Shown: positions 1 to 64,000 of the stretch, one piece after another | Position numbering within the stretch: position 1 is the first letter of the stretch | Layout of the letters: each line of letters starts with the position of its first letter | Source: Obrimoposthia wandeli | Taxonomy: Eukaryota | Direction: 5' to 3' | Assembly (NCBI GenBank): GCA_977020255.1 | Contig: CDROCS010002422.1 | Span: 186,001 to 250,000 of the forward strand | Length of the DNA: 64,000 nt | Notes under the pieces: generated by a model | Seen by the model: only the letters and a program-made list of their open reading frames with translations | What the model was told of the DNA's origin: nothing | Databases searched by the model: none | Made by a program: the position numbers and the translations under genes

Positions 1-360
1 TTCACCACAGCGCACTACATTGGTATAACCCCAAAATTTTTGAAAGGCCGCTGAGAACTGCTCACTAGTTTGTTCTGTAAATGGCGCAACTGTGCGTTGT
101 GCGCCTGTTGCTGCTGACACTAAATGATCTATTTTTCCCACTTCTGCAAATAGCTTTTTTAAACTTTCTTCATCGTGTGTATCCGCTACCCTAAATTGCA
201 CGGTATCGGCACACTGTGCACGCGCTGTATCAATATTTGCTTGCGTTCGACTCGCGGCATAAACCTTAGCACCCATGGCTGCAGCCGCTTTTACAACAGC
301 TAAGCCTATACCAGATGTTCCACCAATAACGACAACTGTTTTTTCAGCTAAATTTTGCAT
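1..360 (-). CDS. SDR family oxidoreductase, 5' part (runs off window start)
   Basis: Manual translation from ATG at 360: MQNLAEKTVVVIGGTSGIGLAVVKAAAAMGAKVYAASR..., with the Rossmann GxxxGIG motif; frame open to position 1. Confidence 0.85.
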   Translation of the reverse strand, partial: MQNLAEKTVVVIGGTSGIGLAVVKAAAAMGAKVYAASRTQANIDTARAQCADTVQFRVADTHDEESLKKLFAEVGKIDHLVSAATGAQRTVAPFTEQTSEQFSAAFQKFWGYTNVVRCGE

Positions 361-469
361 TTATTTCACCAACTTTAATAATAATTAATTCTAAGTTCAA
401 ACAAGAAATACTTTAAATATATTCTCATCGCAAAAAATAGTTATACACTGAGCTTTGGTATTTTCAAGC

Positions 470-620
470 CATTGTTGTCCGGTTATAAAATGTAAGCCCT
501 TTACCCATTGATTTGTGGTTTTCTAGCATCGTTAATTGGATTATTTTAGCCAAATAACACTTATGGTTAACGTAAAATCAATGAGTGATAGAACAACAAA
601 AATTAAACCGGATATATATG
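470..620. mobile_element. MITE-like element, copy 1 (151 bp)
   Basis: Imperfect terminal inverted repeats CATTGTTGTCCGGTTA / TTAAACCGGATATATATG; flanked by TTTTCAAGC (461-469) and TTTTCAAAC (621-629), a 9-bp duplication with 1 mismatch; aligns with 12574-12724 and 13805-13919. Confidence 0.8.
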
Positions 621-927
621 TTTTCAAACAAATTGTACAACGTATTTTTTATGCTGCCAAATAGACACCAGCACTCCTAAATTTCGGTTCTAACCTTAAC
701 GTTATTTTAATGAATGTAAATTGGCTCGTTCAATGATTTGGCATCAAATAAGCATTTAAATAAATAAAGCTAAGTTATTCAATTCCATTGCTAATTTTTA
801 AGAATATATTAGTGTACACTTGAATTAGTATTTATTCACTTCACACCAAAAAACTTAGTTTTAATTTTTAGCGTGTACAATTTAATATGAGCATTTTGAA
901 AAAATTCAACGTTAAATAGGCTTTTAC

Positions 928-2364
928 TTGTTATCTAAAAAAATGAAAATCATGTTGTTATTGTGCTGCATTCTAGCACTCGGTTTCATCGCCACGAGCA
1001 TGGTTGGGTACTTTGTAGCCAGAGACTCTTTAACTAAACAAATTTCAACCGATACCCTACCTCTGATCGGCGATAACATCTATTCTGAAATCCAACGCGA
1101 TTTACTAAAACCGATCATAATTTCATCCCTCATGGCCAACGACACCTTCTTAAAAGATTGGGTAATAAGTGGTGAAAAAGACACGCAACAAATCACTAAA
1201 TACTTAAAAAGTATGCAAATAAATTACAATACTGTGACTAGTTTCTTTGTTTCCGATAAAACGCTTAAGTATTACCACCCGACAGGTGTATTTAAAACCA
1301 TCTCAGAGAAAGCCCCTGCCGACCAATGGTATTTTGCTACAAAAAATAATGGCAATACGCATCAGTTGAATGTCGATTACGATCGTTATGCTGATGATGC
1401 GCTGACCGTTTTTATCAATTATAAGTTATACGATGATAACCAAAATTTTCTTGGCATTACGGGTGTAGGACTTGCCTTAACCAAAGTACGTACTTTATTA
1501 GAGCACTATCAAAGAAAATACCAACGTGAAGTATTTTTTGTAGATGTAGCAGGCGAAGTTACCTTGCGCGGAGCGTTTTATAACGGCGATATTGATTTCA
1601 ATCAAATCAACAATGGCAAAACGCTAAAACAGCAGCTACTTAACTTTAGTAGCTCCTCTTTGACTTACCGCCAGGGAAATAACAATTTTTTGCTCGATAG
1701 CCGCTACATAGAAGAATTCAATTGGTATTTAATGGTTAGGCAAAGTGATCAGGCAATAAACAAAAATATTTTTGATTCTTTATTAATTAATTTACTGATT
1801 TCATTAATAATTACTATTACGATACTGGCCGTTACTTGGTTGACACTAAGCAGCTATCAACGTCAATTAGAAATAATGGCCACTACTGATAAACTAACTG
1901 GGCTCAATAACAGACACATGTTCGATCCAATTTTAGAGCAGATGTTCAAATATTCAACACGCAACCACACTACACTGTCGGTACTCATTTTAGATATTGA
2001 TAAGTTCAAGGACATCAATGATCAGTATGGCCATCCATTTGGTGACACAATACTCGTTGAAATTACTCATTTACTAAAATCTTCTGTCAGAAAATCTGAT
2101 ATTTTATGTCGCTGGGGTGGAGAAGAATTTTTACTGCTGATGCCCAACTGCAATGAAACAGAAATTGTCAGCTTTATTAAGCAGCTGCAACAAAAATTTT
2201 GCGACCATGATTTTTACCACGGTCAACAGCCTATCAAAATACAGTGGAGCGTGGGTGTTGCCCATAAAAAAGATACAGATAAACCTAGTGATTTTATTTA
2301 CCGCGCTGATCAAGCATTGTTACAAGCAAAAAATAGTGGCAGAAATAAAATGGTGATTGGGTAA
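928..2364 (+). CDS. Membrane diguanylate cyclase with periplasmic Cache-type sensor
   Basis: N-terminal TM, periplasmic domain, second TM, then D-x-LTGL-x-NR and RWGGEEF; RxxD I-site (RKSD) five residues before GGEEF. True start may be ATG 943. Confidence 0.9.
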   Translation: MLSKKMKIMLLLCCILALGFIATSMVGYFVARDSLTKQISTDTLPLIGDNIYSEIQRDLLKPIIISSLMANDTFLKDWVISGEKDTQQITKYLKSMQINYNTVTSFFVSDKTLKYYHPTGVFKTISEKAPADQWYFATKNNGNTHQLNVDYDRYADDALTVFINYKLYDDNQNFLGITGVGLALTKVRTLLEHYQRKYQREVFFVDVAGEVTLRGAFYNGDIDFNQINNGKTLKQQLLNFSSSSLTYRQGNNNFLLDSRYIEEFNWYLMVRQSDQAINKNIFDSLLINLLISLIITITILAVTWLTLSSYQRQLEIMATTDKLTGLNNRHMFDPILEQMFKYSTRNHTTLSVLILDIDKFKDINDQYGHPFGDTILVEITHLLKSSVRKSDILCRWGGEEFLLLMPNCNETEIVSFIKQLQQKFCDHDFYHGQQPIKIQWSVGVAHKKDTDKPSDFIYRADQALLQAKNSGRNKMVIG

Positions 2365-2487
2365 CAGCTGTTATTGCCTTTAACTGTGGTACTCTTTAAA
2401 CCAAAAATACTGCCTAAAAACGGTACCTGTATGCTTTAACTAAATAAGCTTAATAAAACCTTGTTAAAGCTATTTTTGGAGATAGAA

Positions 2488-3342
2488 ATGTTAGATGACA
2501 ACCAGCTAAGCAGCTATCAGAATAATGGTTATTGCGTAATCGAAGATTTCAAAAGTCTTGCACAATGTAAAGCTTTGCAATTGCGAGCAGAACAAATCGT
2601 CGGGGAGTTTTCCGCTGAAGACATTTCTATTTTTACCACAAAAGAACAGCAGCGTAATGCAGACGACTATTTTTTAAGTTCGGGTGATAAAATACGTTGT
2701 TTTTTCGAAGAAGAAGCAATCGATGCGAAAGGCAATATCACTGTCGATAAGAACAAAGCTATAAACAAATTAGGCCATGCTATGCATCAAAATGATGCGG
2801 TATTTAGAGATTTTAGTAGCGATGATAAACTGCAACAGATTTGTCAGAAAATTGGCTTTAAGGATCCTCGTTTACTGCAAAGCATGTACATATTCAAGCA
2901 GCCCAGAATTGGCGGTGAAGTCGATATTCATCAAGATTCTACCTTCTTATATACCGATCCATTAAGTGTAGTGGGTTTCTGGTTTGCGTTAGAAGACGCT
3001 ACACTAGAAAACGGCTGCCTTTGGGGGATGCCTAAAGGGCACAAACTTCCTTTAGAAAAAATAATGAAACGTAAAGCCAATAATACTGGCATAGAATTCA
3101 CACCCTTAGCTGACATCAAATATGACCAGCAAGATTTTATTCCCCTTGAAGTAAAAGCGGGTACTTTAATTATGTTTGATGGCCGTTTTCCACATTTTTC
3201 TAAGGCCAATAGATCTGAAAAAACACGCCACGCCTTCACGTTGCACATTATTGAAGGACAAGCTAAATATCCCGAGTTTAATTGGCTACAACGTGAAGAT
3301 AAACAAGCGTTTCCAAGCTTCTCAGAACTTAAGGCAATGTAA
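2488..3342 (+). CDS. Phytanoyl-CoA dioxygenase (PhyH) family Fe/2OG dioxygenase
   Basis: QSMYIFKQPRIGGEVDIHQD (HxD), WFALEDATLENGCLW, distal His in PHFS. ATG 2488 follows GGAG. Confidence 0.88.
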   Translation: MLDDNQLSSYQNNGYCVIEDFKSLAQCKALQLRAEQIVGEFSAEDISIFTTKEQQRNADDYFLSSGDKIRCFFEEEAIDAKGNITVDKNKAINKLGHAMHQNDAVFRDFSSDDKLQQICQKIGFKDPRLLQSMYIFKQPRIGGEVDIHQDSTFLYTDPLSVVGFWFALEDATLENGCLWGMPKGHKLPLEKIMKRKANNTGIEFTPLADIKYDQQDFIPLEVKAGTLIMFDGRFPHFSKANRSEKTRHAFTLHIIEGQAKYPEFNWLQREDKQAFPSFSELKAM

Positions 3343-3417
3343 GGTATTAAGCATTCAAATGCTAATTACTTCGCCACTAACTAACATCATTGACAACACA
3401 ACTACACTGAATAATTT

Positions 3418-4038
3418 ATGTCATTAACCGTACTCTCACTTTTTATCACCACATTCTTCTTCGTATCGATTACACCAGGCATGTGCATGCTACTGGCACT
3501 TACCTTGGGCATGTCTGTCGGCGTGCGCAAAACAATGTATATGATGCTTGGAGAAATGCTGGGAGTTGCAATCGTTGCAACTTTTGCAGCATTAGGCGTT
3601 GCTACTTTAATGCTTAAGCTTCCTCAAGCATTCGTCGTTTTAAAAATAGCGGGAGGAGCCTACTTAATTTGGCTAGGATACCAAATGTGGTGCTCAAGAG
3701 GAAAACTGGTACTCAGTGATACACAAAACTCAACACAGCAACCTAGCGCAAAGCAATTAGCTATCAATGGTTTTATTACCGCGATAGCGAACCCTAAAGG
3801 CTGGGCATTTTTGATCACTTTACTGCCATCATTTATTATTGCAGAGCAGCCTTTAGCGCCACAGTTAATAGTCATGATCTGCATCATTTTGTTACTTGAA
3901 TTTACGGCCATGATGCTTTATGCCAGTGGCGGAAAAGCACTTCGTCATTTATTGCTTAACAAAAACAATGTAAAGTTACTTAATCGTATCTCAGGTTCTT
4001 TGATGGTCATTGTAGGTTTTTGGCTAGCTTTTAGCTAA
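3418..4038 (+). CDS. LysE/RhtB family translocator
   Basis: SITPG, GGAYLIWLG and NPKGW motifs; about six hydrophobic helices. Confidence 0.88.
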   Translation: MSLTVLSLFITTFFFVSITPGMCMLLALTLGMSVGVRKTMYMMLGEMLGVAIVATFAALGVATLMLKLPQAFVVLKIAGGAYLIWLGYQMWCSRGKLVLSDTQNSTQQPSAKQLAINGFITAIANPKGWAFLITLLPSFIIAEQPLAPQLIVMICIILLLEFTAMMLYASGGKALRHLLLNKNNVKLLNRISGSLMVIVGFWLAFS

Positions 4039-4338
4039 AGGTAATCTCAATTGCTTTACCTGACGTCTTAAAATGTACTCTTTGCGACATTCTACTATTT
4101 TTATAAGCTTACGCATTCAACTCCTTTCATAGTTCTGCTACTCTATGATTTTTGGCATTAATGTACATTTTACTTTCGGTTAAGTGAGCTTAGATTGCTG
4201 AGTTTCTCCAATGAGCACATAGAGAGAAGTTCGTTTCAAAGTGATTACTTAACTAATAAATTGACACTGATGTAACAGATAACCAAATAGTGCTACCTAA
4301 CAATATCTGTACACGGATATGTGTACTGGAGAGAATTT

Positions 4339-4524
4339 ATGCAAAATGTTCAACCTTCAACACTCACACAATCGCCTAGTGTAGCCGTTTCAAATACTAA
4401 GCAAATTCTAGTAGCATTAACATTAGGCGTCGCTTTAGTTATGTTGGTTGGCTTCGCGCCTATGGAAGTTGTACATAACGCAGCTCATGATGCACGTCAT
4501 GCTTTTGCCTTTCCTTGCCATTAA
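4339..4524 (+). CDS. CbtB-like small membrane protein (putative cobalt transporter subunit)
   Basis: One TM helix and C-terminal HNAAHDARHAFAFPCH, typical of CbtB; GGAG before ATG 4339. Confidence 0.8.
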   Translation: MQNVQPSTLTQSPSVAVSNTKQILVALTLGVALVMLVGFAPMEVVHNAAHDARHAFAFPCH

Positions 4525-4540
4525 TCTCTTTAGCTAAATA

Positions 4541-4567
4541 ACCAAAGCCATTGTTAATGGCTTTGGT
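4541..4567 (+). terminator. Hairpin terminator after the cbtB-like gene
   Basis: ACCAAAGCCATT-GTT-AATGGCTTTGGT, perfect 12-bp stem. Confidence 0.7.
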
Positions 4568-4711
4568 ATTGTACCAGGTTTTTTCTGAGCCTAGCTTGGG
4601 CCCAAATTACTGATGCCGGCAGACCTTCTAATTGCTTTACCATTCACTTAAGCTAACACAAGAGCTAACACTATTAGTGCCATCACTAGCCGACAGCTTT
4701 GCACTCCTTTT

Positions 4712-4984
4712 TTGTTATTTTGCCAAAAAGAGCCGCTTTTTATAGCAGCACTCACTGCTCATAAAGCCAGTTTCATTCAAGAAAACCAATGGCAATTTAG
4801 TTTGCCTGAGTTATTTAACTTTCTACAAGCTTATTACCCTAATATCACTGATGATTACCTTACGTTTCGACGTTTATTATTTAACAGCCCTATCAATCAA
4901 CAACTTGGCCAATATCAAACCAGCATTGTTATCTTGAAACCAGCCGATCATGTAGATAACACTATTTATTGTTTACAAAATTAA
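4712..4984 (+). CDS. Hypothetical protein (start uncertain)
   Basis: 90-aa ORF with globular composition filling an otherwise empty interval; no recognisable motif. Confidence 0.5.
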   Translation: MLFCQKEPLFIAALTAHKASFIQENQWQFSLPELFNFLQAYYPNITDDYLTFRRLLFNSPINQQLGQYQTSIVILKPADHVDNTIYCLQN

Positions 4985-5232
4985 GTTCTAACCTTTATTG
5001 TGTTTGATTATCCGACAAAACCTTTCAGCTGGTTTTATGATCAGGATGCCAAGGTCTAATACTATTAATAGCCTCCTCTGTTAAAGTATCTGCACATTCT
5101 ACGCTAAAGATATTGATTCAATTTTATTAAGACTTAAAATCGTCATATTAAGTTATTACAATCTCATAGCTTTAGTGTTTAGCGCAGGTTCTTTAATCCA
5201 TCTAAATATCAGTCGAAAAAAGGAAGATTCAA

Positions 5233-5955
5233 ATGAGTAGAGTTGCATTAGTAACAGGCGGCACCAGAGGTATAGGTGAAGCAATTAGCACCAAACTTAA
5301 GCTTAAAGGATATAACGTTATTGCCACTTATGCCGGTAACGATCAAGCGGCAAAGTCGTTTACCGAACGCACTGAAATACCAACAATAAAATTTGATGTG
5401 TCTGATTTTGCAGCCACTAAAGCTGCTATTGAAAAGATTGAAGAAGACTTTGGCAGCATTGAAGTATTAGTTAATAATGCGGGTATTACCAAAGATGGTA
5501 CGATGCACCGAATGGATTTTGAGCAGTGGAATGCGGTAATTCAAACCAATCTTTCCTCTTGCTTTAATACTTGTCGCGCAGTGATAGATAATATGCGTGC
5601 TAAAGGCTTCGGGCGTATTGTGAATATTGGCTCTGTTAACGGCCAAGCAGGGCAATATGGTCAAGTGAATTACGCGGCGGCTAAATCAGGAATTCATGGT
5701 TTTACTAAAGCGCTTGCACAAGAAAATGCCGCTAAAGGTATCACCGTTAATGCAGTAGCGCCAGGTTATGTTGACACTGATATGGTAAGAGCTGTGCCGC
5801 CAGAAGTACTTGCAAAAATAATTTCAACTATTCCGGTAGGCCGTTTAGGTCAGCCTGAAGATATAGCGCGAACTGTTGAGTTTTTAGTGAGTGATAATGG
5901 CGGGTTCATCACCGGATCTACGCTGTCAATTAATGGTGGCCAGCACATGTACTAA
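5233..5955 (+). CDS. phaB: Acetoacetyl-CoA reductase
   Basis: TGGTRGIG, NNAGIT, GQAGQYGQVNYAAAKSG (YxxxK), NGGQHMY end; located in the PHA cluster. Confidence 0.92.
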   Translation: MSRVALVTGGTRGIGEAISTKLKLKGYNVIATYAGNDQAAKSFTERTEIPTIKFDVSDFAATKAAIEKIEEDFGSIEVLVNNAGITKDGTMHRMDFEQWNAVIQTNLSSCFNTCRAVIDNMRAKGFGRIVNIGSVNGQAGQYGQVNYAAAKSGIHGFTKALAQENAAKGITVNAVAPGYVDTDMVRAVPPEVLAKIISTIPVGRLGQPEDIARTVEFLVSDNGGFITGSTLSINGGQHMY

Positions 5956-5965
5956 GCTGCAAGTT

Positions 5966-6005
5966 ATATCACTGAGAGAGCTATGTAATAGCTACTCAGT
6001 GATAT
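5966..6005. terminator. Bidirectional hairpin between convergent phaB and phaZ
   Basis: ATATCACTGAG...AGCTAT-GTA-ATAGCT...CTCAGTGATAT. Confidence 0.65.
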
Positions 6006-6034
6006 TTATCTCTAGTTCTAGTTCTAAATACAGA

Positions 6035-7252
6035 TTAGCTATACTGCTTTATAAACTCTGTCATTAAAGGTCTTACTGAGCCACGAAATTTAGACCCACT
6101 AAATATACCATAATGCCCTGCACCTTCTTGTACATGATGCTTGCGCATATGCTGGGGAATATTTACACATATATCTTGTGCTGCCTGCGTTTGACCGATA
6201 CCAACGATATCATCCAACTCACCTTCAACCGTTAATAACGCAGTGTTTGTTATGCTGGCAAAATCAACTAGCTCACCTAAGTAAGTAATTTTGCCATTTG
6301 CCAATTCATTATCTTTAAAGATACGTTCTATCGTTTCTAAGTAGAACTCTGCCGGCATATCTAAAACAGCCATATATTCATCATAGAAGGCTCGAAAACG
6401 ATCTGCATCTTCCTGTTCACCAAAAAGTATATTTTGAAAAAACTGTAGATGCTTTTTAGCATGTGCTTGCGGGTTCATTGATAGAAACCCACCTAGCTGT
6501 AAGAAACCCGGATAGACCTTACGCCCTGTTCCTTTGTAGCCACTAGGCACTGACATAATCGCGTTACTTTTAAACCACTCAACGGTTTTTTTATTAGCAA
6601 ACTCATTAACTCGAGTCGGCGATTTAGCCACATCGATAGGCCCTGCCATTAAAGTGAGTGATATAGGTGTCACTTTACTTTGCTTTTGTGCCAATACAGC
6701 GGTTGCTATTAGCGCTTGTACTGCGGGTTGGCAAATCGCCACTACATGTACATCAGGTCCCATTGATTCCAAAAACCCTATCAAATATGTAACGTAGCAA
6801 TCAAAACTGAAATCACCTTCACTAACCGGGATATCACGCGCATCTAGCCAATCAGTGATATACACATCATGATCAATTAGCAACGCCTCTACGGTACCTT
6901 TTAAAAGCGTAGAATGATGACCAGACAATGGGGCGACCAGCAACACTTTGTCTCGATTTTTAACACCCTCAACAGTAAACCTTATTAAGTTACAAAACAC
7001 TTTATCATCGACTATGCTTTCATCTACCGCCATCTTGCGGCCATCAATTTCAATGTCTGTAATAGAAAAATCTAGCTTATCGTAACGTCTTGTTAAACGC
7101 ATACTAGACTCTAATAGTGCATTCGTAACACGCCCCATAGGTGTATAAGAAAAGGGGTTAAAAGGGTTGCAACTTAAATCGTGAATGGCACTAAAACCAT
7201 CGTGAAGAGTTTGGGTATTGCGGGTTAAATAATCGTAACTTTGGTAGCGCAT
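6035..7252 (-). CDS. phaZ: Intracellular polyhydroxyalkanoate depolymerase
   Basis: VLLVAPLSGHHSTLL, YITDW, VAICQP (catalytic Cys), LTVEGELDD, GHYGIF motifs. Confidence 0.92.
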   Translation of the reverse strand: MRYQSYDYLTRNTQTLHDGFSAIHDLSCNPFNPFSYTPMGRVTNALLESSMRLTRRYDKLDFSITDIEIDGRKMAVDESIVDDKVFCNLIRFTVEGVKNRDKVLLVAPLSGHHSTLLKGTVEALLIDHDVYITDWLDARDIPVSEGDFSFDCYVTYLIGFLESMGPDVHVVAICQPAVQALIATAVLAQKQSKVTPISLTLMAGPIDVAKSPTRVNEFANKKTVEWFKSNAIMSVPSGYKGTGRKVYPGFLQLGGFLSMNPQAHAKKHLQFFQNILFGEQEDADRFRAFYDEYMAVLDMPAEFYLETIERIFKDNELANGKITYLGELVDFASITNTALLTVEGELDDIVGIGQTQAAQDICVNIPQHMRKHHVQEGAGHYGIFSGSKFRGSVRPLMTEFIKQYS

Positions 7253-7340
7253 GACGTGGCCTTATTCGTTTACAATTCAATACTGCGGTCAACTTAGTGC
7301 CACAATAAATATTATAAACATGGCCTTCAGATAAGGTATT

Positions 7341-7373
7341 TTCAAGCTAATTTATACCGCAAATTAGCTTGAA
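7341..7373 (-). terminator. Hairpin downstream of phaP
   Basis: TTCAAGCTAATTT-ATACCGC-AAATTAGCTTGAA, perfect 13-bp stem. Confidence 0.6.
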
Positions 7374-7478
7374 GATATGCTGTAAACCCCTGCATTATTT
7401 ATCTAAAACGAGTAATCCTTAGATTTAAATTTGGATTCAGGTTCCGGTGCAGGTTTATCACATATTGTGCGAGGTTTA

Positions 7479-7841
7479 CTACTTCGCTGCTTTAGCTGAT
7501 TTAGCCGCTTGTGCAACGTTTGCTTGTGCATCTTCCATTACTTGCTTTAGTAACTCACCAGATTTTTCTTGAGTTTGCGAAATAATGGCATAGCTTTCTT
7601 CAGCGGCACTAACCACTGTTTCTTGCACTTCTTGAGCATAAGTCTTTTGTGATTCTGCTAGTGTATTAACATCTTTATTTTCAGCAGTTTTTTGTGCGAA
7701 AGCAGCGCCGCCGCTCATTAGGCTTGAAAATAAGTTGCTCTGCTGCTCAGCTAGTTGCTCAAAAGCTTTAGCATTAAGGTTAGCCAGATCAGTCAATGGC
7801 TTTAACGAATTCTGCATTTGTTCATTCATTTTATCAAACAT
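7479..7841 (-). CDS. phaP: Phasin (PHA granule protein)
   Basis: 120-aa Ala/Gln-rich helical protein (MFDKMNEQMQNSLKPLTDLANLNAKAFEQLAEQQ) in the PHA cluster, preceded by PhaR-type boxes. Confidence 0.82.
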   Translation of the reverse strand: MFDKMNEQMQNSLKPLTDLANLNAKAFEQLAEQQSNLFSSLMSGGAAFAQKTAENKDVNTLAESQKTYAQEVQETVVSAAEESYAIISQTQEKSGELLKQVMEDAQANVAQAAKSAKAAK

Positions 7842-7861
7842 ATTAGTGCTTCCCTTGTGTT

Positions 7862-7944
7862 TTGCTGCTATGCAACATTAAGATTTAATGCAATACTAAC
7901 TGTTCAAATTTTAATCGTCAAGCATTTTTTGCTGCACTGCAATA
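7862..7944. promoter_or_regulatory. Two putative PhaR operators upstream of phaP
   Basis: TTGCTGCTATGCAACA (7862-7877) and TTGCTGCACTGCAATA (7929-7944); same motif twice more at 8874 and 8940. Confidence 0.65.
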
Positions 7945-8043
7945 TAATTATCTATTTACTATCTTCCAAAACTGCCTTATCTACCACTTCCACCTTATTG
8001 CTAATTGGCTGTACTGTAGAAGCTGAAGCTGTATTTTTGGAAT

Positions 8044-8766
8044 CTAGTGCAACTGGTTTTTATGGCTGGCTGGCTTAAGAACCAAACTGCTAGCTGCTTT
8101 TTTTACAGACTTGACTGCTATTTTATCTGCTATTTTAGCGACTTCTTTGATTGCTGCTTTATTCTCTTGAACAGATGGTTTAACAGGTAATTTGGTGGGT
8201 GCTTTTACAGGTGTTTTTAGGAGTGCTCTAGGAGATGACTTAGCTTTTCCACCAACGTCAGACTTATTAGTTTTCTCACTTATTTGAGCGTTACTTGCAA
8301 CAACAGCATTTTTATTTACAGCAGGTTTTACTCGCGCGCGCTTAGCAGCTTTTTTCACTTGCATGGCTGGTTTTCTATCAGCTGGCGGTTGCTTCATTCC
8401 TAGCTCAAGCTTCGTCTTCACGACCTTACTTTCACTAGCATTGCTTGATTTCGGCACAACAGTATCATTAGTGCCCGCTTGCAAACACACTTGCATTATT
8501 TTAAAAGCATTCGCCCAATACTGCTGTGTTCTTTGGGTAGCAAGTGAGCTATGTTTTTTATGAGTCTCAATCAAATTAGGCAATCCTTGCGCTGCATTTA
8601 ACGCCTCTGGAATCTCACTCTGCTCAGTTATTGCCTGTGAAATAAAACGCGTTTGTGCACAAACGAGCTCTTCTATCAAACTAATATTGGCTGATAATTG
8701 CTTACTCACCTGAGTATTGAACGGTTCCAATAAATCCTGAAACTGCTTAAAGCTTTGCTGGTACAT
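8044..8766 (-). CDS. Phasin-like protein with Lys/Ala/Pro-rich basic C-terminal tail (PhaF/PhaM-like architecture)
   Basis: N-terminal ~95-aa amphipathic helical region followed by a low-complexity K/A/P/V tail (KTPVKAPTKLPVKP, KSVKKAA); located between phaR and phaP. Confidence 0.65.
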   Translation of the reverse strand: MYQQSFKQFQDLLEPFNTQVSKQLSANISLIEELVCAQTRFISQAITEQSEIPEALNAAQGLPNLIETHKKHSSLATQRTQQYWANAFKIMQVCLQAGTNDTVVPKSSNASESKVVKTKLELGMKQPPADRKPAMQVKKAAKRARVKPAVNKNAVVASNAQISEKTNKSDVGGKAKSSPRALLKTPVKAPTKLPVKPSVQENKAAIKEVAKIADKIAVKSVKKAASSLVLKPASHKNQLH

Positions 8767-8873
8767 AACAAACTCCTTTTATTAAAAATTTTCAATGATT
8801 TCCCTAGTGCTAAAATGACGCAGTAAATCGTTTTAACGTAACTTACTATTAGTTTTCTAAACTAAGGCGTCAT

Positions 8874-8955
8874 TTGCTGCATAGCAACATTATTCACATA
8901 AATTATACCCAGCAGTACAAAAAAAGGCCAACTATAATATTGCTGCATTGCACAA
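8874..8955. promoter_or_regulatory. Two putative PhaR operators upstream of the phasin-like gene
   Basis: TTGCTGCATAGCAACA (8874-8889) and TTGCTGCATTGCACAA (8940-8955). Confidence 0.65.
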
Positions 8956-9121
8956 ATTACATTCACTATTATACAATAATAGCTCTAGATAGAGATTCAA
9001 ATTGGATTCCAATTGAAGAGCATCAATAGAATTGAGCATCTGAGGTAAAGCTATAAAGAGGAGGGACAACCGGCCAGACAACTGAATATTGGCAAGCCTT
9101 AATCATTTTTTACATAGAGCT

Positions 9122-9571
9122 TTAATCGTTATCATCGGTTTTGTTTTTGCTTGCGCCTCCTTTATTGATATTCCACATATCCATATTTTGTTCCATCATT
9201 TTACCAAACACGCCCATCGGGCTTGATTCCACTATGTTTTTCATCATTCCCTGCACCGACTCTTGCTGCTCAAGGAACTGACTCATACTCTGATCTAAAT
9301 ACTGGCGAACAAATACTTGCATGTCACCGTCGTGAAAACGAATTAACTGTTTGAGCAACGAATCCGTTAGCAGCGATTGCTGATCATTTGTTTCAGCTTC
9401 ACTAATGATTTGCAGTAATACAATTTTTGTAAGATTGCTGCCATCTTTAGAACTCACTATTTCAAAATCAGTGTGCTCTAATACCAATTTTCGAATGTAG
9501 TCTAAGTTAACGTATTGGCTAGTTGATGTGTCGTACAAACGGCGGTTAGGGTATTTTTTTATGGTGATCAA
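9122..9571 (-). CDS. phaR: PHA synthesis repressor
   Basis: IKKYPNRRLYDTSTSQYVNL N-terminal motif, LLQIISEAE, LKQLIRF; TTG start. Confidence 0.93.
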   Translation of the reverse strand: MITIKKYPNRRLYDTSTSQYVNLDYIRKLVLEHTDFEIVSSKDGSNLTKIVLLQIISEAETNDQQSLLTDSLLKQLIRFHDGDMQVFVRQYLDQSMSQFLEQQESVQGMMKNIVESSPMGVFGKMMEQNMDMWNINKGGASKNKTDDND

Positions 9572-9685
9572 AAGATGGCCTCAACATGACAAAGCACTGG
9601 ATATCAAACCACGATATCTACAGTGCTATTTGGTATTACTTAAGTCATCATAAAGCACTCAGGTACTCACTAACAGCTTTACTGA

Positions 9686-11461
9686 TCACAGCCGTACTTT
9701 TACATAACTGCCCGGCGCATCTTCTATTGCTGCAAAGCCTTTTTTAGCTCCTGGTTGACGCGCTTTTACTTTTTTACCTGATTGCTCTGCTAGCCATTCA
9801 TGCCAATTTGGCCACCAAGAATGCTCATGCTTTTGCGCAGCTTTGAACCATTGCTCTGGGGTATCACCAAGCTCATCACTTATCCAGTGCGGATATTTAC
9901 CGCCTTCTTGTGGATTAATAACCCCCGCTAAGTGTCCAGAACCTGATAACACAAATTGCGTAGGGCCCGACACTAAATGCGCACCTTTGTAGGAGCCTTG
10001 CCAAGGTACAATGTGATCGGCAATCGTGGAAAGAAAATAACAAGGGACATCGATTTTTGCCAAATCAATACCAATATCATCAATCACAAAACCACCCTCA
10101 TCACGTAAGCAGTTATTAATATAAGTATTTTGTAGATATTGCTTAAAAGCAGCGGCGGGAAAATTGGTAGGATCGCTATTCCAATACAGTAAATCGAAAG
10201 GCGCAGGGTCTTTACCCTTTAAATAATTATTAACGAAGTATGACCAAAACAAGTTATTTTCACGTAGCATGCTAAAGCCTAAACCTAGCACCCTGCCATC
10301 AAAGTAACCTTTTTCATCAGCGGCTTTTTCGATCATCGGCAAGTTTTTTTCACTCAGATAAACCCCTACTTCCCCTGGTTCTTCAAAATCTAATAACGTC
10401 GTTAGGAAAGTTAAAGAATTAATCCGCTCGTCACCTTGCGCCCTTATATAAGCCGCAGCAGTTGCCAAAAGCGTACCGCCAACACACCAGCCCACCATAT
10501 TTACTTTGTCGCTGTTGGTGATTTCCTGCACTACATCTAAAGCCGCTAGTGGGCCTTGCTTCATGTAATCCGTAAAGTCTTTAGCTGCAAAACTTGCATC
10601 AGGATTGACCCAAGATATGATGAAGACACTGTGGCCTTGCTCTACTAGCCAGCGCACTAGCGATTTCTTCTGATCTAAATCTAGAATGTAATATTTATTA
10701 ATAAAAGGCGGTGTTATCAAAATAGGCTTTTTATAAACACTCTTGGTTACTGGCGTATAGTGAATTAACTGTATAAATTCATTTTGAAAAACAACTTTAC
10801 CAGGTGTTGCAGCGATATCTTCCCCTAATGTAAATGCATTGGGGTCCGTTTGGGTGATACTAAAAGCATCTGCAGGACTGCGCTGTAAATCTTGCATGAA
10901 GTTTTGCATCCCATCGACCAGGTTTTGCCCTTTGCTTTCTAGTATTTCGCGACACACTTCGGGGTTTGTCAAAATACTATTAGTTGGCGAGGAAGCATTT
11001 ATATATTGGCGAGTATAAAATTTTACTTGTTCTGCCACTTTAGGATCAGCAAATTCAAGTGAATCAACCATATTATGAAGCATTTTAGAATTGAGCAAAT
11101 AAGCTTGTTTGATATAACTGTAAACAGGGCTTTGTGACCACTCTTGATCTTTGAAACGATGATCCCCTTTCGCCTCACTTATCACGGGCTCAACTTTTTC
11201 ACCTAGCATGGCTTTGGTTGCGCTTTGCCATAGTTTCATTTGCTGAGTCATGAAATCCATTTGCTCAGTGACAAGCTTTGCAGTATCTACATTTGCCGAT
11301 GTTAATAATTCGCTAAATTGTTCTGCATCAACCGGATTCATCGCACTGGCAGCTTGTGGATTTAGAGATTTACTCAAAACATCCTGTAATTGCTGATTAA
11401 AAAGCTCGCTGAACTGCTCAATATATTCTAATACTGTTGCCTCTGAGTCTTGCTTCACCAT
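9686..11461 (-). CDS. phaC: Class I PHA synthase
   Basis: TPGKVVFQN, PPFINKYYILDL, lipase-like box GWCVGG, WNSD, DHIV, SGHLAG; ATG 11461 follows GGGAG. Confidence 0.95.
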   Translation of the reverse strand: MVKQDSEATVLEYIEQFSELFNQQLQDVLSKSLNPQAASAMNPVDAEQFSELLTSANVDTAKLVTEQMDFMTQQMKLWQSATKAMLGEKVEPVISEAKGDHRFKDQEWSQSPVYSYIKQAYLLNSKMLHNMVDSLEFADPKVAEQVKFYTRQYINASSPTNSILTNPEVCREILESKGQNLVDGMQNFMQDLQRSPADAFSITQTDPNAFTLGEDIAATPGKVVFQNEFIQLIHYTPVTKSVYKKPILITPPFINKYYILDLDQKKSLVRWLVEQGHSVFIISWVNPDASFAAKDFTDYMKQGPLAALDVVQEITNSDKVNMVGWCVGGTLLATAAAYIRAQGDERINSLTFLTTLLDFEEPGEVGVYLSEKNLPMIEKAADEKGYFDGRVLGLGFSMLRENNLFWSYFVNNYLKGKDPAPFDLLYWNSDPTNFPAAAFKQYLQNTYINNCLRDEGGFVIDDIGIDLAKIDVPCYFLSTIADHIVPWQGSYKGAHLVSGPTQFVLSGSGHLAGVINPQEGGKYPHWISDELGDTPEQWFKAAQKHEHSWWPNWHEWLAEQSGKKVKARQPGAKKGFAAIEDAPGSYVKVRL

Positions 11462-11829
11462 AAATCTCCCTATTGTCAATATAATGCCATCGTGCTGTGA
11501 TATGTACTTTAGCGGTTAGCTAAAGCTTGCGCAATGCGACTGTAGTGTCTATCAGCAAACTTAACGTATCTATGTTGCAAATCAATGTTGGCTAATATTT
11601 TATCAGACAAGTAGCTCTCAACAGAATTTAAACGAAACACTTTGTTATGCTAAAGCGTCTTCAGCAGACTTTAAAATCAGCATGCAACTTTGCCCATTTT
11701 CTTCCTATAAAAGCTCTTGGTACAGGCAAAGAAAGAAAATAACGAATTGAAAGAATTGGTTTAAAACAATGGATGATAACTTAACACTAAACGGCTTTCC
11801 TCTCGACGAAGGCCTAAAGCCTATTAGCG

Positions 11830-12516
11830 TTATAACGCCACCCCTTTTTCTTGGCGATGTGATCGTAACATAGACAGCATTTGGGACATTTGAACAGCCA
11901 TTAGAACTTGTTCTTTTTGTAAAATTTTAGCATGTTGTTTAATGATATTTAGTTGACGCTGTACACGCCCTTCATCAATCGGCTTTTGGCTTAGCTCTGC
12001 AATCACCGTGATTTCACAATATTGCTTATAGAGCACATCGTTATACATTAAGCTATCTAGCAATATTTTAAAAAGGGTATTTGCTTTTACAATTTGTAAG
12101 CGCAATGCATCATTACTGATCCTGCCTAACAATTGGCTATTTGCATTGTATACAAAAAAATAGTCACTGTTTTGCACATAATTTTGCAATAAAGCGCCAC
12201 CTTCTGACAGACTCTCAATATCTCTGCCAATTTTGTTTTGAAAATTTTCAAACACTATTTTTGATTCGACATGTAGTGCTTGCAAATAACCATCAATTTC
12301 ATTTTTATCCGCTTCATTCGCTAATTGCTGTTGGTCAAAAACGGTTCTAATAGCTACTTTTTTTGCATAATGAGCCGCAACTATGACACCTACGCACAAT
12401 CCGGCTAAAGAGCTTAACCAAACACTGTTACTCGACAATATATTGACCGATTCCTCTAAAGAAAACCAATTGGCGACTTCTGTAATAGTGTTATCTAGTA
12501 TTTGGGAAAATTCCAT
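11830..12516 (-). CDS. Hypothetical protein with N-terminal membrane segment
   Basis: 228-aa ORF, one hydrophobic helix near the N-terminus, no recognisable catalytic motif. Confidence 0.7.
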   Translation of the reverse strand: MEFSQILDNTITEVANWFSLEESVNILSSNSVWLSSLAGLCVGVIVAAHYAKKVAIRTVFDQQQLANEADKNEIDGYLQALHVESKIVFENFQNKIGRDIESLSEGGALLQNYVQNSDYFFVYNANSQLLGRISNDALRLQIVKANTLFKILLDSLMYNDVLYKQYCEITVIAELSQKPIDEGRVQRQLNIIKQHAKILQKEQVLMAVQMSQMLSMLRSHRQEKGVAL

Positions 12517-12573
12517 GCTTTAAATTTCTCTATTATTAGCTTTAAAATCTAATTCTTCTTGTTGATCTATTAT

Positions 12574-12724
12574 CATTGCTGTCCGGTTAAAAAGTGTAAG
12601 CACTCTAACTTATTGATTTGTGGCTTTCTAGCATAGGTAATTGGATTTTTTAGCCAAATAACACTTGTAGTTAACGTAAAATTAATGAGTTCATGAACAA
12701 CAAACGTTAAACTGGACACTAATG
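12574..12724. mobile_element. MITE-like element, copy 2 (151 bp)
   Basis: TIRs CATTGCTGTCCGGTTAA / TTAAACTGGACACTAATG; perfect 9-bp duplication ATCTATTAT at 12565-12573 and 12725-12733. Confidence 0.85.
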
Positions 12725-12872
12725 ATCTATTATAAAGGATCTGTAAGTAAAAGTTTTAACTCGCTGCATAGTTACATCTGCAAGTTAGTGTTTTTTGCGT
12801 CAACCTTTAAATATTAAACACACCGAATAAACAGCTTGTGCTGCCAGAAATCGCGCACTATTTAACGGATGT

Positions 12873-13778
12873 TTAATAGCGTTTGCGCTTTTTTTGACTC
12901 AAAAGCAAAAACAATCCACTACACATAACTAGCGCTCCTCCCATAAATGCATATTGATCTGGCAGTTGTTCGAAAATCAACCAGCCGAGTAATAACGCCC
13001 AAAATATTTGAGTATACATAAAAGGTGCAACCACTGTTGCCTCTGTATATTGATGCGCTGCTATGATTAAACTGTGTGCTACACCGCCAAATAAACCTAT
13101 TGAGATAAGCGCTAACCAAGGTAACAAACCAGTAGGAGTTTGCCAAAAAAATGGCACTAATAAAGTGCTCACTAATGCACCTATCATCGCGGTATAAAAC
13201 AAAGTAACAGGTAAGGGATCGGTGTTTGCCAGTTTGCGAGTAATCACATTGTATATTGCAGTACAACAAGCTGCACCGAAAACAAAAAGAGCACCTAATG
13301 CCAAATTGTCTTGTCCACTTTGCACTTCATGCAGTTGCGTACTTAATTCCATACCCGGCCTAACAATAACTAACGTCCCTATAAAACCAACAGCTATCGC
13401 TACCATAGCTGACAATTTAACTCGCTCACCCAGCAAGGGAATAGATAAAATAACCACCAGCGCAGGTACTGTAAAAAAGATTGCCGTTGCCTCCGCTAGG
13501 CCTATCATGGTTAACCCGTAAAAAAACAAGGCGGTATCTAGCAACAAAATTAGCGAGCGCAGAATTTGCATTGACAACCTATTCGCCCTAAAAATACTGT
13601 TCCCATATCGAGGCCACAACACCACCAACATCAGTAATAGGTGCCCTATATATCGCGCCCAGACGATTTGTGGGATGGGTAACATCTCTCCCAAATATTT
13701 CGCAAAGGCCTCTTGCACCGATATAAATGCCATTGCCCCCAACATGCACAATATTCCACGTGTTTGATTTGCTTCCAT
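12873..13778 (-). CDS. DMT/EamA family transporter
   Basis: Ten hydrophobic helices, LLGERV and IVRPG motifs, two EamA halves. Confidence 0.9.
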   Translation of the reverse strand: MEANQTRGILCMLGAMAFISVQEAFAKYLGEMLPIPQIVWARYIGHLLLMLVVLWPRYGNSIFRANRLSMQILRSLILLLDTALFFYGLTMIGLAEATAIFFTVPALVVILSIPLLGERVKLSAMVAIAVGFIGTLVIVRPGMELSTQLHEVQSGQDNLALGALFVFGAACCTAIYNVITRKLANTDPLPVTLFYTAMIGALVSTLLVPFFWQTPTGLLPWLALISIGLFGGVAHSLIIAAHQYTEATVVAPFMYTQIFWALLLGWLIFEQLPDQYAFMGGALVMCSGLFLLLSQKKRKRY

Positions 13779-13804
13779 GTAGATCCTAAAGAATTACTCA
13801 ATGT

Positions 13805-13919
13805 CATTGATTTGTGGTTTTCTAGCATAGTTGATTGGAATTTTTCAGCCAAATAACACTTATGGTTAACCTAAAATAAATGAGTTATAGAACAACAAAA
13901 ATTAAACTAGACACTAATG
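13805..13919. mobile_element. MITE-like element, copy 3 (115 bp, left end shortened by 36 bp)
   Basis: Same body and right end (TTAAACTAGACACTAATG); perfect 9-bp duplication ACTCAATGT at 13796-13804 and 13920-13928; begins at the internal CATTG. Confidence 0.82.
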
Positions 13920-14140
13920 ACTCAATGTATAAACACTTATTTAAAAACATATAAAAGCGACTCTGCCTCGGGCGAAATACAGATTAATTTCTTTAGAATA
14001 TATTAATAAGTTCGAAAACTATGGTTAGCGATAAACAGCTATTTAGGGCCAGTTCACAAATTTCATCTTAAAGTTAAATTTTTGATTTTAATAGGGATGA
14101 AATGAAATTAATTCATATTCAGCACCGAACATAGCGCTCT

Positions 14141-14686
14141 TTAAAATAATTCAAGTGAATGCGTTAGTGTATGTTTACCTACCGTATTTGCCTCTAAGTG
14201 CAGAAGTCTCTCCTTGCTGTTCAATCCTCCCGCATAGCCTACTAGTTTTCCATCGCTGCCGATAATTCTATGACAAGGTACTATAATTGAAATGCCGTTT
14301 GCGCCGTTTGCCGCCGCCACAGCTCTTATCGCTTTAGCATTATCCATAGCTTGAGCTAATGACAAATAAGATGATGTAGTGCCGTAGTCAACTCTTAGCA
14401 ATTGCTGCCAAACACTTTGTTGAAAATCGGTGCCTACTAGCAACAAGGGCACATCAAATTTTTGCCGCTTGCCCGCAAAGTATTCAATTAATTGCGTTTT
14501 CGTTTGCGCTATCACGCTATCTGTTTGTTCTACATAATTCGCATTTAGTAAGCGTTTTATTCTGTTATCAACTGCATTGCGCATTTTTCTGTATCGCCAG
14601 TCACACAGGCATAATTGCTGGTTAAAAGTGCCTAACATTAACTCGCCGAAAGGCGTTGGCATATACTCTATGTTTATTTGCTGCAT
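14141..14686 (-). CDS. ogt: Methylated-DNA--protein-cysteine methyltransferase
   Basis: GTDFQQSVW, RAVAAANGAN, active-site PCHR, GYAGG. Confidence 0.93.
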   Translation of the reverse strand: MQQINIEYMPTPFGELMLGTFNQQLCLCDWRYRKMRNAVDNRIKRLLNANYVEQTDSVIAQTKTQLIEYFAGKRQKFDVPLLLVGTDFQQSVWQQLLRVDYGTTSSYLSLAQAMDNAKAIRAVAAANGANGISIIVPCHRIIGSDGKLVGYAGGLNSKERLLHLEANTVGKHTLTHSLELF

Positions 14687-14934
14687 ATATATTTCCCGCT
14701 ACAGATTTACTTCTAAATATCTGATACTCATTACGTGGGCATTAAAAAAATGAAACTGTTAACATATTATTTTTAACGGATTCAAGTTTTTAGTAAAACA
14801 CCCCTAAATTAACACACAAACAACGCCTAAACGCTAAATATATTTCTCACTATTATTAAGCTATTTACTCTGACAATTTCAACATTTGCAGTTACAATAG
14901 CGCTTTGAAATTATAGCTAGAGAAGGCAATTGTA

Positions 14935-15381
14935 ATGCGTATTTGTGGGATTGAATTAAAAGGGGCGGAAGTCATTATTTGCCTATTAGACTATCAACAA
15001 GGAGCTTTTAATGTTGCCGACTGTCGCCAAAGGCTTTTTGCGATTTCAAACTCTGCAACATCCGATGCAATGCGTAGTTTCAAATTCACCATCGAAAAGC
15101 TAATTGAAGATTATAAGATTGAAAAGTTTGCATTGGTTGAGCGTATGCAAAAAGGGAAATTCGCAGGTAGCGCCACTAGCTTCAAAATTGAAGCTATTCT
15201 GCAATTATTAGATACACCGACTATTTTGTTATCTACCACCGAAATTAAAGAATTAATCAAACGCAATCCTTTAGACGTTACGGTAGAAGAGCTTGGGTTA
15301 AAGAAATTTCAGCATGCAGCTTTTAGTGTGGCTTATGCACAGCACAACAAAGATATTTATGGCACTGATGCAAGTGAGTGA
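14935..15381 (+). CDS. DUF3010-like protein
   Basis: MRICGIELKGAE...KGKFAGSATSFKIEA pattern recognised from memory as DUF3010. Confidence 0.7.
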   Translation: MRICGIELKGAEVIICLLDYQQGAFNVADCRQRLFAISNSATSDAMRSFKFTIEKLIEDYKIEKFALVERMQKGKFAGSATSFKIEAILQLLDTPTILLSTTEIKELIKRNPLDVTVEELGLKKFQHAAFSVAYAQHNKDIYGTDASE

Positions 15382-15614
15382 CATTGAAATTGCTAATGTT
15401 TTAATATGTTAGCAATGCTTTTCAACGCCAGCAAGTTGAAATTACTGATCTAACCCCCATCATCTGCTGATTAATCCTCACTATAAATAAAACAGCATAT
15501 AATAAAAACACATTACACCTATTACCTCTGCTTAATTGATTTAAGGCTAACAGAGCGTATATTTAAATATTTATACTCACTATAAAAGCATAAGAAATTG
15601 CAGGAATACGTGTA

Positions 15615-18215
15615 ATGGAACCAACACTCAAGAGTTTTATCCTTAAATACAGTGGCAGGGAACAACTAATAGTATTGCTATTAACGTTGGTAATTTTCCC
15701 TATTTTGTATTTCTCTCTCGAGTTGCCAAAAATAATTATCAACGAAGCAATCGCCGGTGAAGGTGATAGAAGCGTTTGGGGAGTACAATTCACCCCTACC
15801 AGCTTTTTACTATTGCTATGTGCAGTGCTGTTATTGACAGTATTGTGTAATGGCGCTTTCAAAATGCGCATCAATACTTTCAAAGGTATTATTGGCGAAC
15901 GTATGGTAAGGCGCTTACGCTACCAACTTATTGGCCATGTATTACGCTTCCCACCTGCTCAGTTCCAACGGATATCTCAAGGTGAAATCATTTCAACCGT
16001 CACCTCTGAAACAGAACCGTTAGCGGGTTTTATTGGAGACAGCCTAGCTCAGCCCCTTTTTCAAGGTGGCACAATGTTAACCATCTTGACCTTCATGTTT
16101 ATGCAAGATCCTATTTTAGGTTTAGTTTCGATTTCGATGATTCCGCTACAAGCCTACATCATTCCTAAAATGCAAAAACGCCTCAATAAATTAAAAAAGC
16201 AACGAGTCACCGTTGTTAGGCATTTTTCAGGACAAATAGGGGAGGCAGTTGACGGGCAGCGCGAGATAAAATTACACGGCACACAGCGTTATCATTTAGC
16301 ACAGTTTTCACACACTTTAGGACGGCTATTTAAAATTCGCTTTGATATTTTCAAACAGAAATTTTTTATGAAATTTATCAACAATTTCTTAAATCAACTA
16401 CCGCCTATTCTGTTTTATGCCGTCGGCGGAATTCTTGTCATCAAAGGTCAGCTTAGCATTGGCGCGTTAGTTGCCGCATTAGCGGCTTATAAAGATCTCG
16501 TTTCCCCTTGGAAAGAGCTGCTCGCTTACTATCAACAATATCAAGATTCAAAAGTACGCTATGAATACATACAAGAGCAGTTTAATCCGGAAGGCTTAGC
16601 AAGTTTTGTCGCAAAAAGAGCAGATAACTTCCCCAATTTTAGTGCTGGGCTGCACTTTAAGAACCTGTATATAAAAAATGAGCGCGGCTATTTTATCAGT
16701 CAAAATATTAACCTAAATATCAAGCCTGGCAGTCATTTAAGTATTTTCAGTGACAGCGAAGTACTGCTGCGTAAACTTGCCATGAATATTGTTAAGTTAG
16801 AGCCATTAGCAGCTGGTGACATCAAAATTGGTGAGATGAGTATCAACGCTTTAGCTTCAGAGCTGTTAAGTAAAAAAGTAGCTTATATAGGCCCTGAGCC
16901 CTTTATGATTGAAGGGACTATCTTACAAAATATCAATTATGGATTACGCCAGCAACCCCCCAATAGAAATCTCTCTTTATTAAACGCCGCGCAATTAGAA
17001 ACGATAACAGAATCAGCGGCTTCAGGTAACAGCATTGATAGTATCGATGATATATGGACCGATTTCTCACTGGCAGGAGTAGAGGGCTGGACAGAGCTTT
17101 CCCTTTGGTTACAAGATGTATTATCTGCCATCGGCGCGAGGCGCACGGTGTTTGAGTTTGGCCTTAAAGATTATATAGACCCACTGGCAATAGCCCCGAC
17201 TATCCATGATAAATTTTCTCTTACAAAGGAAGATTTGTTTACTAATCTGCGCGGCGTAGAAGCGGACGAACTTATTGAAAGGTTCGATATTGAACAATAT
17301 AGCGAGCACTTAAGCGTTATTGAAAATATTGCCTTTGGTTTACTTGAAAGCCAAGATGAGCAACAGACACTGCAAACATTGAGCGATCATCCTCTATTCG
17401 TCACAGCACTGCAAAAGACAGGCATATACAAAACCTTGCGCGATGTAGGAGAAAAGCTGGCTTACCATATTATTAATCAAATGGAAGAGCTGGGACCTAA
17501 TGATCAACTTAATAATAGCTACCGTTTTTATGATGTTGATTGTGTACGCAAACAACTATCGACGTGTATGGGTAGACCCGATCACCTACCAAGCTGTGAG
17601 TTTTTATTGAGTATGGCACTGAGCTTACGGGTCAGTATGCACGGTAAAACGTGGATTGATGATGCACTAAAATCTGATATTTTAACCTTGCGCAGACAGC
17701 TAATTTCTTCACCTATTAGCGCTTTCTCTGATTACTTCGAGCCCTTGCGTAAAGGGCGTATGAACCAAAGGTTGACGGTCATGGAGAATTTGCTTTGGGG
17801 CTTTGAAAGAGCACCAAACAATCAGCGCCAGCATCAAAAATTAGTAGATATTGTCGAACAAGCCCTGATCGAAAACCAGGCCGAAGCATTGGTGTTAATT
17901 GTGATATCTCTCTCAAAAGTAGGTATACGTGGAGAGCGGTTACCGCAAATAGCCAAACAAAACATCCAATTGATGCGGGCTTTAATAAAGCGTCCAGAAG
18001 TACTACTAATGCACAATGCTTTACCGGGAAGGAACATCGATGAAATCAATGAGCTGCTCGCTGGCATCAAACAAATATTACCTAATACCAGTGTGATTGT
18101 TTTTTCTAGCCAGGTTAGGGTAACCGCTGAGCATGTAGAATATTACCAGCTTGATCTGAACGGGATTCGTCCATTAAATGAAGAAGCACCTTTAGTCACC
18201 TTAGAAAGCTTTTGA
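15615..18215 (+). CDS. ABC exporter-type protein, TMD plus degenerate split NBD
   Basis: ABC transmembrane domain (aa ~15-310); NBD with Q-loop region (YIGPEPFMIEGTILQNI) but no GxxGxGKS, signature replaced by LPQIAKQ, Walker B replaced by LLMHN, and a long insertion. Confidence 0.8.
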   Translation: MEPTLKSFILKYSGREQLIVLLLTLVIFPILYFSLELPKIIINEAIAGEGDRSVWGVQFTPTSFLLLLCAVLLLTVLCNGAFKMRINTFKGIIGERMVRRLRYQLIGHVLRFPPAQFQRISQGEIISTVTSETEPLAGFIGDSLAQPLFQGGTMLTILTFMFMQDPILGLVSISMIPLQAYIIPKMQKRLNKLKKQRVTVVRHFSGQIGEAVDGQREIKLHGTQRYHLAQFSHTLGRLFKIRFDIFKQKFFMKFINNFLNQLPPILFYAVGGILVIKGQLSIGALVAALAAYKDLVSPWKELLAYYQQYQDSKVRYEYIQEQFNPEGLASFVAKRADNFPNFSAGLHFKNLYIKNERGYFISQNINLNIKPGSHLSIFSDSEVLLRKLAMNIVKLEPLAAGDIKIGEMSINALASELLSKKVAYIGPEPFMIEGTILQNINYGLRQQPPNRNLSLLNAAQLETITESAASGNSIDSIDDIWTDFSLAGVEGWTELSLWLQDVLSAIGARRTVFEFGLKDYIDPLAIAPTIHDKFSLTKEDLFTNLRGVEADELIERFDIEQYSEHLSVIENIAFGLLESQDEQQTLQTLSDHPLFVTALQKTGIYKTLRDVGEKLAYHIINQMEELGPNDQLNNSYRFYDVDCVRKQLSTCMGRPDHLPSCEFLLSMALSLRVSMHGKTWIDDALKSDILTLRRQLISSPISAFSDYFEPLRKGRMNQRLTVMENLLWGFERAPNNQRQHQKLVDIVEQALIENQAEALVLIVISLSKVGIRGERLPQIAKQNIQLMRALIKRPEVLLMHNALPGRNIDEINELLAGIKQILPNTSVIVFSSQVRVTAEHVEYYQLDLNGIRPLNEEAPLVTLESF

Positions 18216-18404
18216 ATACAGGTTACCTGATAAAAAGAAGGTTAATCTACATTTAATAGAGATGTATTAGGCAAAGGTCAAATCATCAGAGAGTTAATCC
18301 CCCTCACCTTGGGACGAATTTTAGTAACAACAATGCCCAGAGAGATCTTTCCCAAAAGGTGTCTATTTAGCTGCAGTTGTAGCAAAGCTAAAACTGCATA
18401 GTTA

Positions 18405-18977
18405 TTACTTTTTCCAATTTGCCCAAGGATCGTCATCTACCGCACCGCTTGAACCGGCATTATCATCACGTGAATAACCGCCACTGCTTTTATGATTGTC
18501 TTGCTTATCCCAAGGGCTACTTTCTCTTGGCTTTCTGCTTTTATCTTGCCCTCTGCCTTTACTAAAATTACCTCTGCCATTGGATCCACGGCTTCGCTCT
18601 GCAGTCTTTTTGTCACGCTTTTCCTGTAGACGCGCGGCATCTTCCAGTGATAGATCAGCAGGCTCTCTCGGCACTTGCCCATCTGGCACAATGCGATCTC
18701 TTGGCGGTATCGCAAATTGCTCAGAAGACGCTCTAGGTAATCTTTTATATTCATACATATAAAAGCCTTCTACTTTTTCACGAGCCCAATCCGTTTTTTT
18801 CAAAAATTTATAACTAGAATCAACACTTGGGTTGGTTTTAAAGCAATTGATATTTAGGTAAGCAAACAGAATATCAAACCCATATTGAGTCACTAGCTCA
18901 TTGAGTACTTTTTTTAAACTCACACCATTTAGTGGATTGTTTTTGTATTTAATTTCTTCGCTCATTACAGTACTCAA
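18405..18977 (-). CDS. VF530/DUF2132 family protein with disordered basic C-terminal tail
   Basis: NNPLNGVSLKKVLNELV...CFKTNPSVDSSYKFLKKTDWAREKVE. Confidence 0.82.
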   Translation of the reverse strand: MSTVMSEEIKYKNNPLNGVSLKKVLNELVTQYGFDILFAYLNINCFKTNPSVDSSYKFLKKTDWAREKVEGFYMYEYKRLPRASSEQFAIPPRDRIVPDGQVPREPADLSLEDAARLQEKRDKKTAERSRGSNGRGNFSKGRGQDKSRKPRESSPWDKQDNHKSSGGYSRDDNAGSSGAVDDDPWANWKK

Positions 18978-19245
18978 TTTAGTTATTTATGATGCATTAT
19001 CCTAGGTTCACCAGATAAGTGCGAAAAGCTGTGCAGGTTTTTGTCATTTAACTGCTGAACTAAGGATTATACCTGCCATCTGGCAGCGCAGATAGTAACA
19101 CATCCACCCTAAGCCCTTACTTGGGGCTAAAAGTGGAAATCTACTATCGTTAAACAGCCTTTTGAGTGTGTTTTGAGATTTAAGCAATTATTTAGATCAG
19201 ACAACTCTTCAGACAACCATTTAAACATCTATTTAAATGTTGAAG

Positions 19246-22200
19246 CTAAGCTGCGATCACTGCCTGTTGATAGCGCTGTAGTTTCGCATACTCACCGTTT
19301 AAGCTTAATAACTGCTGATGCGTGCCCTGCTCCATGATTTGCCCTTGATCTAACACTACAATTTTATCTGCATCCTCAATGCTTGCTAAGCGATGCGCAA
19401 TCACCAATGTCGTTCTGTGTTTCATCAGCATTGCTAGCGCTTTGTGTACCGCTGCCTCGCTTATAGCGTCCAGATGAGAAGTTGCTTCATCTAAAATCAA
19501 TATTGGCGCATCTCGCAAAAAAGCTCTAGCAATGGATAAGCGCTGGCGCTGCCCACCAGACAATGAAAAACCACGCTCGCCTACAATGGTATCTAACCCC
19601 TCTTTTTGCCCTGCGACAAAGTCGGCCAGCTGCGCTAGGTTTACTGCCCTTAGCAATTCTTGCTGTGTCGCTTGGGGTTTAGCCATCAGTAAATTTTCCT
19701 TAAGAGTATCGTTAAACAAATAGGTATCTTGCGCGACGATTGCCACAAACTGCCTGAAATGATCCAGTGGCATGTCTTTAATGTCAGTTCCATCAATGCT
19801 GATAGAACCTGTTTGTGGATCCCAAAAACGCATCAACAAATGCGCTAAGGTACTTTTACCTGCACCCGACGCCCCGACTAATGCAACTTTTGAGCCTGCT
19901 TCAAGTACTAAATCTAGTTTGTGGATCACTTTTGGTAAATCATCCACATAGCTAAAAGAGATACCTTTAAATTCTACTTTTAGCGCTTCACCATCACTGT
20001 TAGCGCTTTTAAGCATAGGCTTTTGGTTGCCGTTATCTTTAACACTTGGTTCGCTCTCTTCTACTTGCATTAACCTGCTAGTTGCCGCTAGCGTATCTGA
20101 AAGTTGGCGCCCTACATCTGCCACTTCTATTACTGGCAAAAAGGCCATCACTGCCACCAGCGCAATGAGCGGCAAATATACGCTATCAAAAGCGCCTGAA
20201 TTGGCCAAAGGCGCGCCAATAACTAACAGTAATAACGCTGAGCTTACAGTAATAAATTCCACCAGCACACTTTGCCCAGCACTGACTTTAAAGAACTTCA
20301 TACGTTGTGTTTTATGCTTTTCTATCAGCACTTCAAATTGCTCGCGACGCTTATCAGTAGCTTGATAATTTAGTAATTCAGACAAACCTTGCAAACTTTC
20401 AACGGTATGCGCCGATAAACTACCAAGCACAACCCGCGCTTTATTTGCCGCTGCATCAATGCGTTTGCGAAACAAAATTGGCATCACAAAAACTAGCAAA
20501 ATAAAGGGTAATAAAGTTAAGGCCAGCACAGTAGAAAAGTTGGCGATCAATACCAAAATAGCACTAGGCACTAAAATAGCCACGAACACTGGTGCTATGG
20601 TATGTGCGAAGAAGTATTCGACCATTTCTACATCATGTGTGGCTAAATTGATCAAATCACCACTGCGATGACGCACCATGAATGCAGGCGCTAAGCTCTC
20701 GAGCTTTTGAAATAGCTTGATGCGCATTTCAGATAACATTCTAAAAGCCATATCATGTGCCAACCAAGACTCTAGCCAGTGTAAAATTGCCGCTGCAATA
20801 GCACTGCCCACCAATAACTGCAGCCACAAGCTATAATCAGTGCCATTTTTTACCGCTGCGGCTGCCAGTGCAGAAAACACACTAACGGCGATATAGGTAA
20901 ATACCCGCGAGGTACCTAATATAAACGTGCCGATTAAGCGCCCTTTCCAATTAATCGCAAAAGACAGCAACATCGTGATAACTTGGCGCCAACTGTGTTT
21001 ATCTCCTTGTAATATACTATCTTGTTCAGTATCTAAGTTTTCTTGATTAGCATCTAGCTTCTCTTGATTAATAGTTGCGCTGCTTTGTGCCAGCACGCTT
21101 TCTTTGCTATTTTTTTGCACATCTGCTTTATTGACCCACAGCTTGTGCGCTGTATTTAATTGCGAAGCCATTAGCTGCGCATAAGCGCCTTTTTTAGCCA
21201 GCAATTGCGTATGACTGCCAATCTCAGCTACTCGCCCTTTATCTAGTAAGATAATTTGATCGCAGTTCATAATACTGGCCAGACGATGCGCTAAGATCAA
21301 AGTGGTGCGCCCTTTCATTAAACGCTCTAAAGCGATTTGAATGTGCGCTTCATTTTTGGCATCTACTGAGGAAAGTGCTTCATCGAGAATAAGAATCGGC
21401 GCATCGCGCAATAATGCTCTAGCGATAGCTATCCGCTGGCGCTGCCCACCGGATAAGCGCACACCGCGCTCACCAATAATACTGTTGTAGCCTCCATCAA
21501 GTTGCTCAATAAACTCATGTGCATTGGCCGCTTGCGTTGCTGCCATTAAGTGCTCGTCACTGACATCGATTGCACCTAGTAATAGGTTTTCTTTAACTGT
21601 GCCGTGAAATAAATGGGTGTTTTGGCTGACGATAGCAAATTGTGAACGTAGTTGTTTAAGCGATAATTGTGCAATATCGATTCCTCCAATACGTATCACC
21701 CCCGATTGTGGTTGGTAAAAGCGCATCAGCAAATTTAAGATAGTTGATTTTCCACCACCACTGCTACCCACCACACCAATTTGTTGACCCGGCGCTATGT
21801 TGAAACTTAAATTGTCATGCACTAAAGGCCCAGCGCTGTTATCGTTAAGTGTACTGCGCTTATCATAGGCAAAACTGACTTGCTCGAAACTCACTGACAT
21901 CTCTTTAAACGCGAGATCTTTAGCGTTGCTGTAGTCATCTGCCATGTCACTTTTAGCGTCTAAAATGCTAAAAACTTGCTTCGCGGCTGACTGCGCCAAC
22001 ATACCCGCATGCATTAATGAGCGTAATTCTCTAAGTGGTTTAAATACTTCAACACCCAACAGCAACACTAATAGTAAACTTTCAAAGCTCATGAGCCCTT
22101 CACTCACTCTATAAGCAGATAAGCTCAGCGCCGCTGCAGCACCTAGCGTAATCCCTATATCGGTAATCCCTCGCGCGAGTGAATTGGTAGACATAACCCA

Positions 22201-22899
22201 CATGGTACTTTGAAATAAATGGTGCGCTTTTTCTGCCAGTTTAGTTTCACGCGCTTTACTTTGGCCAAAAGCTTTTAGAGTGACTAAACCTTGCAGCGCA
22301 TCTAAGAACTCTGATGCAAACGCGCGGTAGTCTTTAGCGCGTTGCATTGAATGGCGGCTATCCCAACGCTGAAACAAGCTGGGTGCAAATAAAGTAAATA
22401 TGGCAGCGCAGAGCAATACAAAGGCCACCGGTAAATCAATTTGAGACACTATAGCGAAGATAACAAGAGGCGTAATTGCTGCCACAAATAACTGAGGTAA
22501 GTAGCGCCCAAAGTAAATTTCTAATTGTTCTACCCCTTCTACCGCCGCGTTAGTTACCTCACCGCTGCGCTTAGTAGCAAAATAGCTAGGGCCTAACTTT
22601 ACAATTTGATCAAACAGCTTGGTGCGCAGTAAATGCTGCACAATAGCCGCGGTTTTTTGAGTCAGCAGCAGCCTTTGATACTCCCACAACGCATAAGCAA
22701 GCATAGTAATTAGCGTTGCTAAAGCGAGCGGCCAAACTTGCCCTATGCTATCGCCTGCTATCAATTTTCCAAGCAACCAGCCCAGCAATAATAATCGTGC
22801 AATACCGATAACGCTGCTACTAATCCCCATCAATACAGACGCTAACATTTTGCGCCTCACCGTAACGGTTAGTGACCATAACTTTTGATTAAAATACAT
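19246..22899 (-). CDS. Fused TMD-NBD-TMD-NBD ABC exporter, CydD/CydC-like halves
   Basis: Two intact NBDs (GSSGGGKST and GASGAGKST; LSGGQRQR twice; ILILDE twice; AHRL twice); YFGRYLPQ in half 1 and HDMAFRML in half 2. Confidence 0.88.
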   Translation of the reverse strand: MYFNQKLWSLTVTVRRKMLASVLMGISSSVIGIARLLLLGWLLGKLIAGDSIGQVWPLALATLITMLAYALWEYQRLLLTQKTAAIVQHLLRTKLFDQIVKLGPSYFATKRSGEVTNAAVEGVEQLEIYFGRYLPQLFVAAITPLVIFAIVSQIDLPVAFVLLCAAIFTLFAPSLFQRWDSRHSMQRAKDYRAFASEFLDALQGLVTLKAFGQSKARETKLAEKAHHLFQSTMWVMSTNSLARGITDIGITLGAAAALSLSAYRVSEGLMSFESLLLVLLLGVEVFKPLRELRSLMHAGMLAQSAAKQVFSILDAKSDMADDYSNAKDLAFKEMSVSFEQVSFAYDKRSTLNDNSAGPLVHDNLSFNIAPGQQIGVVGSSGGGKSTILNLLMRFYQPQSGVIRIGGIDIAQLSLKQLRSQFAIVSQNTHLFHGTVKENLLLGAIDVSDEHLMAATQAANAHEFIEQLDGGYNSIIGERGVRLSGGQRQRIAIARALLRDAPILILDEALSSVDAKNEAHIQIALERLMKGRTTLILAHRLASIMNCDQIILLDKGRVAEIGSHTQLLAKKGAYAQLMASQLNTAHKLWVNKADVQKNSKESVLAQSSATINQEKLDANQENLDTEQDSILQGDKHSWRQVITMLLSFAINWKGRLIGTFILGTSRVFTYIAVSVFSALAAAAVKNGTDYSLWLQLLVGSAIAAAILHWLESWLAHDMAFRMLSEMRIKLFQKLESLAPAFMVRHRSGDLINLATHDVEMVEYFFAHTIAPVFVAILVPSAILVLIANFSTVLALTLLPFILLVFVMPILFRKRIDAAANKARVVLGSLSAHTVESLQGLSELLNYQATDKRREQFEVLIEKHKTQRMKFFKVSAGQSVLVEFITVSSALLLLVIGAPLANSGAFDSVYLPLIALVAVMAFLPVIEVADVGRQLSDTLAATSRLMQVEESEPSVKDNGNQKPMLKSANSDGEALKVEFKGISFSYVDDLPKVIHKLDLVLEAGSKVALVGASGAGKSTLAHLLMRFWDPQTGSISIDGTDIKDMPLDHFRQFVAIVAQDTYLFNDTLKENLLMAKPQATQQELLRAVNLAQLADFVAGQKEGLDTIVGERGFSLSGGQRQRLSIARAFLRDAPILILDEATSHLDAISEAAVHKALAMLMKHRTTLVIAHRLASIEDADKIVVLDQGQIMEQGTHQQLLSLNGEYAKLQRYQQAVIAA

Positions 22900-23064
22900 T
22901 TTGCACTCCTGTTTATTGTTAATTACCGATCATTGGTATGTCTGTTGACTTAACTAGCCATGATTAATAGCTTAACTCTAATTTATTTGTATAGCTGTAG
23001 ACAATTATTAACAGTATCGGTACATTTATGAACAGCCTCTACAATAAAAGTAAGGAACACTATT

Positions 23065-23973
23065 TTGAATTTTGCTTGGGATGACTTAAAAATATTTCTC
23101 TCTATCTGTGAACAAGGAACACTTTCCGCCGCATCTATAGCACTCAAAGTGAGCCAGCCGACAGTAGGACGACGTTTAAAAGCTTTAGAAGATAGTTTAG
23201 GTACACAGCTTTTTGATCGCCTACCTGATGGCGTAGTATTAACAACGCACGGAGAGCAACTAATCCCGTTTGCAAAAAACATGCAAAGCGCTGCCAGCGC
23301 AGTGCATCGACAGCAAGCCAGTTTCAATGACTCCCTCAATGGCGATGTATCAGGAACTGTGCGGATATCTATGTACGAACAAATTGCACAGTTTGTGGTA
23401 CCCCACTTACCCACGTTACGCAAAGTATGCCCCAACTTAGAAATTGAGATTGCCATTGCTCATAACGCTGCCAACCTCTCAAGACGTGAAGCTGATATTA
23501 GCATACGCAAATGCATTCCAGATTTACCCGATATTATTGCCAAAAAGCTCGGTCATTATCACTATGCAATCTATGGCAGCCAACAGTATGTAGAACAAAA
23601 TCCAGCGGCCTTGAGCGAAGATAGATATACGCAATGTGATTGGATAGGCTTTGACGATGAACACGTTTATTTCAGCAGCCAAGTATGGCTACGCAAACAA
23701 CTAGGCAAAAAGTTGCCAGTAATTCGCTCTAACAATGGGGTGACGATTTTAGATGCTATGCTGCAAAACTGTGGACTGGGAATTTTACCTTGTTTTGTCG
23801 GAGATCGCGTACCACAGCTACAAAAACTACAAACAATCGCCGACGATAGCGCCCATTTGTATCTACTCATCCACAAAGATATGCGTAAATCAGCCGCGGT
23901 TAGATTAATGATGTCAGCTATTATTGATATGTTTGAGGATCATAGAGAAATATTTCATGGGATTGAGCATTAA
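23065..23973 (+). CDS. LysR family transcriptional regulator
   Basis: WDDLKIFLSICEQGTLSAASIALKVSQPTVGRRLKALE HTH; LSRREADISIR; divergent from the fused ABC gene. Confidence 0.93.
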   Translation: MNFAWDDLKIFLSICEQGTLSAASIALKVSQPTVGRRLKALEDSLGTQLFDRLPDGVVLTTHGEQLIPFAKNMQSAASAVHRQQASFNDSLNGDVSGTVRISMYEQIAQFVVPHLPTLRKVCPNLEIEIAIAHNAANLSRREADISIRKCIPDLPDIIAKKLGHYHYAIYGSQQYVEQNPAALSEDRYTQCDWIGFDDEHVYFSSQVWLRKQLGKKLPVIRSNNGVTILDAMLQNCGLGILPCFVGDRVPQLQKLQTIADDSAHLYLLIHKDMRKSAAVRLMMSAIIDMFEDHREIFHGIEH

Positions 23974-24307
23974 TAGCTTTTGCAGGTTCCAGCATATATC
24001 AGCATTGATGCACTATAGTTGTGCATGGGTACATGAAAGCTAACGACCTGAATTAGACATTTAACATGTCGAATCAACACTATTATATTCAGTGCTAGTA
24101 TTAAACGACATATCATTATAGACATTTACTCCAAAGCAGTTATCTCAATACATGATACAAGTAACATTTCTCATATATTAAACTACATTGCTCGACTATA
24201 ATGTAATAAGCTCTATTACTATCAATGGGTTCTCTATGCTGTTCAGCGCAACGATAATATTTATGAAAACAAAGGGGTTTATCGTAGAAAGTAAGTTTGA
24301 GTTTTTG

Positions 24308-25090
24308 ATGAAACCTTGGATTTCGAGCGCTATTATTGCATTAGTATTTTTATTGTCTGCACCTATCTCATTTGCCTCAGAAGAGCATCGCTGCAAAAGC
24401 GTCAAAATAAGTGGTAGCAGTAGCTGGTATCCGTTCTCATATCGAGATAGCTCCAATAATCTAAGAGGGATTGCCTACCAGGTAGCAAAAACACTCTTCA
24501 AGCGTCTGAAAATAGACCTCATAGTGGATGAGCCTCAACCGTGGAGTAGAACTATCATGGGTTTGAAACATGGCCAGCTGGATATTCTATCGGGCGCTTA
24601 TTGGAACGCTGAACGATCCGAAAAGTTTGACTTTAGCATTCCATTTTCTAGTGACGAAGTGCGGTTGTTTGTTAGAAACGATAGCCTTACAAAATACCCG
24701 GACCTTACCTCGCTACGAGGTACGACAGGAAGCAAACCTATTGGAGTGTCGCTTGGGCCTGTATTTGAAGAAACCCTCAAAAGCCATGTAAAAATCGAAT
24801 CTGTCAGCTACGAATCCATGACCAAAATGGTCTATTTTGGCAGAGTAGAATGGTTTGGTCTAGGACTATATAACGGCAAAAAACTTCTAAAAGATCTAGG
24901 GTATGAAGATGAAATTTCTCCCTTGCCATACTCAATAGAAACAACACCAGTGCATTTTATGTTATCAAAAAATTCTAATTGCAGCTCATTGCTTAAAAGA
25001 ATCAACGCGGGTTTAGAAGCACTAATAAAAGAAGGGGTGATTGAAGCAATAATTGCCAAGGAAACACAGTATCAGCAACTAAAAAAATAA
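24308..25090 (+). CDS. Periplasmic substrate-binding protein, family 3
   Basis: Signal peptide from ATG 24308, WYPFSY, PWSRTIMGLKHGQLD, YWNAERS; no adjacent permease. Confidence 0.8.
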   Translation: MKPWISSAIIALVFLLSAPISFASEEHRCKSVKISGSSSWYPFSYRDSSNNLRGIAYQVAKTLFKRLKIDLIVDEPQPWSRTIMGLKHGQLDILSGAYWNAERSEKFDFSIPFSSDEVRLFVRNDSLTKYPDLTSLRGTTGSKPIGVSLGPVFEETLKSHVKIESVSYESMTKMVYFGRVEWFGLGLYNGKKLLKDLGYEDEISPLPYSIETTPVHFMLSKNSNCSSLLKRINAGLEALIKEGVIEAIIAKETQYQQLKK

Positions 25091-25511
25091 CGTAACCTGT
25101 GCCCAATTTTCAGCAACAAAGTTTTACTTTTAAATGCACAGCGATATCTATTTAAAATAGTCCGCTTTGTATCAAGCTCAATCTTTATAACTTAATTTTT
25201 CTATATTTCGTATAAATGACCCCGTACTGACTACTGCCTCTACTGGTTGAGCTTAATTACAAGCGCTCCTTTAGTTCTGCATTCAGCTACAAACTACTTT
25301 TAGCTCTTTACTGCACACTCTATTTTTCTCAGTATTTTAAAGCCTATAATTGCCTTCTGGATGATTCAGGCAAGGCAGCCGTACCAACAACAATTTTTAC
25401 TTTTAATTCATCGTATTATCTTATGCTAATAAAAGTTGGCTATAAGAAAAAAGCGCGCTACTAAGAGCGGCTTTTCTATGCGTTTCTAGATAATATTTAC
25501 ACCGATTTATA

Positions 25512-26678
25512 CTAGTCATTAACACTCAGTAACGCTTGGCGAATTATTTCGGCAAGAATTGACAAGCCACGATCCACATCTTGAGGCTCTGCATTACTAA
25601 AGCTTAACCTAAAACATCCTGATGCCTTAACATCACTAGCGAAAAAAGGTTCACCTGGCATAAATACCACTCCCGCTTTGATCGCTAACGGCAGCAGATC
25701 AACCGTGCGCAAAGGATGCTCGGCATTTAATTTAAGCCAGAAAAATAGCCCTCCAGCGGGTACCTTCCATTGAGCTATATCCGAAAAATGGCGCTGCAAG
25801 CAACGCTCAAAATAATCTCTACGATGTTTGTATTCTTTACGTAATAGCTCAAGGCGTTTTTCAGCTGCAGTATCATTTAACAAGTCGAGAACAATACGCT
25901 GTGATATTCTGCTGGAGTGTAAATCTGCTGCTTGTTTCAAAATTAATAACGGTTCGAACAAATCCTCAGAACAAACCAGATAGCCAAGCCTTACACCTGG
26001 CGCGAGTGTTTTGGAAAACGACGATTGATAAACCCAACTTGATTGTGTGAGATAAGAGACAACTGGCGTTCTATCACAAGGCTCGTACACCAATTCGCGG
26101 TATGGATCATCTTCAAACAGCAATATTCCCTGTTCATCACAAGTTTGTGCGAGCTTCAATCTTTGTTGCTGAGTATACGTATGGGAAGATGGGTTCTGAA
26201 AAGTCGGAACGCAGTAAAGCAGCGATGGTTGGTGTGGTGTAAAAGCATCGTCGATAGTGTCTATCGAGTAAGGCAGGTAGTCAGCACCAAAAAAAGAGAA
26301 AACTTGCAGTGCAGCGAGATAAGTTGGCGATTCTACCGCTACTTTTGTGCCATTATCGATTGTTAGTTTCGCCACTAAATCAATGCCTTGCTGTGATCCA
26401 GAGAGAACAATTACCCTGCTCGATTCAACATTAATTCCCCGTTCGCGTAAGTCCACAGCAATTTTATCTCTTAAGGCAGCCTCTCCTTCAGAAGGACCGT
26501 ACTGTAGATCAGATCTAACAGATACCGTTGACGCCAATTGCGGTAGTTCTGAATCTGCAGGTAGCCCACCCGCGAAAGAAATCATGTTTGGCCCAGAAGC
26601 CACTGAAAGTATTTCTCTGATGGGTGACGAGTGAAGCCGCTTTAAGCGAGTAGACAATTGATGTTGTGAAACAGTCAT
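25512..26678 (-). CDS. PLP-dependent class I aminotransferase (LysN/ARO8-like)
   Basis: ISFAGGLP, SGSQQGIDL, PTFQNP, EDDPY, SFSKTLAPGVRLG (PLP Lys), GGLFFW. Confidence 0.9.
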   Translation of the reverse strand: MTVSQHQLSTRLKRLHSSPIREILSVASGPNMISFAGGLPADSELPQLASTVSVRSDLQYGPSEGEAALRDKIAVDLRERGINVESSRVIVLSGSQQGIDLVAKLTIDNGTKVAVESPTYLAALQVFSFFGADYLPYSIDTIDDAFTPHQPSLLYCVPTFQNPSSHTYTQQQRLKLAQTCDEQGILLFEDDPYRELVYEPCDRTPVVSYLTQSSWVYQSSFSKTLAPGVRLGYLVCSEDLFEPLLILKQAADLHSSRISQRIVLDLLNDTAAEKRLELLRKEYKHRRDYFERCLQRHFSDIAQWKVPAGGLFFWLKLNAEHPLRTVDLLPLAIKAGVVFMPGEPFFASDVKASGCFRLSFSNAEPQDVDRGLSILAEIIRQALLSVND

Positions 26679-26722
26679 GGGTAAATATCCTTATTTTGAA
26701 GTTTAGGTGGTAACTGGCAAAT

Positions 26723-26787
26723 AGGTCAAATATATTGACCTGTTGACACCTTATCTCGAATAATATATTAATGTCAATATGATTGAC
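26723..26787. promoter_or_regulatory. Two GTCAA-N5-TTGAC palindromes, putative MarR operators
   Basis: AGGTCAAATATATTGACCT (26723-26741) and GTCAATATGATTGAC (26773-26787, overlapping the marR ATG), in the divergent intergenic region. Confidence 0.7.
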
Positions 26788-27231
26788 CTAAATAAAACTC
26801 AACAAATGCACGAGGCTATCCGCCTCTTTTACTTTAGCTATCGCGTCTTTACCGAACGGGCTGACCAATTATTAGACAAACGGGGATTAAATCGCGCACA
26901 CCACCGTATTCTGTACTTCGTGGATCAAAATAGTGAGGGCTCAGTTGGCGATTTGCTCAAGACACTTGCAATTACTAAACAAGCGCTAAATACACCTCTG
27001 CGTCAGTTAATTAGCATGGGGTTGGTGGAAACATCACAAAGCAAAAAAGATAAAAGAATCAAAATACTACGACTGACGGAAAGCGGTTCACAACTAAATA
27101 GCATGTTGACGGCCACACAATTTGAATTGCTAAATTCTGTATTCGATTCAGCAGAGCCAGAAGCCGAAAATGGCTGGAAAGAAATTATGCAGCTAATTGC
27201 TAATTTAGAGAAGCAAGTCGAAAAGAAATAA
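26779..27231 (+). CDS. MarR family transcriptional regulator
   Basis: GLNRAHHRILYFV, LAITKQALNTPLRQL, DKRIKILRLTESG wing motif. Confidence 0.9.
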   Translation: MIDLNKTQQMHEAIRLFYFSYRVFTERADQLLDKRGLNRAHHRILYFVDQNSEGSVGDLLKTLAITKQALNTPLRQLISMGLVETSQSKKDKRIKILRLTESGSQLNSMLTATQFELLNSVFDSAEPEAENGWKEIMQLIANLEKQVEKK

Positions 27232-27252
27232 AATTAGAGAAGCGAGAAGAAT

Positions 27253-28566
27253 AAAGCAAAGAAGTTTTAGGTTTTGGCTTGGTTCAATGTTGTTGTTTTC
27301 TCTGTGTAGTTTAGCGTTTCTGCGCCCTCGGTGGTAAAAAATATTTTAAAAAATTGATTGACCACAGAGATCACAGAGAACACAGAGGAAAGATTTATAA
27401 CAAAGAAATTTAAGGTCTTAGTCTTGTTGAATGTTGTTATTTTCTCTGTGTAGCGCAGCGTTTCTTTGTCCTCTGTGGTAAAAAAGCTTTTAAAATATTG
27501 ATTGACCACAGAGGTCACAGAGAGCACTGAGGAAAGATTTACAACAAAGCAATTTAAGATTTTGGTCTTGTTGAATGTTGTTATTTTCTCTGTGTAGCAC
27601 AGCGCCTCTGTGTCCTCGGTGGTAAAAAAGCTTTTAAAATATTGATAGACCACAGAGGTCACAAAGAGCACTGAGGAAAGATTTACAACAAAGCAATTTA
27701 AGATTTTGGTCTTGTTGAATGTTGTTATTTTCTCTGTGTAGCGCAGCGTCTCTTTGTTCTCGGTGGTAAAAATGCTTTTAAAAAATTGATAGACAACAGA
27801 GGTCACAGAGAGCACTGAAGAAAGATTTAAAACAAAGGAACTTAAAATTTTGGTCTTGTTGAATGTTGTTATTTTCTCTGTGTAGCGCAGCGTTTCTTTG
27901 TCCTCGGTGGTAAAAATGCTTTTAAAAAATTGATAGACAACAGAGGTCACAGAGAGCACTGAAGAAAGATTTAAAACAAAGGAACTTAAAATTTTGGTCT
28001 TGTTGAATGTTGTTATTTTCTCTGTGTAGCGCAGCGTCTCTGTGTCCTCGGTGGTAAAAAAGCTTTTAAAATACTGATTAAACACAGAGAACACAGAGGT
28101 AAGACTTAACACAAAGGAATTTAAGATTTTGGCCTTGTTGAATGTTGTTGTTTTCTCTGTGTAGCACAGCGCCTCTGTGTCCTCGGTGATAGGAAAGCTT
28201 TTAAAATATTGATTGACCACAAAGGTCACAGAGAGCACTCAGGAAAGATTTACAACAAAGGAACTTAAAATTTTGGTCTTGTTGAATGTTGTTATTTTCT
28301 CTGTGTAGCGCAGCGTCTCTGTGTCCTCGGTGGTAAAAAAGCTTTTAAAATATTGATAGACCACTGGGGTCACAGAGAGCACTCAGGAAAGATTTACCAC
28401 AAAGGAATTTAAGATTTTGGTTTTGTTGAATGTTGTTATTTTCACTGTGTAGCGCAGCGTCTCTTTGTCTTCGGTGGTAAAAAAGCTTTTAAACTATTAA
28501 TTAACCACAGAGGTCACAGAGAAAACACTTAAAGCAAAGACATTTAAGGTTTTGGTCTTGTTCAAT
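27253..28566. repeat. Tandem array of nine 144-bp (two are 135-bp) hairpin-containing units
   Basis: Anchor AATGTTGTT at 27286, 27430, 27574, 27718, 27862, 28006, 28141, 28285, 28429; each unit carries CTCTGTGTCCTCGGTGGT...ACCACAGAGGTCACAGAG inverted arms. Confidence 0.95.
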
Positions 28567-28975
28567 AATTATTGTTTGAGTTGCGTATTAGCAGCTCCGT
28601 ATTAACACTAGAATTACTCAATTAGGTATTCAAATTAGCAGAATTCGAAGCTGAAAATAACTAGAAAAAATAATGCAGCCCATTGCTCATTTAGAGGAGC
28701 TAAATTCAGTAACGCCAAAAAATATAATTGGATTTTTCGAAGAATATAATGACAAACACCTAACGTATACACACCATCAGACACTATTCCTGTAGTCGAG
28801 TAATAAAAATTCACACTGAATGCATTCTAACTAAATTATAAGGTATGTTCCGAACAATAAAGTTGCATACTAGAATGCTATTAAATTACCAAAAAATCCT
28901 AGTTTGACGGAGGCTGGTCTCGGCCAAAAGCGGTCATTTCCATATCTATTTTAAAGGAGCTACCTATGACATAAG

Positions 28976-29003
28976 TAACATTTAACATTTAACATTTAAC
29001 GTT
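28976..29003. repeat. Heptamer tandem repeat (TAACATT)3 TAACGTT
   Basis: Read directly from the sequence. Confidence 0.85.
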
Positions 29004-29121
29004 TTCTGTATAACTGTGCGCGTATACACATAGAATATTAGAATGAGTTCGTGTTTACACTTGTAGCTTCTTAAAAACAGTGATATCAACAATTTAAATG
29101 CTAACATAAGAATTCAAAAGT

Positions 29122-29397
29122 ATGGATAATATAATTGAGAAGTCAAGATTGATTGCAGAAACTAAGGAAGGCGCAATGCAATGTGGAGGTACATATTCTT
29201 CACACAATCTACAAATATGCCTTTCGTTACTTAAAGAATTAGAGGCCTATCAAGATCATCAAAAATATAAAAGAGTACTTAGTTCGTTGCTTTTAATAAA
29301 AGATAATTGGCAGTCAGCTCTTATAAATCATAATTCCAGTAGCTATCATTTCATTAAATATGACATTGAAACAGGCTTACCATTAAAACCTGAATAA
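29122..29397 (+). CDS. Small AT-rich hypothetical protein, probable cassette remnant
   Basis: 91-aa ORF just upstream of an attC-like site; may be truncated. Confidence 0.5.
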   Translation: MDNIIEKSRLIAETKEGAMQCGGTYSSHNLQICLSLLKELEAYQDHQKYKRVLSSLLLIKDNWQSALINHNSSSYHFIKYDIETGLPLKPE

Positions 29398-29441
29398 ACG
29401 AAATTGTATAATGTTAGCTTTTGTAAGAAATGTAGAAAAAA

Positions 29442-29553
29442 GAATAACAAGCGCGTGCACAAGGGGCTAAAAAATCGCCACACTTTTGGTATAGCAGAGC
29501 CACTATACGCTTAAAATCCCACTCCAATTTAGCCTGTGATGCGGGCAGAAAAT
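29442..29553 (+). other. Degenerate attC site (R' core lost)
   Basis: R'' GAATAAC, 5-nt spacer, L'' CGTGCACA pairing with L' TGTGATG with an extrahelical G at position 4, extended stem GGCTAAA/TTTAGCC, spacer CGGGC, then AGAAAAT instead of GTTRRRY. Confidence 0.7.
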
Positions 29554-29977
29554 GAATAGTAAGGCTGAAATGAAACATAATTACATAGTAGTAACTGTAT
29601 ACACATTTTGTTTTTCACTTTCAACGATAGGTGTCTGGTATTTATCACCTAATATTTTAGGTATATCTATAAAAGATATTACTAGCGTTTTAGTTAGCGC
29701 TTTAATTGGAGCTTTTTTTGTTATCAAGATTAAGTGGTTAGATGAATTTGCAGAGCCTAAATTCACCGCAGGAATTAAATTCGCTGCGTTGTCCACACTA
29801 GTGTTAATTATAGTGAATCAATTACCTCCTTTTGACACTGTTGAGGGAAATTTAGATAGTCACTTATATGGTGCAGCCATGTACGCTTTAATAGCATTTA
29901 TTGTTTCATTAGTTGTAATGCCTGTTTGCGGAATTTCAGGCATGATAATGAAAAAGTTTAACAAGCTAAATAAGTAA
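29552..29977 (+). CDS. Four-TM hypothetical membrane protein, integron-cassette-like
   Basis: 141-aa ORF lying between two attC-like sites; its stop codon falls inside the second site. Confidence 0.7.
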   Translation: MNSKAEMKHNYIVVTVYTFCFSLSTIGVWYLSPNILGISIKDITSVLVSALIGAFFVIKIKWLDEFAEPKFTAGIKFAALSTLVLIIVNQLPPFDTVEGNLDSHLYGAAMYALIAFIVSLVVMPVCGISGMIMKKFNKLNK

Positions 29978-30027
29978 GGCACTGCCCGCTGGAGGCGTTC
30001 TACTCGACCTCTTTTGAGGCGTTATTT
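29956..30027 (+). other. attC-like site (72 bp)
   Basis: R'' GTTTAAC (perfect RYYYAAC), spacer AAGCT, L'' AAATAAGT...; CTCTTTT, spacer GAGGC, R' GTTATTT. Confidence 0.65.
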
Positions 30028-30091
30028 TATGTCCAAGATGTCTGCTTTGTGTCAATTTCAGTATTTTCATTTCTAAGCAGTATTAAATAAT

Positions 30092-30454
30092 ATGTATATA
30101 AAGCTTATATCACTAGTCAGTTTACTCATAGTAATAACATTTTTATCATATAAAGCTAATTCAATAGCTGAGGATTATTTTAAGCATGATTTCGAATTTC
30201 AAAAAAACGTCAGTCAGAAAATGGATGACGTTGTAAATAGTTATAGCGATATAGAAAGAAATAGTGAATACAATGATAAAGTACTTGGTTTTTTTGAAGT
30301 CGTTCTAGCTAGAGATTTGGAACATTTTACTATTTTGAAAATATTAGATTATGTGTATTTGGTTTACATAGTTATGATGCTTCTAATCTTTTCTTTAATC
30401 TGGGAGACAATTAAGGAAGAAAGGAAAAGAAAAGAAAAGAAAAGAAAAGATTAA
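30092..30454 (+). CDS. Two-TM hypothetical membrane protein, cassette-like
   Basis: 120-aa, very AT-rich, starts 65 bp after attC R'; basic C-terminus encoded by (GAAAA)5. Confidence 0.6.
   Translation: MYIKLISLVSLLIVITFLSYKANSIAEDYFKHDFEFQKNVSQKMDDVVNSYSDIERNSEYNDKVLGFFEVVLARDLEHFTILKILDYVYLVYIVMMLLIFSLIWETIKEERKRKEKKRKD
30424..30450. repeat. (GAAAA)5GA microsatellite
   Basis: Read directly; lies in the last codons of ORF 30092-30454. Confidence 0.85.
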
Positions 30455-30574
30455 AATAAAGACAAGAGGTGTAGCAAGTAAGAGGTTTATACAGGGCAGT
30501 CATAGATTAGTTGGTTAGCCATTTTGAGCCCAAAGCCTCGTTGGTGGGGTTTTGGGCGTATATTTGATAAATAT

Positions 30575-31123
30575 AAAAAATCTCGGCCGCAAGCGACCGA
30601 GTTTTTAGAACAGCCCGAGCTGCTTACTATTTAATTCACTTTTGTTCATGACCAATAGTTGGTCTTGAACATATTTTCGTATTACTTCTTCGCTAGCATT
30701 TCCAATTGTTTCCACGAAATAACTTTGAGTCCACAGCTTCCCTCCCCAGAAATACTTCTTTTTTATAGCGGGGTGTAATCGAAAAAACTCCCGAGCCGAA
30801 ATACTTTTAATGACTTGCATCACATGAGATGGTGCTATTTTTGGATCTGTTCGTACTACCATATGAATATGATCAACTGGTATTTCAAGCTCTATAATTT
30901 CTATATCGTAGTCATATCCAATTTTTTGGATAATTGCTTTAAGATCAGCTCTAAATGGCTCAACAAATACTTTATGGCGATACTTTGGAATCCAAACAAA
31001 ATGATACATTAATCTGAAAACATGGTGTGAATTTCGATATAACTCCATAAGCTGAATACCCCACAATGACTTCGTCATTGTACGCTATCCAGCTCGGGGG
31101 CAAGCCCCCGAGATTTACGCTAT
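30575..31123 (-). mobile_element. IS200-type element (tnpA only) with subterminal hairpins
   Basis: Hairpins CTCGGCCGC-AA-GCGACCGAG (30582-30601) and CTCGGGGGC-AA-GCCCCCGAG (31093-31112) bracket tnpA; exact ends not determined. Confidence 0.8.
30605..31078 (-). CDS. tnpA: IS200/IS605 family Y1 HUH transposase
   Basis: YHFVWIPKYR, DHIH (HUH), KSISAR, LWTQSYFV, YVQDQ (catalytic Tyr, YxxxQ); start may be ATG 31048. Confidence 0.95.
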   Translation of the reverse strand: MTKSLWGIQLMELYRNSHHVFRLMYHFVWIPKYRHKVFVEPFRADLKAIIQKIGYDYDIEIIELEIPVDHIHMVVRTDPKIAPSHVMQVIKSISAREFFRLHPAIKKKYFWGGKLWTQSYFVETIGNASEEVIRKYVQDQLLVMNKSELNSKQLGLF

Positions 31124-31216
31124 GCGGTTAAAATGGCCGCATTGTGTCATTTGCAAACACTTATAAGCACGAACAGCGCTTATCCAGTATGACACTTTAA
31201 TACTCGATTACACTTC

Positions 31217-32341
31217 CTAGTTATTGCATTGAGCACACTCATTGATCAGCACGCGATATTGAGTGGCTAGTTTAGCCCAGCTGTAATCGATATCAGGCAG
31301 CTGTTCTTTTTGTAATTCACAGTGCTTAAACTTTAAAATTATCGCGACTGCAGATTTTGCTTCTTGGGATGCTTGTTGGTGTGATTCGTATAAGAAATGC
31401 TCTGCAAATAACTCAGGATATACTAAGCGACTAGGCAATATTGGTATACAACCTTGCGCCACTGCTTCCAATACAGATAATCCCTGAAATTCGTGCTGGG
31501 CAGTTGAGATAAATAGATCACTATCGCGCAGCCAGCTTTGGTATTGCGCGGGTGTATCGGCATAGCCAAATTGATCGATACGATGCTCAAACTGTTGCGC
31601 AAGTTGGGTGAAAGGCTCAGGTACTTGGCGAAATGATTGCCCCATAATACATAGCCTATAATCGATATCTTGAGCTTCTAACAATTGTACTATTGCCAGT
31701 AATCTATCTGGGCCTTTATCATATTCCCAGCGTGCAGCCCAAGTGATGAGTAAAGGTCGATGTTGCAAGCTGACATCAGCGTATTGCGACCAAAGTGTAT
31801 CTACTAATGTCATTTTCGAATTACTTAAAGGCACGGATAAAACGCTGCTTTTTTGCTTGAGTAAAGTAACTACATTTGCGGGTATTTGATCGGGTAGCTT
31901 TTGCAATAAGGCGTCAACACCTTGCATAAATGTTTGGTAATTATAGTGGCTATTAAAGGCTATTTTTTGCGCCGCCAGTGCCGAGTATAAATTTAATATT
32001 TGAGGTTCAACGTTGGCTCGCGCTTTGCCAGTTGCTGGATAGGCGAATTGGTTTTCATGGAAATAGAGCAACGTTGCAGTGTTCGCTAACAATGGCACAA
32101 AGCCCTTTAGAGCCGATAAATCAGTCATGGAGGTGGCTATTACTAAATCATATTCAGCATCTAACAAAGCGGCATCTTTACCAAATGCCCAGCTCATACT
32201 GTTGCCGCGTATACGCCAAGAAAAATAACGCCCGGGTAGCGTCAGCACTGTCCATTGGTGCTCAGGCAGCTGTGCAACTAATCCTTTGCGCCAGTATTGA
32301 TGGCTATCTGCGTCGTAGGCGCTTAGTAGTAATATTTTCAA
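31217..32341 (-). CDS. DUF3524-domain GT4 glycosyltransferase (GTDC1/QTMAN-like)
   Basis: SHQYW, LPGRYFSWRIRG, YFHENQFAYP, FNSHYN, RWEYDKGP, HEFQGLSVLEAV motifs. Confidence 0.82.
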   Translation of the reverse strand: MKILLLSAYDADSHQYWRKGLVAQLPEHQWTVLTLPGRYFSWRIRGNSMSWAFGKDAALLDAEYDLVIATSMTDLSALKGFVPLLANTATLLYFHENQFAYPATGKARANVEPQILNLYSALAAQKIAFNSHYNYQTFMQGVDALLQKLPDQIPANVVTLLKQKSSVLSVPLSNSKMTLVDTLWSQYADVSLQHRPLLITWAARWEYDKGPDRLLAIVQLLEAQDIDYRLCIMGQSFRQVPEPFTQLAQQFEHRIDQFGYADTPAQYQSWLRDSDLFISTAQHEFQGLSVLEAVAQGCIPILPSRLVYPELFAEHFLYESHQQASQEAKSAVAIILKFKHCELQKEQLPDIDYSWAKLATQYRVLINECAQCNN

Positions 32342-32385
32342 TTAGTATCTCTTAAAGTGAATAGCGCTTAATATATAAAAAGTAA

Positions 32386-34923
32386 CTAGCGTTTAGCTTT
32401 TATCGATTTTCCGGCTTTTTCTAATAATGGCTTTTCCGGCCATCTGTGCTTAGGATATTGCCCGCGCATATCTTTTGCTACTGCAAAATAAGAGCTATTC
32501 CAGAAGTTTTCTAAATCACTTGTCGTCTGAATGGGCCTGCGAGCCGGAGATAAGAGTTCAAACCGCAAAGGAACTGTTCCCGCTGCAATACGCGGTGATT
32601 GGATTTCACCAAACATCTCTTGTAAAACCACCGCAACAGTAGGACCTTGAATGCTGTCATATGTAATAGTGATTTTTTTCTGGCTGGGCGTTTTATAATG
32701 TGTCGGCGCTTCACTGTCTAAAAGCTGTTGCTCTTGCCAAGAGAGGATATTCTGTAATATTGGCGCTAGCTTTAGTTGTTTTAGCTGAGCAATGCTCTTA
32801 ACTTTAGTAAGGTAAGGTACTAGCCACTGTTCAATATTATCAACCAACCAAGCTTTAGATAATTGCTTGAAACTAGTTATTTGTGCACCTAACCATTGCG
32901 CTCTACATAGCCAATTTTCACACTCTGTTGTCCAATTTAATAAGTTTAGGCCTGTTTTATTAAGTACTTGTAGTAAACATTGCTGCAGTTTGTCGTCAGG
33001 GATACGCCCTATGATGACTGACTTTAAGCGAATCGCGCCATGTTGAGTTATTGCACGCCCTGTTATTTTTTGCTTTTCTTTATCATAATCAAACAGCTCT
33101 TGTTGGCTGAACTTAGCGCCTAACACACTTTCGATTTCTGCCATATTGATGGCCGCTGCCGTGTAAATGCGCCCTTCTTTTTTTTGTGCGTCACAATCAG
33201 CAACCACCAGCCATTCGCTGTTAAACAGCGCATCGTCTTCATACAAATACACGCCTCTGCCATTAGCGAGCAAGTATCGACCGCTGCCCTTAGCCCTCCT
33301 TTGGGCCAAACGATCGGGAAAGGCTGCTAATAAGAGCTGTGCCAAGCTGGTTTGTAATTGGTTGAGTGTATAATCTGACTTAAGTGTTGATAGAGAGATT
33401 TGTTTAGCTAAACGCTTAGCACTCATTTGAAACGGTTCTATTACGCCACGTTTTATAGGGTACTGTCGATAGGCTGCTTGTGGACTTTTAGCATGTGCTT
33501 GTAATGCCAGTAAACGCTCTGTTAGGTCAACGCTATTAGATCCTTGAAAAATATCTCTATCGGCTAATAACACCGCTAACTGGCAGGCAATTGTTCTATC
33601 TGTGTCCGTTGCTGTTTTACTGATATGAGCAGTAACGCTTAATAACATTGCCGCCAACCTAGGTGGCAATCCAAGCTTTACAGCCTTGCTACCTAGTGCT
33701 GTAATTTTCTGGCTTTCGTTTATTAACCCTAATGCTGAGAGCGTTTTCTGTGCAGTCTCAAAGTGTGCTTTAGGTGGCGCTGTTAACCAATTAACCGTAC
33801 TGAAATCAGTGCTTCCCCACTGTGCTAAATCTAATACTAATGCGCTAAGATCAGTATTGAGCACTGCCTCTTTTTGAAAATCATTAAAACCATGTTGTTG
33901 CTGTTCAGTCCATAAACGAATGCAGCTACCACTTTGTAAACGCCCTGCTCTACCGGTTCTTTGCTCGGCAGAAGCTTTAGAAATATACAGCGTTTCTAAA
34001 CGTGTCATGTCACTGGCGGGATCATAAGTGAGCACTTTTTCTAGCCCACTATCAATAACACAGCTAATACCTTGAATGGTTAAACTCGTTTCAGCAATGT
34101 TAGTGCTGAATATTACTCGCCGTATTCCTTTAATATTCGCCGCTAGCACTAGTGTTTGTTGTTTAAGAGGTAGGGCGCCGTAAAGGGCTAAAAATTGTAT
34201 CTCAGCTTGTTCAGTAAAATGATCTTTTGCTTGTTTTATGCAGCGCTCAATATCCCTTTGCCCTGGCAAAAAAACTAAAATATCACCCAACTGGTTGCTC
34301 ATCACACTAACTAAAGCTTGCACCACTTGCTGGGCTAACGGTGATTTACTCGCTTTAACGTAATCAATAGTAACGGGGTAGTTTCGCCCTGCGCACTTAA
34401 TTATATGTTCTGTATTTAAATACTCGGCCAACATTTTAGTATCGATAGTGGCTGACATCACCAGTAGTTTTAAATCTTCACGCAGTGTTTGCTGAATTTC
34501 TAAGCTCAGTAATAGCGATAAATCGGTGTGCAGGGAGCGCTCGTGAAATTCATCAAATATAATTAGCCCGATATCTGCAATCTCTGGGTCAGATTGTAAA
34601 CGGCGCGTTAATATTCCTTCTGTCACAATTTCTAATTTTGTGGCAGGCGAGATAAGCCGCTCGTTTTTGATTTGATAGCCAACCGTCTGACCTACGGTTT
34701 CAGCTAATTGCTCGGCTAAATAATAAGCGATAGATTTAGCCGCAACACGCCTAGGCTCTAGCATTATGATGCGTTTGTCCTTTAGCCAATGGGCTTGTAA
34801 CAAACTTAGCGGCAACGCGGTAGATTTGCCGGCGCCAGGTTCTGCCTGAAGTACGAGATTATTGCTGGTAGCTAAGCGCTCAGATATCTCTGTTAGAAAT
34901 GAAGTGATAGGTAAAGAGATAAT
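32386..34923 (-). CDS. hrpB: ATP-dependent RNA helicase HrpB (start extended to ATT 34923)
   Basis: DEFHER, SAT, TNIAETSLTI, QRTGRAGR, C-terminal LLSPARRPIQTT and YPKHRWP; Walker A AEPGAGKST is in frame upstream of the track's TTG 34815. Confidence 0.92.
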   Translation of the reverse strand: MISLPITSFLTEISERLATSNNLVLQAEPGAGKSTALPLSLLQAHWLKDKRIIMLEPRRVAAKSIAYYLAEQLAETVGQTVGYQIKNERLISPATKLEIVTEGILTRRLQSDPEIADIGLIIFDEFHERSLHTDLSLLLSLEIQQTLREDLKLLVMSATIDTKMLAEYLNTEHIIKCAGRNYPVTIDYVKASKSPLAQQVVQALVSVMSNQLGDILVFLPGQRDIERCIKQAKDHFTEQAEIQFLALYGALPLKQQTLVLAANIKGIRRVIFSTNIAETSLTIQGISCVIDSGLEKVLTYDPASDMTRLETLYISKASAEQRTGRAGRLQSGSCIRLWTEQQQHGFNDFQKEAVLNTDLSALVLDLAQWGSTDFSTVNWLTAPPKAHFETAQKTLSALGLINESQKITALGSKAVKLGLPPRLAAMLLSVTAHISKTATDTDRTIACQLAVLLADRDIFQGSNSVDLTERLLALQAHAKSPQAAYRQYPIKRGVIEPFQMSAKRLAKQISLSTLKSDYTLNQLQTSLAQLLLAAFPDRLAQRRAKGSGRYLLANGRGVYLYEDDALFNSEWLVVADCDAQKKEGRIYTAAAINMAEIESVLGAKFSQQELFDYDKEKQKITGRAITQHGAIRLKSVIIGRIPDDKLQQCLLQVLNKTGLNLLNWTTECENWLCRAQWLGAQITSFKQLSKAWLVDNIEQWLVPYLTKVKSIAQLKQLKLAPILQNILSWQEQQLLDSEAPTHYKTPSQKKITITYDSIQGPTVAVVLQEMFGEIQSPRIAAGTVPLRFELLSPARRPIQTTSDLENFWNSSYFAVAKDMRGQYPKHRWPEKPLLEKAGKSIKAKR

Positions 34924-35070
34924 AAAAGCCTTTAAGTTAAATATCTATCTGCTGTTTGAAAGCCTGTTAGGGCTGGTCATAAGTGATTGTTTTAAAATAA
35001 GCTCAATAGTTAAATTAGTGGCAAGATGTAAAAGCGGAGCAGTATATTAATGCGTATAGGAAACTAAAAT

Positions 35071-35102
35071 CACTGAGCTAAGCTTAATACGCTAGCTCAG
35101 TG
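35071..35102 (-). terminator. Hairpin downstream of pomB
   Basis: CACTGAGCTA...TAGCTCAGTG. Confidence 0.55.
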
Positions 35103-35124
35103 CTATTTCAGAGAAAACCAAAGT

Positions 35125-36060
35125 TTAAAAAATTTCTTCGCTGCTTAACCCTTGATCACTAGTGTCTGATGCTTCTTTCACTCTAATACGATCAATTTTT
35201 TCATTATCTTTTCCGCGCTCAATAATAATTTCTACTCGCCTATTAATCGCTCGATTAGCCGCGGTATTGTTAGGAACTAAAGGCCTGGTATTGGCGCGTC
35301 CAATAATTTCAAACTTATTTTGTTTGATACGTGAATCAGCGAAAATTTCATTTGCGACTGCCAGCGCCCGCGCTGAAGACAAATCCCAGTTAGAGATAAA
35401 AACCCTGCCATCTGCCGGAATATTATCCGTATGTCCCTCAATACTGAATTTGCCTTTAATCGTCAGTAATAAATCACGAATTTTAGCAATGACCGGAATA
35501 TAATCATCTCGCAAGCGAGCAGACCCTGATACAAATGAGCCTTTCTCTTGTACTCTGATAATGATTTTTTTACCGTCAGTTTCTATCTCTATGCTGCCCT
35601 CATCAATTTCTTTGGACAGCACTGCGGCAAATTGCACAGCATTTTTCTTCGCCTGCTCTTTTTTCACGGTATCTTCGGTGCGTTCAGCTTCGCCTTGCAA
35701 GCTATCTAAGGTGTCTGACTCTCCTTTTTCTGAACGAATATCTAAGGTATTCATATCGTTATTGACGGTCATTTGTCTAACTTCATTTAGCGGTGTAGGC
35801 TCAGGCCTTCCCGGGCTAAACTCTTGGGTAATTATAGAGGTGCCTTTGGGGACATCTTCTACCTTAATTTGGTTCTGTACACCAAACGCTTCACGCATTG
35901 ATCCAGCAAGTTGCTTAAATTTCAAAACATCCATTTCTGAGAATGATAACAATAATACAAAGAAGCACATTAACAGTGCCATTAAATCCCCAAAGGTTGC
36001 CAGCCAAGCCGGCAAACCGGGGACACAGACAGGACAATCCTGTTCTTCTTCATCACTCAT
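35125..36060 (-). CDS. pomB: Flagellar stator subunit B
   Basis: WLATFGDLMALLMCFFVLL TM with conserved Asp; OmpA-like IEGHTDN, NWDLSSARA, NRRVEI. Confidence 0.9.
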   Translation of the reverse strand: MSDEEEQDCPVCVPGLPAWLATFGDLMALLMCFFVLLLSFSEMDVLKFKQLAGSMREAFGVQNQIKVEDVPKGTSIITQEFSPGRPEPTPLNEVRQMTVNNDMNTLDIRSEKGESDTLDSLQGEAERTEDTVKKEQAKKNAVQFAAVLSKEIDEGSIEIETDGKKIIIRVQEKGSFVSGSARLRDDYIPVIAKIRDLLLTIKGKFSIEGHTDNIPADGRVFISNWDLSSARALAVANEIFADSRIKQNKFEIIGRANTRPLVPNNTAANRAINRRVEIIIERGKDNEKIDRIRVKEASDTSDQGLSSEEIF

Positions 36061-36065
36061 GAGTA

Positions 36066-36824
36066 CTAATCCTCATCCTTAGGACGCTTGCCTTCAGGTA
36101 AGTAGTTTCGCAACATCTGCTCAATAACACGTGGGTTTTGCCCAGCTTGAATAGCTAACAAACCGTCGATTACTATAGACTGATTCAACTCTTCCTCATC
36201 TCGTCTAACGGTAAGTTTATCTGCAATAGGTATTGCCACCATCGTCGCTAACATAGAACCGTAAAGAGTTGTTAGCAATGCAATCGCCATCGCCGGACCA
36301 ATCGATTTTGGATCACTCATGTTAGAAAGCATTTGTACCAAACCAACCAGTGTTCCTATCATTCCCATCGCTGGGCCAACATCACCTACTGCGCTAAAAA
36401 GGTTGATGGCGGCACTGTGTCGATCGGTAGTTAAGCTTTTTTCTTTGTTAAGCAGCGCCTTGACCACATCTGGATCGTGCCCATCTACTAGCAACTGAAC
36501 ACCGCGATTCATAAACTCAACGCTGGCCTTTTTATCCTCTAAAGATAACAAGCCCCCTTTACGCGCTGCATCTGCCATGTCGACTGTTTCAGCAATAATG
36601 TCTTCTATTTTAACGGACTTAAACATAAATGCTTTGCCCAACACTTTGCCTATACCTAAAAACTGGCCTAAAGTGAATTTCATCAATACTACAAATATTG
36701 ATCCCCCGAGAACAATCAGCATGGAAGGAGTGTTAACGAATACTCCTACATCACCTCCCGATGCCATGGCCGCTATTACGATACCAAAGCCGCCTAACAG
36801 ACCAACAAGCGTGGCTATATCCAC
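36066..36824 (-). CDS. pomA: Flagellar stator subunit A
   Basis: MDIATLVG, ARKGGLLSLE, GPAMGMIGTLVGLVQML, ALLTTLYG. Confidence 0.92.
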   Translation of the reverse strand: MDIATLVGLLGGFGIVIAAMASGGDVGVFVNTPSMLIVLGGSIFVVLMKFTLGQFLGIGKVLGKAFMFKSVKIEDIIAETVDMADAARKGGLLSLEDKKASVEFMNRGVQLLVDGHDPDVVKALLNKEKSLTTDRHSAAINLFSAVGDVGPAMGMIGTLVGLVQMLSNMSDPKSIGPAMAIALLTTLYGSMLATMVAIPIADKLTVRRDEEELNQSIVIDGLLAIQAGQNPRVIEQMLRNYLPEGKRPKDED

Positions 36825-37138
36825 ATGAAACTCCTATTATCTACAGTCTTTGCTGTATAAATATTTTATTTTTAATTCAAGATAACTTTAGGTAAAATCA
36901 AAGCTTAATCTAGAGTAACTGTTTATCGAGTGTATAAACATAAATAAGCGTTAATTTTTTATAAAGTAGATCGTATAGTTTTCTTGCTATTGTATGCGCA
37001 CACCATACACAACTATATAAAAAGTATAAAAAAAAATGTTAATGTGCAACATTTAGCAAGATCATATTAAATGTTTCTTAACTAGAACAGAGATTGTAAT
37101 ATGCTCATGTTATTCAATTATCTCGCTAAGCTAATGAT

Positions 37139-37165
37139 ATGTCGGCAGATACTGCTATAAATTAA
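37139..37165 (-). promoter_or_regulatory. Possible sigma-28 promoter for pomAB
   Basis: Minus strand TTAA-N15-GCCGACAT versus consensus TAAA-N15-GCCGATAA, about 315 bp upstream of pomA; weak match. Confidence 0.3.
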
Positions 37166-37272
37166 GTAATTGTTAATGTGAGCCTAATAAATATAACCTG
37201 TTCAGCACAGCCTGCATAGTTTAGCATTGGCCTTTTTCTAACACCTTCTATTTGCATCATACGGATAAAATA

Positions 37273-37509
37273 ATGGCCACAGTAAAAAAACCAGCAACAT
37301 TCGAGAAATCACTTACCGATTTGGAAACTTTAGTAAACAAAATGGAAGTGGGCGATTTATCGTTAGATGAATCCCTAAAGGCTTTTGAAAAAGGGGTGAA
37401 ATTAACCCGAGATTGCCAAGGCATGTTAGATGAAGCAGAACAAAAAGTGCAAATTTTAATGGAACAAAATGGCACACTTGTCAGCACCCCTTTCGAACCT
37501 GAGAACTAA
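37273..37509 (+). CDS. xseB: Exodeoxyribonuclease VII small subunit
   Basis: FEKSLTDLETLVNKMEVGDLSLDESLKAFEKGVKLTRDCQ; xseB-ispA-dxs synteny. Confidence 0.95.
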   Translation: MATVKKPATFEKSLTDLETLVNKMEVGDLSLDESLKAFEKGVKLTRDCQGMLDEAEQKVQILMEQNGTLVSTPFEPEN

Positions 37510-37513
37510 AGCA

Positions 37514-38401
37514 GTGCTTATAATCGATAACTTGCAGGGCATACAACAGCGCCTAGAACTACAGCTTACACAGCGCTTAGCACATCATTCTATTGAAGAT
37601 ACGTTACAAAAGGCCATGCGTTACAGTGTATTTAATGGGGGCAAGCGCATACGACCAGCGCTTATCTATATTGTTAATCAGGCATTGGGGGGCAACATAG
37701 CCAATGCCGATGCTGCCGCTTGCGCTATGGAAGCATTGCATAGTTACTCCTTAGTTCACGATGATTTGCCAGCGATGGATGACGATGATTTGCGCCGTGG
37801 CAAGGCAACTTGTCATATACAGTTTGACGAAGCCACTGCAATTCTTGCTGGTGATGCTTTGCAATGCATCGCTTTTCAATGGCTCTCACAACAACAAAAC
37901 GATTTATCTGCTCAGTGCCAGCTTCAAATGATAACTACTTTGAGCAAGGCTAGCGGTGATAGTGGCATGGTTGCCGGGCAAGCTTTTGACTTAGCCAATG
38001 TTGATAAGCCTTTGACTTTAGAGCAACTACAAGCGATGCACTGCCATAAAACAGGTGCGTTAATTAATGCATCTATTGAACTGGGAATAATCAGTGCTAA
38101 TACGCAAGTGAGTAGTGCAATCAAAGAGTCTTTACTGGTATATGGCGACGCCATTGGCTTAGCTTTTCAGGTTCAAGACGATATTTTAGATATTATTGGC
38201 GATACCCAAACGTTAGGTAAGCCTCAAGGATCTGATATTGCGGCCAATAAACCGACTTACCCCTCACTATTGGGGATAGAGGGTGCTCAGAAAAAATTGC
38301 AGGGCCTTTACCAGCAAGCGATTGATGCAACACATTGCTTAGGTGAGCGCGGCAAACCGCTACGCCAATTAGCTAAATATATTGTAGAACGTGACCACTA
38401 A
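37514..38401 (+). CDS. ispA: Farnesyl diphosphate synthase
   Basis: GGKRIRP, HDDLPAMDDDDLRRGK, KTG, FQVQDD; likely GTG start at 37514. Confidence 0.95.
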   Translation: MLIIDNLQGIQQRLELQLTQRLAHHSIEDTLQKAMRYSVFNGGKRIRPALIYIVNQALGGNIANADAAACAMEALHSYSLVHDDLPAMDDDDLRRGKATCHIQFDEATAILAGDALQCIAFQWLSQQQNDLSAQCQLQMITTLSKASGDSGMVAGQAFDLANVDKPLTLEQLQAMHCHKTGALINASIELGIISANTQVSSAIKESLLVYGDAIGLAFQVQDDILDIIGDTQTLGKPQGSDIAANKPTYPSLLGIEGAQKKLQGLYQQAIDATHCLGERGKPLRQLAKYIVERDH

Positions 38402-40224
38402 TGTACAGCAAAATACCCAGCAGCAAACCTGCAACTGAATTACTTGATAGCATCACCAATCCTCAACAGTTACGCAAACTTGAGCAGCTGCAACTCGTTA
38501 ACTTAGCTGAGCAATTGCGCGCTTATTTACTTTACAGTGTTGGTCAAACCGGTGGGCATTTTGGAGGCGGTTTAGGCGTTGTAGAATTAACTATCGCTTT
38601 ACATTATCTATTAGACACGCCTAACGATCATCTAATCTGGGATGTTGGGCACCAAAGCTATCCACATAAAATCCTAACTGAGCGAAAAAATGCACTATTA
38701 AGCATTCGTCAACTAGCAGGATTACACCCCTTCCCTGATCGCCGTGAAAGCGTTTATGACGACTTTGGCACTGGCCATTCAAGCACCTCAATTAGCGCTG
38801 CTTTGGGGATGTCTGTTGCTGACAAGTTAAACGGTTTACTACACCACAGTGTTGCGGTGATTGGGGATGGAGCCCTCAGCGCTGGCATGGCTTTTGAAGC
38901 TCTCAATCACGCCTCTCATGTCGATGCAAACTTGCTTGTTATCCTTAATGACAACGAAATGTCTATTTCAGAGAACGAAGGTGGCTTAGCTAAATTTTTA
39001 GCCAACAAACTTAGGTCAAAGCACGCAAGTGCTGCAAACACTGCGTTGTTTGAGGCACTAGCATTTGAATATACAGGCCCTATCGACGGGCATGATTTTA
39101 ACGCTTTAATACCTGCTATAAAAACGGTGTTAAGCAAATCTGGCCCCCAGTTTTTACACATTGTCACTAAAAAAGGCAAGGGGTTTTATCCCGCCGAGTC
39201 AGACCCTGTTGGCTACCATGCCATTACTAAAATTGAGCCTATAAGCGGAACCTATAAAGATCATCCTGATAAAACTAGTATCGATAAAAGAAGCACCGCC
39301 AAGCGCAAAACCTTCGCTAATGTATTTGGCAGTTGGCTATTAGCCCGCGCTGGCCAAGATGATAAAATTGTCGCTATCACTCCAGCCATGAAAGAGGGAT
39401 CTGATTTAGTTGAGTTTGCCAAGCAATACCCAGAACGATATTTCGATGTTGCGATTGCAGAGCAACACGCACTAACTTTTGCAGCAGGCTTAGCTTGTGC
39501 TGGCATTAAACCTATCGTTGCTATTTACTCAACTTTTTTGCAACGTGGTTACGACCAATACATACACGATATCGCTGTACAAAACTTAAATGTGATTATC
39601 GCTATCGATAGAGCTGGCCTCGTCGGAGAAGATGGCGCGACTCATGCTGGCTGTTATGATATTGCAGCACTGCGTTGTATTCCCAATACTGTGATTATGA
39701 CCCCTAGTGACGAGCAAGAGCTCTATCTAGCGTTAAATACTGCTGTTAAAACGCATGGACCAATCGCTATTAGATATCCTAGAGGTAGTGGAAGCTGTGC
39801 TCAATTACAACTCAATCAAGACACTGTTACTTTAGGTAAAGCGAACTTGTTGCGCCGCGGGAAAAGCAAAATGGTGCTGCTTAATTTTGGACCACTCATA
39901 GAACAAGCTAAAATCAACGCGCAAAAATATGATTTATGCTTAGTAGACATGCGTTTTGTAAAACCTTTAGATACTAAACTTTTATCGCAATTGGCTGACG
40001 ATCACCATCACTTTTTCACTTTAGAAGATCATGCTATCGCGGCGGGTGCTGGATCTGCTGTTAGTCAATATTTAGCAGATAAGGCAGTAACCTTTACCCA
40101 TTTGGGTATTCCCGATGATTTTATACCTCATGGTACTAGAGAGCAGCAATTGGCTATTTGCGGTTTAGACACTGCTGGAGTTGATCGAGCTATAGCAGCA
40201 AAAATAGCTGCTAGAAGCTTATAG
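38401..40224 (+). CDS. dxs: 1-deoxy-D-xylulose-5-phosphate synthase
   Basis: DVGHQSYPHK, GDGALSAGMAFEALN, NDN, IAEQHA, DRAGLVGEDGATH, RYPRG. Confidence 0.96.
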   Translation: MYSKIPSSKPATELLDSITNPQQLRKLEQLQLVNLAEQLRAYLLYSVGQTGGHFGGGLGVVELTIALHYLLDTPNDHLIWDVGHQSYPHKILTERKNALLSIRQLAGLHPFPDRRESVYDDFGTGHSSTSISAALGMSVADKLNGLLHHSVAVIGDGALSAGMAFEALNHASHVDANLLVILNDNEMSISENEGGLAKFLANKLRSKHASAANTALFEALAFEYTGPIDGHDFNALIPAIKTVLSKSGPQFLHIVTKKGKGFYPAESDPVGYHAITKIEPISGTYKDHPDKTSIDKRSTAKRKTFANVFGSWLLARAGQDDKIVAITPAMKEGSDLVEFAKQYPERYFDVAIAEQHALTFAAGLACAGIKPIVAIYSTFLQRGYDQYIHDIAVQNLNVIIAIDRAGLVGEDGATHAGCYDIAALRCIPNTVIMTPSDEQELYLALNTAVKTHGPIAIRYPRGSGSCAQLQLNQDTVTLGKANLLRRGKSKMVLLNFGPLIEQAKINAQKYDLCLVDMRFVKPLDTKLLSQLADDHHHFFTLEDHAIAAGAGSAVSQYLADKAVTFTHLGIPDDFIPHGTREQQLAICGLDTAGVDRAIAAKIAARSL

Positions 40225-40345
40225 TGTTGTGATGGTATCAGATTATAACAGTAGCTTGTAAATCAGCTACTTTGTTAACAGTGATTATTGGATTAACTAA
40301 CTGTCATTAAACACTGTTAATTTTATCTCAAAATTCAGCAAATGA

Positions 40346-40963
40346 TTAATCCTTCATCATATGCCCAAGTTTTCCCGCTTTAGTCGCTAAGTATCCTTCA
40401 TTATGACTATTTTTCCCCACTTGAATAGGTTCGCGAGCACTAATTTCAAGACCGTAACTTTGCATTGCTGCCACTTTACGTGGGTTATTCGTCATCAATC
40501 GTAATTTTTTAATACCGAAGTGCTGCAACATTGGTAAACACATACTATATTCACGTAGATCCGCATCAAAACCTAACCTTTCATTTGCCTCTACCGTATC
40601 AGCACCTTTATCTTGCAGGTTATAAGCTTTGATTTTATTGAGCAAACCTATCCCCCTCCCCTCTTGGCGAAGATAAAGAATAATGCCACGCCCTTCTTGG
40701 GCAATACGGTTAAGCGCCTCTTGTAACTGAAAACCACAATCACAGCGCAAACTAAACAGAGCATCACCTGTTAGACACTCAGAGTGGATGCGCGCTAACA
40801 CTGGCTCATCACCACTGACATCTCCGTATACGAGTGCCACGTGCTCTTTCCCCGTTTCAACTTCTTCAAAACCAACCATAGTAAAAGTGCCCATTGGCAT
40901 AGGCAATTTAGATTCGGCTACATAACGAACTACCGATTTTACTGTTTTATCATTAACTGACAC
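40346..40963 (-). CDS. ribA: GTP cyclohydrolase II
   Basis: [34 protein letters not shown]. Confidence 0.97.
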
Positions 40964-41053
40964 TGGCTACCTCTTTATGCCTATTACTACGCTTTTCATA
41001 ATTTGTTTATGGATAAAAGTCACTAGTACTGTATGTGGGAGCAAAAAAAACAT

Positions 41054-41542
41054 TTACAACAAAAAGTAATTAATTAAATGCAGACAACCCAATGCTAATA
41101 ACCCAGCAACAATGTCATCTAACATAATACCCAAACCACCACTGACTTTTTTATCTATCCAATCAATTGGCCAAGGCTTTAAAATATCAAATATTCTAAA
41201 AAGGATAAAGCCAATGAGTACTGTCGTAAAACTCACTGGAATAGCGATCATGGTTATCCAAAAACCTGCAAACTCATCCCATACAATCCTTTGGTCATCA
41301 TGTACGCCCATATCTTCTGCTGTTTTACCGCACAAGTGCACGCCATAGGTACACGCAGCGAATACAGCCAGTAAATACAACCAAAGGGGAAGTAGCGATA
41401 ACAACAAGAATATTGGAATAGCAGCCAAAGTACCAAAAGTACCAGGGGCTTTAGGAGCTAAGCCGCTGCCAAAACCAAAAGCGAGCAAATGGATTGGGTC
41501 TTGTAATTTAGCGGGTAATTTACTTTTGAAATCAAACTTCAC
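41054..41542 (-). CDS. pgpA: Phosphatidylglycerophosphatase A
   Basis: GSGLAPKAPGTFGT, IVWDE, FRIFDILKPWPI, GIMLDD. Confidence 0.96.
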   Translation of the reverse strand: MKFDFKSKLPAKLQDPIHLLAFGFGSGLAPKAPGTFGTLAAIPIFLLLSLLPLWLYLLAVFAACTYGVHLCGKTAEDMGVHDDQRIVWDEFAGFWITMIAIPVSFTTVLIGFILFRIFDILKPWPIDWIDKKVSGGLGIMLDDIVAGLLALGCLHLINYFLL

Positions 41543-41555
41543 AACGAATGCCAGC

Positions 41556-42521
41556 CTATTTTGAAAAATGATTGAAACCAGTTGCAGTCATTGCATGCAA
41601 TTGACCATCTTGTAACATTTGTAATTTTTTATCAGTGGTAATAATGCCGATATTACTCACGGCTATATCTTTAGCTTTTAAACGCTGTTGTAACTGCGGC
41701 CAGTGCTGTTGCGGCAGTGTGAAACACAATTCAAAATCTTCCCCACCAGTCAGCGCCCATTGCAACGCTTGCTCTTTTGCGATTTGATGCATTTGGGCTG
41801 ACATCGGAATAGCTGCCGCATCAATTGTTGCCCCTACTGCTGAGCGCGACAAAATGTGGTTTAAATCTGCCAGTAATCCGTCGGAAACATCAATACAAGC
41901 GGAGGCAAAATCTTTAATAATTAAGCCCGCTGCTATTCTAGGAGTAGGTCGATAAAAGCGTTCTAGCAAGTAATTATGACAGCTATTGTCTTGTGCAATA
42001 TCAAGTAAACTCAAACCTGCACGACTATCACCTAAACTGCCTGTGACACAGATAAACTCGTCTGTTTTAGCAGAACCGCGCAGTAAAGCGGCGCCTTTTT
42101 TCACAAAACCTTGCACTTGCGCACTTAAACACAAGGGCCCTTTAGTCGTATCGCCTCCCGCTAAACTTACGCCATAAGCATCAGCGGCTAACGCAAGATT
42201 TTCACTAAAGGATTTGAGCCATGTTTGCGATAATTCAGGTAGCGTTAGCGCCAGTGTAAAACTATTTGGGACAGCTCCCATCGCTGCTAAATCACTAACA
42301 GCAGCCCCCAACAAACGCCAAGCTATGTCAGCAGGGCTTGCATCTTTAGGAAAATGAACACCTTCTACTAAAGTATCTAGAGAGAACACTAGATCCATTC
42401 CATCAGGGACAGAAAGAATCGCGCAATCGTCGCCAATACCTTGTATTAGTGCCGCATTTTTCTGGGCAGAACTAGCGTTAGGTTGTTCAAAAAAATGTTT
42501 TATTAAAGAGAACTCATCCAT
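41556..42521 (-). CDS. thiL: Thiamine-phosphate kinase
   Basis: GIGDDCA, SDLAAMGA, GGDT, DVSDGL, GGEDFEL. Confidence 0.96.
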   Translation of the reverse strand: MDEFSLIKHFFEQPNASSAQKNAALIQGIGDDCAILSVPDGMDLVFSLDTLVEGVHFPKDASPADIAWRLLGAAVSDLAAMGAVPNSFTLALTLPELSQTWLKSFSENLALAADAYGVSLAGGDTTKGPLCLSAQVQGFVKKGAALLRGSAKTDEFICVTGSLGDSRAGLSLLDIAQDNSCHNYLLERFYRPTPRIAAGLIIKDFASACIDVSDGLLADLNHILSRSAVGATIDAAAIPMSAQMHQIAKEQALQWALTGGEDFELCFTLPQQHWPQLQQRLKAKDIAVSNIGIITTDKKLQMLQDGQLHAMTATGFNHFSK

Positions 42522-42527
42522 GAATAA

Positions 42528-43034
42528 CTATTTTTTCTTTGCCTCATGGCGTGCTCTAATTTCAACCATTCTAACGCGCTGCGATAGTTTGTCTAAAATA
42601 CCGTTTACATACTTATGGCTTTCAGTGGCACCAAATACTTTCGCTAAATCAACACTTTCGTTGATAACTACACGATATGGTACTTCAATACGGTGAATCA
42701 ACTCAAAGCTACCAATGCGCAATACTGCACGTTCGATTGGGTCAAGCTCATTTAACCCACGATCTAAAAACGGTGCAAAAGCTTCATCTAACGCTGTGCT
42801 GTTATTTGAAACGCCGCGTAATATTTCGCTAAATAAACTAACATCAGTTTGTGACATATCATTATCAGTATGAAACATCGCTTCAATTTCGTTGATCGGT
42901 TGTCCTGCCATTTGCCATGAGTAAACCGCTTGTACAGCAAATTTTCGTGCAGAGCGACGCATCTCTGTTTTTGACGGCTTTTTATTGCTCTTACCCTGTT
43001 TTTTGGCGGGATTGGTCTCTTTATCTTGTGTCAC
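42528..43034 (-). CDS. nusB: Transcription antitermination factor
   Basis: RRSARKFAVQAVY, AVLRIGSFEL, VVINESV, YVNGILD. Confidence 0.96.
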   Translation of the reverse strand: MTQDKETNPAKKQGKSNKKPSKTEMRRSARKFAVQAVYSWQMAGQPINEIEAMFHTDNDMSQTDVSLFSEILRGVSNNSTALDEAFAPFLDRGLNELDPIERAVLRIGSFELIHRIEVPYRVVINESVDLAKVFGATESHKYVNGILDKLSQRVRMVEIRARHEAKKK

Positions 43035-43038
43035 AAAC

Positions 43039-43512
43039 TTATGCCTCTAGGTTACGTAGTAAGCTAACCATTTCGATTGCGGATAAAGCTGCTTCTGCAC
43101 CTTTATTTCCTGCTTTAGTACCAGAACGCTCTATTGCCTGCTCTATACTGTTAACGGTTAATATGCCATTGGCAACGGGGATATTAAAATCCATTGCTAC
43201 TTGCGCAACGCCTTTAGAGCTCTCGCTAGATACATATTCAAAATGCGGCGTACCACCACGAATAACAGCACCTAAAGCAATGATAGCATCGTCTTTCTTT
43301 TGCGCAGCTACTTTTTGTACAGCCAGTGGGATTTCAAAAGCCCCAGGTACTCTTACTACTCTGATATCACTTTCTTTAATACCATGGCGTTTTAGCGTAT
43401 CTATTGCACCATCTAATAAGCTTTCAACAACAAACGCGTTAAAACGACCTACTACGATAGTGTATTTACCCTTAGCGGAGAAAAAATCTCCTTCAATAAT
43501 TTCTACTGACAT
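43039..43512 (-). CDS. ribH: 6,7-dimethyl-8-ribityllumazine synthase
   Basis: [42 protein letters not shown]. Confidence 0.97.
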
Positions 43513-43522
43513 TGCCAACCCC

Positions 43523-44635
43523 TTATTCACAAGTAACATATTCACTAATTTCTAAATCAAAACCAGAAATTGCATTAAACTTAATTTGCGAGCTCATCAA
43601 CTTCATTTTACCCACACCTAAATCACGCAGGATTTGCGAGCCGGTGCCGACGGTTAAATAAGCACCCGAAGAGCTATAGTTTGCAGGCGCTGGGCGACTG
43701 GTTGATTTGCCAAGTAAGCGCTCTAGCGCTACTGAGAAATCTTCTTTTTGCCCATTGTCTAGCAACAGTACGACACCATTTTTTTCAGAAGCGACTTTTG
43801 CCAGTGCTTTATCGACACTCCAGTGTGCTTCTTCGCCTAAACCGACCATATCTCGCAGTTCATCACCGCGCATATGTACCCTAACTAATGTCGGCTCCGC
43901 TTCTTGAATTTCGCCTTTCACCAATGCAACGTGCGTTACATTTTGGATAGAATCAGCGTAAGAGATACATTTGAATTCACCGTAGTTTGTCGTCACTACT
44001 GTTTCGTCCATACGCTCAATGGTATGTTCGTTGGTGGTGCGATAATGAATCAAATCAGCGATAGTGCCTATTTTAAGCTGGTGCTTTTCTGCAAACTTCT
44101 CTAAATCTGGACGACGCGCCATAGAACCATCATCGTTCATGATTTCAACGATTGCCGCAGCGGGCGTCATACCTGCTAAACGCGCTAAATCGCAGCCAGC
44201 TTCAGTATGGCCTGCTCTGCGTAATACGCCGCCAGGTTGAGCCATCAATGGAAAAATGTGCCCAGGCTGCACGATGTCTTCTGCTACAGCGTTTTCCCTT
44301 ACAGCAACGCGAATGGTTTGCGCACGATCTGCCGCGGAAATACCGGTAGTAACACCTTGAGCGGCTTCAATTGAAAGCGTAAAGTTAGTTTCAAAAGCAG
44401 CGCCGTTGCTTTTCACCATCAAGGGTAGATTTAACTGTTCGCAGCGAGCGCGAGTCAATGTTAAACATATCAACCCTCTGGCATGAGTCGCCATAAAGTT
44501 TATATCTTCTGGGCGAACCATTTCAGCGGCGATGACTAAATCACCTTCATTTTCTCGGTCTTCGTCATCCATTAAGATGACCATTTTACCTTGACGAATA
44601 TCGTCGATAATTTCTTCTGGGCTATTTAGCTTCAT
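43523..44635 (-). CDS. ribB: DHBP synthase fused to a GCH-II-like domain lacking the Zn cysteines (RibBX type)
   Basis: [26 protein letters not shown]; C-terminal domain has RVHMRGDE where ribA has HSEC...RCDCG. Confidence 0.92.
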
Positions 44636-44697
44636 AGCGTTGCTTCTCTTAAAATCAAAATACTGAGATCTTTAGGTTTTATTTAAAAACTAACATC

Positions 44698-45360
44698 TCA
44701 CTTTAAAAAACCAAACTCAGCAAGTTTAGACATATCTAACCCCGCTTCGCTTTGTGAATTCAATTCTTGTGGAGCACGTAGCAGACGCTCCATATATCTG
44801 GCAATAATATCGACTTCTAAGTGCACTTTACTACCCACTTGATAATCAACCATCAAGGTTTTATCTGCAGTGTGCGGCACAATGTTTAAACTAAACACAT
44901 CGTTCTCTACCGAATTGACCGTTAAGCTCACACCATCCACTGTAATTGAGCCTTTAGTTGCTATAAACCGAGCGATATCAGCACCGGCTTTAACTTTATA
45001 TACGATTGAACGTGCATTGTGATTCTTTTCTACAATTACACCGATGGCATCAACATGCCCTGTCACTATATGCCCACCCAAACGCGAACTTGGCAGTAAT
45101 GCTTTTTCTAAATTAACTTTTGCTCCAACTTCTATGGTTGTAAAGCGGGTATGAATCAATGTTTCGACAGACACATCAGCCCAAAAACCATCGCCAGGTA
45201 AGTTGATAACGGTTAGGCAAACACCATTAGTTGCAATGCTGTCGCCGATAGCAACATCAGTTAAATCAAGTGAGGTGCTGCGAATATACAGCTGCATGTC
45301 TCCCTGTTTCATTTCAACAGCAGCGACCTTACCTACCGCCTCAATTATACCTGTAAACAT
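44698..45360 (-). CDS. ribE: Riboflavin synthase (alpha chain)
   Basis: MFTGIIE, GDSIATNGVCLTV, GGHIVTGHVD, KGSITVDGVSLTVN. Confidence 0.96.
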   Translation of the reverse strand: MFTGIIEAVGKVAAVEMKQGDMQLYIRSTSLDLTDVAIGDSIATNGVCLTVINLPGDGFWADVSVETLIHTRFTTIEVGAKVNLEKALLPSSRLGGHIVTGHVDAIGVIVEKNHNARSIVYKVKAGADIARFIATKGSITVDGVSLTVNSVENDVFSLNIVPHTADKTLMVDYQVGSKVHLEVDIIARYMERLLRAPQELNSQSEAGLDMSKLAEFGFLK

Positions 45361-45437
45361 TTATCTCACCCGTTATATACGTAGCATTATCGATTTTATT
45401 TTATAGAAGTTTCTTGTACTAACTTATTGTTTAAATA

Positions 45438-46565
45438 TTATTGAATCTGCTCATAAGTTAAACGTAGATCTTCACCGACAAAACGTTGATCTACCAGTTT
45501 TAATCTTTGTTGCTGTGCCATTTTATCTTTTGCTATCGCTAACAACGGCTTCGCACTCGCGCCTAAAATAGTCGGTGCCATAAATACAATTAGTTGATCA
45601 AACAATTCTTGCTCAACAAAACTGCCTGCCAATTTTGCACCCGCTTCTATTAACACACTGTTACATTGTTCGTATTCTGCGAGGTATCCCAATAATGCTT
45701 TCAAATCAACTTGCCCATGTTTGTTGGGCAGCGAAATAACATCTTGGTCATCGTCAGGACTTAAAGGCTGCGCTATCACTCTTAAAGTACGCCCTGATTG
45801 TTGCAATATTTTAGCACTCGCTGGTAATCTATTTTTCGAATCTAACACTACTCTTAAAGGCTGTTTCTGGACAATTAAATCAACGTCATAATCCACTTCA
45901 CAAAGATCTAGTTCTGACTTCCTAACCGTTAGCGAAGAGTCATCTTGATCGATGGAACCTATACCGGTGATGATGGCGCAGCTGCTTGCTCTAAGTTTTT
46001 GCACATCAGATCTAGCGGCAGCACCCGTAATCCACTGAGATTCACCACTATCCATGGCTGTACGACCATCCAAACTCATTGCTAACTTAATTGTAACCCA
46101 AGGCAATTGTTGTGACATTCGCTTGATAAAACCGTTATTTAAGGCTTTAACTGCTACCTCTTGTAATGAGACTTGCACTTCGATTCCAGCCGCTTGTAAT
46201 AGTGCAAAACCCTTACCTGCCACTATTGGGTTGGGATCTTGCATGGCGCAAATAACTTTAGCCACTTTGGCATCAATTAGCGCCTTCGCACAGGCACCTG
46301 TTCGACCAACATGAGAGCAAGGCTCTAAAGTGACATACACAGTGCTGCCTTCAACCTGAGTTTTACTTAACTTGGCCAACGCATTAACTTCAGCGTGACC
46401 TTGCCCTGCACTTAAGTGATAACCACTAGCGAGGACTTGATTTTCTTTAGCAATCACACATCCCACATTGGGGTTTGGCTTGGTTGTATAAATACCTAGC
46501 CAAGCTTGTTGGATAGCCAGCGCCATGCATTCGTTATCGAACAAACTAAACTGTTGAGTACTCAT
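45438..46565 (-). CDS. ribD: Bifunctional pyrimidine deaminase/reductase
   Basis: [31 protein letters not shown]. Confidence 0.97.
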
Positions 46566-47047
46566 ACGTTTTTGCTATCAGTCTCTAAATTAACTGTTTC
46601 AACCGCTAGCTTATCAATTTCAGCTTTAAATTCGCTTATATCGGCAAAACTTCGATAAACGGAGGCGAAGCGTACAAAAGCTACCTGATCTAGTTTTCTT
46701 AACTCAGATAATACTGTTTCACCTAGCAACACAGCGGTAACTTCTCTATCACCTGACGAAAGGATCTGTAGCTTAATCCTATTGATTAATGCTTCAATTT
46801 CTTCAATGCTGAATGGTCGTTTTTCTAACGCACGCAAAATACCTGCACGCACCTTTTGCTCATCAAAAGGTTGGCTTGATCCATCAGATTTAATCAGCCT
46901 TGGCATTAATAATTCGGCTGTTTCATAAGTAGTGTAGCGTTCGAGGCAAGAAATACATTCACGACGACGTCGAACTTGCTGACCTTCAGCGACCAATCGA
47001 GAGTCGACAACTTTAGTATCTACTGCGGTGCAGAAAGGACAATGCAT
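46562..47047 (-). CDS. nrdR: Ribonucleotide reductase repressor
   Basis: MHCPFC...RRRRECISC Zn ribbon, ATP cone, VRFASVY. Confidence 0.97.
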
Positions 47048-47502
47048 TATATATTCCTGTCAAAAAGAGCGATTCGTTTAATATCAAATAGATACAATCG
47101 ACACAGCGAAAGTAAATATAATACTCAAACTAAATAGGTGTTGGAAAACGCGCATTGTACATTAGTTCTAGCGTTGAGGGTAGTTCCACGAGACAGGCTC
47201 AAAAGAGTAATGCTACAAAAAGCTAACAGCAGCTGGGTTAATTAAGCGTATTATTTGCTCGGCTAAATCTTAGCTTCAAGTTCACCTTCAAGTACCGGTA
47301 ATTCAATATCAATACACTTCAAACAATTGGCGTATTAATTCATGATTAAACGATCCTTTTGTTTGCAAAGAGTATAAATTATTACATTTAATACTTTCCA
47401 TGAACTGCATACATTTAAAACAGCTAGCCTAGCTTCCAAACGATCCTCTGTATAATTGATCCGTTTTATTGCTCTGTTGCAGCACCGCTGTATACGGTTC
47501 TA

Positions 47503-48069
47503 TCAAAGTATAATTTCCCTTTGCATATCATTAACTTCTACTTTTAAAAATTGGCCCAGCAATTGCGCATCTATAAGTAGTTGACTAATATCATTGTGAT
47601 TTAGAATATTAATTCTTCGCCCATTTTTAGTCAGCATATTCAATTCATAACATTGATAATTTAAAGCCTGCTTTCGCTTAACGATTTTGTTATTAATTTG
47701 CAATGACACTATATGATGAAGCTTTACATTACGATCGATATTATTATTAAACACTGACGTCTTTCTATTAAAACTAGCTCTTTTCAAAAAAGGCTGAATT
47801 AAAGATGCGCCAAAAGTTGTTATTGCGATACCAAACCCACCGACAAAAACAGCTAAATCAATTTTGTCTGATTCAAACAATACATAACTGGCCAACAGCA
47901 TCAAAAAAACACCGACCACAATGTAAATCACGCAAAATAACATCGAACCTATCGTCGGCATTAAGTAAGCAACCGCCCCTCTTATAACCACTGTATGGGA
48001 TAAAAACTTGGGACCATCTTTAACTAACGTTCGCTGCAAATCTATACGATAATCTGTTGTTTCACTCAT
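47503..48069 (-). CDS. Two-TM hypothetical membrane protein
   Basis: Two hydrophobic helices plus a soluble C-terminal domain; ATG 48069 preferred because a terminator-like hairpin lies at 48113-48137. Confidence 0.7.
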   Translation of the reverse strand: MSETTDYRIDLQRTLVKDGPKFLSHTVVIRGAVAYLMPTIGSMLFCVIYIVVGVFLMLLASYVLFESDKIDLAVFVGGFGIAITTFGASLIQPFLKRASFNRKTSVFNNNIDRNVKLHHIVSLQINNKIVKRKQALNYQCYELNMLTKNGRRINILNHNDISQLLIDAQLLGQFLKVEVNDMQREIIL

Positions 48070-48331
48070 AACGTCCCTTTTAAATAACCTATTTTTATTA
48101 TTATTTAAACTAAAAAACCCGCCTAAGCGAGTTTCTATTATCAATAAAAAAGCTTTCTAAATTTGTCATTTTTTTAATAACAATCAAAAATAAGCCTGCT
48201 TACTGATTGGTTTTCTATAACGTTGATTTGATCGAAAGAAGGAGATCAAAGCAGATTGAAACGACACTTTGCTTAAGTGTGTAGCTTATCTCTGCTTTGT
48301 TTTACATCTCCTTTACCTATTATAAAAAAGC

Positions 48332-49873
48332 TTATTTAAACTTCTTTATTTCTCCTGAATATACACGAGCGATAAACGAGTTTAACTCTTTTTTCACTAT
48401 TGGCATTAAGAAGTATAGCCCTGCGATGTTAAAGATCGACATTGCAAAGATTGCCGCATCAGAGAAGTCAATAACCGCACCAAACTGAATTGTTGCGCCT
48501 AAAACAACAAACAAACAAAATATAATTTTGTAAACAAATTCAGTTCTAGCACCTTCTCCAAACAGGTAAGTCCAAGCTTTCAATCCGTAGTAAGACCAAG
48601 AAATCATTGTAGAAAAAGCAAACAGAATAACCGCTAATGCCAGCAAGTATTTAAACACGCCCGCAGTGGCCGTAAATGATGCTGCTGTCAACTGTACGCC
48701 GGTTAAACCTTCGCCAGGGAACGGCGCCGCATTTAAACCAGCAATCGTAATTACCAAAGCTGTCATTGTACAAATCACTACTGTATCAATGAAAGGCTCT
48801 AGCAATGAAACTAGTCCTTCTGTGACAGGCTCTTTTGTTTTAACTGCAGAGTGAGCAATTGCCGCTGAACCAATGCCTGCTTCGTTAGAAAAAGTTGCGC
48901 GTTTTAAACCTTGAATTAAAGCACCAATTACACCGCCAGCCACACCAGCTCCAGTAAATGCTCCTTCAAATATAGCGCTAAAAGCCGCACCCACTTGACC
49001 GATGTTTGCGATTATCACGATTAACGCCATACTGACATAAAGCACAGCCATCCAAGGTACAACTTTCTCCGTTACAGATGCAATAGATGGCATGCCACCT
49101 ACGATAACTGAAAAAACTAACGCAGCGAGTACTAGCCCTGTAATCATGCCGTATTCACTTGGCACTTCAAAAGCGTAAGTCAACATAGCGTGTGCTTGGT
49201 TAGCTTGGAACATGTTACCGCCACCGAAGGAGCCTAAGATGCACATTATTGCAAAACCAACGGCCAACGCTTTCCCAAATCCTGCTAGGCCAATTTCTGA
49301 CATACCAGTGCTTAGGTAGTACATTGGTCCACCAGAAACAGCTCCTGAAGGCAGAATAGTTCTGTACTTAACACCTAATGTACACTCACAAAATTTAGAC
49401 GCCATGCCCAAAAGACCACACAGGATCATCCAGAATGTAGCACCTGGTCCACCTATCGCTAAAGCTGCACCAACACCTGCTATGTTACCAAGCCCGACGG
49501 TCCCCGATAAAGCGGTTGTTAATGCTTGAAAGTGCGATACTTCCCCTTCATCTTTAGAATTTGGGTCAGTGTATTTGCCACTAACAATATCTATCGCCAT
49601 ACCAGCGCGTCTAAATTGAATAAATCCGAAATAAACAGTAAATATTGCTGCTGCTAATAATAGCCAACCTACAATCACCGGAAAATTTGCACCTCCAACA
49701 GGTACACTCTTAAATACTAACGAAACAAACCATCCCGTATAGTCACTAAAGAAACTGTCTACCAATTTACTAACTGATGCAATTGTCTCACCAAATGCAC
49801 TTGACTCTTCCGCATAAACATTAGCACTAAAGGCTAACATCAATGCCGCGAGAAGTTGATGTACTTTTTTCAT
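48332..49873 (-). CDS. Sodium:alanine/glycine symporter (AgcS/AlsT family)
   Basis: ALSGTVGLGNIAGV, GGPGATFWM, GGPMYY, FSNEAGIGS, PFIDT. Confidence 0.93.
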   Translation of the reverse strand: MKKVHQLLAALMLAFSANVYAEESSAFGETIASVSKLVDSFFSDYTGWFVSLVFKSVPVGGANFPVIVGWLLLAAAIFTVYFGFIQFRRAGMAIDIVSGKYTDPNSKDEGEVSHFQALTTALSGTVGLGNIAGVGAALAIGGPGATFWMILCGLLGMASKFCECTLGVKYRTILPSGAVSGGPMYYLSTGMSEIGLAGFGKALAVGFAIMCILGSFGGGNMFQANQAHAMLTYAFEVPSEYGMITGLVLAALVFSVIVGGMPSIASVTEKVVPWMAVLYVSMALIVIIANIGQVGAAFSAIFEGAFTGAGVAGGVIGALIQGLKRATFSNEAGIGSAAIAHSAVKTKEPVTEGLVSLLEPFIDTVVICTMTALVITIAGLNAAPFPGEGLTGVQLTAASFTATAGVFKYLLALAVILFAFSTMISWSYYGLKAWTYLFGEGARTEFVYKIIFCLFVVLGATIQFGAVIDFSDAAIFAMSIFNIAGLYFLMPIVKKELNSFIARVYSGEIKKFK

Positions 49874-50132
49874 ATCTATTCCACCGTTTATTATTATCAA
49901 ACTCTAAGGTTTTTATTCATTTAAAAAATTAAATGATTAGCTAATGATAATTACAGCGTTGCACAATGTCTATTTTTAATCATTTTCAGTTAATAGTTTA
50001 TCCTTCTATAAGGTTTTTTCTTATTAAATTATTAGCTTTTGTATGGTTGAGCACATCTCAAACTGTACACTGTGTATGAAAAAACTAACTAGAGCGCTGT
50101 AGATCCAACACAAATGTACACCCTACACAAAC

Positions 50133-50159
50133 AAAAAAGGCGCCTAAATAGGCGCCTTT
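50133..50159 (-). terminator. glyA terminator
   Basis: AAAGGCGCCTA-AA-TAGGCGCCTTT with a U-tract on the minus strand. Confidence 0.85.
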
Positions 50160-50178
50160 CTAATTATATAGCTAAAAC

Positions 50179-51438
50179 TTATTTATACACAGGCAGGCGT
50201 TGACACAGTTCAACTACTTGCTGCTTGACTCTCTCAATAACGCTTTCATCACCCATGTTATCAAGCACATCACATACCCAGTTAGTTAAAAGCGCTGCTT
50301 CTTCTGCTTTAAAACCACGACGTGTGATTGCTGGAGAGCCGATACGCAAACCAGAGGTCACGAAAGGTGATCTTGGATCATTGGGAACGGAATTCTTATT
50401 GACGGTAATGTTAGCGCGACCTAGTGCAGCATCAGCATCTTTACCTGAATAATCTTTACCAATTAAATCCACTAAAAACAAATGGTTTTCCGTACCACCA
50501 GAAACGATATTAATGCCGCGCTGAATAAATACTTCTGCCATTTTTTTAGCATTGATGACTACTTGCTTTTGGTACTCGACGTAATCAGGCTCCATTGCTT
50601 CTTTAAAGCACACAGCTTTCGCAGCAATGATATGCATTAATGGACCACCTTGTGACTCAGGGAAAACCGCAAAATTTAATTTTTTGGCTAACTCATCATC
50701 AGCTTGCGCGTTGGCTAAAATCAAACCTCCACGTGGACCACCTAATGTTTTATGTGTGGTGGTAGTGACGACATCAGCGAAAGGCATCGGTGTTGGGTAA
50801 ACACCTGCAGCCACTAAACCTGCAACGTGTGCCATATCAACAAACAAGTAAGCACCTACTTTATCTGCGATCTCTCTAAAGCGTGCCCAATCAACGATTT
50901 GCGAGTATGCAGAAAAACCTGCAACGATCATCTTCGGTTTGTGCTCAATCGCTAAACGCTCAACTTCTGCGTAATCAATCTCACCTGTTTCAGGATGTAA
51001 CCCGTATTGTACAGCGTTGTATATACGCCCAGAAAATGACACTGATGCACCGTGCGTTAAATGACCACCGTGCGCCAAACTCATACCTAACACAGTATCA
51101 CCAGGTTTACACAATGCCATATATACAGCGGCGTTTGCTTGCGAACCAGAGTGTGGCTGCACGTTAGCGTAACTAGCGTTAAACAATTCTTTAGCGCGAT
51201 CAATTGCAAGCTGTTCAACTATATCAACGTATTCACAGCCGCCATAGTAACGCTTTGCAGGATACCCTTCTGCATACTTATTGGTTAGACCTGAGCCTTG
51301 CGCTTGCATAACTCGTGGGCTAGTGTAGTTTTCAGAAGCAATCAACTCAATATGTTCTTCTTGTCGCTGTTCTTCACCAGACATTGCTGCCCATAATTCT
51401 TTATCGTAACCTTCAATTGACATATCTTTGCTAAACAT
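50179..51438 (-). CDS. glyA: Serine hydroxymethyltransferase
   Basis: [41 protein letters not shown]. Confidence 0.98.
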
Positions 51439-51817
51439 AACTATCCCCTTGATTCGCGCACTGACAAGCGTCTTATTAGACCTTAAAAAAACCTTAATAT
51501 TTGAAACGCCAATAATTTGGAGCCCAATACCCAGATTAGGTATTATAACCAGTTGCCACTTGTTGATAACACTAATCTCGACAGAATACGTCTCTTTTTG
51601 ACATAATCAGAAAAAATAGTCTAAAAATAGGGACCCAACGATGAAATTCATAGATTTACATTTTGGTACGTAAAAATTACTCCTTATAGGCTTGCTGAAA
51701 GCGTTTCGCCGCTGCCATATTTACGTTAAAATACCCCACATTATTTTTAACGACTGTATAAATTTGTTTATAGAATGGCATATTAAACAGCTTTAACAGT
51801 ATCACTTGAGAGCTTAC

Positions 51818-52192
51818 ATGAAAGTTATCCGCTGGTTATTAGGCCGCATTATCCTCACCATTAACTTCCTCACTACACCTAAAGGTTTGGTTCGCAGTGA
51901 AGTAGAGCAGCAAGATATTGACTTACAGACCTCGCAACTTGCTTTATATCAATTTGCCGCTTGCCCGTTTTGCGTCAAAGTGCGCCGTTCTATGAGCAGG
52001 CTTTCACTTGATATTGAACTGCGAGATGCAAAGCAAAATGAACAGTTTCGCACTGAACTCGCACAACAAGGTGGACGTATTAAAACCCCTTGTTTACGCA
52101 TCGAAGAAACCGGTGGTAATGTTACATGGATGTATGAATCCAACGATATCATCCAGTATTTAGAGCAGCGTTTTACTCCAAAAACGGCTTAA
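51818..52192 (+). CDS. Glutaredoxin / GST-N domain protein
   Basis: LYQFAACPFCVKVR (CPFC), KTPCLRI, MYESNDII. Confidence 0.88.
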   Translation: MKVIRWLLGRIILTINFLTTPKGLVRSEVEQQDIDLQTSQLALYQFAACPFCVKVRRSMSRLSLDIELRDAKQNEQFRTELAQQGGRIKTPCLRIEETGGNVTWMYESNDIIQYLEQRFTPKTA

Positions 52193-52230
52193 AACACCTA
52201 TTTTCTTAATTTTTCATAAGGCTAAATAAC

Positions 52231-53889
52231 ATGGCTCAATACGTTTATAGTATGAATCGGGTTGGTAAAATCGTACCGCCTAAGCGTCAAATTTTAAAAG
52301 ATATCTCATTATCGTTTTTCCCTGGCGCTAAAATCGGGGTGCTCGGATTAAACGGTTCAGGTAAATCTACTTTACTACGTATTATGGCTGGACTAGATAC
52401 TGACATTATTGGTGAAGCACAGCCGATGCCGGGCATCAAAGTAGGTTATTTACCGCAAGAACCCGTATTAGATGAAACTAAAACGGTTAAAGAAATTATT
52501 GAAGAATCGGTTAGCGATGTAAAAGAGGCACTCGCAGGGCTTGATAAAGTTTATGCTGCCTATGCAGAGCCCGACGCTGATTTTGACGAGTTAGCCAAAC
52601 AGCAAGCTAGATTTGAAAATTTAATCGAAGCAAAAGACGGTCATAATTTGCAAATCATGTTAGAGCGCGCTGCAGACGCTATGCGCTTGCCGCCTTGGGA
52701 TGCTAGTGTTGCGAACTTATCTGGTGGTGAACGCCGCCGTGTCGCTTTGTGTCGTTTGCTATTAGATAAGCCTGACATGCTCTTACTAGATGAGCCTACC
52801 AACCATTTAGATGCTGAATCTATCGCTTGGATTGAGCGCTTCTTGCAAGAATACGCCGGTACTGTTGTTGCTATCACCCACGATAGATACTTCCTTGATA
52901 ATGCAGCGGGCTGGATATTAGAACTTGATCGCGGCCAGGGCATTCCCTATGAAGGCAACTACTCTTCTTGGCTAGAACAAAAAGATCATCGTTTAGCACA
53001 AGAAGCGAAATCTGAAGTGGCCCATAACAAAGCGGTTGCCTCTGAGCTTGAGTGGGTGAAACAAGGTCAAAAAGGACGTCAGGCAAAATCTAAAGCGCGT
53101 TTGCGTCAATTTGAAGAAATGAATTCCAAAGAATTTCAAAAGCGTAACGAAACTCAAGACCTGTACATCCCGCCTGGGCCAAGATTAGGTGACCATGTTA
53201 TTGAAATCACCAATGCTAGCAAATCTTTTGGCGATAAATTACTGTTCGAAGATCTAAACATTACTATTCCGCCGGGCGCTATCGTCGGTATTATTGGCGG
53301 TAATGGCGCGGGTAAATCAACACTATTTAAAATGATTGTCGGTGAAGAAAAACTTGATAGCGGATCAATCACTTTAGGCAGCAGCGTTAAGCTTTCCTAT
53401 GTTGATCAGAACCGTAATTTAAACGATGAAAAAACCGTTTGGGAAGAGTTATCAGATGGCCAAGATGTTATCACTATTGGCAATTATACCACCCCTTCAC
53501 GTGCTTACTGTGGCCGCTTTAACTTCAAAGGCTCTGATCAGCAAAAGCGAGTTGGCGATTTATCCGGTGGAGAACGTAACCGTTTGCACTTAGCTAAGCT
53601 AATTAAAAGCGGCGGCAATGTTTTACTACTCGATGAGCCGACCAATGATTTGGATATAGAAACCCTAAGAGCTTTAGAAGAAGCACTACTTGCCTTTCCA
53701 GGCTGCGCGGTTGTTATTTCTCACGACCGTTGGTTCTTAGATCGCATCTGTACTCATATGATTGCTTATGAAGGCGACTCTACTGTCAACTTCTTTACCG
53801 GCAACTATACTGAATATGCTGAAGATTATAAAAAGCGTCACGGTAAAGATCATCAACCAGAGCGTATTAAATATAAGCGTATTGGCTAA
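52231..53889 (+). CDS. ettA: Energy-dependent translational throttle ABC-F protein
   Basis: MAQYVYSMNRVGKIVPPKRQILKDISLSFFPGAKIG, two NBDs, no TMD. Confidence 0.96.
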   Translation: MAQYVYSMNRVGKIVPPKRQILKDISLSFFPGAKIGVLGLNGSGKSTLLRIMAGLDTDIIGEAQPMPGIKVGYLPQEPVLDETKTVKEIIEESVSDVKEALAGLDKVYAAYAEPDADFDELAKQQARFENLIEAKDGHNLQIMLERAADAMRLPPWDASVANLSGGERRRVALCRLLLDKPDMLLLDEPTNHLDAESIAWIERFLQEYAGTVVAITHDRYFLDNAAGWILELDRGQGIPYEGNYSSWLEQKDHRLAQEAKSEVAHNKAVASELEWVKQGQKGRQAKSKARLRQFEEMNSKEFQKRNETQDLYIPPGPRLGDHVIEITNASKSFGDKLLFEDLNITIPPGAIVGIIGGNGAGKSTLFKMIVGEEKLDSGSITLGSSVKLSYVDQNRNLNDEKTVWEELSDGQDVITIGNYTTPSRAYCGRFNFKGSDQQKRVGDLSGGERNRLHLAKLIKSGGNVLLLDEPTNDLDIETLRALEEALLAFPGCAVVISHDRWFLDRICTHMIAYEGDSTVNFFTGNYTEYAEDYKKRHGKDHQPERIKYKRIG

Positions 53890-53901
53890 CTCGTTTTCTC
53901 A

Positions 53902-53928
53902 CAACATACCGCTCTTTGCGGTATGTTG
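53902..53928 (+). terminator. ettA terminator hairpin
   Basis: CAACATACCGC-TCTTT-GCGGTATGTTG. Confidence 0.75.
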
Positions 53929-54178
53929 GTTATTACCTTCCACAATTATTCCCTTGCATAGCTCCCCCGGTCTTTTATTTGAGGGCTTAGCTCTTACTAT
54001 TAATCTAGATCATATTTTGTGCAAAGCTGAAATTTAGTGATATAGTCAATTTAGCAGTAAAGCTATTTATATGTCATTAGCTGAACACGATAGGCAGTTT
54101 TTCAGTCTCTAATACAACAGCATTGCTGCTATCTTAAGTTCAATATAACGATTAACCGTTTTATTAAAGGAGCTGATT

Positions 54179-54556
54179 TTGAGTAATGAAGAGAAAAATC
54201 GTCGTCACTTTTCTAGAATTGAATTTGATGGCCAGTGTACCATTGATTTTAATAGACAGCCTTATGCAGCGAAGCTGGTCGATATTTGCCTAACGGGCGC
54301 TTTAGTGCATGCAGAGCAAGAAATCACTATTACAGCTGGACAAAATACTAGTATTTCAATTGCTTTGCTCGGCGCAGAGACGGCTATTAACATTTCGGCC
54401 ACTTTAGTTAAGCGCGAAGAGGATTTACTACACTTTCACTTCGAAAGTATTGATTTAGAAAGCACCTCTCACTTGCGTCGCTTATTAGAGCTTAACCTTG
54501 GAGATGCTAGCTTGATGGAAAGAGAGCTTCATCAGCTCGTAAAACACGGACTATAA
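54179..54556 (+). CDS. PilZ domain protein
   Basis: RRHFSR (RxxxR), DICLTG (DxSxxG-like), LRRLLELNLGD. Confidence 0.88.
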   Translation: MSNEEKNRRHFSRIEFDGQCTIDFNRQPYAAKLVDICLTGALVHAEQEITITAGQNTSISIALLGAETAINISATLVKREEDLLHFHFESIDLESTSHLRRLLELNLGDASLMERELHQLVKHGL

Positions 54557-54623
54557 AAAAGCAATCTGTAACCTTATCTTAAAACTTTAATAAAGGATGA
54601 ATACAGCTCTATTCTTAATATTA

Positions 54624-55988
54624 TTAAATGGCGTCTAACGCATCTGTTAACTTAACCACGCCCACTATTTCCATCCCAGCAATACCACCTTTAGGTACAT
54701 TACCTTTAGGTACAATTGCCCGCTTGAAACCGTGTTTTGCCGCTTCTCTAATGCGCTCTTGACCATTAGGAACCGGGCGAATTTCACCTGATAAGCCTAC
54801 TTCACCTATTACCATTAAATCCTGATCCAAGATTTTATTCCTAAAACTGGAAATAACCGCCAGTAGCAATGCTAAATCAGCGCTGGTTTCCAATACTTTG
54901 ACACCACCTACCACGTTAACAAACACATCTTGATCGCCCATATGCAACCCACCATGTCGATGCAAAACGGCTAACAGCATCGCGAGCCTATTACTATCCA
55001 ATCCAACAGTAATTCGCCGAGGATTACTCATATGCGATTCATCTACTAGCGCCTGAATTTCAACAAGTAAAGGCCGGGTTCCTTCCCAAACCACCATGAC
55101 TACACTACCCGGACTAGGCTCTTCTCCACGACTTAGAAAAATTGAGCTTGGGTTTTTAACTTCTTTTAAGCCCGTTTCGATCATGGCAAACACACCTAGC
55201 TCATTTACGGCGCCAAAGCGATTTTTATGACTACGCAATGTACGAAAACGGCTATCTGCAGAACCCTCCAACTGTAACGAACAATCAATAATATGCTCTA
55301 ATACTTTAGGTCCCGCTATCGCTCCGTCTTTCGTTACATGGCCAACTAAAAACAAAATAGTGCCGGTTTGTTTCGCAAAGCGGGTAAGCTCTGCTGCTGA
55401 TTCTCGCACTTGTGATACAGAACCTGGTGCCGAGGTAATATCTTCCATGTGCATCACTTGGATTGAATCGATCACTATTACTTTCGGCTTTAGCTGCTTT
55501 GCGGTCTCGCAGATAGCTTCGACACTGGTCTCAGAAAGCATATTAAGCTGTTTTGGCTGCAGCTTTAAACGATTGGCACGCATAGCAACTTGCTGTAAAG
55601 ATTCTTCACCTGTGACATACAGTGTAGAAACTGTTTCTGCTAAATAAGCCATCACTTGTAATAACAAAGTACTTTTACCAGCACCTGGATGCCCACCAAT
55701 TAATATAGCAGAGCCTGGCACTAAACCACCGCCTAGTACACGATCTAACTCAGCGCTGCCACTGGGTAATCGCGGCATCTCAGAGAGATCGACAGAACTT
55801 AAATTAACCACTCTGTCAGTGGTTTTTCCGACATAGCCATCAAACCTTGGCTTAGTTTGTGCTACTACGGCACCTAAGCGCACTTCTGTTACTGTATTCC
55901 ACTCTTTACAGGCGGAACATTGCCCTTGCCACCTAGGAAAATCAGCTCCGCAATCATTGCAAACAAACGCAGTTTTAATTTTTGCCAT
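54624..55988 (-). CDS. radA: DNA repair protein RadA/Sms
   Basis: C4 Zn finger, GGHPGAGKSTL, KNRFG, Lon-like C-terminal domain. Confidence 0.97.
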   Translation of the reverse strand: MAKIKTAFVCNDCGADFPRWQGQCSACKEWNTVTEVRLGAVVAQTKPRFDGYVGKTTDRVVNLSSVDLSEMPRLPSGSAELDRVLGGGLVPGSAILIGGHPGAGKSTLLLQVMAYLAETVSTLYVTGEESLQQVAMRANRLKLQPKQLNMLSETSVEAICETAKQLKPKVIVIDSIQVMHMEDITSAPGSVSQVRESAAELTRFAKQTGTILFLVGHVTKDGAIAGPKVLEHIIDCSLQLEGSADSRFRTLRSHKNRFGAVNELGVFAMIETGLKEVKNPSSIFLSRGEEPSPGSVVMVVWEGTRPLLVEIQALVDESHMSNPRRITVGLDSNRLAMLLAVLHRHGGLHMGDQDVFVNVVGGVKVLETSADLALLLAVISSFRNKILDQDLMVIGEVGLSGEIRPVPNGQERIREAAKHGFKRAIVPKGNVPKGGIAGMEIVGVVKLTDALDAI

Positions 55989-56231
55989 TACTTAATACTC
56001 TTTTGGACGTACGGAATAGTTAATAGAGTTTATCAGTGAACACGATAAATAGTTACCATGAAGGTCTATCAGCTTAGAGGGGGATAACTAATTGCGAAAC
56101 AGCACTTGCTGCTATTGCTATCTTCAGCAGTGATAATTACGCGCCTAACAATTGAAACCTTGTCAGCACTTTCTTTAAAAAAAGACTAGCGAAGGTTTCT
56201 GTTTGGCAGAGGCTGTTAAATCAGTAATATA

Positions 56232-57293
56232 TTAATGATATTTAGCGCTATACTCGTGTACTGCATTCACAAATATTTTAGCGTGTTCTGGGTCTGCAAA
56301 CTGATGTATACCATGGCCTAAATTGAACACATGACCAACACCTGTTCCGTAACTGGCTAGTAAATTTTGCACTTCTGCTTCAATCCTATGCTTAGGTGCG
56401 TACAAAACTGAAGGGTCCATATTGCCTTGTAATGCCACTTTGTGCCCCACTCTAGCTCTGGCATCCCCTAGTTCTGTTGTCCAATCTAGCCCAAGTGCAT
56501 CAGCACCCGTTGCTGCCATTTGCTCAAGCCACTGGCCACCGTTTTTAGTAAATAGTATCACTGGTACTTTACGTCCATCTGCTTCGCGAATAAGACCATC
56601 AACTATTTTTTGCATATAATTAAGCGAGAACTCACGGTACATTGGACCACTTAATACCCCACCCCATGTATCGAATATTTGTACCGCTTGAGCACCTGCC
56701 AAGATTTGCTGATTCAAGTAATCAATGACAGATAACGACAGCTTATTAAGTAGTTCGTGCATCACTTCTGGTGTTGCATACATCATCTTCTTAATGTGGC
56801 GGAAATCTTTAGAGGAACCACCTTCAACCATATAAGTTGCAAGCGTCCATGGGCTACCTGAAAAGCCTATTAGCGGTGCGCGACCAGAAAGCGCCGATCT
56901 AATTTCAGACACTGCGTTCATTACATAATCAAGATCTGTTGCTGCATTAGGCACTTTTAAAGCACTGACATCTGCTTCAGTACGTAACACTTTTCTGAAC
57001 TTAGGTCCTTCTCCTTCAGCAAAGTACAAGCCTAAATCCATAGCATCAGGAATGGTTAAAATATCAGAAAAAAGAATCGCTGCATCTAAATCAAAACGCT
57101 CTAAAGGCTGAAGGGTAACCTCACATGCCAATTCACGGTTTTTACACAATGATAAAAAATCTCCAGCGTGTGCACGAGTGGCTTTATATTCTGGAAGGTA
57201 ACGCCCCGCTTGACGCATCATCCATACCGGAGTGACATCAACAGGTTCGCGTAATAGTGCACGTAGAAAACGATCATTTTTCAATTCAGACAT
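56232..57293 (-). CDS. hemE: Uroporphyrinogen decarboxylase
   Basis: [32 protein letters not shown]. Confidence 0.98.
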
Positions 57294-57590
57294 TGATTAG
57301 CTTCTCTAGAAATTTGATATTTGAACCAAATGTTTGCACTAAAATAGGAAAAACACATACATCGGCTTTATTAGATAGTCGCTATTCTACCGATTTCTTA
57401 GATAAAATGCGCCGTTAATTGCCAATCCCCATTCAACATGTCACTAGCCGTGACGCCGATCAATTTTTACAGGGATTACAAGCGAAGGAGCAAAGAAATT
57501 AATGAGTTTTTAGTTGATAATTATAGATCAGTATATCGAGAGACTCATGACCTAGTACATTAAATGTCATTTTCAATACACTAGTTGATG

Positions 57591-57612
57591 AAAAGGGCAG
57601 AACTGCCCTTTT
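57591..57612 (-). terminator. gltBD terminator
   Basis: AAAAGGGCAG-AA-CTGCCCTTTT. Confidence 0.8.
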
Positions 57613-57627
57613 ACCTTAACTCACAGT

Positions 57628-59076
<1,449 letters not shown>

Positions 59077-59190
59077 TTACTCTGGCTCTCTTTTAATCAC
59101 TGAAGGTTTAGGTTTTACCCTGAACACTGCTGCCAATATGTAGCTAACTGCCGAAGAGCAGCCCTATCAAAGGACTGCTCAAGCACCCTG

Positions 59191-62100
59191 TTACTCTTGT
59201 CTCATTCGCATATTGGTCAGCAGTTTAGCTAGGCTGGCCGCTTTAGGCTTCACCAACCAGAAATGGCGTAGGTAATCTTCAAGATTTTCATGTAGCTCTA
59301 TACCCCATTCGCTCTTCGTTTCTTCAGCAAATTCTTTTATTACACTGCGTAAATGGTTTTTATATTCTTCCATCACTTCTGTATGAATACGCTGAATTTC
59401 AACCAATTCATTGTTGTACTTGTCAACAAAGGACTTGTCTGCATCATAGACATAAGCAAAACCGCCAGTCATGCCTGCACCAAAGTTATAACCTGTTGGC
59501 CCAAGTACTACCACCAAGCCACCTGTCATATACTCGCAGCAATGATCTCCCGCCCCTTCAATAACAGCGTGTGCACCTGAATTACGCACCGCAAAACGTT
59601 CTCCTGCTCTACCCGCTGCAAACAACTTACCGCCAGTTGCACCATATAGACAAGTATTGCCAATAATTGCAGTTGATTCCATATCAGCATTAGCAAAAGT
59701 TTTGACAATTATTTTGCCGCCCGTCATGCCTTTGCCAACATAATCGTTAGCATCACCTTCTAAGAACAGGTTTTGCCCACCGGCATTCCAAACCCCAAAA
59801 GATTGCCCAGCATGGCCTGTAAAGCGGAAATTAATAGGCGCTGTAGACATACCGTGATCGCCATGATGACGCGCAATAATACCTGAAGTACGCGCCCCTA
59901 CAGAACGATCACAGTTAGTAATAGCAAACTGCCAGTCACCACCACTTTTTTCACTAATGGCAACAGTAGCTACTGATTGCATTTTACTGTTTAGCCCGCC
60001 AGCGTCATACGGATCATTTCGCTCAACTTGGCATGTGTGTGGCATTGCAGCATCGACACCACCATCACTAATAATGCGGCTCAAGTCTAGATTCTTTTGT
60101 CTACTCGTTTTCCCTTCAATAGCATCCAGTAAATCGACTCGTCCTACTAGCTCCTCTAAGGTTCTAACGCCGAGATAAGCCATCCATTGCCTTGTTTCTT
60201 GTGCCACAAAAGTAAAGAAATTTTTAACCATTGCCACTGTGCCACGAAAGAATTCTTCGCGTAGCTCTTCATTTTGCGTTGCCACACCGGTCGCACAGTT
60301 ATTCAAGTGACAAATACGTAGGTATTTACAACCCAATGCCACCATCGGCATCGTGCCAAAACCAAAGCTCTCAGCTCCTAAAATAGCACCTTTAACGACA
60401 TCTAGACCCGTTTTTAAACCGCCATCTGTTTGCAAACGAATACGCCCACGCAATTGATTACCACGCAGTGATTGGTGAGCATCAGACAAACCTAGCTCCC
60501 AAGGTGAACCCGCATGATGAATAGAAGTCATTGGTGAAGCTGCTGTTCCGCCATCGTATCCTGAGATAGTAATGAGATCGGCATAAGCTTTAGCAACGCC
60601 GCAAGCAATAGTACCAACACCTGGGCGCGACACTAATTTAACTGAAACTAGTCCTTCAGGATTAACTTGCTTAAGATCAAAAATTAACTGCGCCAAATCT
60701 TCAATTGAATAAATATCGTGATGCGGTGGTGGCGAAATTAAAGTAACCCCAGGTACTGAGAAACGTAACCGAGCTATTAACTCGTTAACTTTAGCACCCG
60801 GTAATTGACCACCTTCTCCAGGTTTTGCACCTTGTGCAACTTTGATTTGCATAACATCAGCATTGATCAAGTATTCAGGTGTTACCCCAAACCTGCCCGA
60901 GGCAATTTGCTTGATTTTCGAGCGACGTATTGTACCGTGACGTGCAGGATCTTCCCCGCCTTCGCCTGAATTAGAACGCCCACCAAGTTCATTCATCGCT
61001 GTGGCTAATGCTTCATGCGCCTCTGGTGACAAAGCACCAAGAGACATAGCGGCAGAATCAAAGCGCTTTAAGATGTTTTCAATCGGTTCTATCTCACTGA
61101 TATCAAGTGGTACTTGATTATCATTGAGTTGCAACATATCGCGTAAAGTAGCAACCGCACGTTTATTCACTAAATCGGCATACTTTTGATATATTTTGCT
61201 ATCACCTGTTTTAACCGCCTGATGAATAGTAGTCACTACATCGGGGTTATAAGCATGGTATTCACCATCAAACTTATACTTCAACAAACTACCTGCGCGG
61301 ATACCTTTACGTGCTAACCATGCTTCTTTAGCTAAGGTTTTTTGATCATCTTCAAAATCTTCAAAGCGAGCCCCTTGAATACGACTACTCACGCCTTGAA
61401 AGCAAAGCTGTGTAATTTCATCACTTAAACCTACCGCTTCAAACAATTGTGCACCACGATAAGAGGCTATTGTAGAAATACCCATCTTGGATAAGATTTT
61501 CATCAAGCCTTTATTAATACCTTTACGATAATTTTCATGGCTATTTAAAGGCTCTAAAGGTATTTGTCCACTATTACATAAGTCTCTAAGCACACGATAG
61601 ACTAGGTACGGATATACCGCCGTCGCGCCAAAGCCAAACAATACCGCAAACTGATGTGAGTCTCTAACTGTACCAGTCTCTACTATAATATTTGAGTCAC
61701 AACGCAAACCTTCATTGACTAAGCGGCTATGAACCGCGCCCGTAGCCATTGCGGCAGGAATAGGGATAGAACCTCTAACTAGCATCGCATCACTAAGTAT
61801 GATGATTACGTGCCCACAGCGTACTTGAGCTTCTGCTTCGTCAACTGCTGCGCGTAAAGCCTGCTCAAGTGTCAGTTGCTCTGGATTGTAATGTAAATCA
61901 ATCGTTGCCACTGAGAAACCATCAAATTGGTTATCTCTTAAGCGGCGAAACTTACTGGCTGATAAAACAGGTGTCGTTAAAATAATTCGCCTAGCGTGTT
62001 CTGGAGTCTCTTCAAATAAATTTAGCTCAGCACCAATGCATGTTTCTAAGGACATGACAACCGCTTCACGCAATGGGTCTATTGGCGGATTGGTTACTTG

Positions 62101-63642
62101 CGCAAATTGCTGTCTAAAATAATCATACAATGAACGCTGTTGAGTGGATAGCACAGCCATAGGTTTATCATCACCCATAGAACCAATTGCTTCCATACCC
62201 GTTTCACCTAACGTGCTGATAATTTGATCACGCTCTTCATAAGTGATATGGAACATTTTCATGTGAGTTTTAACTTCATCAACTGACATAGTGCGAAAAG
62301 ATTGAGACTCTTCTGTTAAGTTGAATGTTTGCTCGATGCGCAGTGCATTATCACGTAACCACTTCTTATATGGCTTTTGTACTTTTAGTTTATTATCAAC
62401 ATCCGCTGTATGCAGAATTTCACCCGACTGGGTATCAACAGCCAATATTTGACCAGGGCCTACACGCCCTTGAGCGACAATATCCTCAGGATTATAATCA
62501 AATACACCTATTTCTGAAGCTGTACAAATAAAGCCTTGCTTAGTAATAACCCATCTTGATGGGCGCAAACCATTTCTATCTAACATGCATACTGCATAGC
62601 GCCCATCCGTTATCACCATACCAGCAGGGCCGTCCCAAGGCTCCATATGCATAGAGTTGTACTCATAAAATGCACGTAGACTAACATCCATCGTCTCTAT
62701 ATTTTGCCACGCTGGGGGAATAATAGTGCGCACTGCACGGTATAAATCCATACCACCAGTCAACAGGAACTCCAACATGTTATCCATTGATGACGAATCA
62801 GAGCCACTACAATTAACAATAGGCAGAAGCTCGTTCAGGTTATCAATTAAAGGGGTAGTAAACTTTTTACTGCGCGCTTTAGCCCAACTACGATTACCTT
62901 CGATGGTATTTATTTCACCGTTGTGGGCTAACAGTCGAAACGGTTGCGCTAACGGCCATCTAGGAGCCGTATTAGTTGAAAAGCGTTGATGAAATGTACA
63001 AACCGCTGTTTCAAATCTTGGATCCGCTAAATCTTGGTAATAAACAGCGATATCTGCAGGCATGGTCAAGCCTTTATAAGAAATGACCTTTTCTGATAGC
63101 GTACATATATAAAATTCACCATCTGCTGCTAACGCAATTTCTGTTTTTCTACGCGCTACATATAAACTAACAGAAAATTGCTGATCCGTTTGCCCGTTGG
63201 GTTCAACAAACACTTGTTCAATTTGCGGCTCATGCTCTTTCGCAATCGGGCCCAAACAAGAATCGTCGGTGGGAACAACACGCCAACCTTTAACACTCAA
63301 ATTTTGTGCCGCTAATTCCTTATTCATTAGCGTTCTGGCACTATTTGCTTTGATTGGATCTTTGGATAAGAAAACCATTCCTACCGCGTAGCGGCTAGCT
63401 AACTCAATACCGAGCGCTTCTTTTGCTACTGTACGTAAAAAGCTATCGGGAATTTGTAGTAATAAACCACAACCATCGCCTGTTTTTCCATCCGCAGCTA
63501 TACCACCTCGATGGGTCATACATACTAAAGCTTCTATAGCTTTATCCAACAGTTCATGACTTGCACGTCCTTCAAGGTGGGCCATTAACCCGAAACCACA
63601 GTTATCCTTGAATTCATCCGCGCGATAAAGACCTACACTCAT
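59191..63642 (-). CDS. gltB: Glutamate synthase large subunit
   Basis: DNCGFG Ntn Cys, [37 protein letters not shown] domain. Confidence 0.98.
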
Positions 63643-63858
63643 AAATTATATCACTCAACCAGTTCATAAGAATCAACCCCTTATCGCATTATTATTGTAT
63701 TTTGATCGATTTTATTGGATCAAAAGGGGAGGGCTAGTGTACACACCTATGATGGCTGGAACAATTTAAACGAAAGTATTCAACTAACATACGATATATT
63801 ATATCGATATTAGCATTATAAATAGAATTTAATACTACAGAAGGACTAATCAACAGCA

Positions 63859-64000
63859 TTATTTAACGCTGTTTTTCACGCTTTGTATGCTTTTAGGCCA
63901 TGGTTTTAACTGTTGCAGCTGCTTGGGAAGCTTTGCTATTGCTGCTGTTGCTGCATTTCTACTAGAGAATTGCCCATAAATAACCACGTTCCATGCCTTA
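63859..64000 (-). CDS. 3' end of a SPOR-domain protein (DamX-like), partial
   Basis: Manual translation KAWNVVIYGQFSSRNAATAAIAKLPKQLQQLKPWPKSIQSVKNSVK*; damX upstream of gltB is a synteny recalled from other gammaproteobacteria. Confidence 0.75.
   Translation of the reverse strand, partial: KAWNVVIYGQFSSRNAATAAIAKLPKQLQQLKPWPKSIQSVKNSVK

What the first reader, a model, noticed from the sequence alone, without database searches (positions are those of the whole stretch)
470..13919. Small MITE family (151 bp, CAT-ended TIRs, 9-bp TSD) present three times in 14 kb
Seen in sequence: copies at 470-620, 12574-12724 and 13805-13919 align along their length. Each is flanked by a different 9-bp direct repeat (TTTTCAAGC/TTTTCAAAC, ATCTATTAT, ACTCAATGT), so they are independent insertions rather than a segmental duplication. 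TIR consensus is about CATT(A/G)NTGTCC(A/G)GTT(T)AA, and there is an internal inverted pair CATTGATTT/AAATCAATG in copy 1. All copies are intergenic, in the same orientation, and upstream of genes (SDR and DGC, the 228-aa ORF, the DMT). Established knowledge: DDE IS families such as IS4 create TSDs of about 9 bp. Inference: the element is mobilised in trans by a DDE transposase not in this window. Divergence between copies suggests an old, high-copy family that may rewire promoters.
Basis: partly seen in the sequence, partly recalled or inferred. Interest (0 to 1): 0.7.

Follow-up and report, generated by a model that had tools for sequence, protein, structure and literature searches.

The report
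IS4-family MITE, about 170 copies
The three short repeats are real copies of a gene-less jumping element (a MITE) present about 170 times in this marine bacterium and matched to a resident IS4-type jumping gene elsewhere in the genome; it is well proven but an ordinary kind of bacterial mobile DNA.

Summary
Window 470-620, 12574-12724 and 13805-13919 are copies of a roughly 152-bp non-coding element. Its terminal inverted repeats are CATTGCTGTCCGGTTAAA on the left and CATTAGTGTCCGGTTTAA on the right (reverse complement). Each copy has its own 9-bp target-site duplication.

The same assembly holds 339 such ends against 15 in the control, which means about 170 copies on at least 20 bacterial contigs. 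In a sample of 41 copies, 22 have a perfect 9-bp duplication and 31 have at most one mismatch. All 41 are intergenic, and there is no orientation bias.

The partner is a 1282-bp insertion sequence found outside the window. It has CACTAGTGTCCGG... ends, 9-bp duplications and a 390-aa transposase (DUF4372 plus DDE_Tnp_1). The transposase scores 267 bits on the NCBIfam IS4-family model (cut-off 115), and its DDE and YREK residues are intact. Size, ends and duplication length fit the IS4Sa subgroup.

Copy 3 is a one-off short form that used an internal CATTG pseudo-end.

I found no sign of promoter, terminator, Rfam family or stable-fold function.

This scan had already found the same family on another contig (note s1-211151). 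Verdict: a new member of a known kind, of low interest.

The parts
470..620 (+). MITE copy 1, full length at 151 bp, subfamily A. The right TIR is degenerate (CATATATATCCGGTTTAA). The flanking duplication is 461-469 TTTTCAAGC and 621-629 TTTTCAAAC (8 of 9 match). It lies between a divergent SDR (start at about 360, - strand) and a GGDEF/Cache diguanylate cyclase (928-2364, + strand).
12574..12724 (+). MITE copy 2, full length at 151 bp, 92% identical to the family consensus. Its TIRs are CATTGCTGTCCGGTTAAA and CATTAGTGTCCAGTTTAA (reverse complement). The duplication ATCTATTAT is perfect, at 12565-12573 and 12725-12733. It lies between the DMT stop (12873) and the orf228 start (12516), antisense to both.
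13805..13919 (+). MITE copy 3, a 115-bp short form. Its left end is the internal pseudo-end CATTGATTTGTGG (consensus position 38) and its right end is the normal outer TIR. The duplication ACTCAATGT is perfect, at 13796-13804 and 13920-13928. The left duplication ends 17 bp upstream of the DMT start codon (13778, - strand).
12873..13778 (-). DMT-family transporter gene (EamA domains) flanked by copies 2 and 3. It is not part of a composite transposon, because each MITE has its own duplication.

Best explanation
[quoted passage not shown] Its consensus is about 152 bp and it encodes no protein. It carries only the terminal inverted repeats, plus about 10 subterminal bases on the left, that the transposase of a resident IS4-family insertion sequence recognises.

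That transposase is a DDE enzyme with the YREK motif, made from full-length 1282-bp copies elsewhere in the genome. It is inferred to bind the MITE ends in trans, excise the element and insert it with 9-bp staggered cuts. The staggered cuts produce the 9-bp duplications. There is a mild preference for a palindromic A-N2-T-N-A-N2-T target.

Copies survive only between genes and in either orientation, as expected for selfish DNA without a strand-specific role.

Shown here: the element's anatomy, its copy number, the duplications, the matching IS with intact catalytic residues, and the target preference. Inferred: the cut-and-paste chemistry (by analogy with Tn5 and Tn10), and which IS lineage drove the amplification. 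The MITE ends start with CAT, like the right end of a decayed IS copy on contig C5249. The four intact IS copies start with CAC.
For: **Copy number**
- The assembly holds 339 TIR matches at up to one mismatch, against 15 for the reversed control.
- A BLAST first look found 185 candidates.

**Duplications**
- Of 41 copies, 22 have a perfect 9-bp duplication and 31 have at most one mismatch, and every duplication is a different sequence.
- Of 10 further copies, 8 show 7 to 9 of 9 matching positions.

**Target preference**
- Among 30 sites: A at position 1 in 27, T at position 4 in 22, A at position 6 in 17, T at position 9 in 23.

**The matching IS**
- It is 1282-1283 bp long with ends CACTAGTGTCCGG(T/C)TTAA.
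- Perfect 9-bp duplications flank 4 of the 5 copies examined.
- The transposase matches NCBIfam NF033592 (IS4 family) at 267 bits, cut-off 115.
- It has Pfam DUF4372 plus DDE_Tnp_1.
- D123, D189, E291 and the Y284-R287-E291-K298 motif are invariant across 9 relatives.
- Four copies are intact and 98-100% identical.

**Link between MITE and IS**
- The MITE's left 30 bp and right 18 bp align to the left and right ends of the IS.
- The decayed IS at L171 1392-2672 has a right end starting CATTAGTGTCCGGTTAAA.

**Behaviour of the copies**
- None of the 41 insertion sites lies in an ORF of 150 aa or more, and orientation relative to neighbours is 15 opposite against 13 same.
- Pairs at different sites are up to 98.7% identical.

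**The same kind of element elsewhere**
- Other phyla hold full-length ISs and 223-283-bp MITEs with the same TIR core and 9-bp duplications.
- The named relative ISGme2 has the same core and a 9-bp duplication.
Against: - No empty site (a single 9-mer without the element) could be examined in a related strain, so excision and insertion are inferred from structure only.
- Every intact IS copy ends in CAC, while about 160 MITE copies end in CAT. Only 21 CAC ends exist in the genome. Mobilisation by the living IS is therefore unproven.
- Beyond about 30 bp on the left and 18 bp on the right, the MITE interior shows no clear homology to the IS. It is not a simple internal-deletion derivative of the IS copies seen here.
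Confidence: 0.93

Rival explanations
1. The family is a fossil. Its own CAT-ended autonomous partner has decayed, and the intact CAC-ended IS does not recognise the MITE ends. The copies in the window would then be immobile relics rather than elements that can still be moved.
For: - All four intact IS copies have CAC ends, and only one MITE with CAC at both ends was found; two further lone CAC ends were not examined.
- The only full-length IS with a CAT end carries stop codons.
- Median divergence from the consensus is 7%.
- About 10% of duplication positions are mismatched.
Against: - Some MITE pairs at different sites are 98-99% identical.
- The ends differ from the IS ends mainly at position 3. 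That position is reported as relaxed in the IS4Sa subgroup (PMC2266710).
- Copy 3 shows that the enzyme tolerates a much more divergent end, matching only 11 of 18 positions.
Confidence: 0.3
2. The element has been recruited for regulation. Copies would supply promoters, terminators or a structured RNA to neighbouring genes.
For: - All copies are intergenic.
- Copy 3's left duplication ends 17 bp upstream of the DMT start codon, and copy 1 lies in a divergent promoter region.
Against: - No promoter-like or terminator-like consensus lies inside the window copies.
- The folding energy is not unusual, with z-scores of -0.5 for DNA and -1.1 for RNA.
- No Rfam family matches.
- There is no orientation bias relative to neighbouring genes.
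Confidence: 0.07
3. The repeats are REP/BIME-like palindromic units, or remnants of a segmental duplication or composite transposon around the DMT gene, and not a transposase-mobilised MITE.
For: - The element is a long imperfect palindrome; its arms resemble each other over about 47 bp.
- Copies 2 and 3 bracket the DMT gene.
Against: - Each copy has its own 9-bp duplication.
- A matching IS with the same ends and the same duplication length exists.
- Flanking sequences are unrelated between copies.
- DMT homologues (68-72% DNA identity, not syntenic) on other contigs carry no copy.
Confidence: 0.02

Closest known systems
IS4 family, IS4Sa subgroup (De Palmenaer et al. 2008, PMC2266710); nearest named elements ISGme2 (Geobacter metallireducens) and ISRm16 (Sinorhizobium meliloti)
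   Same: - The parent IS has a DDE plus YREK transposase.
- Its ends fit the subgroup pattern CA------T, its size of 1282 bp falls in the 1150-1750 range, and its 9-bp duplication falls in the 8-10 range.
- ISGme2 and ISRm16 share the TGTCCGG core at TIR positions 7-13, and ISGme2 has a 9-bp duplication.
   Different: - The transposase is only 40% identical to ISGme2 and ISRm16.
- The closest database proteins, 84-96% identical, are unnamed metagenomic 'IS4 transposase' entries.
- The subgroup was assigned from the published table, not from a tree.
MIC231 / IS231 of Bacillus cereus (IS4 family non-autonomous cassettes moved in trans)
   Same: Both are transposase-less elements bounded by IS4-family ends. 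For MIC231, trans-mobilisation by the matching IS was shown experimentally (reviewed in PMC6199540).
   Different: MIC231 is 0.7-3 kb, carries passenger genes and makes 10-12-bp duplications. This element is 152 bp, has no ORF and makes 9-bp duplications.
Tn5 (IS50) and Tn10 (IS10), the mechanistic models of the IS4 family
   Same: Both make 9-bp duplications, have a symmetric target preference and use a DDE/YREK transposase. The mechanism is established knowledge; the anatomy was tested here.
   Different: Their ends start CT rather than CA(T/C). Sequence similarity is too low for a PDB hit by phmmer. No hairpin intermediate has been shown for this element.
High-copy bacterial MITEs in general (for example Correia, RUP, ERIC)
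   Same: All are small, AT-rich, TIR-bounded, intergenic and multi-copy. The MITE definition is taken from PMC4596501.
   Different: They come from different parent IS families and make different duplication lengths. About 170 copies is above the 10-20 quoted as typical for bacteria in PMC4596501, but it is not unprecedented (the last point is from my own knowledge).

Membership tests
MITE (bacterial non-autonomous DNA transposon) | Small size (50-1000 bp) and no transposase ORF | tested here: met
   The consensus is 152 bp. Variants of 48, 115 and 259 bp exist. No ORF of 60 aa or more lies wholly within a copy; the one listed ORF that overlaps copy 3 (13646-13852, 68 aa) runs on into the flank.
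MITE (bacterial non-autonomous DNA transposon) | Terminal inverted repeats | tested here: met
   An 18-20-bp TIR, with each position conserved in at least 90% of 39 copies.
MITE (bacterial non-autonomous DNA transposon) | Target-site duplications of fixed length that differ in sequence between copies | tested here: met
   The duplication is 9 bp. It is perfect in 22 of 41 copies and has at most one mismatch in 31 of 41.
MITE (bacterial non-autonomous DNA transposon) | Multiple dispersed copies | tested here: met
   339 ends against 15 in the control, spread over at least 20 contigs.
MITE (bacterial non-autonomous DNA transposon) | A matching autonomous element with the same ends and duplication length | tested here: met
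   A 1282-bp IS whose ends match in 17 of 18 positions, with 9-bp duplications.
MITE (bacterial non-autonomous DNA transposon) | Presence/absence polymorphism (empty sites) or demonstrated mobility | not testable with these tools
G000 has no relatives in the collection. No empty site exists among the loci held.
IS4 family (parent element) | DDE transposase with the Y-(2)-R-(3)-E-(6)-K motif | tested here: met
   NF033592 scores 267 bits against a cut-off of 115. PF01609 scores 98 bits. D123, D189, E291, Y284, R287 and K298 are invariant.
IS4 family (parent element) | Duplications of about 8-13 bp and ends starting with CA | tested here: met
   9-bp duplications and CAC or CAT ends. The family table is in PMC2266710.
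IS4Sa subgroup | Ends CA------T, size 1150-1750 bp, direct repeats of 8-10 bp | tested here: met
   The end CACTAGTGT has T at position 9. The size is 1282 bp and the duplication is 9 bp.
IS4Sa subgroup | Transposase clusters with IS4Sa members in a phylogeny | not tested
   No ISfinder reference sequences were available. Only ISGme2 and ISRm16 were compared, at 40% identity.
REP/BIME or structured RNA element | Stable conserved hairpin, no duplications, strand-specific placement | tested here: not met
   Duplications are present. Fold z-scores are -0.5 and -1.1. There is no Rfam match and no orientation bias.

The most novel reading that the evidence does not exclude
The family could be a natural record of relaxed end recognition by an IS4Sa-type transposase, in two ways.

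- About 160 CAT-ended MITEs would be cross-mobilised by a CAC-ended IS.
- The enzyme can also use an internal pseudo-end that shares only 11 of 18 TIR positions. Copy 3, with a perfect 9-bp duplication, is the example.

If so, the nested CATTG repeats inside the element would be functional secondary ends rather than chance palindromes.
Probability: 0.15. Interest if true: 0.35.

Novelty: new member of a known kind. Interest (0 to 1): 0.2.

Why it matters
The main value is for annotation. About 170 unannotated 152-bp insertions and a handful of IS4-family elements explain many intergenic repeats in this marine gammaproteobacterium, and probably some contig breaks as well. They should be masked before looking for regulatory motifs.

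The family gives a clean, well-sampled 9-bp target logo for a poorly studied IS4 clade (DUF4372-type, TGTCCGG-core ends) that occurs across phyla and has produced MITEs more than once.

It does not open a new biological question.

Tried and rejected
**Composite transposon.** Two pairs of copies bracket genes: window copies 2 and 3 around the DMT gene, and two copies in L031 around a LysR regulator and a MipA-like gene. Each copy has its own duplication and there is no transposase between them, so this idea was rejected.

**A 115-bp short-form subfamily.** Of 53 genome copies matching the inner-end plus right-end pattern, 36 also match TGTCCGG exactly at the expected distance upstream. Of the other 17, six are full-length copies already held (five with a mutated core), one is copy 3, and ten were fetched. 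Nine of those ten are full-length copies with point mutations in the TIR core, and one has a small TIR deletion. Copy 3 is therefore unique.

**Empty sites**
- The own-genome search with the DMT region found only homologues of 68-72% DNA identity, without synteny and without the MITE.
- Reconstructed empty sites found no uninterrupted paralogue among the loci held.

**Relatives**
- G000 has no relatives in the collection.
- Re-centring on a genome reached through L115 gave only PhaC matches of 48% identity or less, so I dropped this route.

**Distribution**
It returned mostly other phyla. About 139 chance hits would be expected for this pattern, but several of the hits are real IS or MITE ends.
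- Two exact-pattern scans of JGI metagenome contigs, one for each MITE-specific end, found nothing.
- A blastn search against plasmids found nothing.

**Whole-contig fetch.** A later small request of 2.5 kb was accepted.

**Solved structures.** A phmmer search of the transposase against the PDB found no match.
Full report
**1. The observation**

- Copy 1 (470-620) is flanked by TTTTCAAGC and TTTTCAAAC.
- Copy 2 (12574-12724) is flanked by ATCTATTAT on both sides.
- Copy 3 (13805-13919) is flanked by ACTCAATGT on both sides.

The degenerate end motif CATTRSTGTCCGGTTWAA occurs 4 times in the window at up to 3 mismatches, against 0.28 expected from shuffles. The repeat finder sees only these three members in the 64 kb.

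Copies 1 and 2 are full length. Copy 3 lacks the first 37 bp. It starts at an internal CATTGATTTGTGG that resembles the true end in 11 of 18 positions.

**2. Genome-wide picture**

The window is C2422:186001-250000 of a 1.35-Gb, 6912-contig assembly that clearly holds many organisms.

The element is confined to a set of bacterial contigs (C84, C1004, C1089, C1143, C2027, C2357, C2422, C2469, C2735, C2749, C2814, C2866 and others).
- The assembly has 339 end matches at up to one mismatch, against 15 for the reversed control.
- BLAST found 185 first-look candidates.
- Together these point to roughly 170 copies.

The host is a gammaproteobacterium with 40% G+C. Its DMT protein is 96% identical to one from a MAG labelled Oceanospirillaceae. 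Earlier scan notes call other pieces of this assembly Colwellia-like. I did not resolve the taxonomy.

**3. Anatomy of the family**

In 41 non-redundant copies with flanks:
- 22 have a perfect 9-bp duplication, 9 have one mismatch, and the rest are more decayed.
- Every duplication is a different sequence.
- Eight of ten further copies show 7 to 9 of 9 matching positions.

Thirty reconstructed targets show a palindromic preference: A at position 1 in 27 of 30, T at position 4 in 22, A at position 6 in 17, and T at position 9 in 23. The flank is T-rich upstream and A-rich downstream. This kind of symmetric preference is known for Tn5 and Tn10 (established knowledge).

The 152-bp consensus has 18-20-bp TIRs. 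It also has a second, inner inverted pair: CTCATTGATTT at positions 36-46 and AAATCAATGAG at positions 107-117.

Median identity to the consensus is 93%. Pairs at different sites reach 98.7%.

Two subfamilies share the arms but differ in the central 45 bp or so. About 60% are type A, including all three window copies, and about 40% are type B.

Size variants with perfect duplications include:
- a 48-bp element made of two ends only (L034 1033-1080);
- a 259-bp nested copy (L033 1390-1648).

**4. The partner element**

A search with Pfam DDE_Tnp_1 and then with the protein itself found four intact copies that are 98-100% identical, one intact copy at 62% identity, and several decayed copies. 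The element is 1282-1283 bp long.
- Its ends are CACTAGTGTCCGGCTTAA and CACTAGTGTCCGGTTAAG. They match the MITE ends in 17 of 18 positions.
- Perfect 9-bp duplications flank 4 of the 5 copies examined.
- The 390-aa protein has DUF4372 plus DDE_Tnp_1.
- It scores 267 bits on NCBIfam NF033592, 'IS4 family transposase', against a cut-off of 115.
- D123, D189 and E291, and Y284-(2)-R287-(3)-E291-(6)-K298, are invariant in an alignment with relatives that include ISGme2 and ISRm16.

Size, end pattern (CA------T) and duplication length fit the IS4Sa subgroup in Table 1 of PMC2266710. That paper also reports a relaxed third end nucleotide in this subgroup.

The nearest named elements in the plasmid collection are ISGme2 and ISRm16, both at 40% identity. 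Both share the TGTCCGG core at end positions 7-13. ISGme2 is flanked by a 9-bp repeat.

The MITE aligns to the IS only over about 30 bp at the left end and about 18 bp at the right end.

A decayed full-length copy on C5249 (L171 1392-2672, 83% aa identity, with stop codons) has a right end starting CATTAGTGTCCGGTTAAA. Only 21 CAC-type ends exist in the genome.

The MITE burst was therefore probably driven by an older lineage with at least one CAT end. Whether the living CAC-ended IS can still move the MITE is open.

**5. Function beyond selfish spread**

None of the 41 reconstructed insertion sites lies in an ORF of 150 aa or more.

Orientation relative to co-directional neighbouring genes is 15 opposite against 13 same. 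Seven copies lie between convergent genes and three between divergent genes.

Further negative results:
- No promoter-like or terminator-like consensus falls inside copies 2 or 3.
- Folding energies are ordinary, with z-scores of -0.5 and -1.1.
- No Rfam family matches.

Copies 2 and 3 sit in the two spacers of the co-directional ogt, DMT and orf228 genes, so they may simply be read through. This is an inference.

**6. Copy 3**

A perfect 9-bp duplication directly abuts the internal CATTG. The short form was therefore transposed using that pseudo-end together with the normal right end. It was not truncated after insertion.

Among the 53 genome copies that match the inner-end plus right-end pattern, copy 3 is the only such case. 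The other candidates were full-length copies with point mutations or a small deletion in the left TIR.

**7. Distribution**

The same end motif occurs in unrelated phyla.
- In Bacteroidota, Burkholderiales and other MAGs it sits next to 33-39%-identical transposases. One example is a 1313-bp element with a perfect 9-bp duplication in L076.
- It also forms 223-283-bp MITE-like pairs with 9-bp duplications (L083, L131, L148).

The specific MITE ends of this family were not found in JGI metagenome contigs or in plasmids.

**8. What could not be done**

- G000 has no relatives in the collection.

As a result, empty sites in sister strains and read-level polymorphism remain untested.

**9. Verdict**

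The scan had already described the same family from another contig: note s1-211151, a 259-bp nested copy on C2357 with the IS 27 kb away. My independent results agree with that note.

It is a new member of a known kind and of low general interest. The minor points worth noting are the palindromic 9-bp target logo, the CAT/CAC end mismatch with the living IS, and one clear case of use of an internal pseudo-end.

Noticed in passing
L021 1342-1652 (G000:C1004:77116-77426): Two MITE copies lie in tandem, separated by the 9-mer AACTTAATT. The pair is flanked by AGCTTAGTT on the left and AACTTAATT on the right, so the same target appears three times. The two copies are only 92% identical to each other. 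This could be re-use of the same 9-bp target or an old unequal crossover.
   Followed up: partly
L034 1033-1080 (G000:C2422:56532-56579): A 48-bp mini-element consisting of just the two TIRs, with a perfect 9-bp duplication ATATTAGAT. It is probably close to the minimal substrate for the transposase.
   Followed up: partly
window 19478-19587 and 21371-21480: Another direct-repeat pair of about 110 bp at 75% identity, unrelated to this MITE. It was not examined.
   Followed up: no
L083 4214-4496, L131 1322-1603, L148 2291-2513; L076 around 655-1967: Genomes of other phyla carry elements with the same CATT..TGTCCGGTTTAA ends and 9-bp duplications. These include 223-283-bp MITE-like elements (for example in a Defluviicoccus MAG) and a 1313-bp IS in a Chitinophagaceae MAG. 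This IS4 clade has therefore produced MITEs repeatedly.
   Followed up: partly
G000 contigs, for example C1089:229191-229306 and C2422:139215-139330: A second subfamily (type B, about 40% of copies) shares both arms with the window copies but has a different central 45 bp or so (CTATCATGGAAAAATAGATATTTTTTAGCTAAGGAG...).
   Followed up: partly
L043 41-193 (G000:C1089:705526-705678): This is the one MITE-sized element with CAC at both ends, like the living IS. It lies about 1.1 kb from an intact IS copy, and its duplication matches in 7 of 9 positions.
   Followed up: no
window 27228-28566: A nine-unit tandem array of 144/135-bp units. It is already covered by another note of this scan (s1-200861) and is unrelated to the MITE.
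   Followed up: no

What the first reader, a model, noticed from the sequence alone, without database searches (positions are those of the whole stretch)
27253..28566. Hairpin-unit tandem array (9 x 144/135 bp) built from 9-bp subrepeats, directly behind marR
Seen in sequence: the period is exactly 144 bp, except two units that are 9 bp shorter. Each unit has a left arm of 9-mers (ctctgtgta-gcgcagcgt-ctctgtgtc-ctcggtggt), an AT-rich loop containing AAAAGCTTTT, and a complementary right arm of 9-mers (accacagag-gtcacagag-agcactgag). The shortening in the 28006 unit removes one 9-mer equivalent. GTGTAG is invariant in all nine units. Units at 27718 and 27862 are almost identical, suggesting recent duplication. 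The two ends share a distinct ~36-bp variant (AAAGCAAAGA...GGTTTTGG...TTCAAT at 27253-27288 and 28531-28566) that internal units lack. No unique spacers are present. Inference: a REPIN/BIME-like non-autonomous element amplified in tandem, which would extrude ssDNA or RNA hairpins. From memory (unverified), ACCACAGAG/CTCTGTGGT arm pairs flank GxxExxY-family nuclease genes in other bacteria, so these could be gene-less versions mobilised in trans. With no other terminator after marR, the array may be transcribed as a multi-hairpin RNA.
Basis: partly seen in the sequence, partly recalled or inferred. Interest (0 to 1): 0.8.

Follow-up and report, generated by a model that had tools for sequence, protein, structure and literature searches.

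The report
Tandemly amplified REP-like hairpin repeat
The nine-unit array behind marR is real: it is a non-coding, hairpin-forming repeat from an apparently undescribed REP/BIME-like family found patchily in a few cold-marine Gammaproteobacteria, expanded here from one unit to nine, with an unusual conserved mini-hairpin core but no identified enzyme that moves it.

Summary
Window 27252-28566 is a spacer-less array of nine 144-bp units, two of them about 9 bp shorter, starting 21 nt after a MarR gene.

The window is a bacterial (Oceanospirillaceae-like) contig inside a 1.35-Gb assembly. The sister genome has a single unit flanked by two linker copies at the same locus, so the array is a local expansion.

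The unit belongs to a dispersed mosaic family built on a 34-36-nt module with an almost invariant GCGNAGC core:
- 35 copies in this assembly and 3 to at least 164 in eleven other genomes (Oceanospirillaceae/Nitrincolaceae, Colwellia, Pseudoalteromonas)
- none in 35 of 41 relatives, in 400 sampled genomes of the class, or in viral contigs
- tandem arrays with periods of 74-466 bp are common

The arms pair in 89.5% of cells, but through sequence conservation, with no covariation above shuffles. G·T pairs outnumber A·C 88:21, so the top strand is probably the one that folds.

No RAYT, IS200, Y1-like or GxxExxY gene is bracketed by the module. Similar CACNGAG arms do flank GxxExxY genes in an unrelated low-GC bacterium of the same assembly.

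Verdict: a new family of REP/BIME-like intergenic repeats, amplified by recombination or slippage. Mobiliser and function are unknown. Another first-stage note (s1-220532) describes hairpin-repeat arrays elsewhere in this genome.

The parts
26779..27231 (+). MarR-family regulator gene immediately upstream. The array starts 21 nt after its stop codon and is co-oriented with it.
   Evidence: ORF. Pfam MarR_2, HTH_27 and MarR. 94% identical orthologue in G001.
27252..28566 (+). The whole array: nine head-to-tail units (linker plus hairpin) and a closing linker, with no spacers.
   Evidence: TRF, anchors, unit identity matrix.
27252..27395 (+). Unit 1. It is the most diverged unit, and its left linker is the old 5' flank of the element.
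   Evidence: 74-85% identity to the other units. End-linker comparison.
27396..27971 (+). Units 2-5, each 144 bp. They include the closest pair, 27684 and 27828, at 95.8% identity.
27972..28106 (+). Unit 6, 135 bp. One 9-nt period of the 3' arm is missing.
   Evidence: Anchor spacing of 135; sequence.
28107..28394 (+). Units 7-8, each 144 bp. In unit 8 the inner stem closes with G·T wobbles on the top strand only (right arm ACCACTGGGG).
   Evidence: Sequence. DNA folds of top versus bottom strand: -17.7 versus -15.7 kcal/mol.
28395..28530 (+). Unit 9. It is truncated and lacks the third 3'-arm heptad.
28531..28566 (+). Closing linker. This is the old 3' flank of the element and is homologous to the right linker of the single unit in the sister genome.
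   Evidence: 80.4% identity to the right linker of L054 and 84.8% to the left end linker.
28299..28334 (+). Example of the conserved 36-nt 5'-arm module: CTCTGTG-TA-GCGNAGC-G-nCTCTGTGn-CCTCKGTGGT. This is the family's defining sequence.
   Evidence: Exact pattern match at G000:C2422:214301-214334. Family alignments A1 and A2.
28308..28314 (+). GCGCAGC, the GCGNAGC mini-hairpin motif inside the 5' arm. Only the N varies across the family.
   Evidence: Column counts: G 44/44, C 43/44, G 41/44, N = C 27 / A 17, A 43/44, G 44/44, C 44/44. Motif definition from PMC13037366.
28600..28705 (+). Decayed second copy of the last ~105 bp of marR. The repeat element therefore sits between two direct copies of the gene's 3' end, and the same arrangement is present in the sister genome.
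   Evidence: Alignment A3; BLAST.

Best explanation
The array is a locally expanded copy of a non-coding mosaic intergenic repeat of the REP/BIME (MITE-like) kind.

Each unit has four parts:
- a highly conserved 36-nt 5' arm (CTCTGTG-TA-GCGNAGC-G-CTCTGTG-n-CCTCKGTGGT)
- an AT-rich loop of about 25 nt
- a looser 3' arm of CACNGAG heptads
- a linker of about 55 nt that forms a small hairpin of its own

Shown:
- The ancestral state at this locus was one hairpin flanked by two similar linker copies, as in the sister species.
- Inner units are more alike than outer ones.
- A second orthologous locus also differs in unit number between the two species.
- Arrays with locus-specific periods are common in the family.

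Inferred:
- The array grew from one unit to nine by unequal recombination or replication slippage between the directly repeated linkers, with homogenisation of the inner units.
- The top strand (the sense strand of marR) is the strand that folds. It would form a long imperfect hairpin with a GCGNAGC mini-hairpin branching from the 5' arm and one mismatch in the middle of each heptad. It would fold either as ssDNA or as the 3' untranslated tail of the marR transcript.
- The family reached unrelated marine lineages by horizontal transfer and is multiplied by a trans-acting factor that has not been identified.
For: - Orthologous locus: L054 (flanking genes 87-91% identical) carries one unit against nine here.
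- Second locus: the C2469 array has 5.6 units against two modules in its orthologue L039, with flanks 92% and 85% identical.
- Unit divergence: outer units are the most diverged. The end linkers match the sister genome's flanking linkers.
- Dispersal: 35 copies in this assembly; 13, 82, 16, 23 and 3 in G001-G005; 164 and 121 in G009 and G014. Only 6 of 41 relatives have any copy, and none of the 400 other genomes sampled across the class does. The reversed control pattern finds 0 throughout.
- Host range: named hosts span Oceanospirillaceae/Nitrincolaceae and Oleispira MAGs, Colwellia and Pseudoalteromonas.
- Mosaic make-up and arrays: periods of 74, 86 to 466 bp.
- Pairing: 89.5% of cells paired, against 37-62% when partners are slid.
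- Strand: G·T 88 versus A·C 21.
- Orientation: upstream gene on the same strand 40 times versus 13, downstream gene 24 versus 26.
- Non-coding: the 323-aa minus-strand ORF is not kept in other arrays, and only its close paralogue on C2469 has a comparable open frame. It has no credible Pfam match.
- No Rfam family matches.
Against: - No compensatory changes. The covariation score of 0.066 is below the shuffled mean of 0.077, so structure is not shown to be selected independently of sequence.
- No transposase or nuclease is associated in cis.
- No target-site duplication or clean empty site was found, so mobility is inferred only from the dispersed and patchy distribution.
- Orientation relative to GC skew is inconsistent overall: 30 concordant versus 18 discordant, p = 0.11.
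- There is no expression data.
- The copy number of nine is not independently confirmed.
Confidence: 0.62

Rival explanations
1. REP/REPIN proper. The module would be the ssDNA substrate of a trans-acting HUH/Y1 tyrosine transposase (a RAYT or a relative). That enzyme would recognise the GTAG plus mini-hairpin on the folded top strand and paste copies next to existing ones, building the arrays.
For: - GTAG (GCAG in some lineages) lies in the conserved core directly 5' of the mini-hairpin.
- Top-strand wobble bias.
- Inverted doublets about 95 nt apart exist on C5434.
- In one genome (G002), 17 of 18 loci have the module on the G-rich strand (my reading of the rows).
- All six module-bearing relatives carry a multi-copy 340-aa Y1-like gene, which scores 41 bits on the RAYT model.
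Against: - No RAYT-model hit is flanked by the module.
- Only 2 of 17 copies of the Y1-like gene have a module nearby. The gene sits in its own element with inverted ends AGGACAGaCA, seen in most copies, and is also present in 13 module-free genomes.
- The palindrome next to GTAG is only 2-3 bp, unlike canonical REPs.
- Strand bias is not consistent across genomes.
Confidence: 0.2
2. A functional RNA. The array would be transcribed from marR as a multi-hairpin 3' UTR, or processed into unit-length sRNAs, that stabilises or attenuates the upstream message or sponges a factor.
For: - Copies lie 18-100 nt after stop codons and are co-oriented with the upstream gene 40:13.
- G·U-compatible pairs favour the sense strand.
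- No strong terminator lies between marR and the array.
Against: - No promoter-like site lies inside the units, and the only terminator-like sites are weak 5-bp stems.
- No covariation.
- No Rfam match.
- A quarter of copies are antisense to the upstream gene.
- No RNA-seq run holds the locus.
Confidence: 0.1
3. Gene-less derivatives of hairpin-bracketed GxxExxY (PD-(D/E)XK) nuclease cassettes, mobilised by that nuclease.
For: GxxExxY genes on 30%-GC contigs of the same assembly are bracketed by inverted arms made of the same CACAGAG / CGCAGAG / CACTGAG heptads.
Against: - No GxxExxY gene in five module-bearing genomes.
- Those arms have a 10-nt period and no GCGNAGC core.
- Five of the seven GxxExxY loci lack the heptads.
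- The carriers are a different, low-GC organism.
Confidence: 0.04
4. A repeat protein encoded on the minus strand (ORF 27267-28238, 323 aa). All unit lengths are multiples of 3.
For: - The ORF exists.
- The paralogous C2469 array has a 221-aa minus-strand ORF.
Against: - Open frames in the other six arrays checked reach only 53-98 aa.
- Pfam matches have no significant stretch.
- It starts with GTG inside the array.
- A 144-nt unit with one open frame gives a long ORF automatically.
Confidence: 0.02
5. An assembly artefact: a shorter array over-expanded by the assembler.
For: No public contig spans the array.
Against: - Units differ by unit-specific substitutions and an indel.
- Arrays of this family occur in complete, independently assembled genomes.
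- Both flanks match public unitigs exactly.
Confidence: 0.02

Closest known systems
E. coli BIMEs (bacterial interspersed mosaic elements built from REP/PU motifs; BIME-2 tandem clusters)
   Same: - Extragenic.
- Mosaic of one conserved palindromic motif combined with variable linker motifs.
- Found singly, in pairs and as head-to-tail clusters.
- Often sits just after a stop codon.
- Copy number varies between close relatives.
   Different: - No sequence similarity.
- The conserved motif here is an asymmetric 36-nt arm with an embedded GCGNAGC mini-hairpin, inside a roughly 100-nt hairpin.
- The family is shared almost unchanged by different orders but is missing from most relatives.
- No RAYT partner was found.
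REP/REPIN-RAYT systems (Pseudomonas REPINs, Stenotrophomonas SMAG repeats with a 5' GTAG)
   Same: - GTAG-type tetranucleotide in the conserved core.
- Tens to hundreds of intergenic copies.
- Some inverted doublets.
- Tandem arrays occur.
   Different: - The defining cognate RAYT gene flanked by the repeat was sought and not found.
- The stem next to GTAG is only 2-3 bp.
- Canonical REPs are species-specific, whereas this module is near-identical across orders.
MITEs such as Neisseria Correia elements and enterobacterial ERIC/IRU
   Same: - 100-150-bp hairpin-forming, non-autonomous repeats.
- Often co-transcribed with neighbouring genes.
   Different: - No terminal inverted repeats with a target-site duplication could be defined.
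- No parent IS was found.
- Strong tendency to form tandem arrays.
Integron attC sites (Vibrio cholerae repeats)
   Same: - Imperfect hairpins of about 120 bp, read on one strand as folded ssDNA.
- Mismatched or extrahelical bases at fixed places.
- Locally the same orientation.
   Different: - Genes between neighbouring copies are ordinary in size and mixed in orientation.
- No GTTRRRY / RYYYAAC boxes were recognised by eye in the unit; no pattern scan was run.
- In the window the units follow each other with no cassette between them.
Mini-hairpin DNA GCGNAGC (phage G4 origin, ssiA priming signal, N4 early promoters; review PMC13037366)
   Same: The almost invariant heart of the module is exactly GCGNAGC, and only N varies.
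   Different: Those sites are single functional ssDNA signals. Here the motif sits in a dispersed and tandemly amplified repeat, and neither its folding nor any function has been tested.
Tandem sRNA gene arrays (for example NsiR1 in Anabaena; recalled from my own knowledge)
   Same: Head-to-tail repeats of about 100-150 bp, each with a hairpin.
   Different: Units here have no promoter or terminator of their own, and the family is dispersed in up to 164 or more copies.

Membership tests
REP/REPIN-RAYT | Many (tens to hundreds of) extragenic copies per genome | tested here: met
   35, 82, 121 and 164 copies in different genomes, with reversed-pattern controls at 0. 62 of 64 copy clusters lie between predicted ORFs.
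REP/REPIN-RAYT | Short imperfect palindrome headed by a conserved GTAG | tested here: inconclusive
   GTAG or GCAG is conserved. However, the adjacent palindrome is only the 2-3-bp GCGNAGC mini-hairpin, and the large hairpin is about 100 nt long.
REP/REPIN-RAYT | A cognate RAYT gene flanked by the repeat | tested here: not met
   Twenty RAYT-model hits in five genomes were cut out as loci. Only L099, a sub-threshold Y1-like gene, has modules nearby, and these lie downstream only. The window's Y1 gene is a true IS200: 150 bits on the IS200 model against 22 bits on the RAYT model.
BIME-like mosaic repeat | A conserved palindromic unit combined with variable motifs, occurring singly and in tandem clusters | tested here: met
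   The same module is found with different linkers, loops and added hairpins in Oceanospirillaceae, Colwellia and Pseudoalteromonas. Array periods range from 74 to 466 bp.
MITE | Terminal inverted repeats plus a target-site duplication, and a related autonomous IS | tested here: not met
   No recurrent flank duplication. No clean empty site. No IS shares the arms.
Integron attC / cassette array | Repeats separating small co-oriented cassettes, with an integrase nearby | tested here: not met
   Genes between copies are of normal size and mixed orientation. The units in the window have nothing between them. An integrase was not searched for.
CRISPR array | Short repeats separated by unique spacers | tested here: not met
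   There are no spacers and the whole 144 bp repeats.
Tandem sRNA gene array | A promoter and a terminator in every unit | tested here: not met
   No promoter-like site inside the array. Only weak 5-bp terminator-like stems, in four units.
Any Rfam family | A match at the gathering score | tested here: not met
   The only hits are to a microRNA model at 23-30 bits, against a gathering score of 90.
GxxExxY cassette derivative | A GxxExxY gene with the same arms present in the same genomes | tested here: not met
   0 of 5 module-bearing genomes have TIGR04256. Arms with similar heptads flank the gene only in an unrelated 30%-GC organism.

The most novel reading that the evidence does not exclude
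The 36-nt module could be the folded single-strand recognition site of an undescribed mobilisation or priming system.
- It would form a top-strand three-way structure with a GCGNAGC mini-hairpin and one mismatch per CTCNGTG/CACNGAG heptad.
- The same heptad arms bracket GxxExxY nuclease genes in a distant phylum. The window array would then be the gene-less form of a widespread, unrecognised class of hairpin-bracketed cassettes.
Probability: 0.12. Interest if true: 0.75.

Novelty: new variant of a known kind. Interest (0 to 1): 0.45.

Why it matters
Intergenic repeat families such as REP, BIME and MITEs shape bacterial genomes and mRNA fate, but most were described in a few model organisms.

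This family is unusual in three ways:
- A 34-36-nt arm is nearly identical across different orders of marine bacteria, yet it is missing from most of their relatives.
- Its conserved heart is the extraordinarily stable mini-hairpin motif GCGNAGC.
- It readily grows into tandem arrays whose length differs between sister species.

If the enzyme or host factor that reads the module were found, it could reveal a new single-strand DNA or RNA recognition mechanism. It might also explain similar arms around small nuclease genes elsewhere. If not, this remains one more repeat family, useful mainly as a strain marker and as a cause of assembly breaks.

Tried and rejected
- Rfam scan at E <= 1: only spurious microRNA hits.
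- IS200 at 30605-31078 as partner: a genuine IS200 with its own flanking hairpins. It lies inside a 2.4-kb insertion that the sister genome lacks.
- GxxExxY as mobiliser: absent from five module-bearing genomes.
- RAYT-model hits: not flanked by the module.
- 340-aa Y1-like multi-copy gene: present in all six module-positive relatives but also in 13 module-negative ones. It has its own inverted ends, and only 2 of 17 copies have a module nearby.
- Cargo between facing arms in about 0.7 Mb of fetched loci: nothing recurrent.
- Integron-like cassette reading of the same-strand clusters: rejected.
- Orientation versus GC skew: 30:18, not significant.
- Long flank duplication as a general insertion signature: found only at the marR locus.
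- Empty-site search: the marR orthologue is found only in G001, and the C2469:284375 copy gives no clean empty site.
- Literature search for the 13-mers of the module: no paper found. A search for REP or REPIN work on Colwellia or Pseudoalteromonas found nothing relevant.
- Phage and viral carriers: none. The only 'plasmid' hits are 0.8-Mb Pseudoalteromonas replicons.
- RNA evidence: no RNA run holds the locus.
- Read laying: the unitigs do not span the array.

Full report
**What is there**

Window 27252-28566 is a head-to-tail array. TRF reports period 144, 8.9 copies, 89% matches and a score of 1879. GTGTAG occurs once per unit, spaced 144 x5, 135, 144, 144. The last unit also lacks one 9-nt period of its 3' arm. 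There are no spacers.

The array begins 21 nt after the stop codon of a 150-aa MarR-family gene at 26779-27231. Units are 74-96% identical. The outermost units are the most diverged, and units 4 and 5 are the closest pair at 95.8%.

Each unit folds into a long imperfect hairpin plus a small linker hairpin. As RNA, five of six folds tested give z = -2.1 to -3.9 and one gives -0.05. As DNA, z = -3.5 to -4.2 for window units.

**Where the window comes from**

The assembly has 1.35 Gb in 6912 contigs. The window, however, is gene-dense bacterial DNA at 40% GC.

Locus L054, from an Oceanospirillaceae MAG (9NakV-11), is collinear with the window at 87-91% nucleotide identity. The window is therefore a contig of a congeneric marine bacterium carried in a eukaryote-sized assembly. 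An ice metagenome also holds related sequence.

**The array is a local expansion**

- L054 has one hairpin flanked by a linker copy on each side, where the window has nine units.
- The window's two end linkers resemble each other (84.8%) and the right linker of L054 (80.4%) more than they resemble the internal linkers.
- A second array in the same bacterium, on C2469 with 5.6 units, is orthologous to a two-unit locus in that MAG.

A hairpin lying between two direct linker copies is a ready substrate for unequal recombination or slippage. Together with the homogenised inner units, this is the most economical account of how the array grew. This step is inferred.

**The family**

Other copies share a 34-36-nt module, CTCTGTG-YA-GCGNAGC-G-nn-TCTGTG-nn-CTCKGTGGT (alignments A1 and A2).

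Copy numbers, allowing up to 3 mismatches:

| Genome | Copies |
|---|---|
| This assembly (15 contigs) | 35 |
| G001 | 13 |
| G002 | 82 |
| G003 (Colwellia maritima) | 16 |
| G004 (Pseudoalteromonas rhizosphaerae) | 23 |
| G005 | 3 |
| G009 | 164 |
| G014 | 121 |

- The reversed control pattern gives 0 everywhere.
- Only 6 of 41 relatives of G001 have the module.
- None of the 400 other genomes drawn evenly from the class has it.
- No viral contig or phage has it.
- An exact-pattern scan of 185,579 species genomes found it only in Pseudoalteromonas, Colwellia, and Oceanospirillaceae/Nitrincolaceae and Oleispira MAGs.

Near-identity across orders combined with a patchy presence argues for horizontal spread.

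The family is mosaic:
- Colwellia units carry an extra small hairpin whose variants look compensatory by eye.
- Pseudoalteromonas units are 215 bp long and include a classical GTAG-type REP.
- Copies in G002 are flanked by heptamer microsatellites.
- One Colwellia array has a 74-bp period.

The complete genome G009 has many arrays, with periods of 86-466 bp. Tandem growth is therefore a family trait.

**Structure**

I tested my explicit structure on 44 units from the window assembly and at least four other genomes. It has an outer stem, a GCGNAGC branch, a middle stem and an inner stem.

- 89.5% of cells pair, against 37-62% when partners are slid.
- Covariation does not exceed shuffles: 0.066 against a shuffled mean of 0.077. 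Both arms are conserved as sequence, and nothing shows selection on pairing as such.
- The middle base of each CTCNGTG/CACNGAG heptad pair is often or usually mismatched, in 39/44, 26/43 and 15/41 sequences.
- G·T pairs outnumber A·C 88:21. This favours folding of the top strand, as RNA or as ssDNA, although a few columns dominate the count and the copies are related.
- The core is GCGNAGC with only N variable (C 27, A 17 in the alignment; T also occurs elsewhere in the family). This is the published consensus of the extraordinarily stable mini-hairpin DNA, known from ssDNA priming sites and N4 promoters (PMC13037366). That it folds here is my inference.

**Context**

Copies sit in intergenic DNA, often 18-100 nt after a stop codon. 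They are co-oriented with the upstream gene 40:13, whereas the downstream gene is on the same strand 24 times against 26. Orientation against GC skew is 30:18, not significant, although in G002 it is 17 of 18. The units contain no promoter-like sites, and the only terminator-like sites are weak 5-bp stems.

**Search for a partner gene**

- The IS200 at 30605-31078 is an ordinary IS200 (150 bits on the IS200 model, 22 bits on the RAYT model). It has its own hairpins and lies in a 2.4-kb segment that the sister genome lacks.
- Five module-bearing genomes have no GxxExxY gene.
- RAYT-model hits are not flanked by the module.
- A 340-aa Y1-like gene scores 41 bits on the RAYT model. It is multi-copy in all six module-positive relatives but also in 13 negatives. 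It sits in its own element with inverted ends in most copies, and only 2 of 17 copies have a module nearby.
- No recurrent cargo lies between facing arms.
- Genes between same-strand copies are not cassettes.

On 30%-GC contigs of the same assembly, two GxxExxY loci are bracketed by inverted arms made of CACAGAG, CGCAGAG and CACTGAG heptads. The resemblance is at the level of the heptad, in a different organism, and those arms lack the GCGNAGC core.

**Rivals**

- The 323-aa minus-strand ORF is a by-product of unit lengths divisible by 3. Open frames in the other arrays are short, apart from the close paralogue on C2469.
- An sRNA array is unlikely without promoters or terminators in the units.
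- An assembly artefact is unlikely, given the unit-specific differences and the arrays in complete genomes. The count of nine was not independently confirmed, because public unitigs do not span the array.

**Comparison with known systems and verdict**

It works like a BIME/REP cluster. It fails the REP-RAYT membership test on the cognate gene, and the MITE test on ends and target duplication. It matches neither attC, nor CRISPR, nor any Rfam family.

No paper in the library contains the module's 13-mers. I class it as a new variant of a known kind and rate it of moderate interest. The distinctive points are the mini-hairpin core, the regular heptad mismatches, and the cross-order conservation with a patchy distribution. 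The mobiliser and the function remain open.

An earlier first-stage note on this genome (s1-220532) describes tandem arrays sharing one hairpin repeat with locus-specific linkers. That agrees with what I saw on C2469, C6408 and C2027.

Noticed in passing
window 28600-28705 (and L054:5867-5958): A decayed direct copy of the last ~105 bp of marR lies downstream of the repeat element in both sister genomes, so the element sits between two copies of the gene's 3' end. This pattern was not seen at other insertion sites. Its origin is unexplained: a long target duplication, or a tandem duplication.
   Followed up: partly
window 28791-31214: A 2.4-kb segment that the sister genome lacks. It holds three small ORFs with no Pfam or NCBIfam match (29122-29397, 29552-29977, 30092-30454) and an IS200 (30605-31078, minus strand) flanked by its own GC-rich hairpins.
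   Followed up: partly
window 23982-25511: A solute-binding protein gene (SBP_bac_3, 24188-25090) is present here but absent from the orthologous position in L054.
   Followed up: no
L099:683-1696, L095, L084, L108-L127 (G001, G002, G009, G014 and others): A multi-copy 337-341-aa protein with an HUH-like SNHYHLVL motif. It scores 41 bits on the RAYT model and has no Pfam hit. It sits in an element of about 1.35 kb with conserved ends and inverted termini AGGACAGaCA, and many pseudogenised fragments exist. It looks like an undescribed IS-like family and is not linked to the hairpin module.
   Followed up: partly
L034, L036, L050-L052, L059-L066 (G002): In this MAG the hairpin element is regularly flanked by heptamer microsatellites: (AGCTAAA)n or (AGCTAGA)n or (GTCGTTA)n upstream, and (GCTCACA)n or (GCTCACC)n downstream of a conserved spacer of about 60 nt.
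   Followed up: no
L030, L032, L037, L105 (Colwellia maritima): The Colwellia variant of the unit carries an extra small stem-loop in its 3' arm. Its variants (GGCC..GGCC, GGAC..GTCC, AGGC..GCCT) look compensatory by eye, unlike the main stems.
   Followed up: no
L064:2558-2741: A 74-bp-period array in Candidatus Colwellia aromaticivorans. It joins the module to a different widespread-looking motif (...CATCCTGAGCTTGTCGAAGGG).
   Followed up: no
L073:1380-1910 and L078:1400-1700 (G000 contigs C372, C361; 30% GC): GxxExxY (TIGR04256) genes of a low-GC bacterium in the same assembly are bracketed by inverted arms of 10-nt-period CACAGAG / CGCAGAG heptads. One of the two genes is a fragment.
   Followed up: partly
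L067:1990-2165 and L068:2015-2185 (G000:C5434): REPIN-like inverted doublets of the module (reverse-complement copy, about 95 nt, forward copy) lying between genes.
   Followed up: no
window 28976-29004 and 30417-30450: Small microsatellites, (TAACATT)x4 and (AAGAA)x7. The second lies at the 3' end of the ORF 30092-30454.
   Followed up: no
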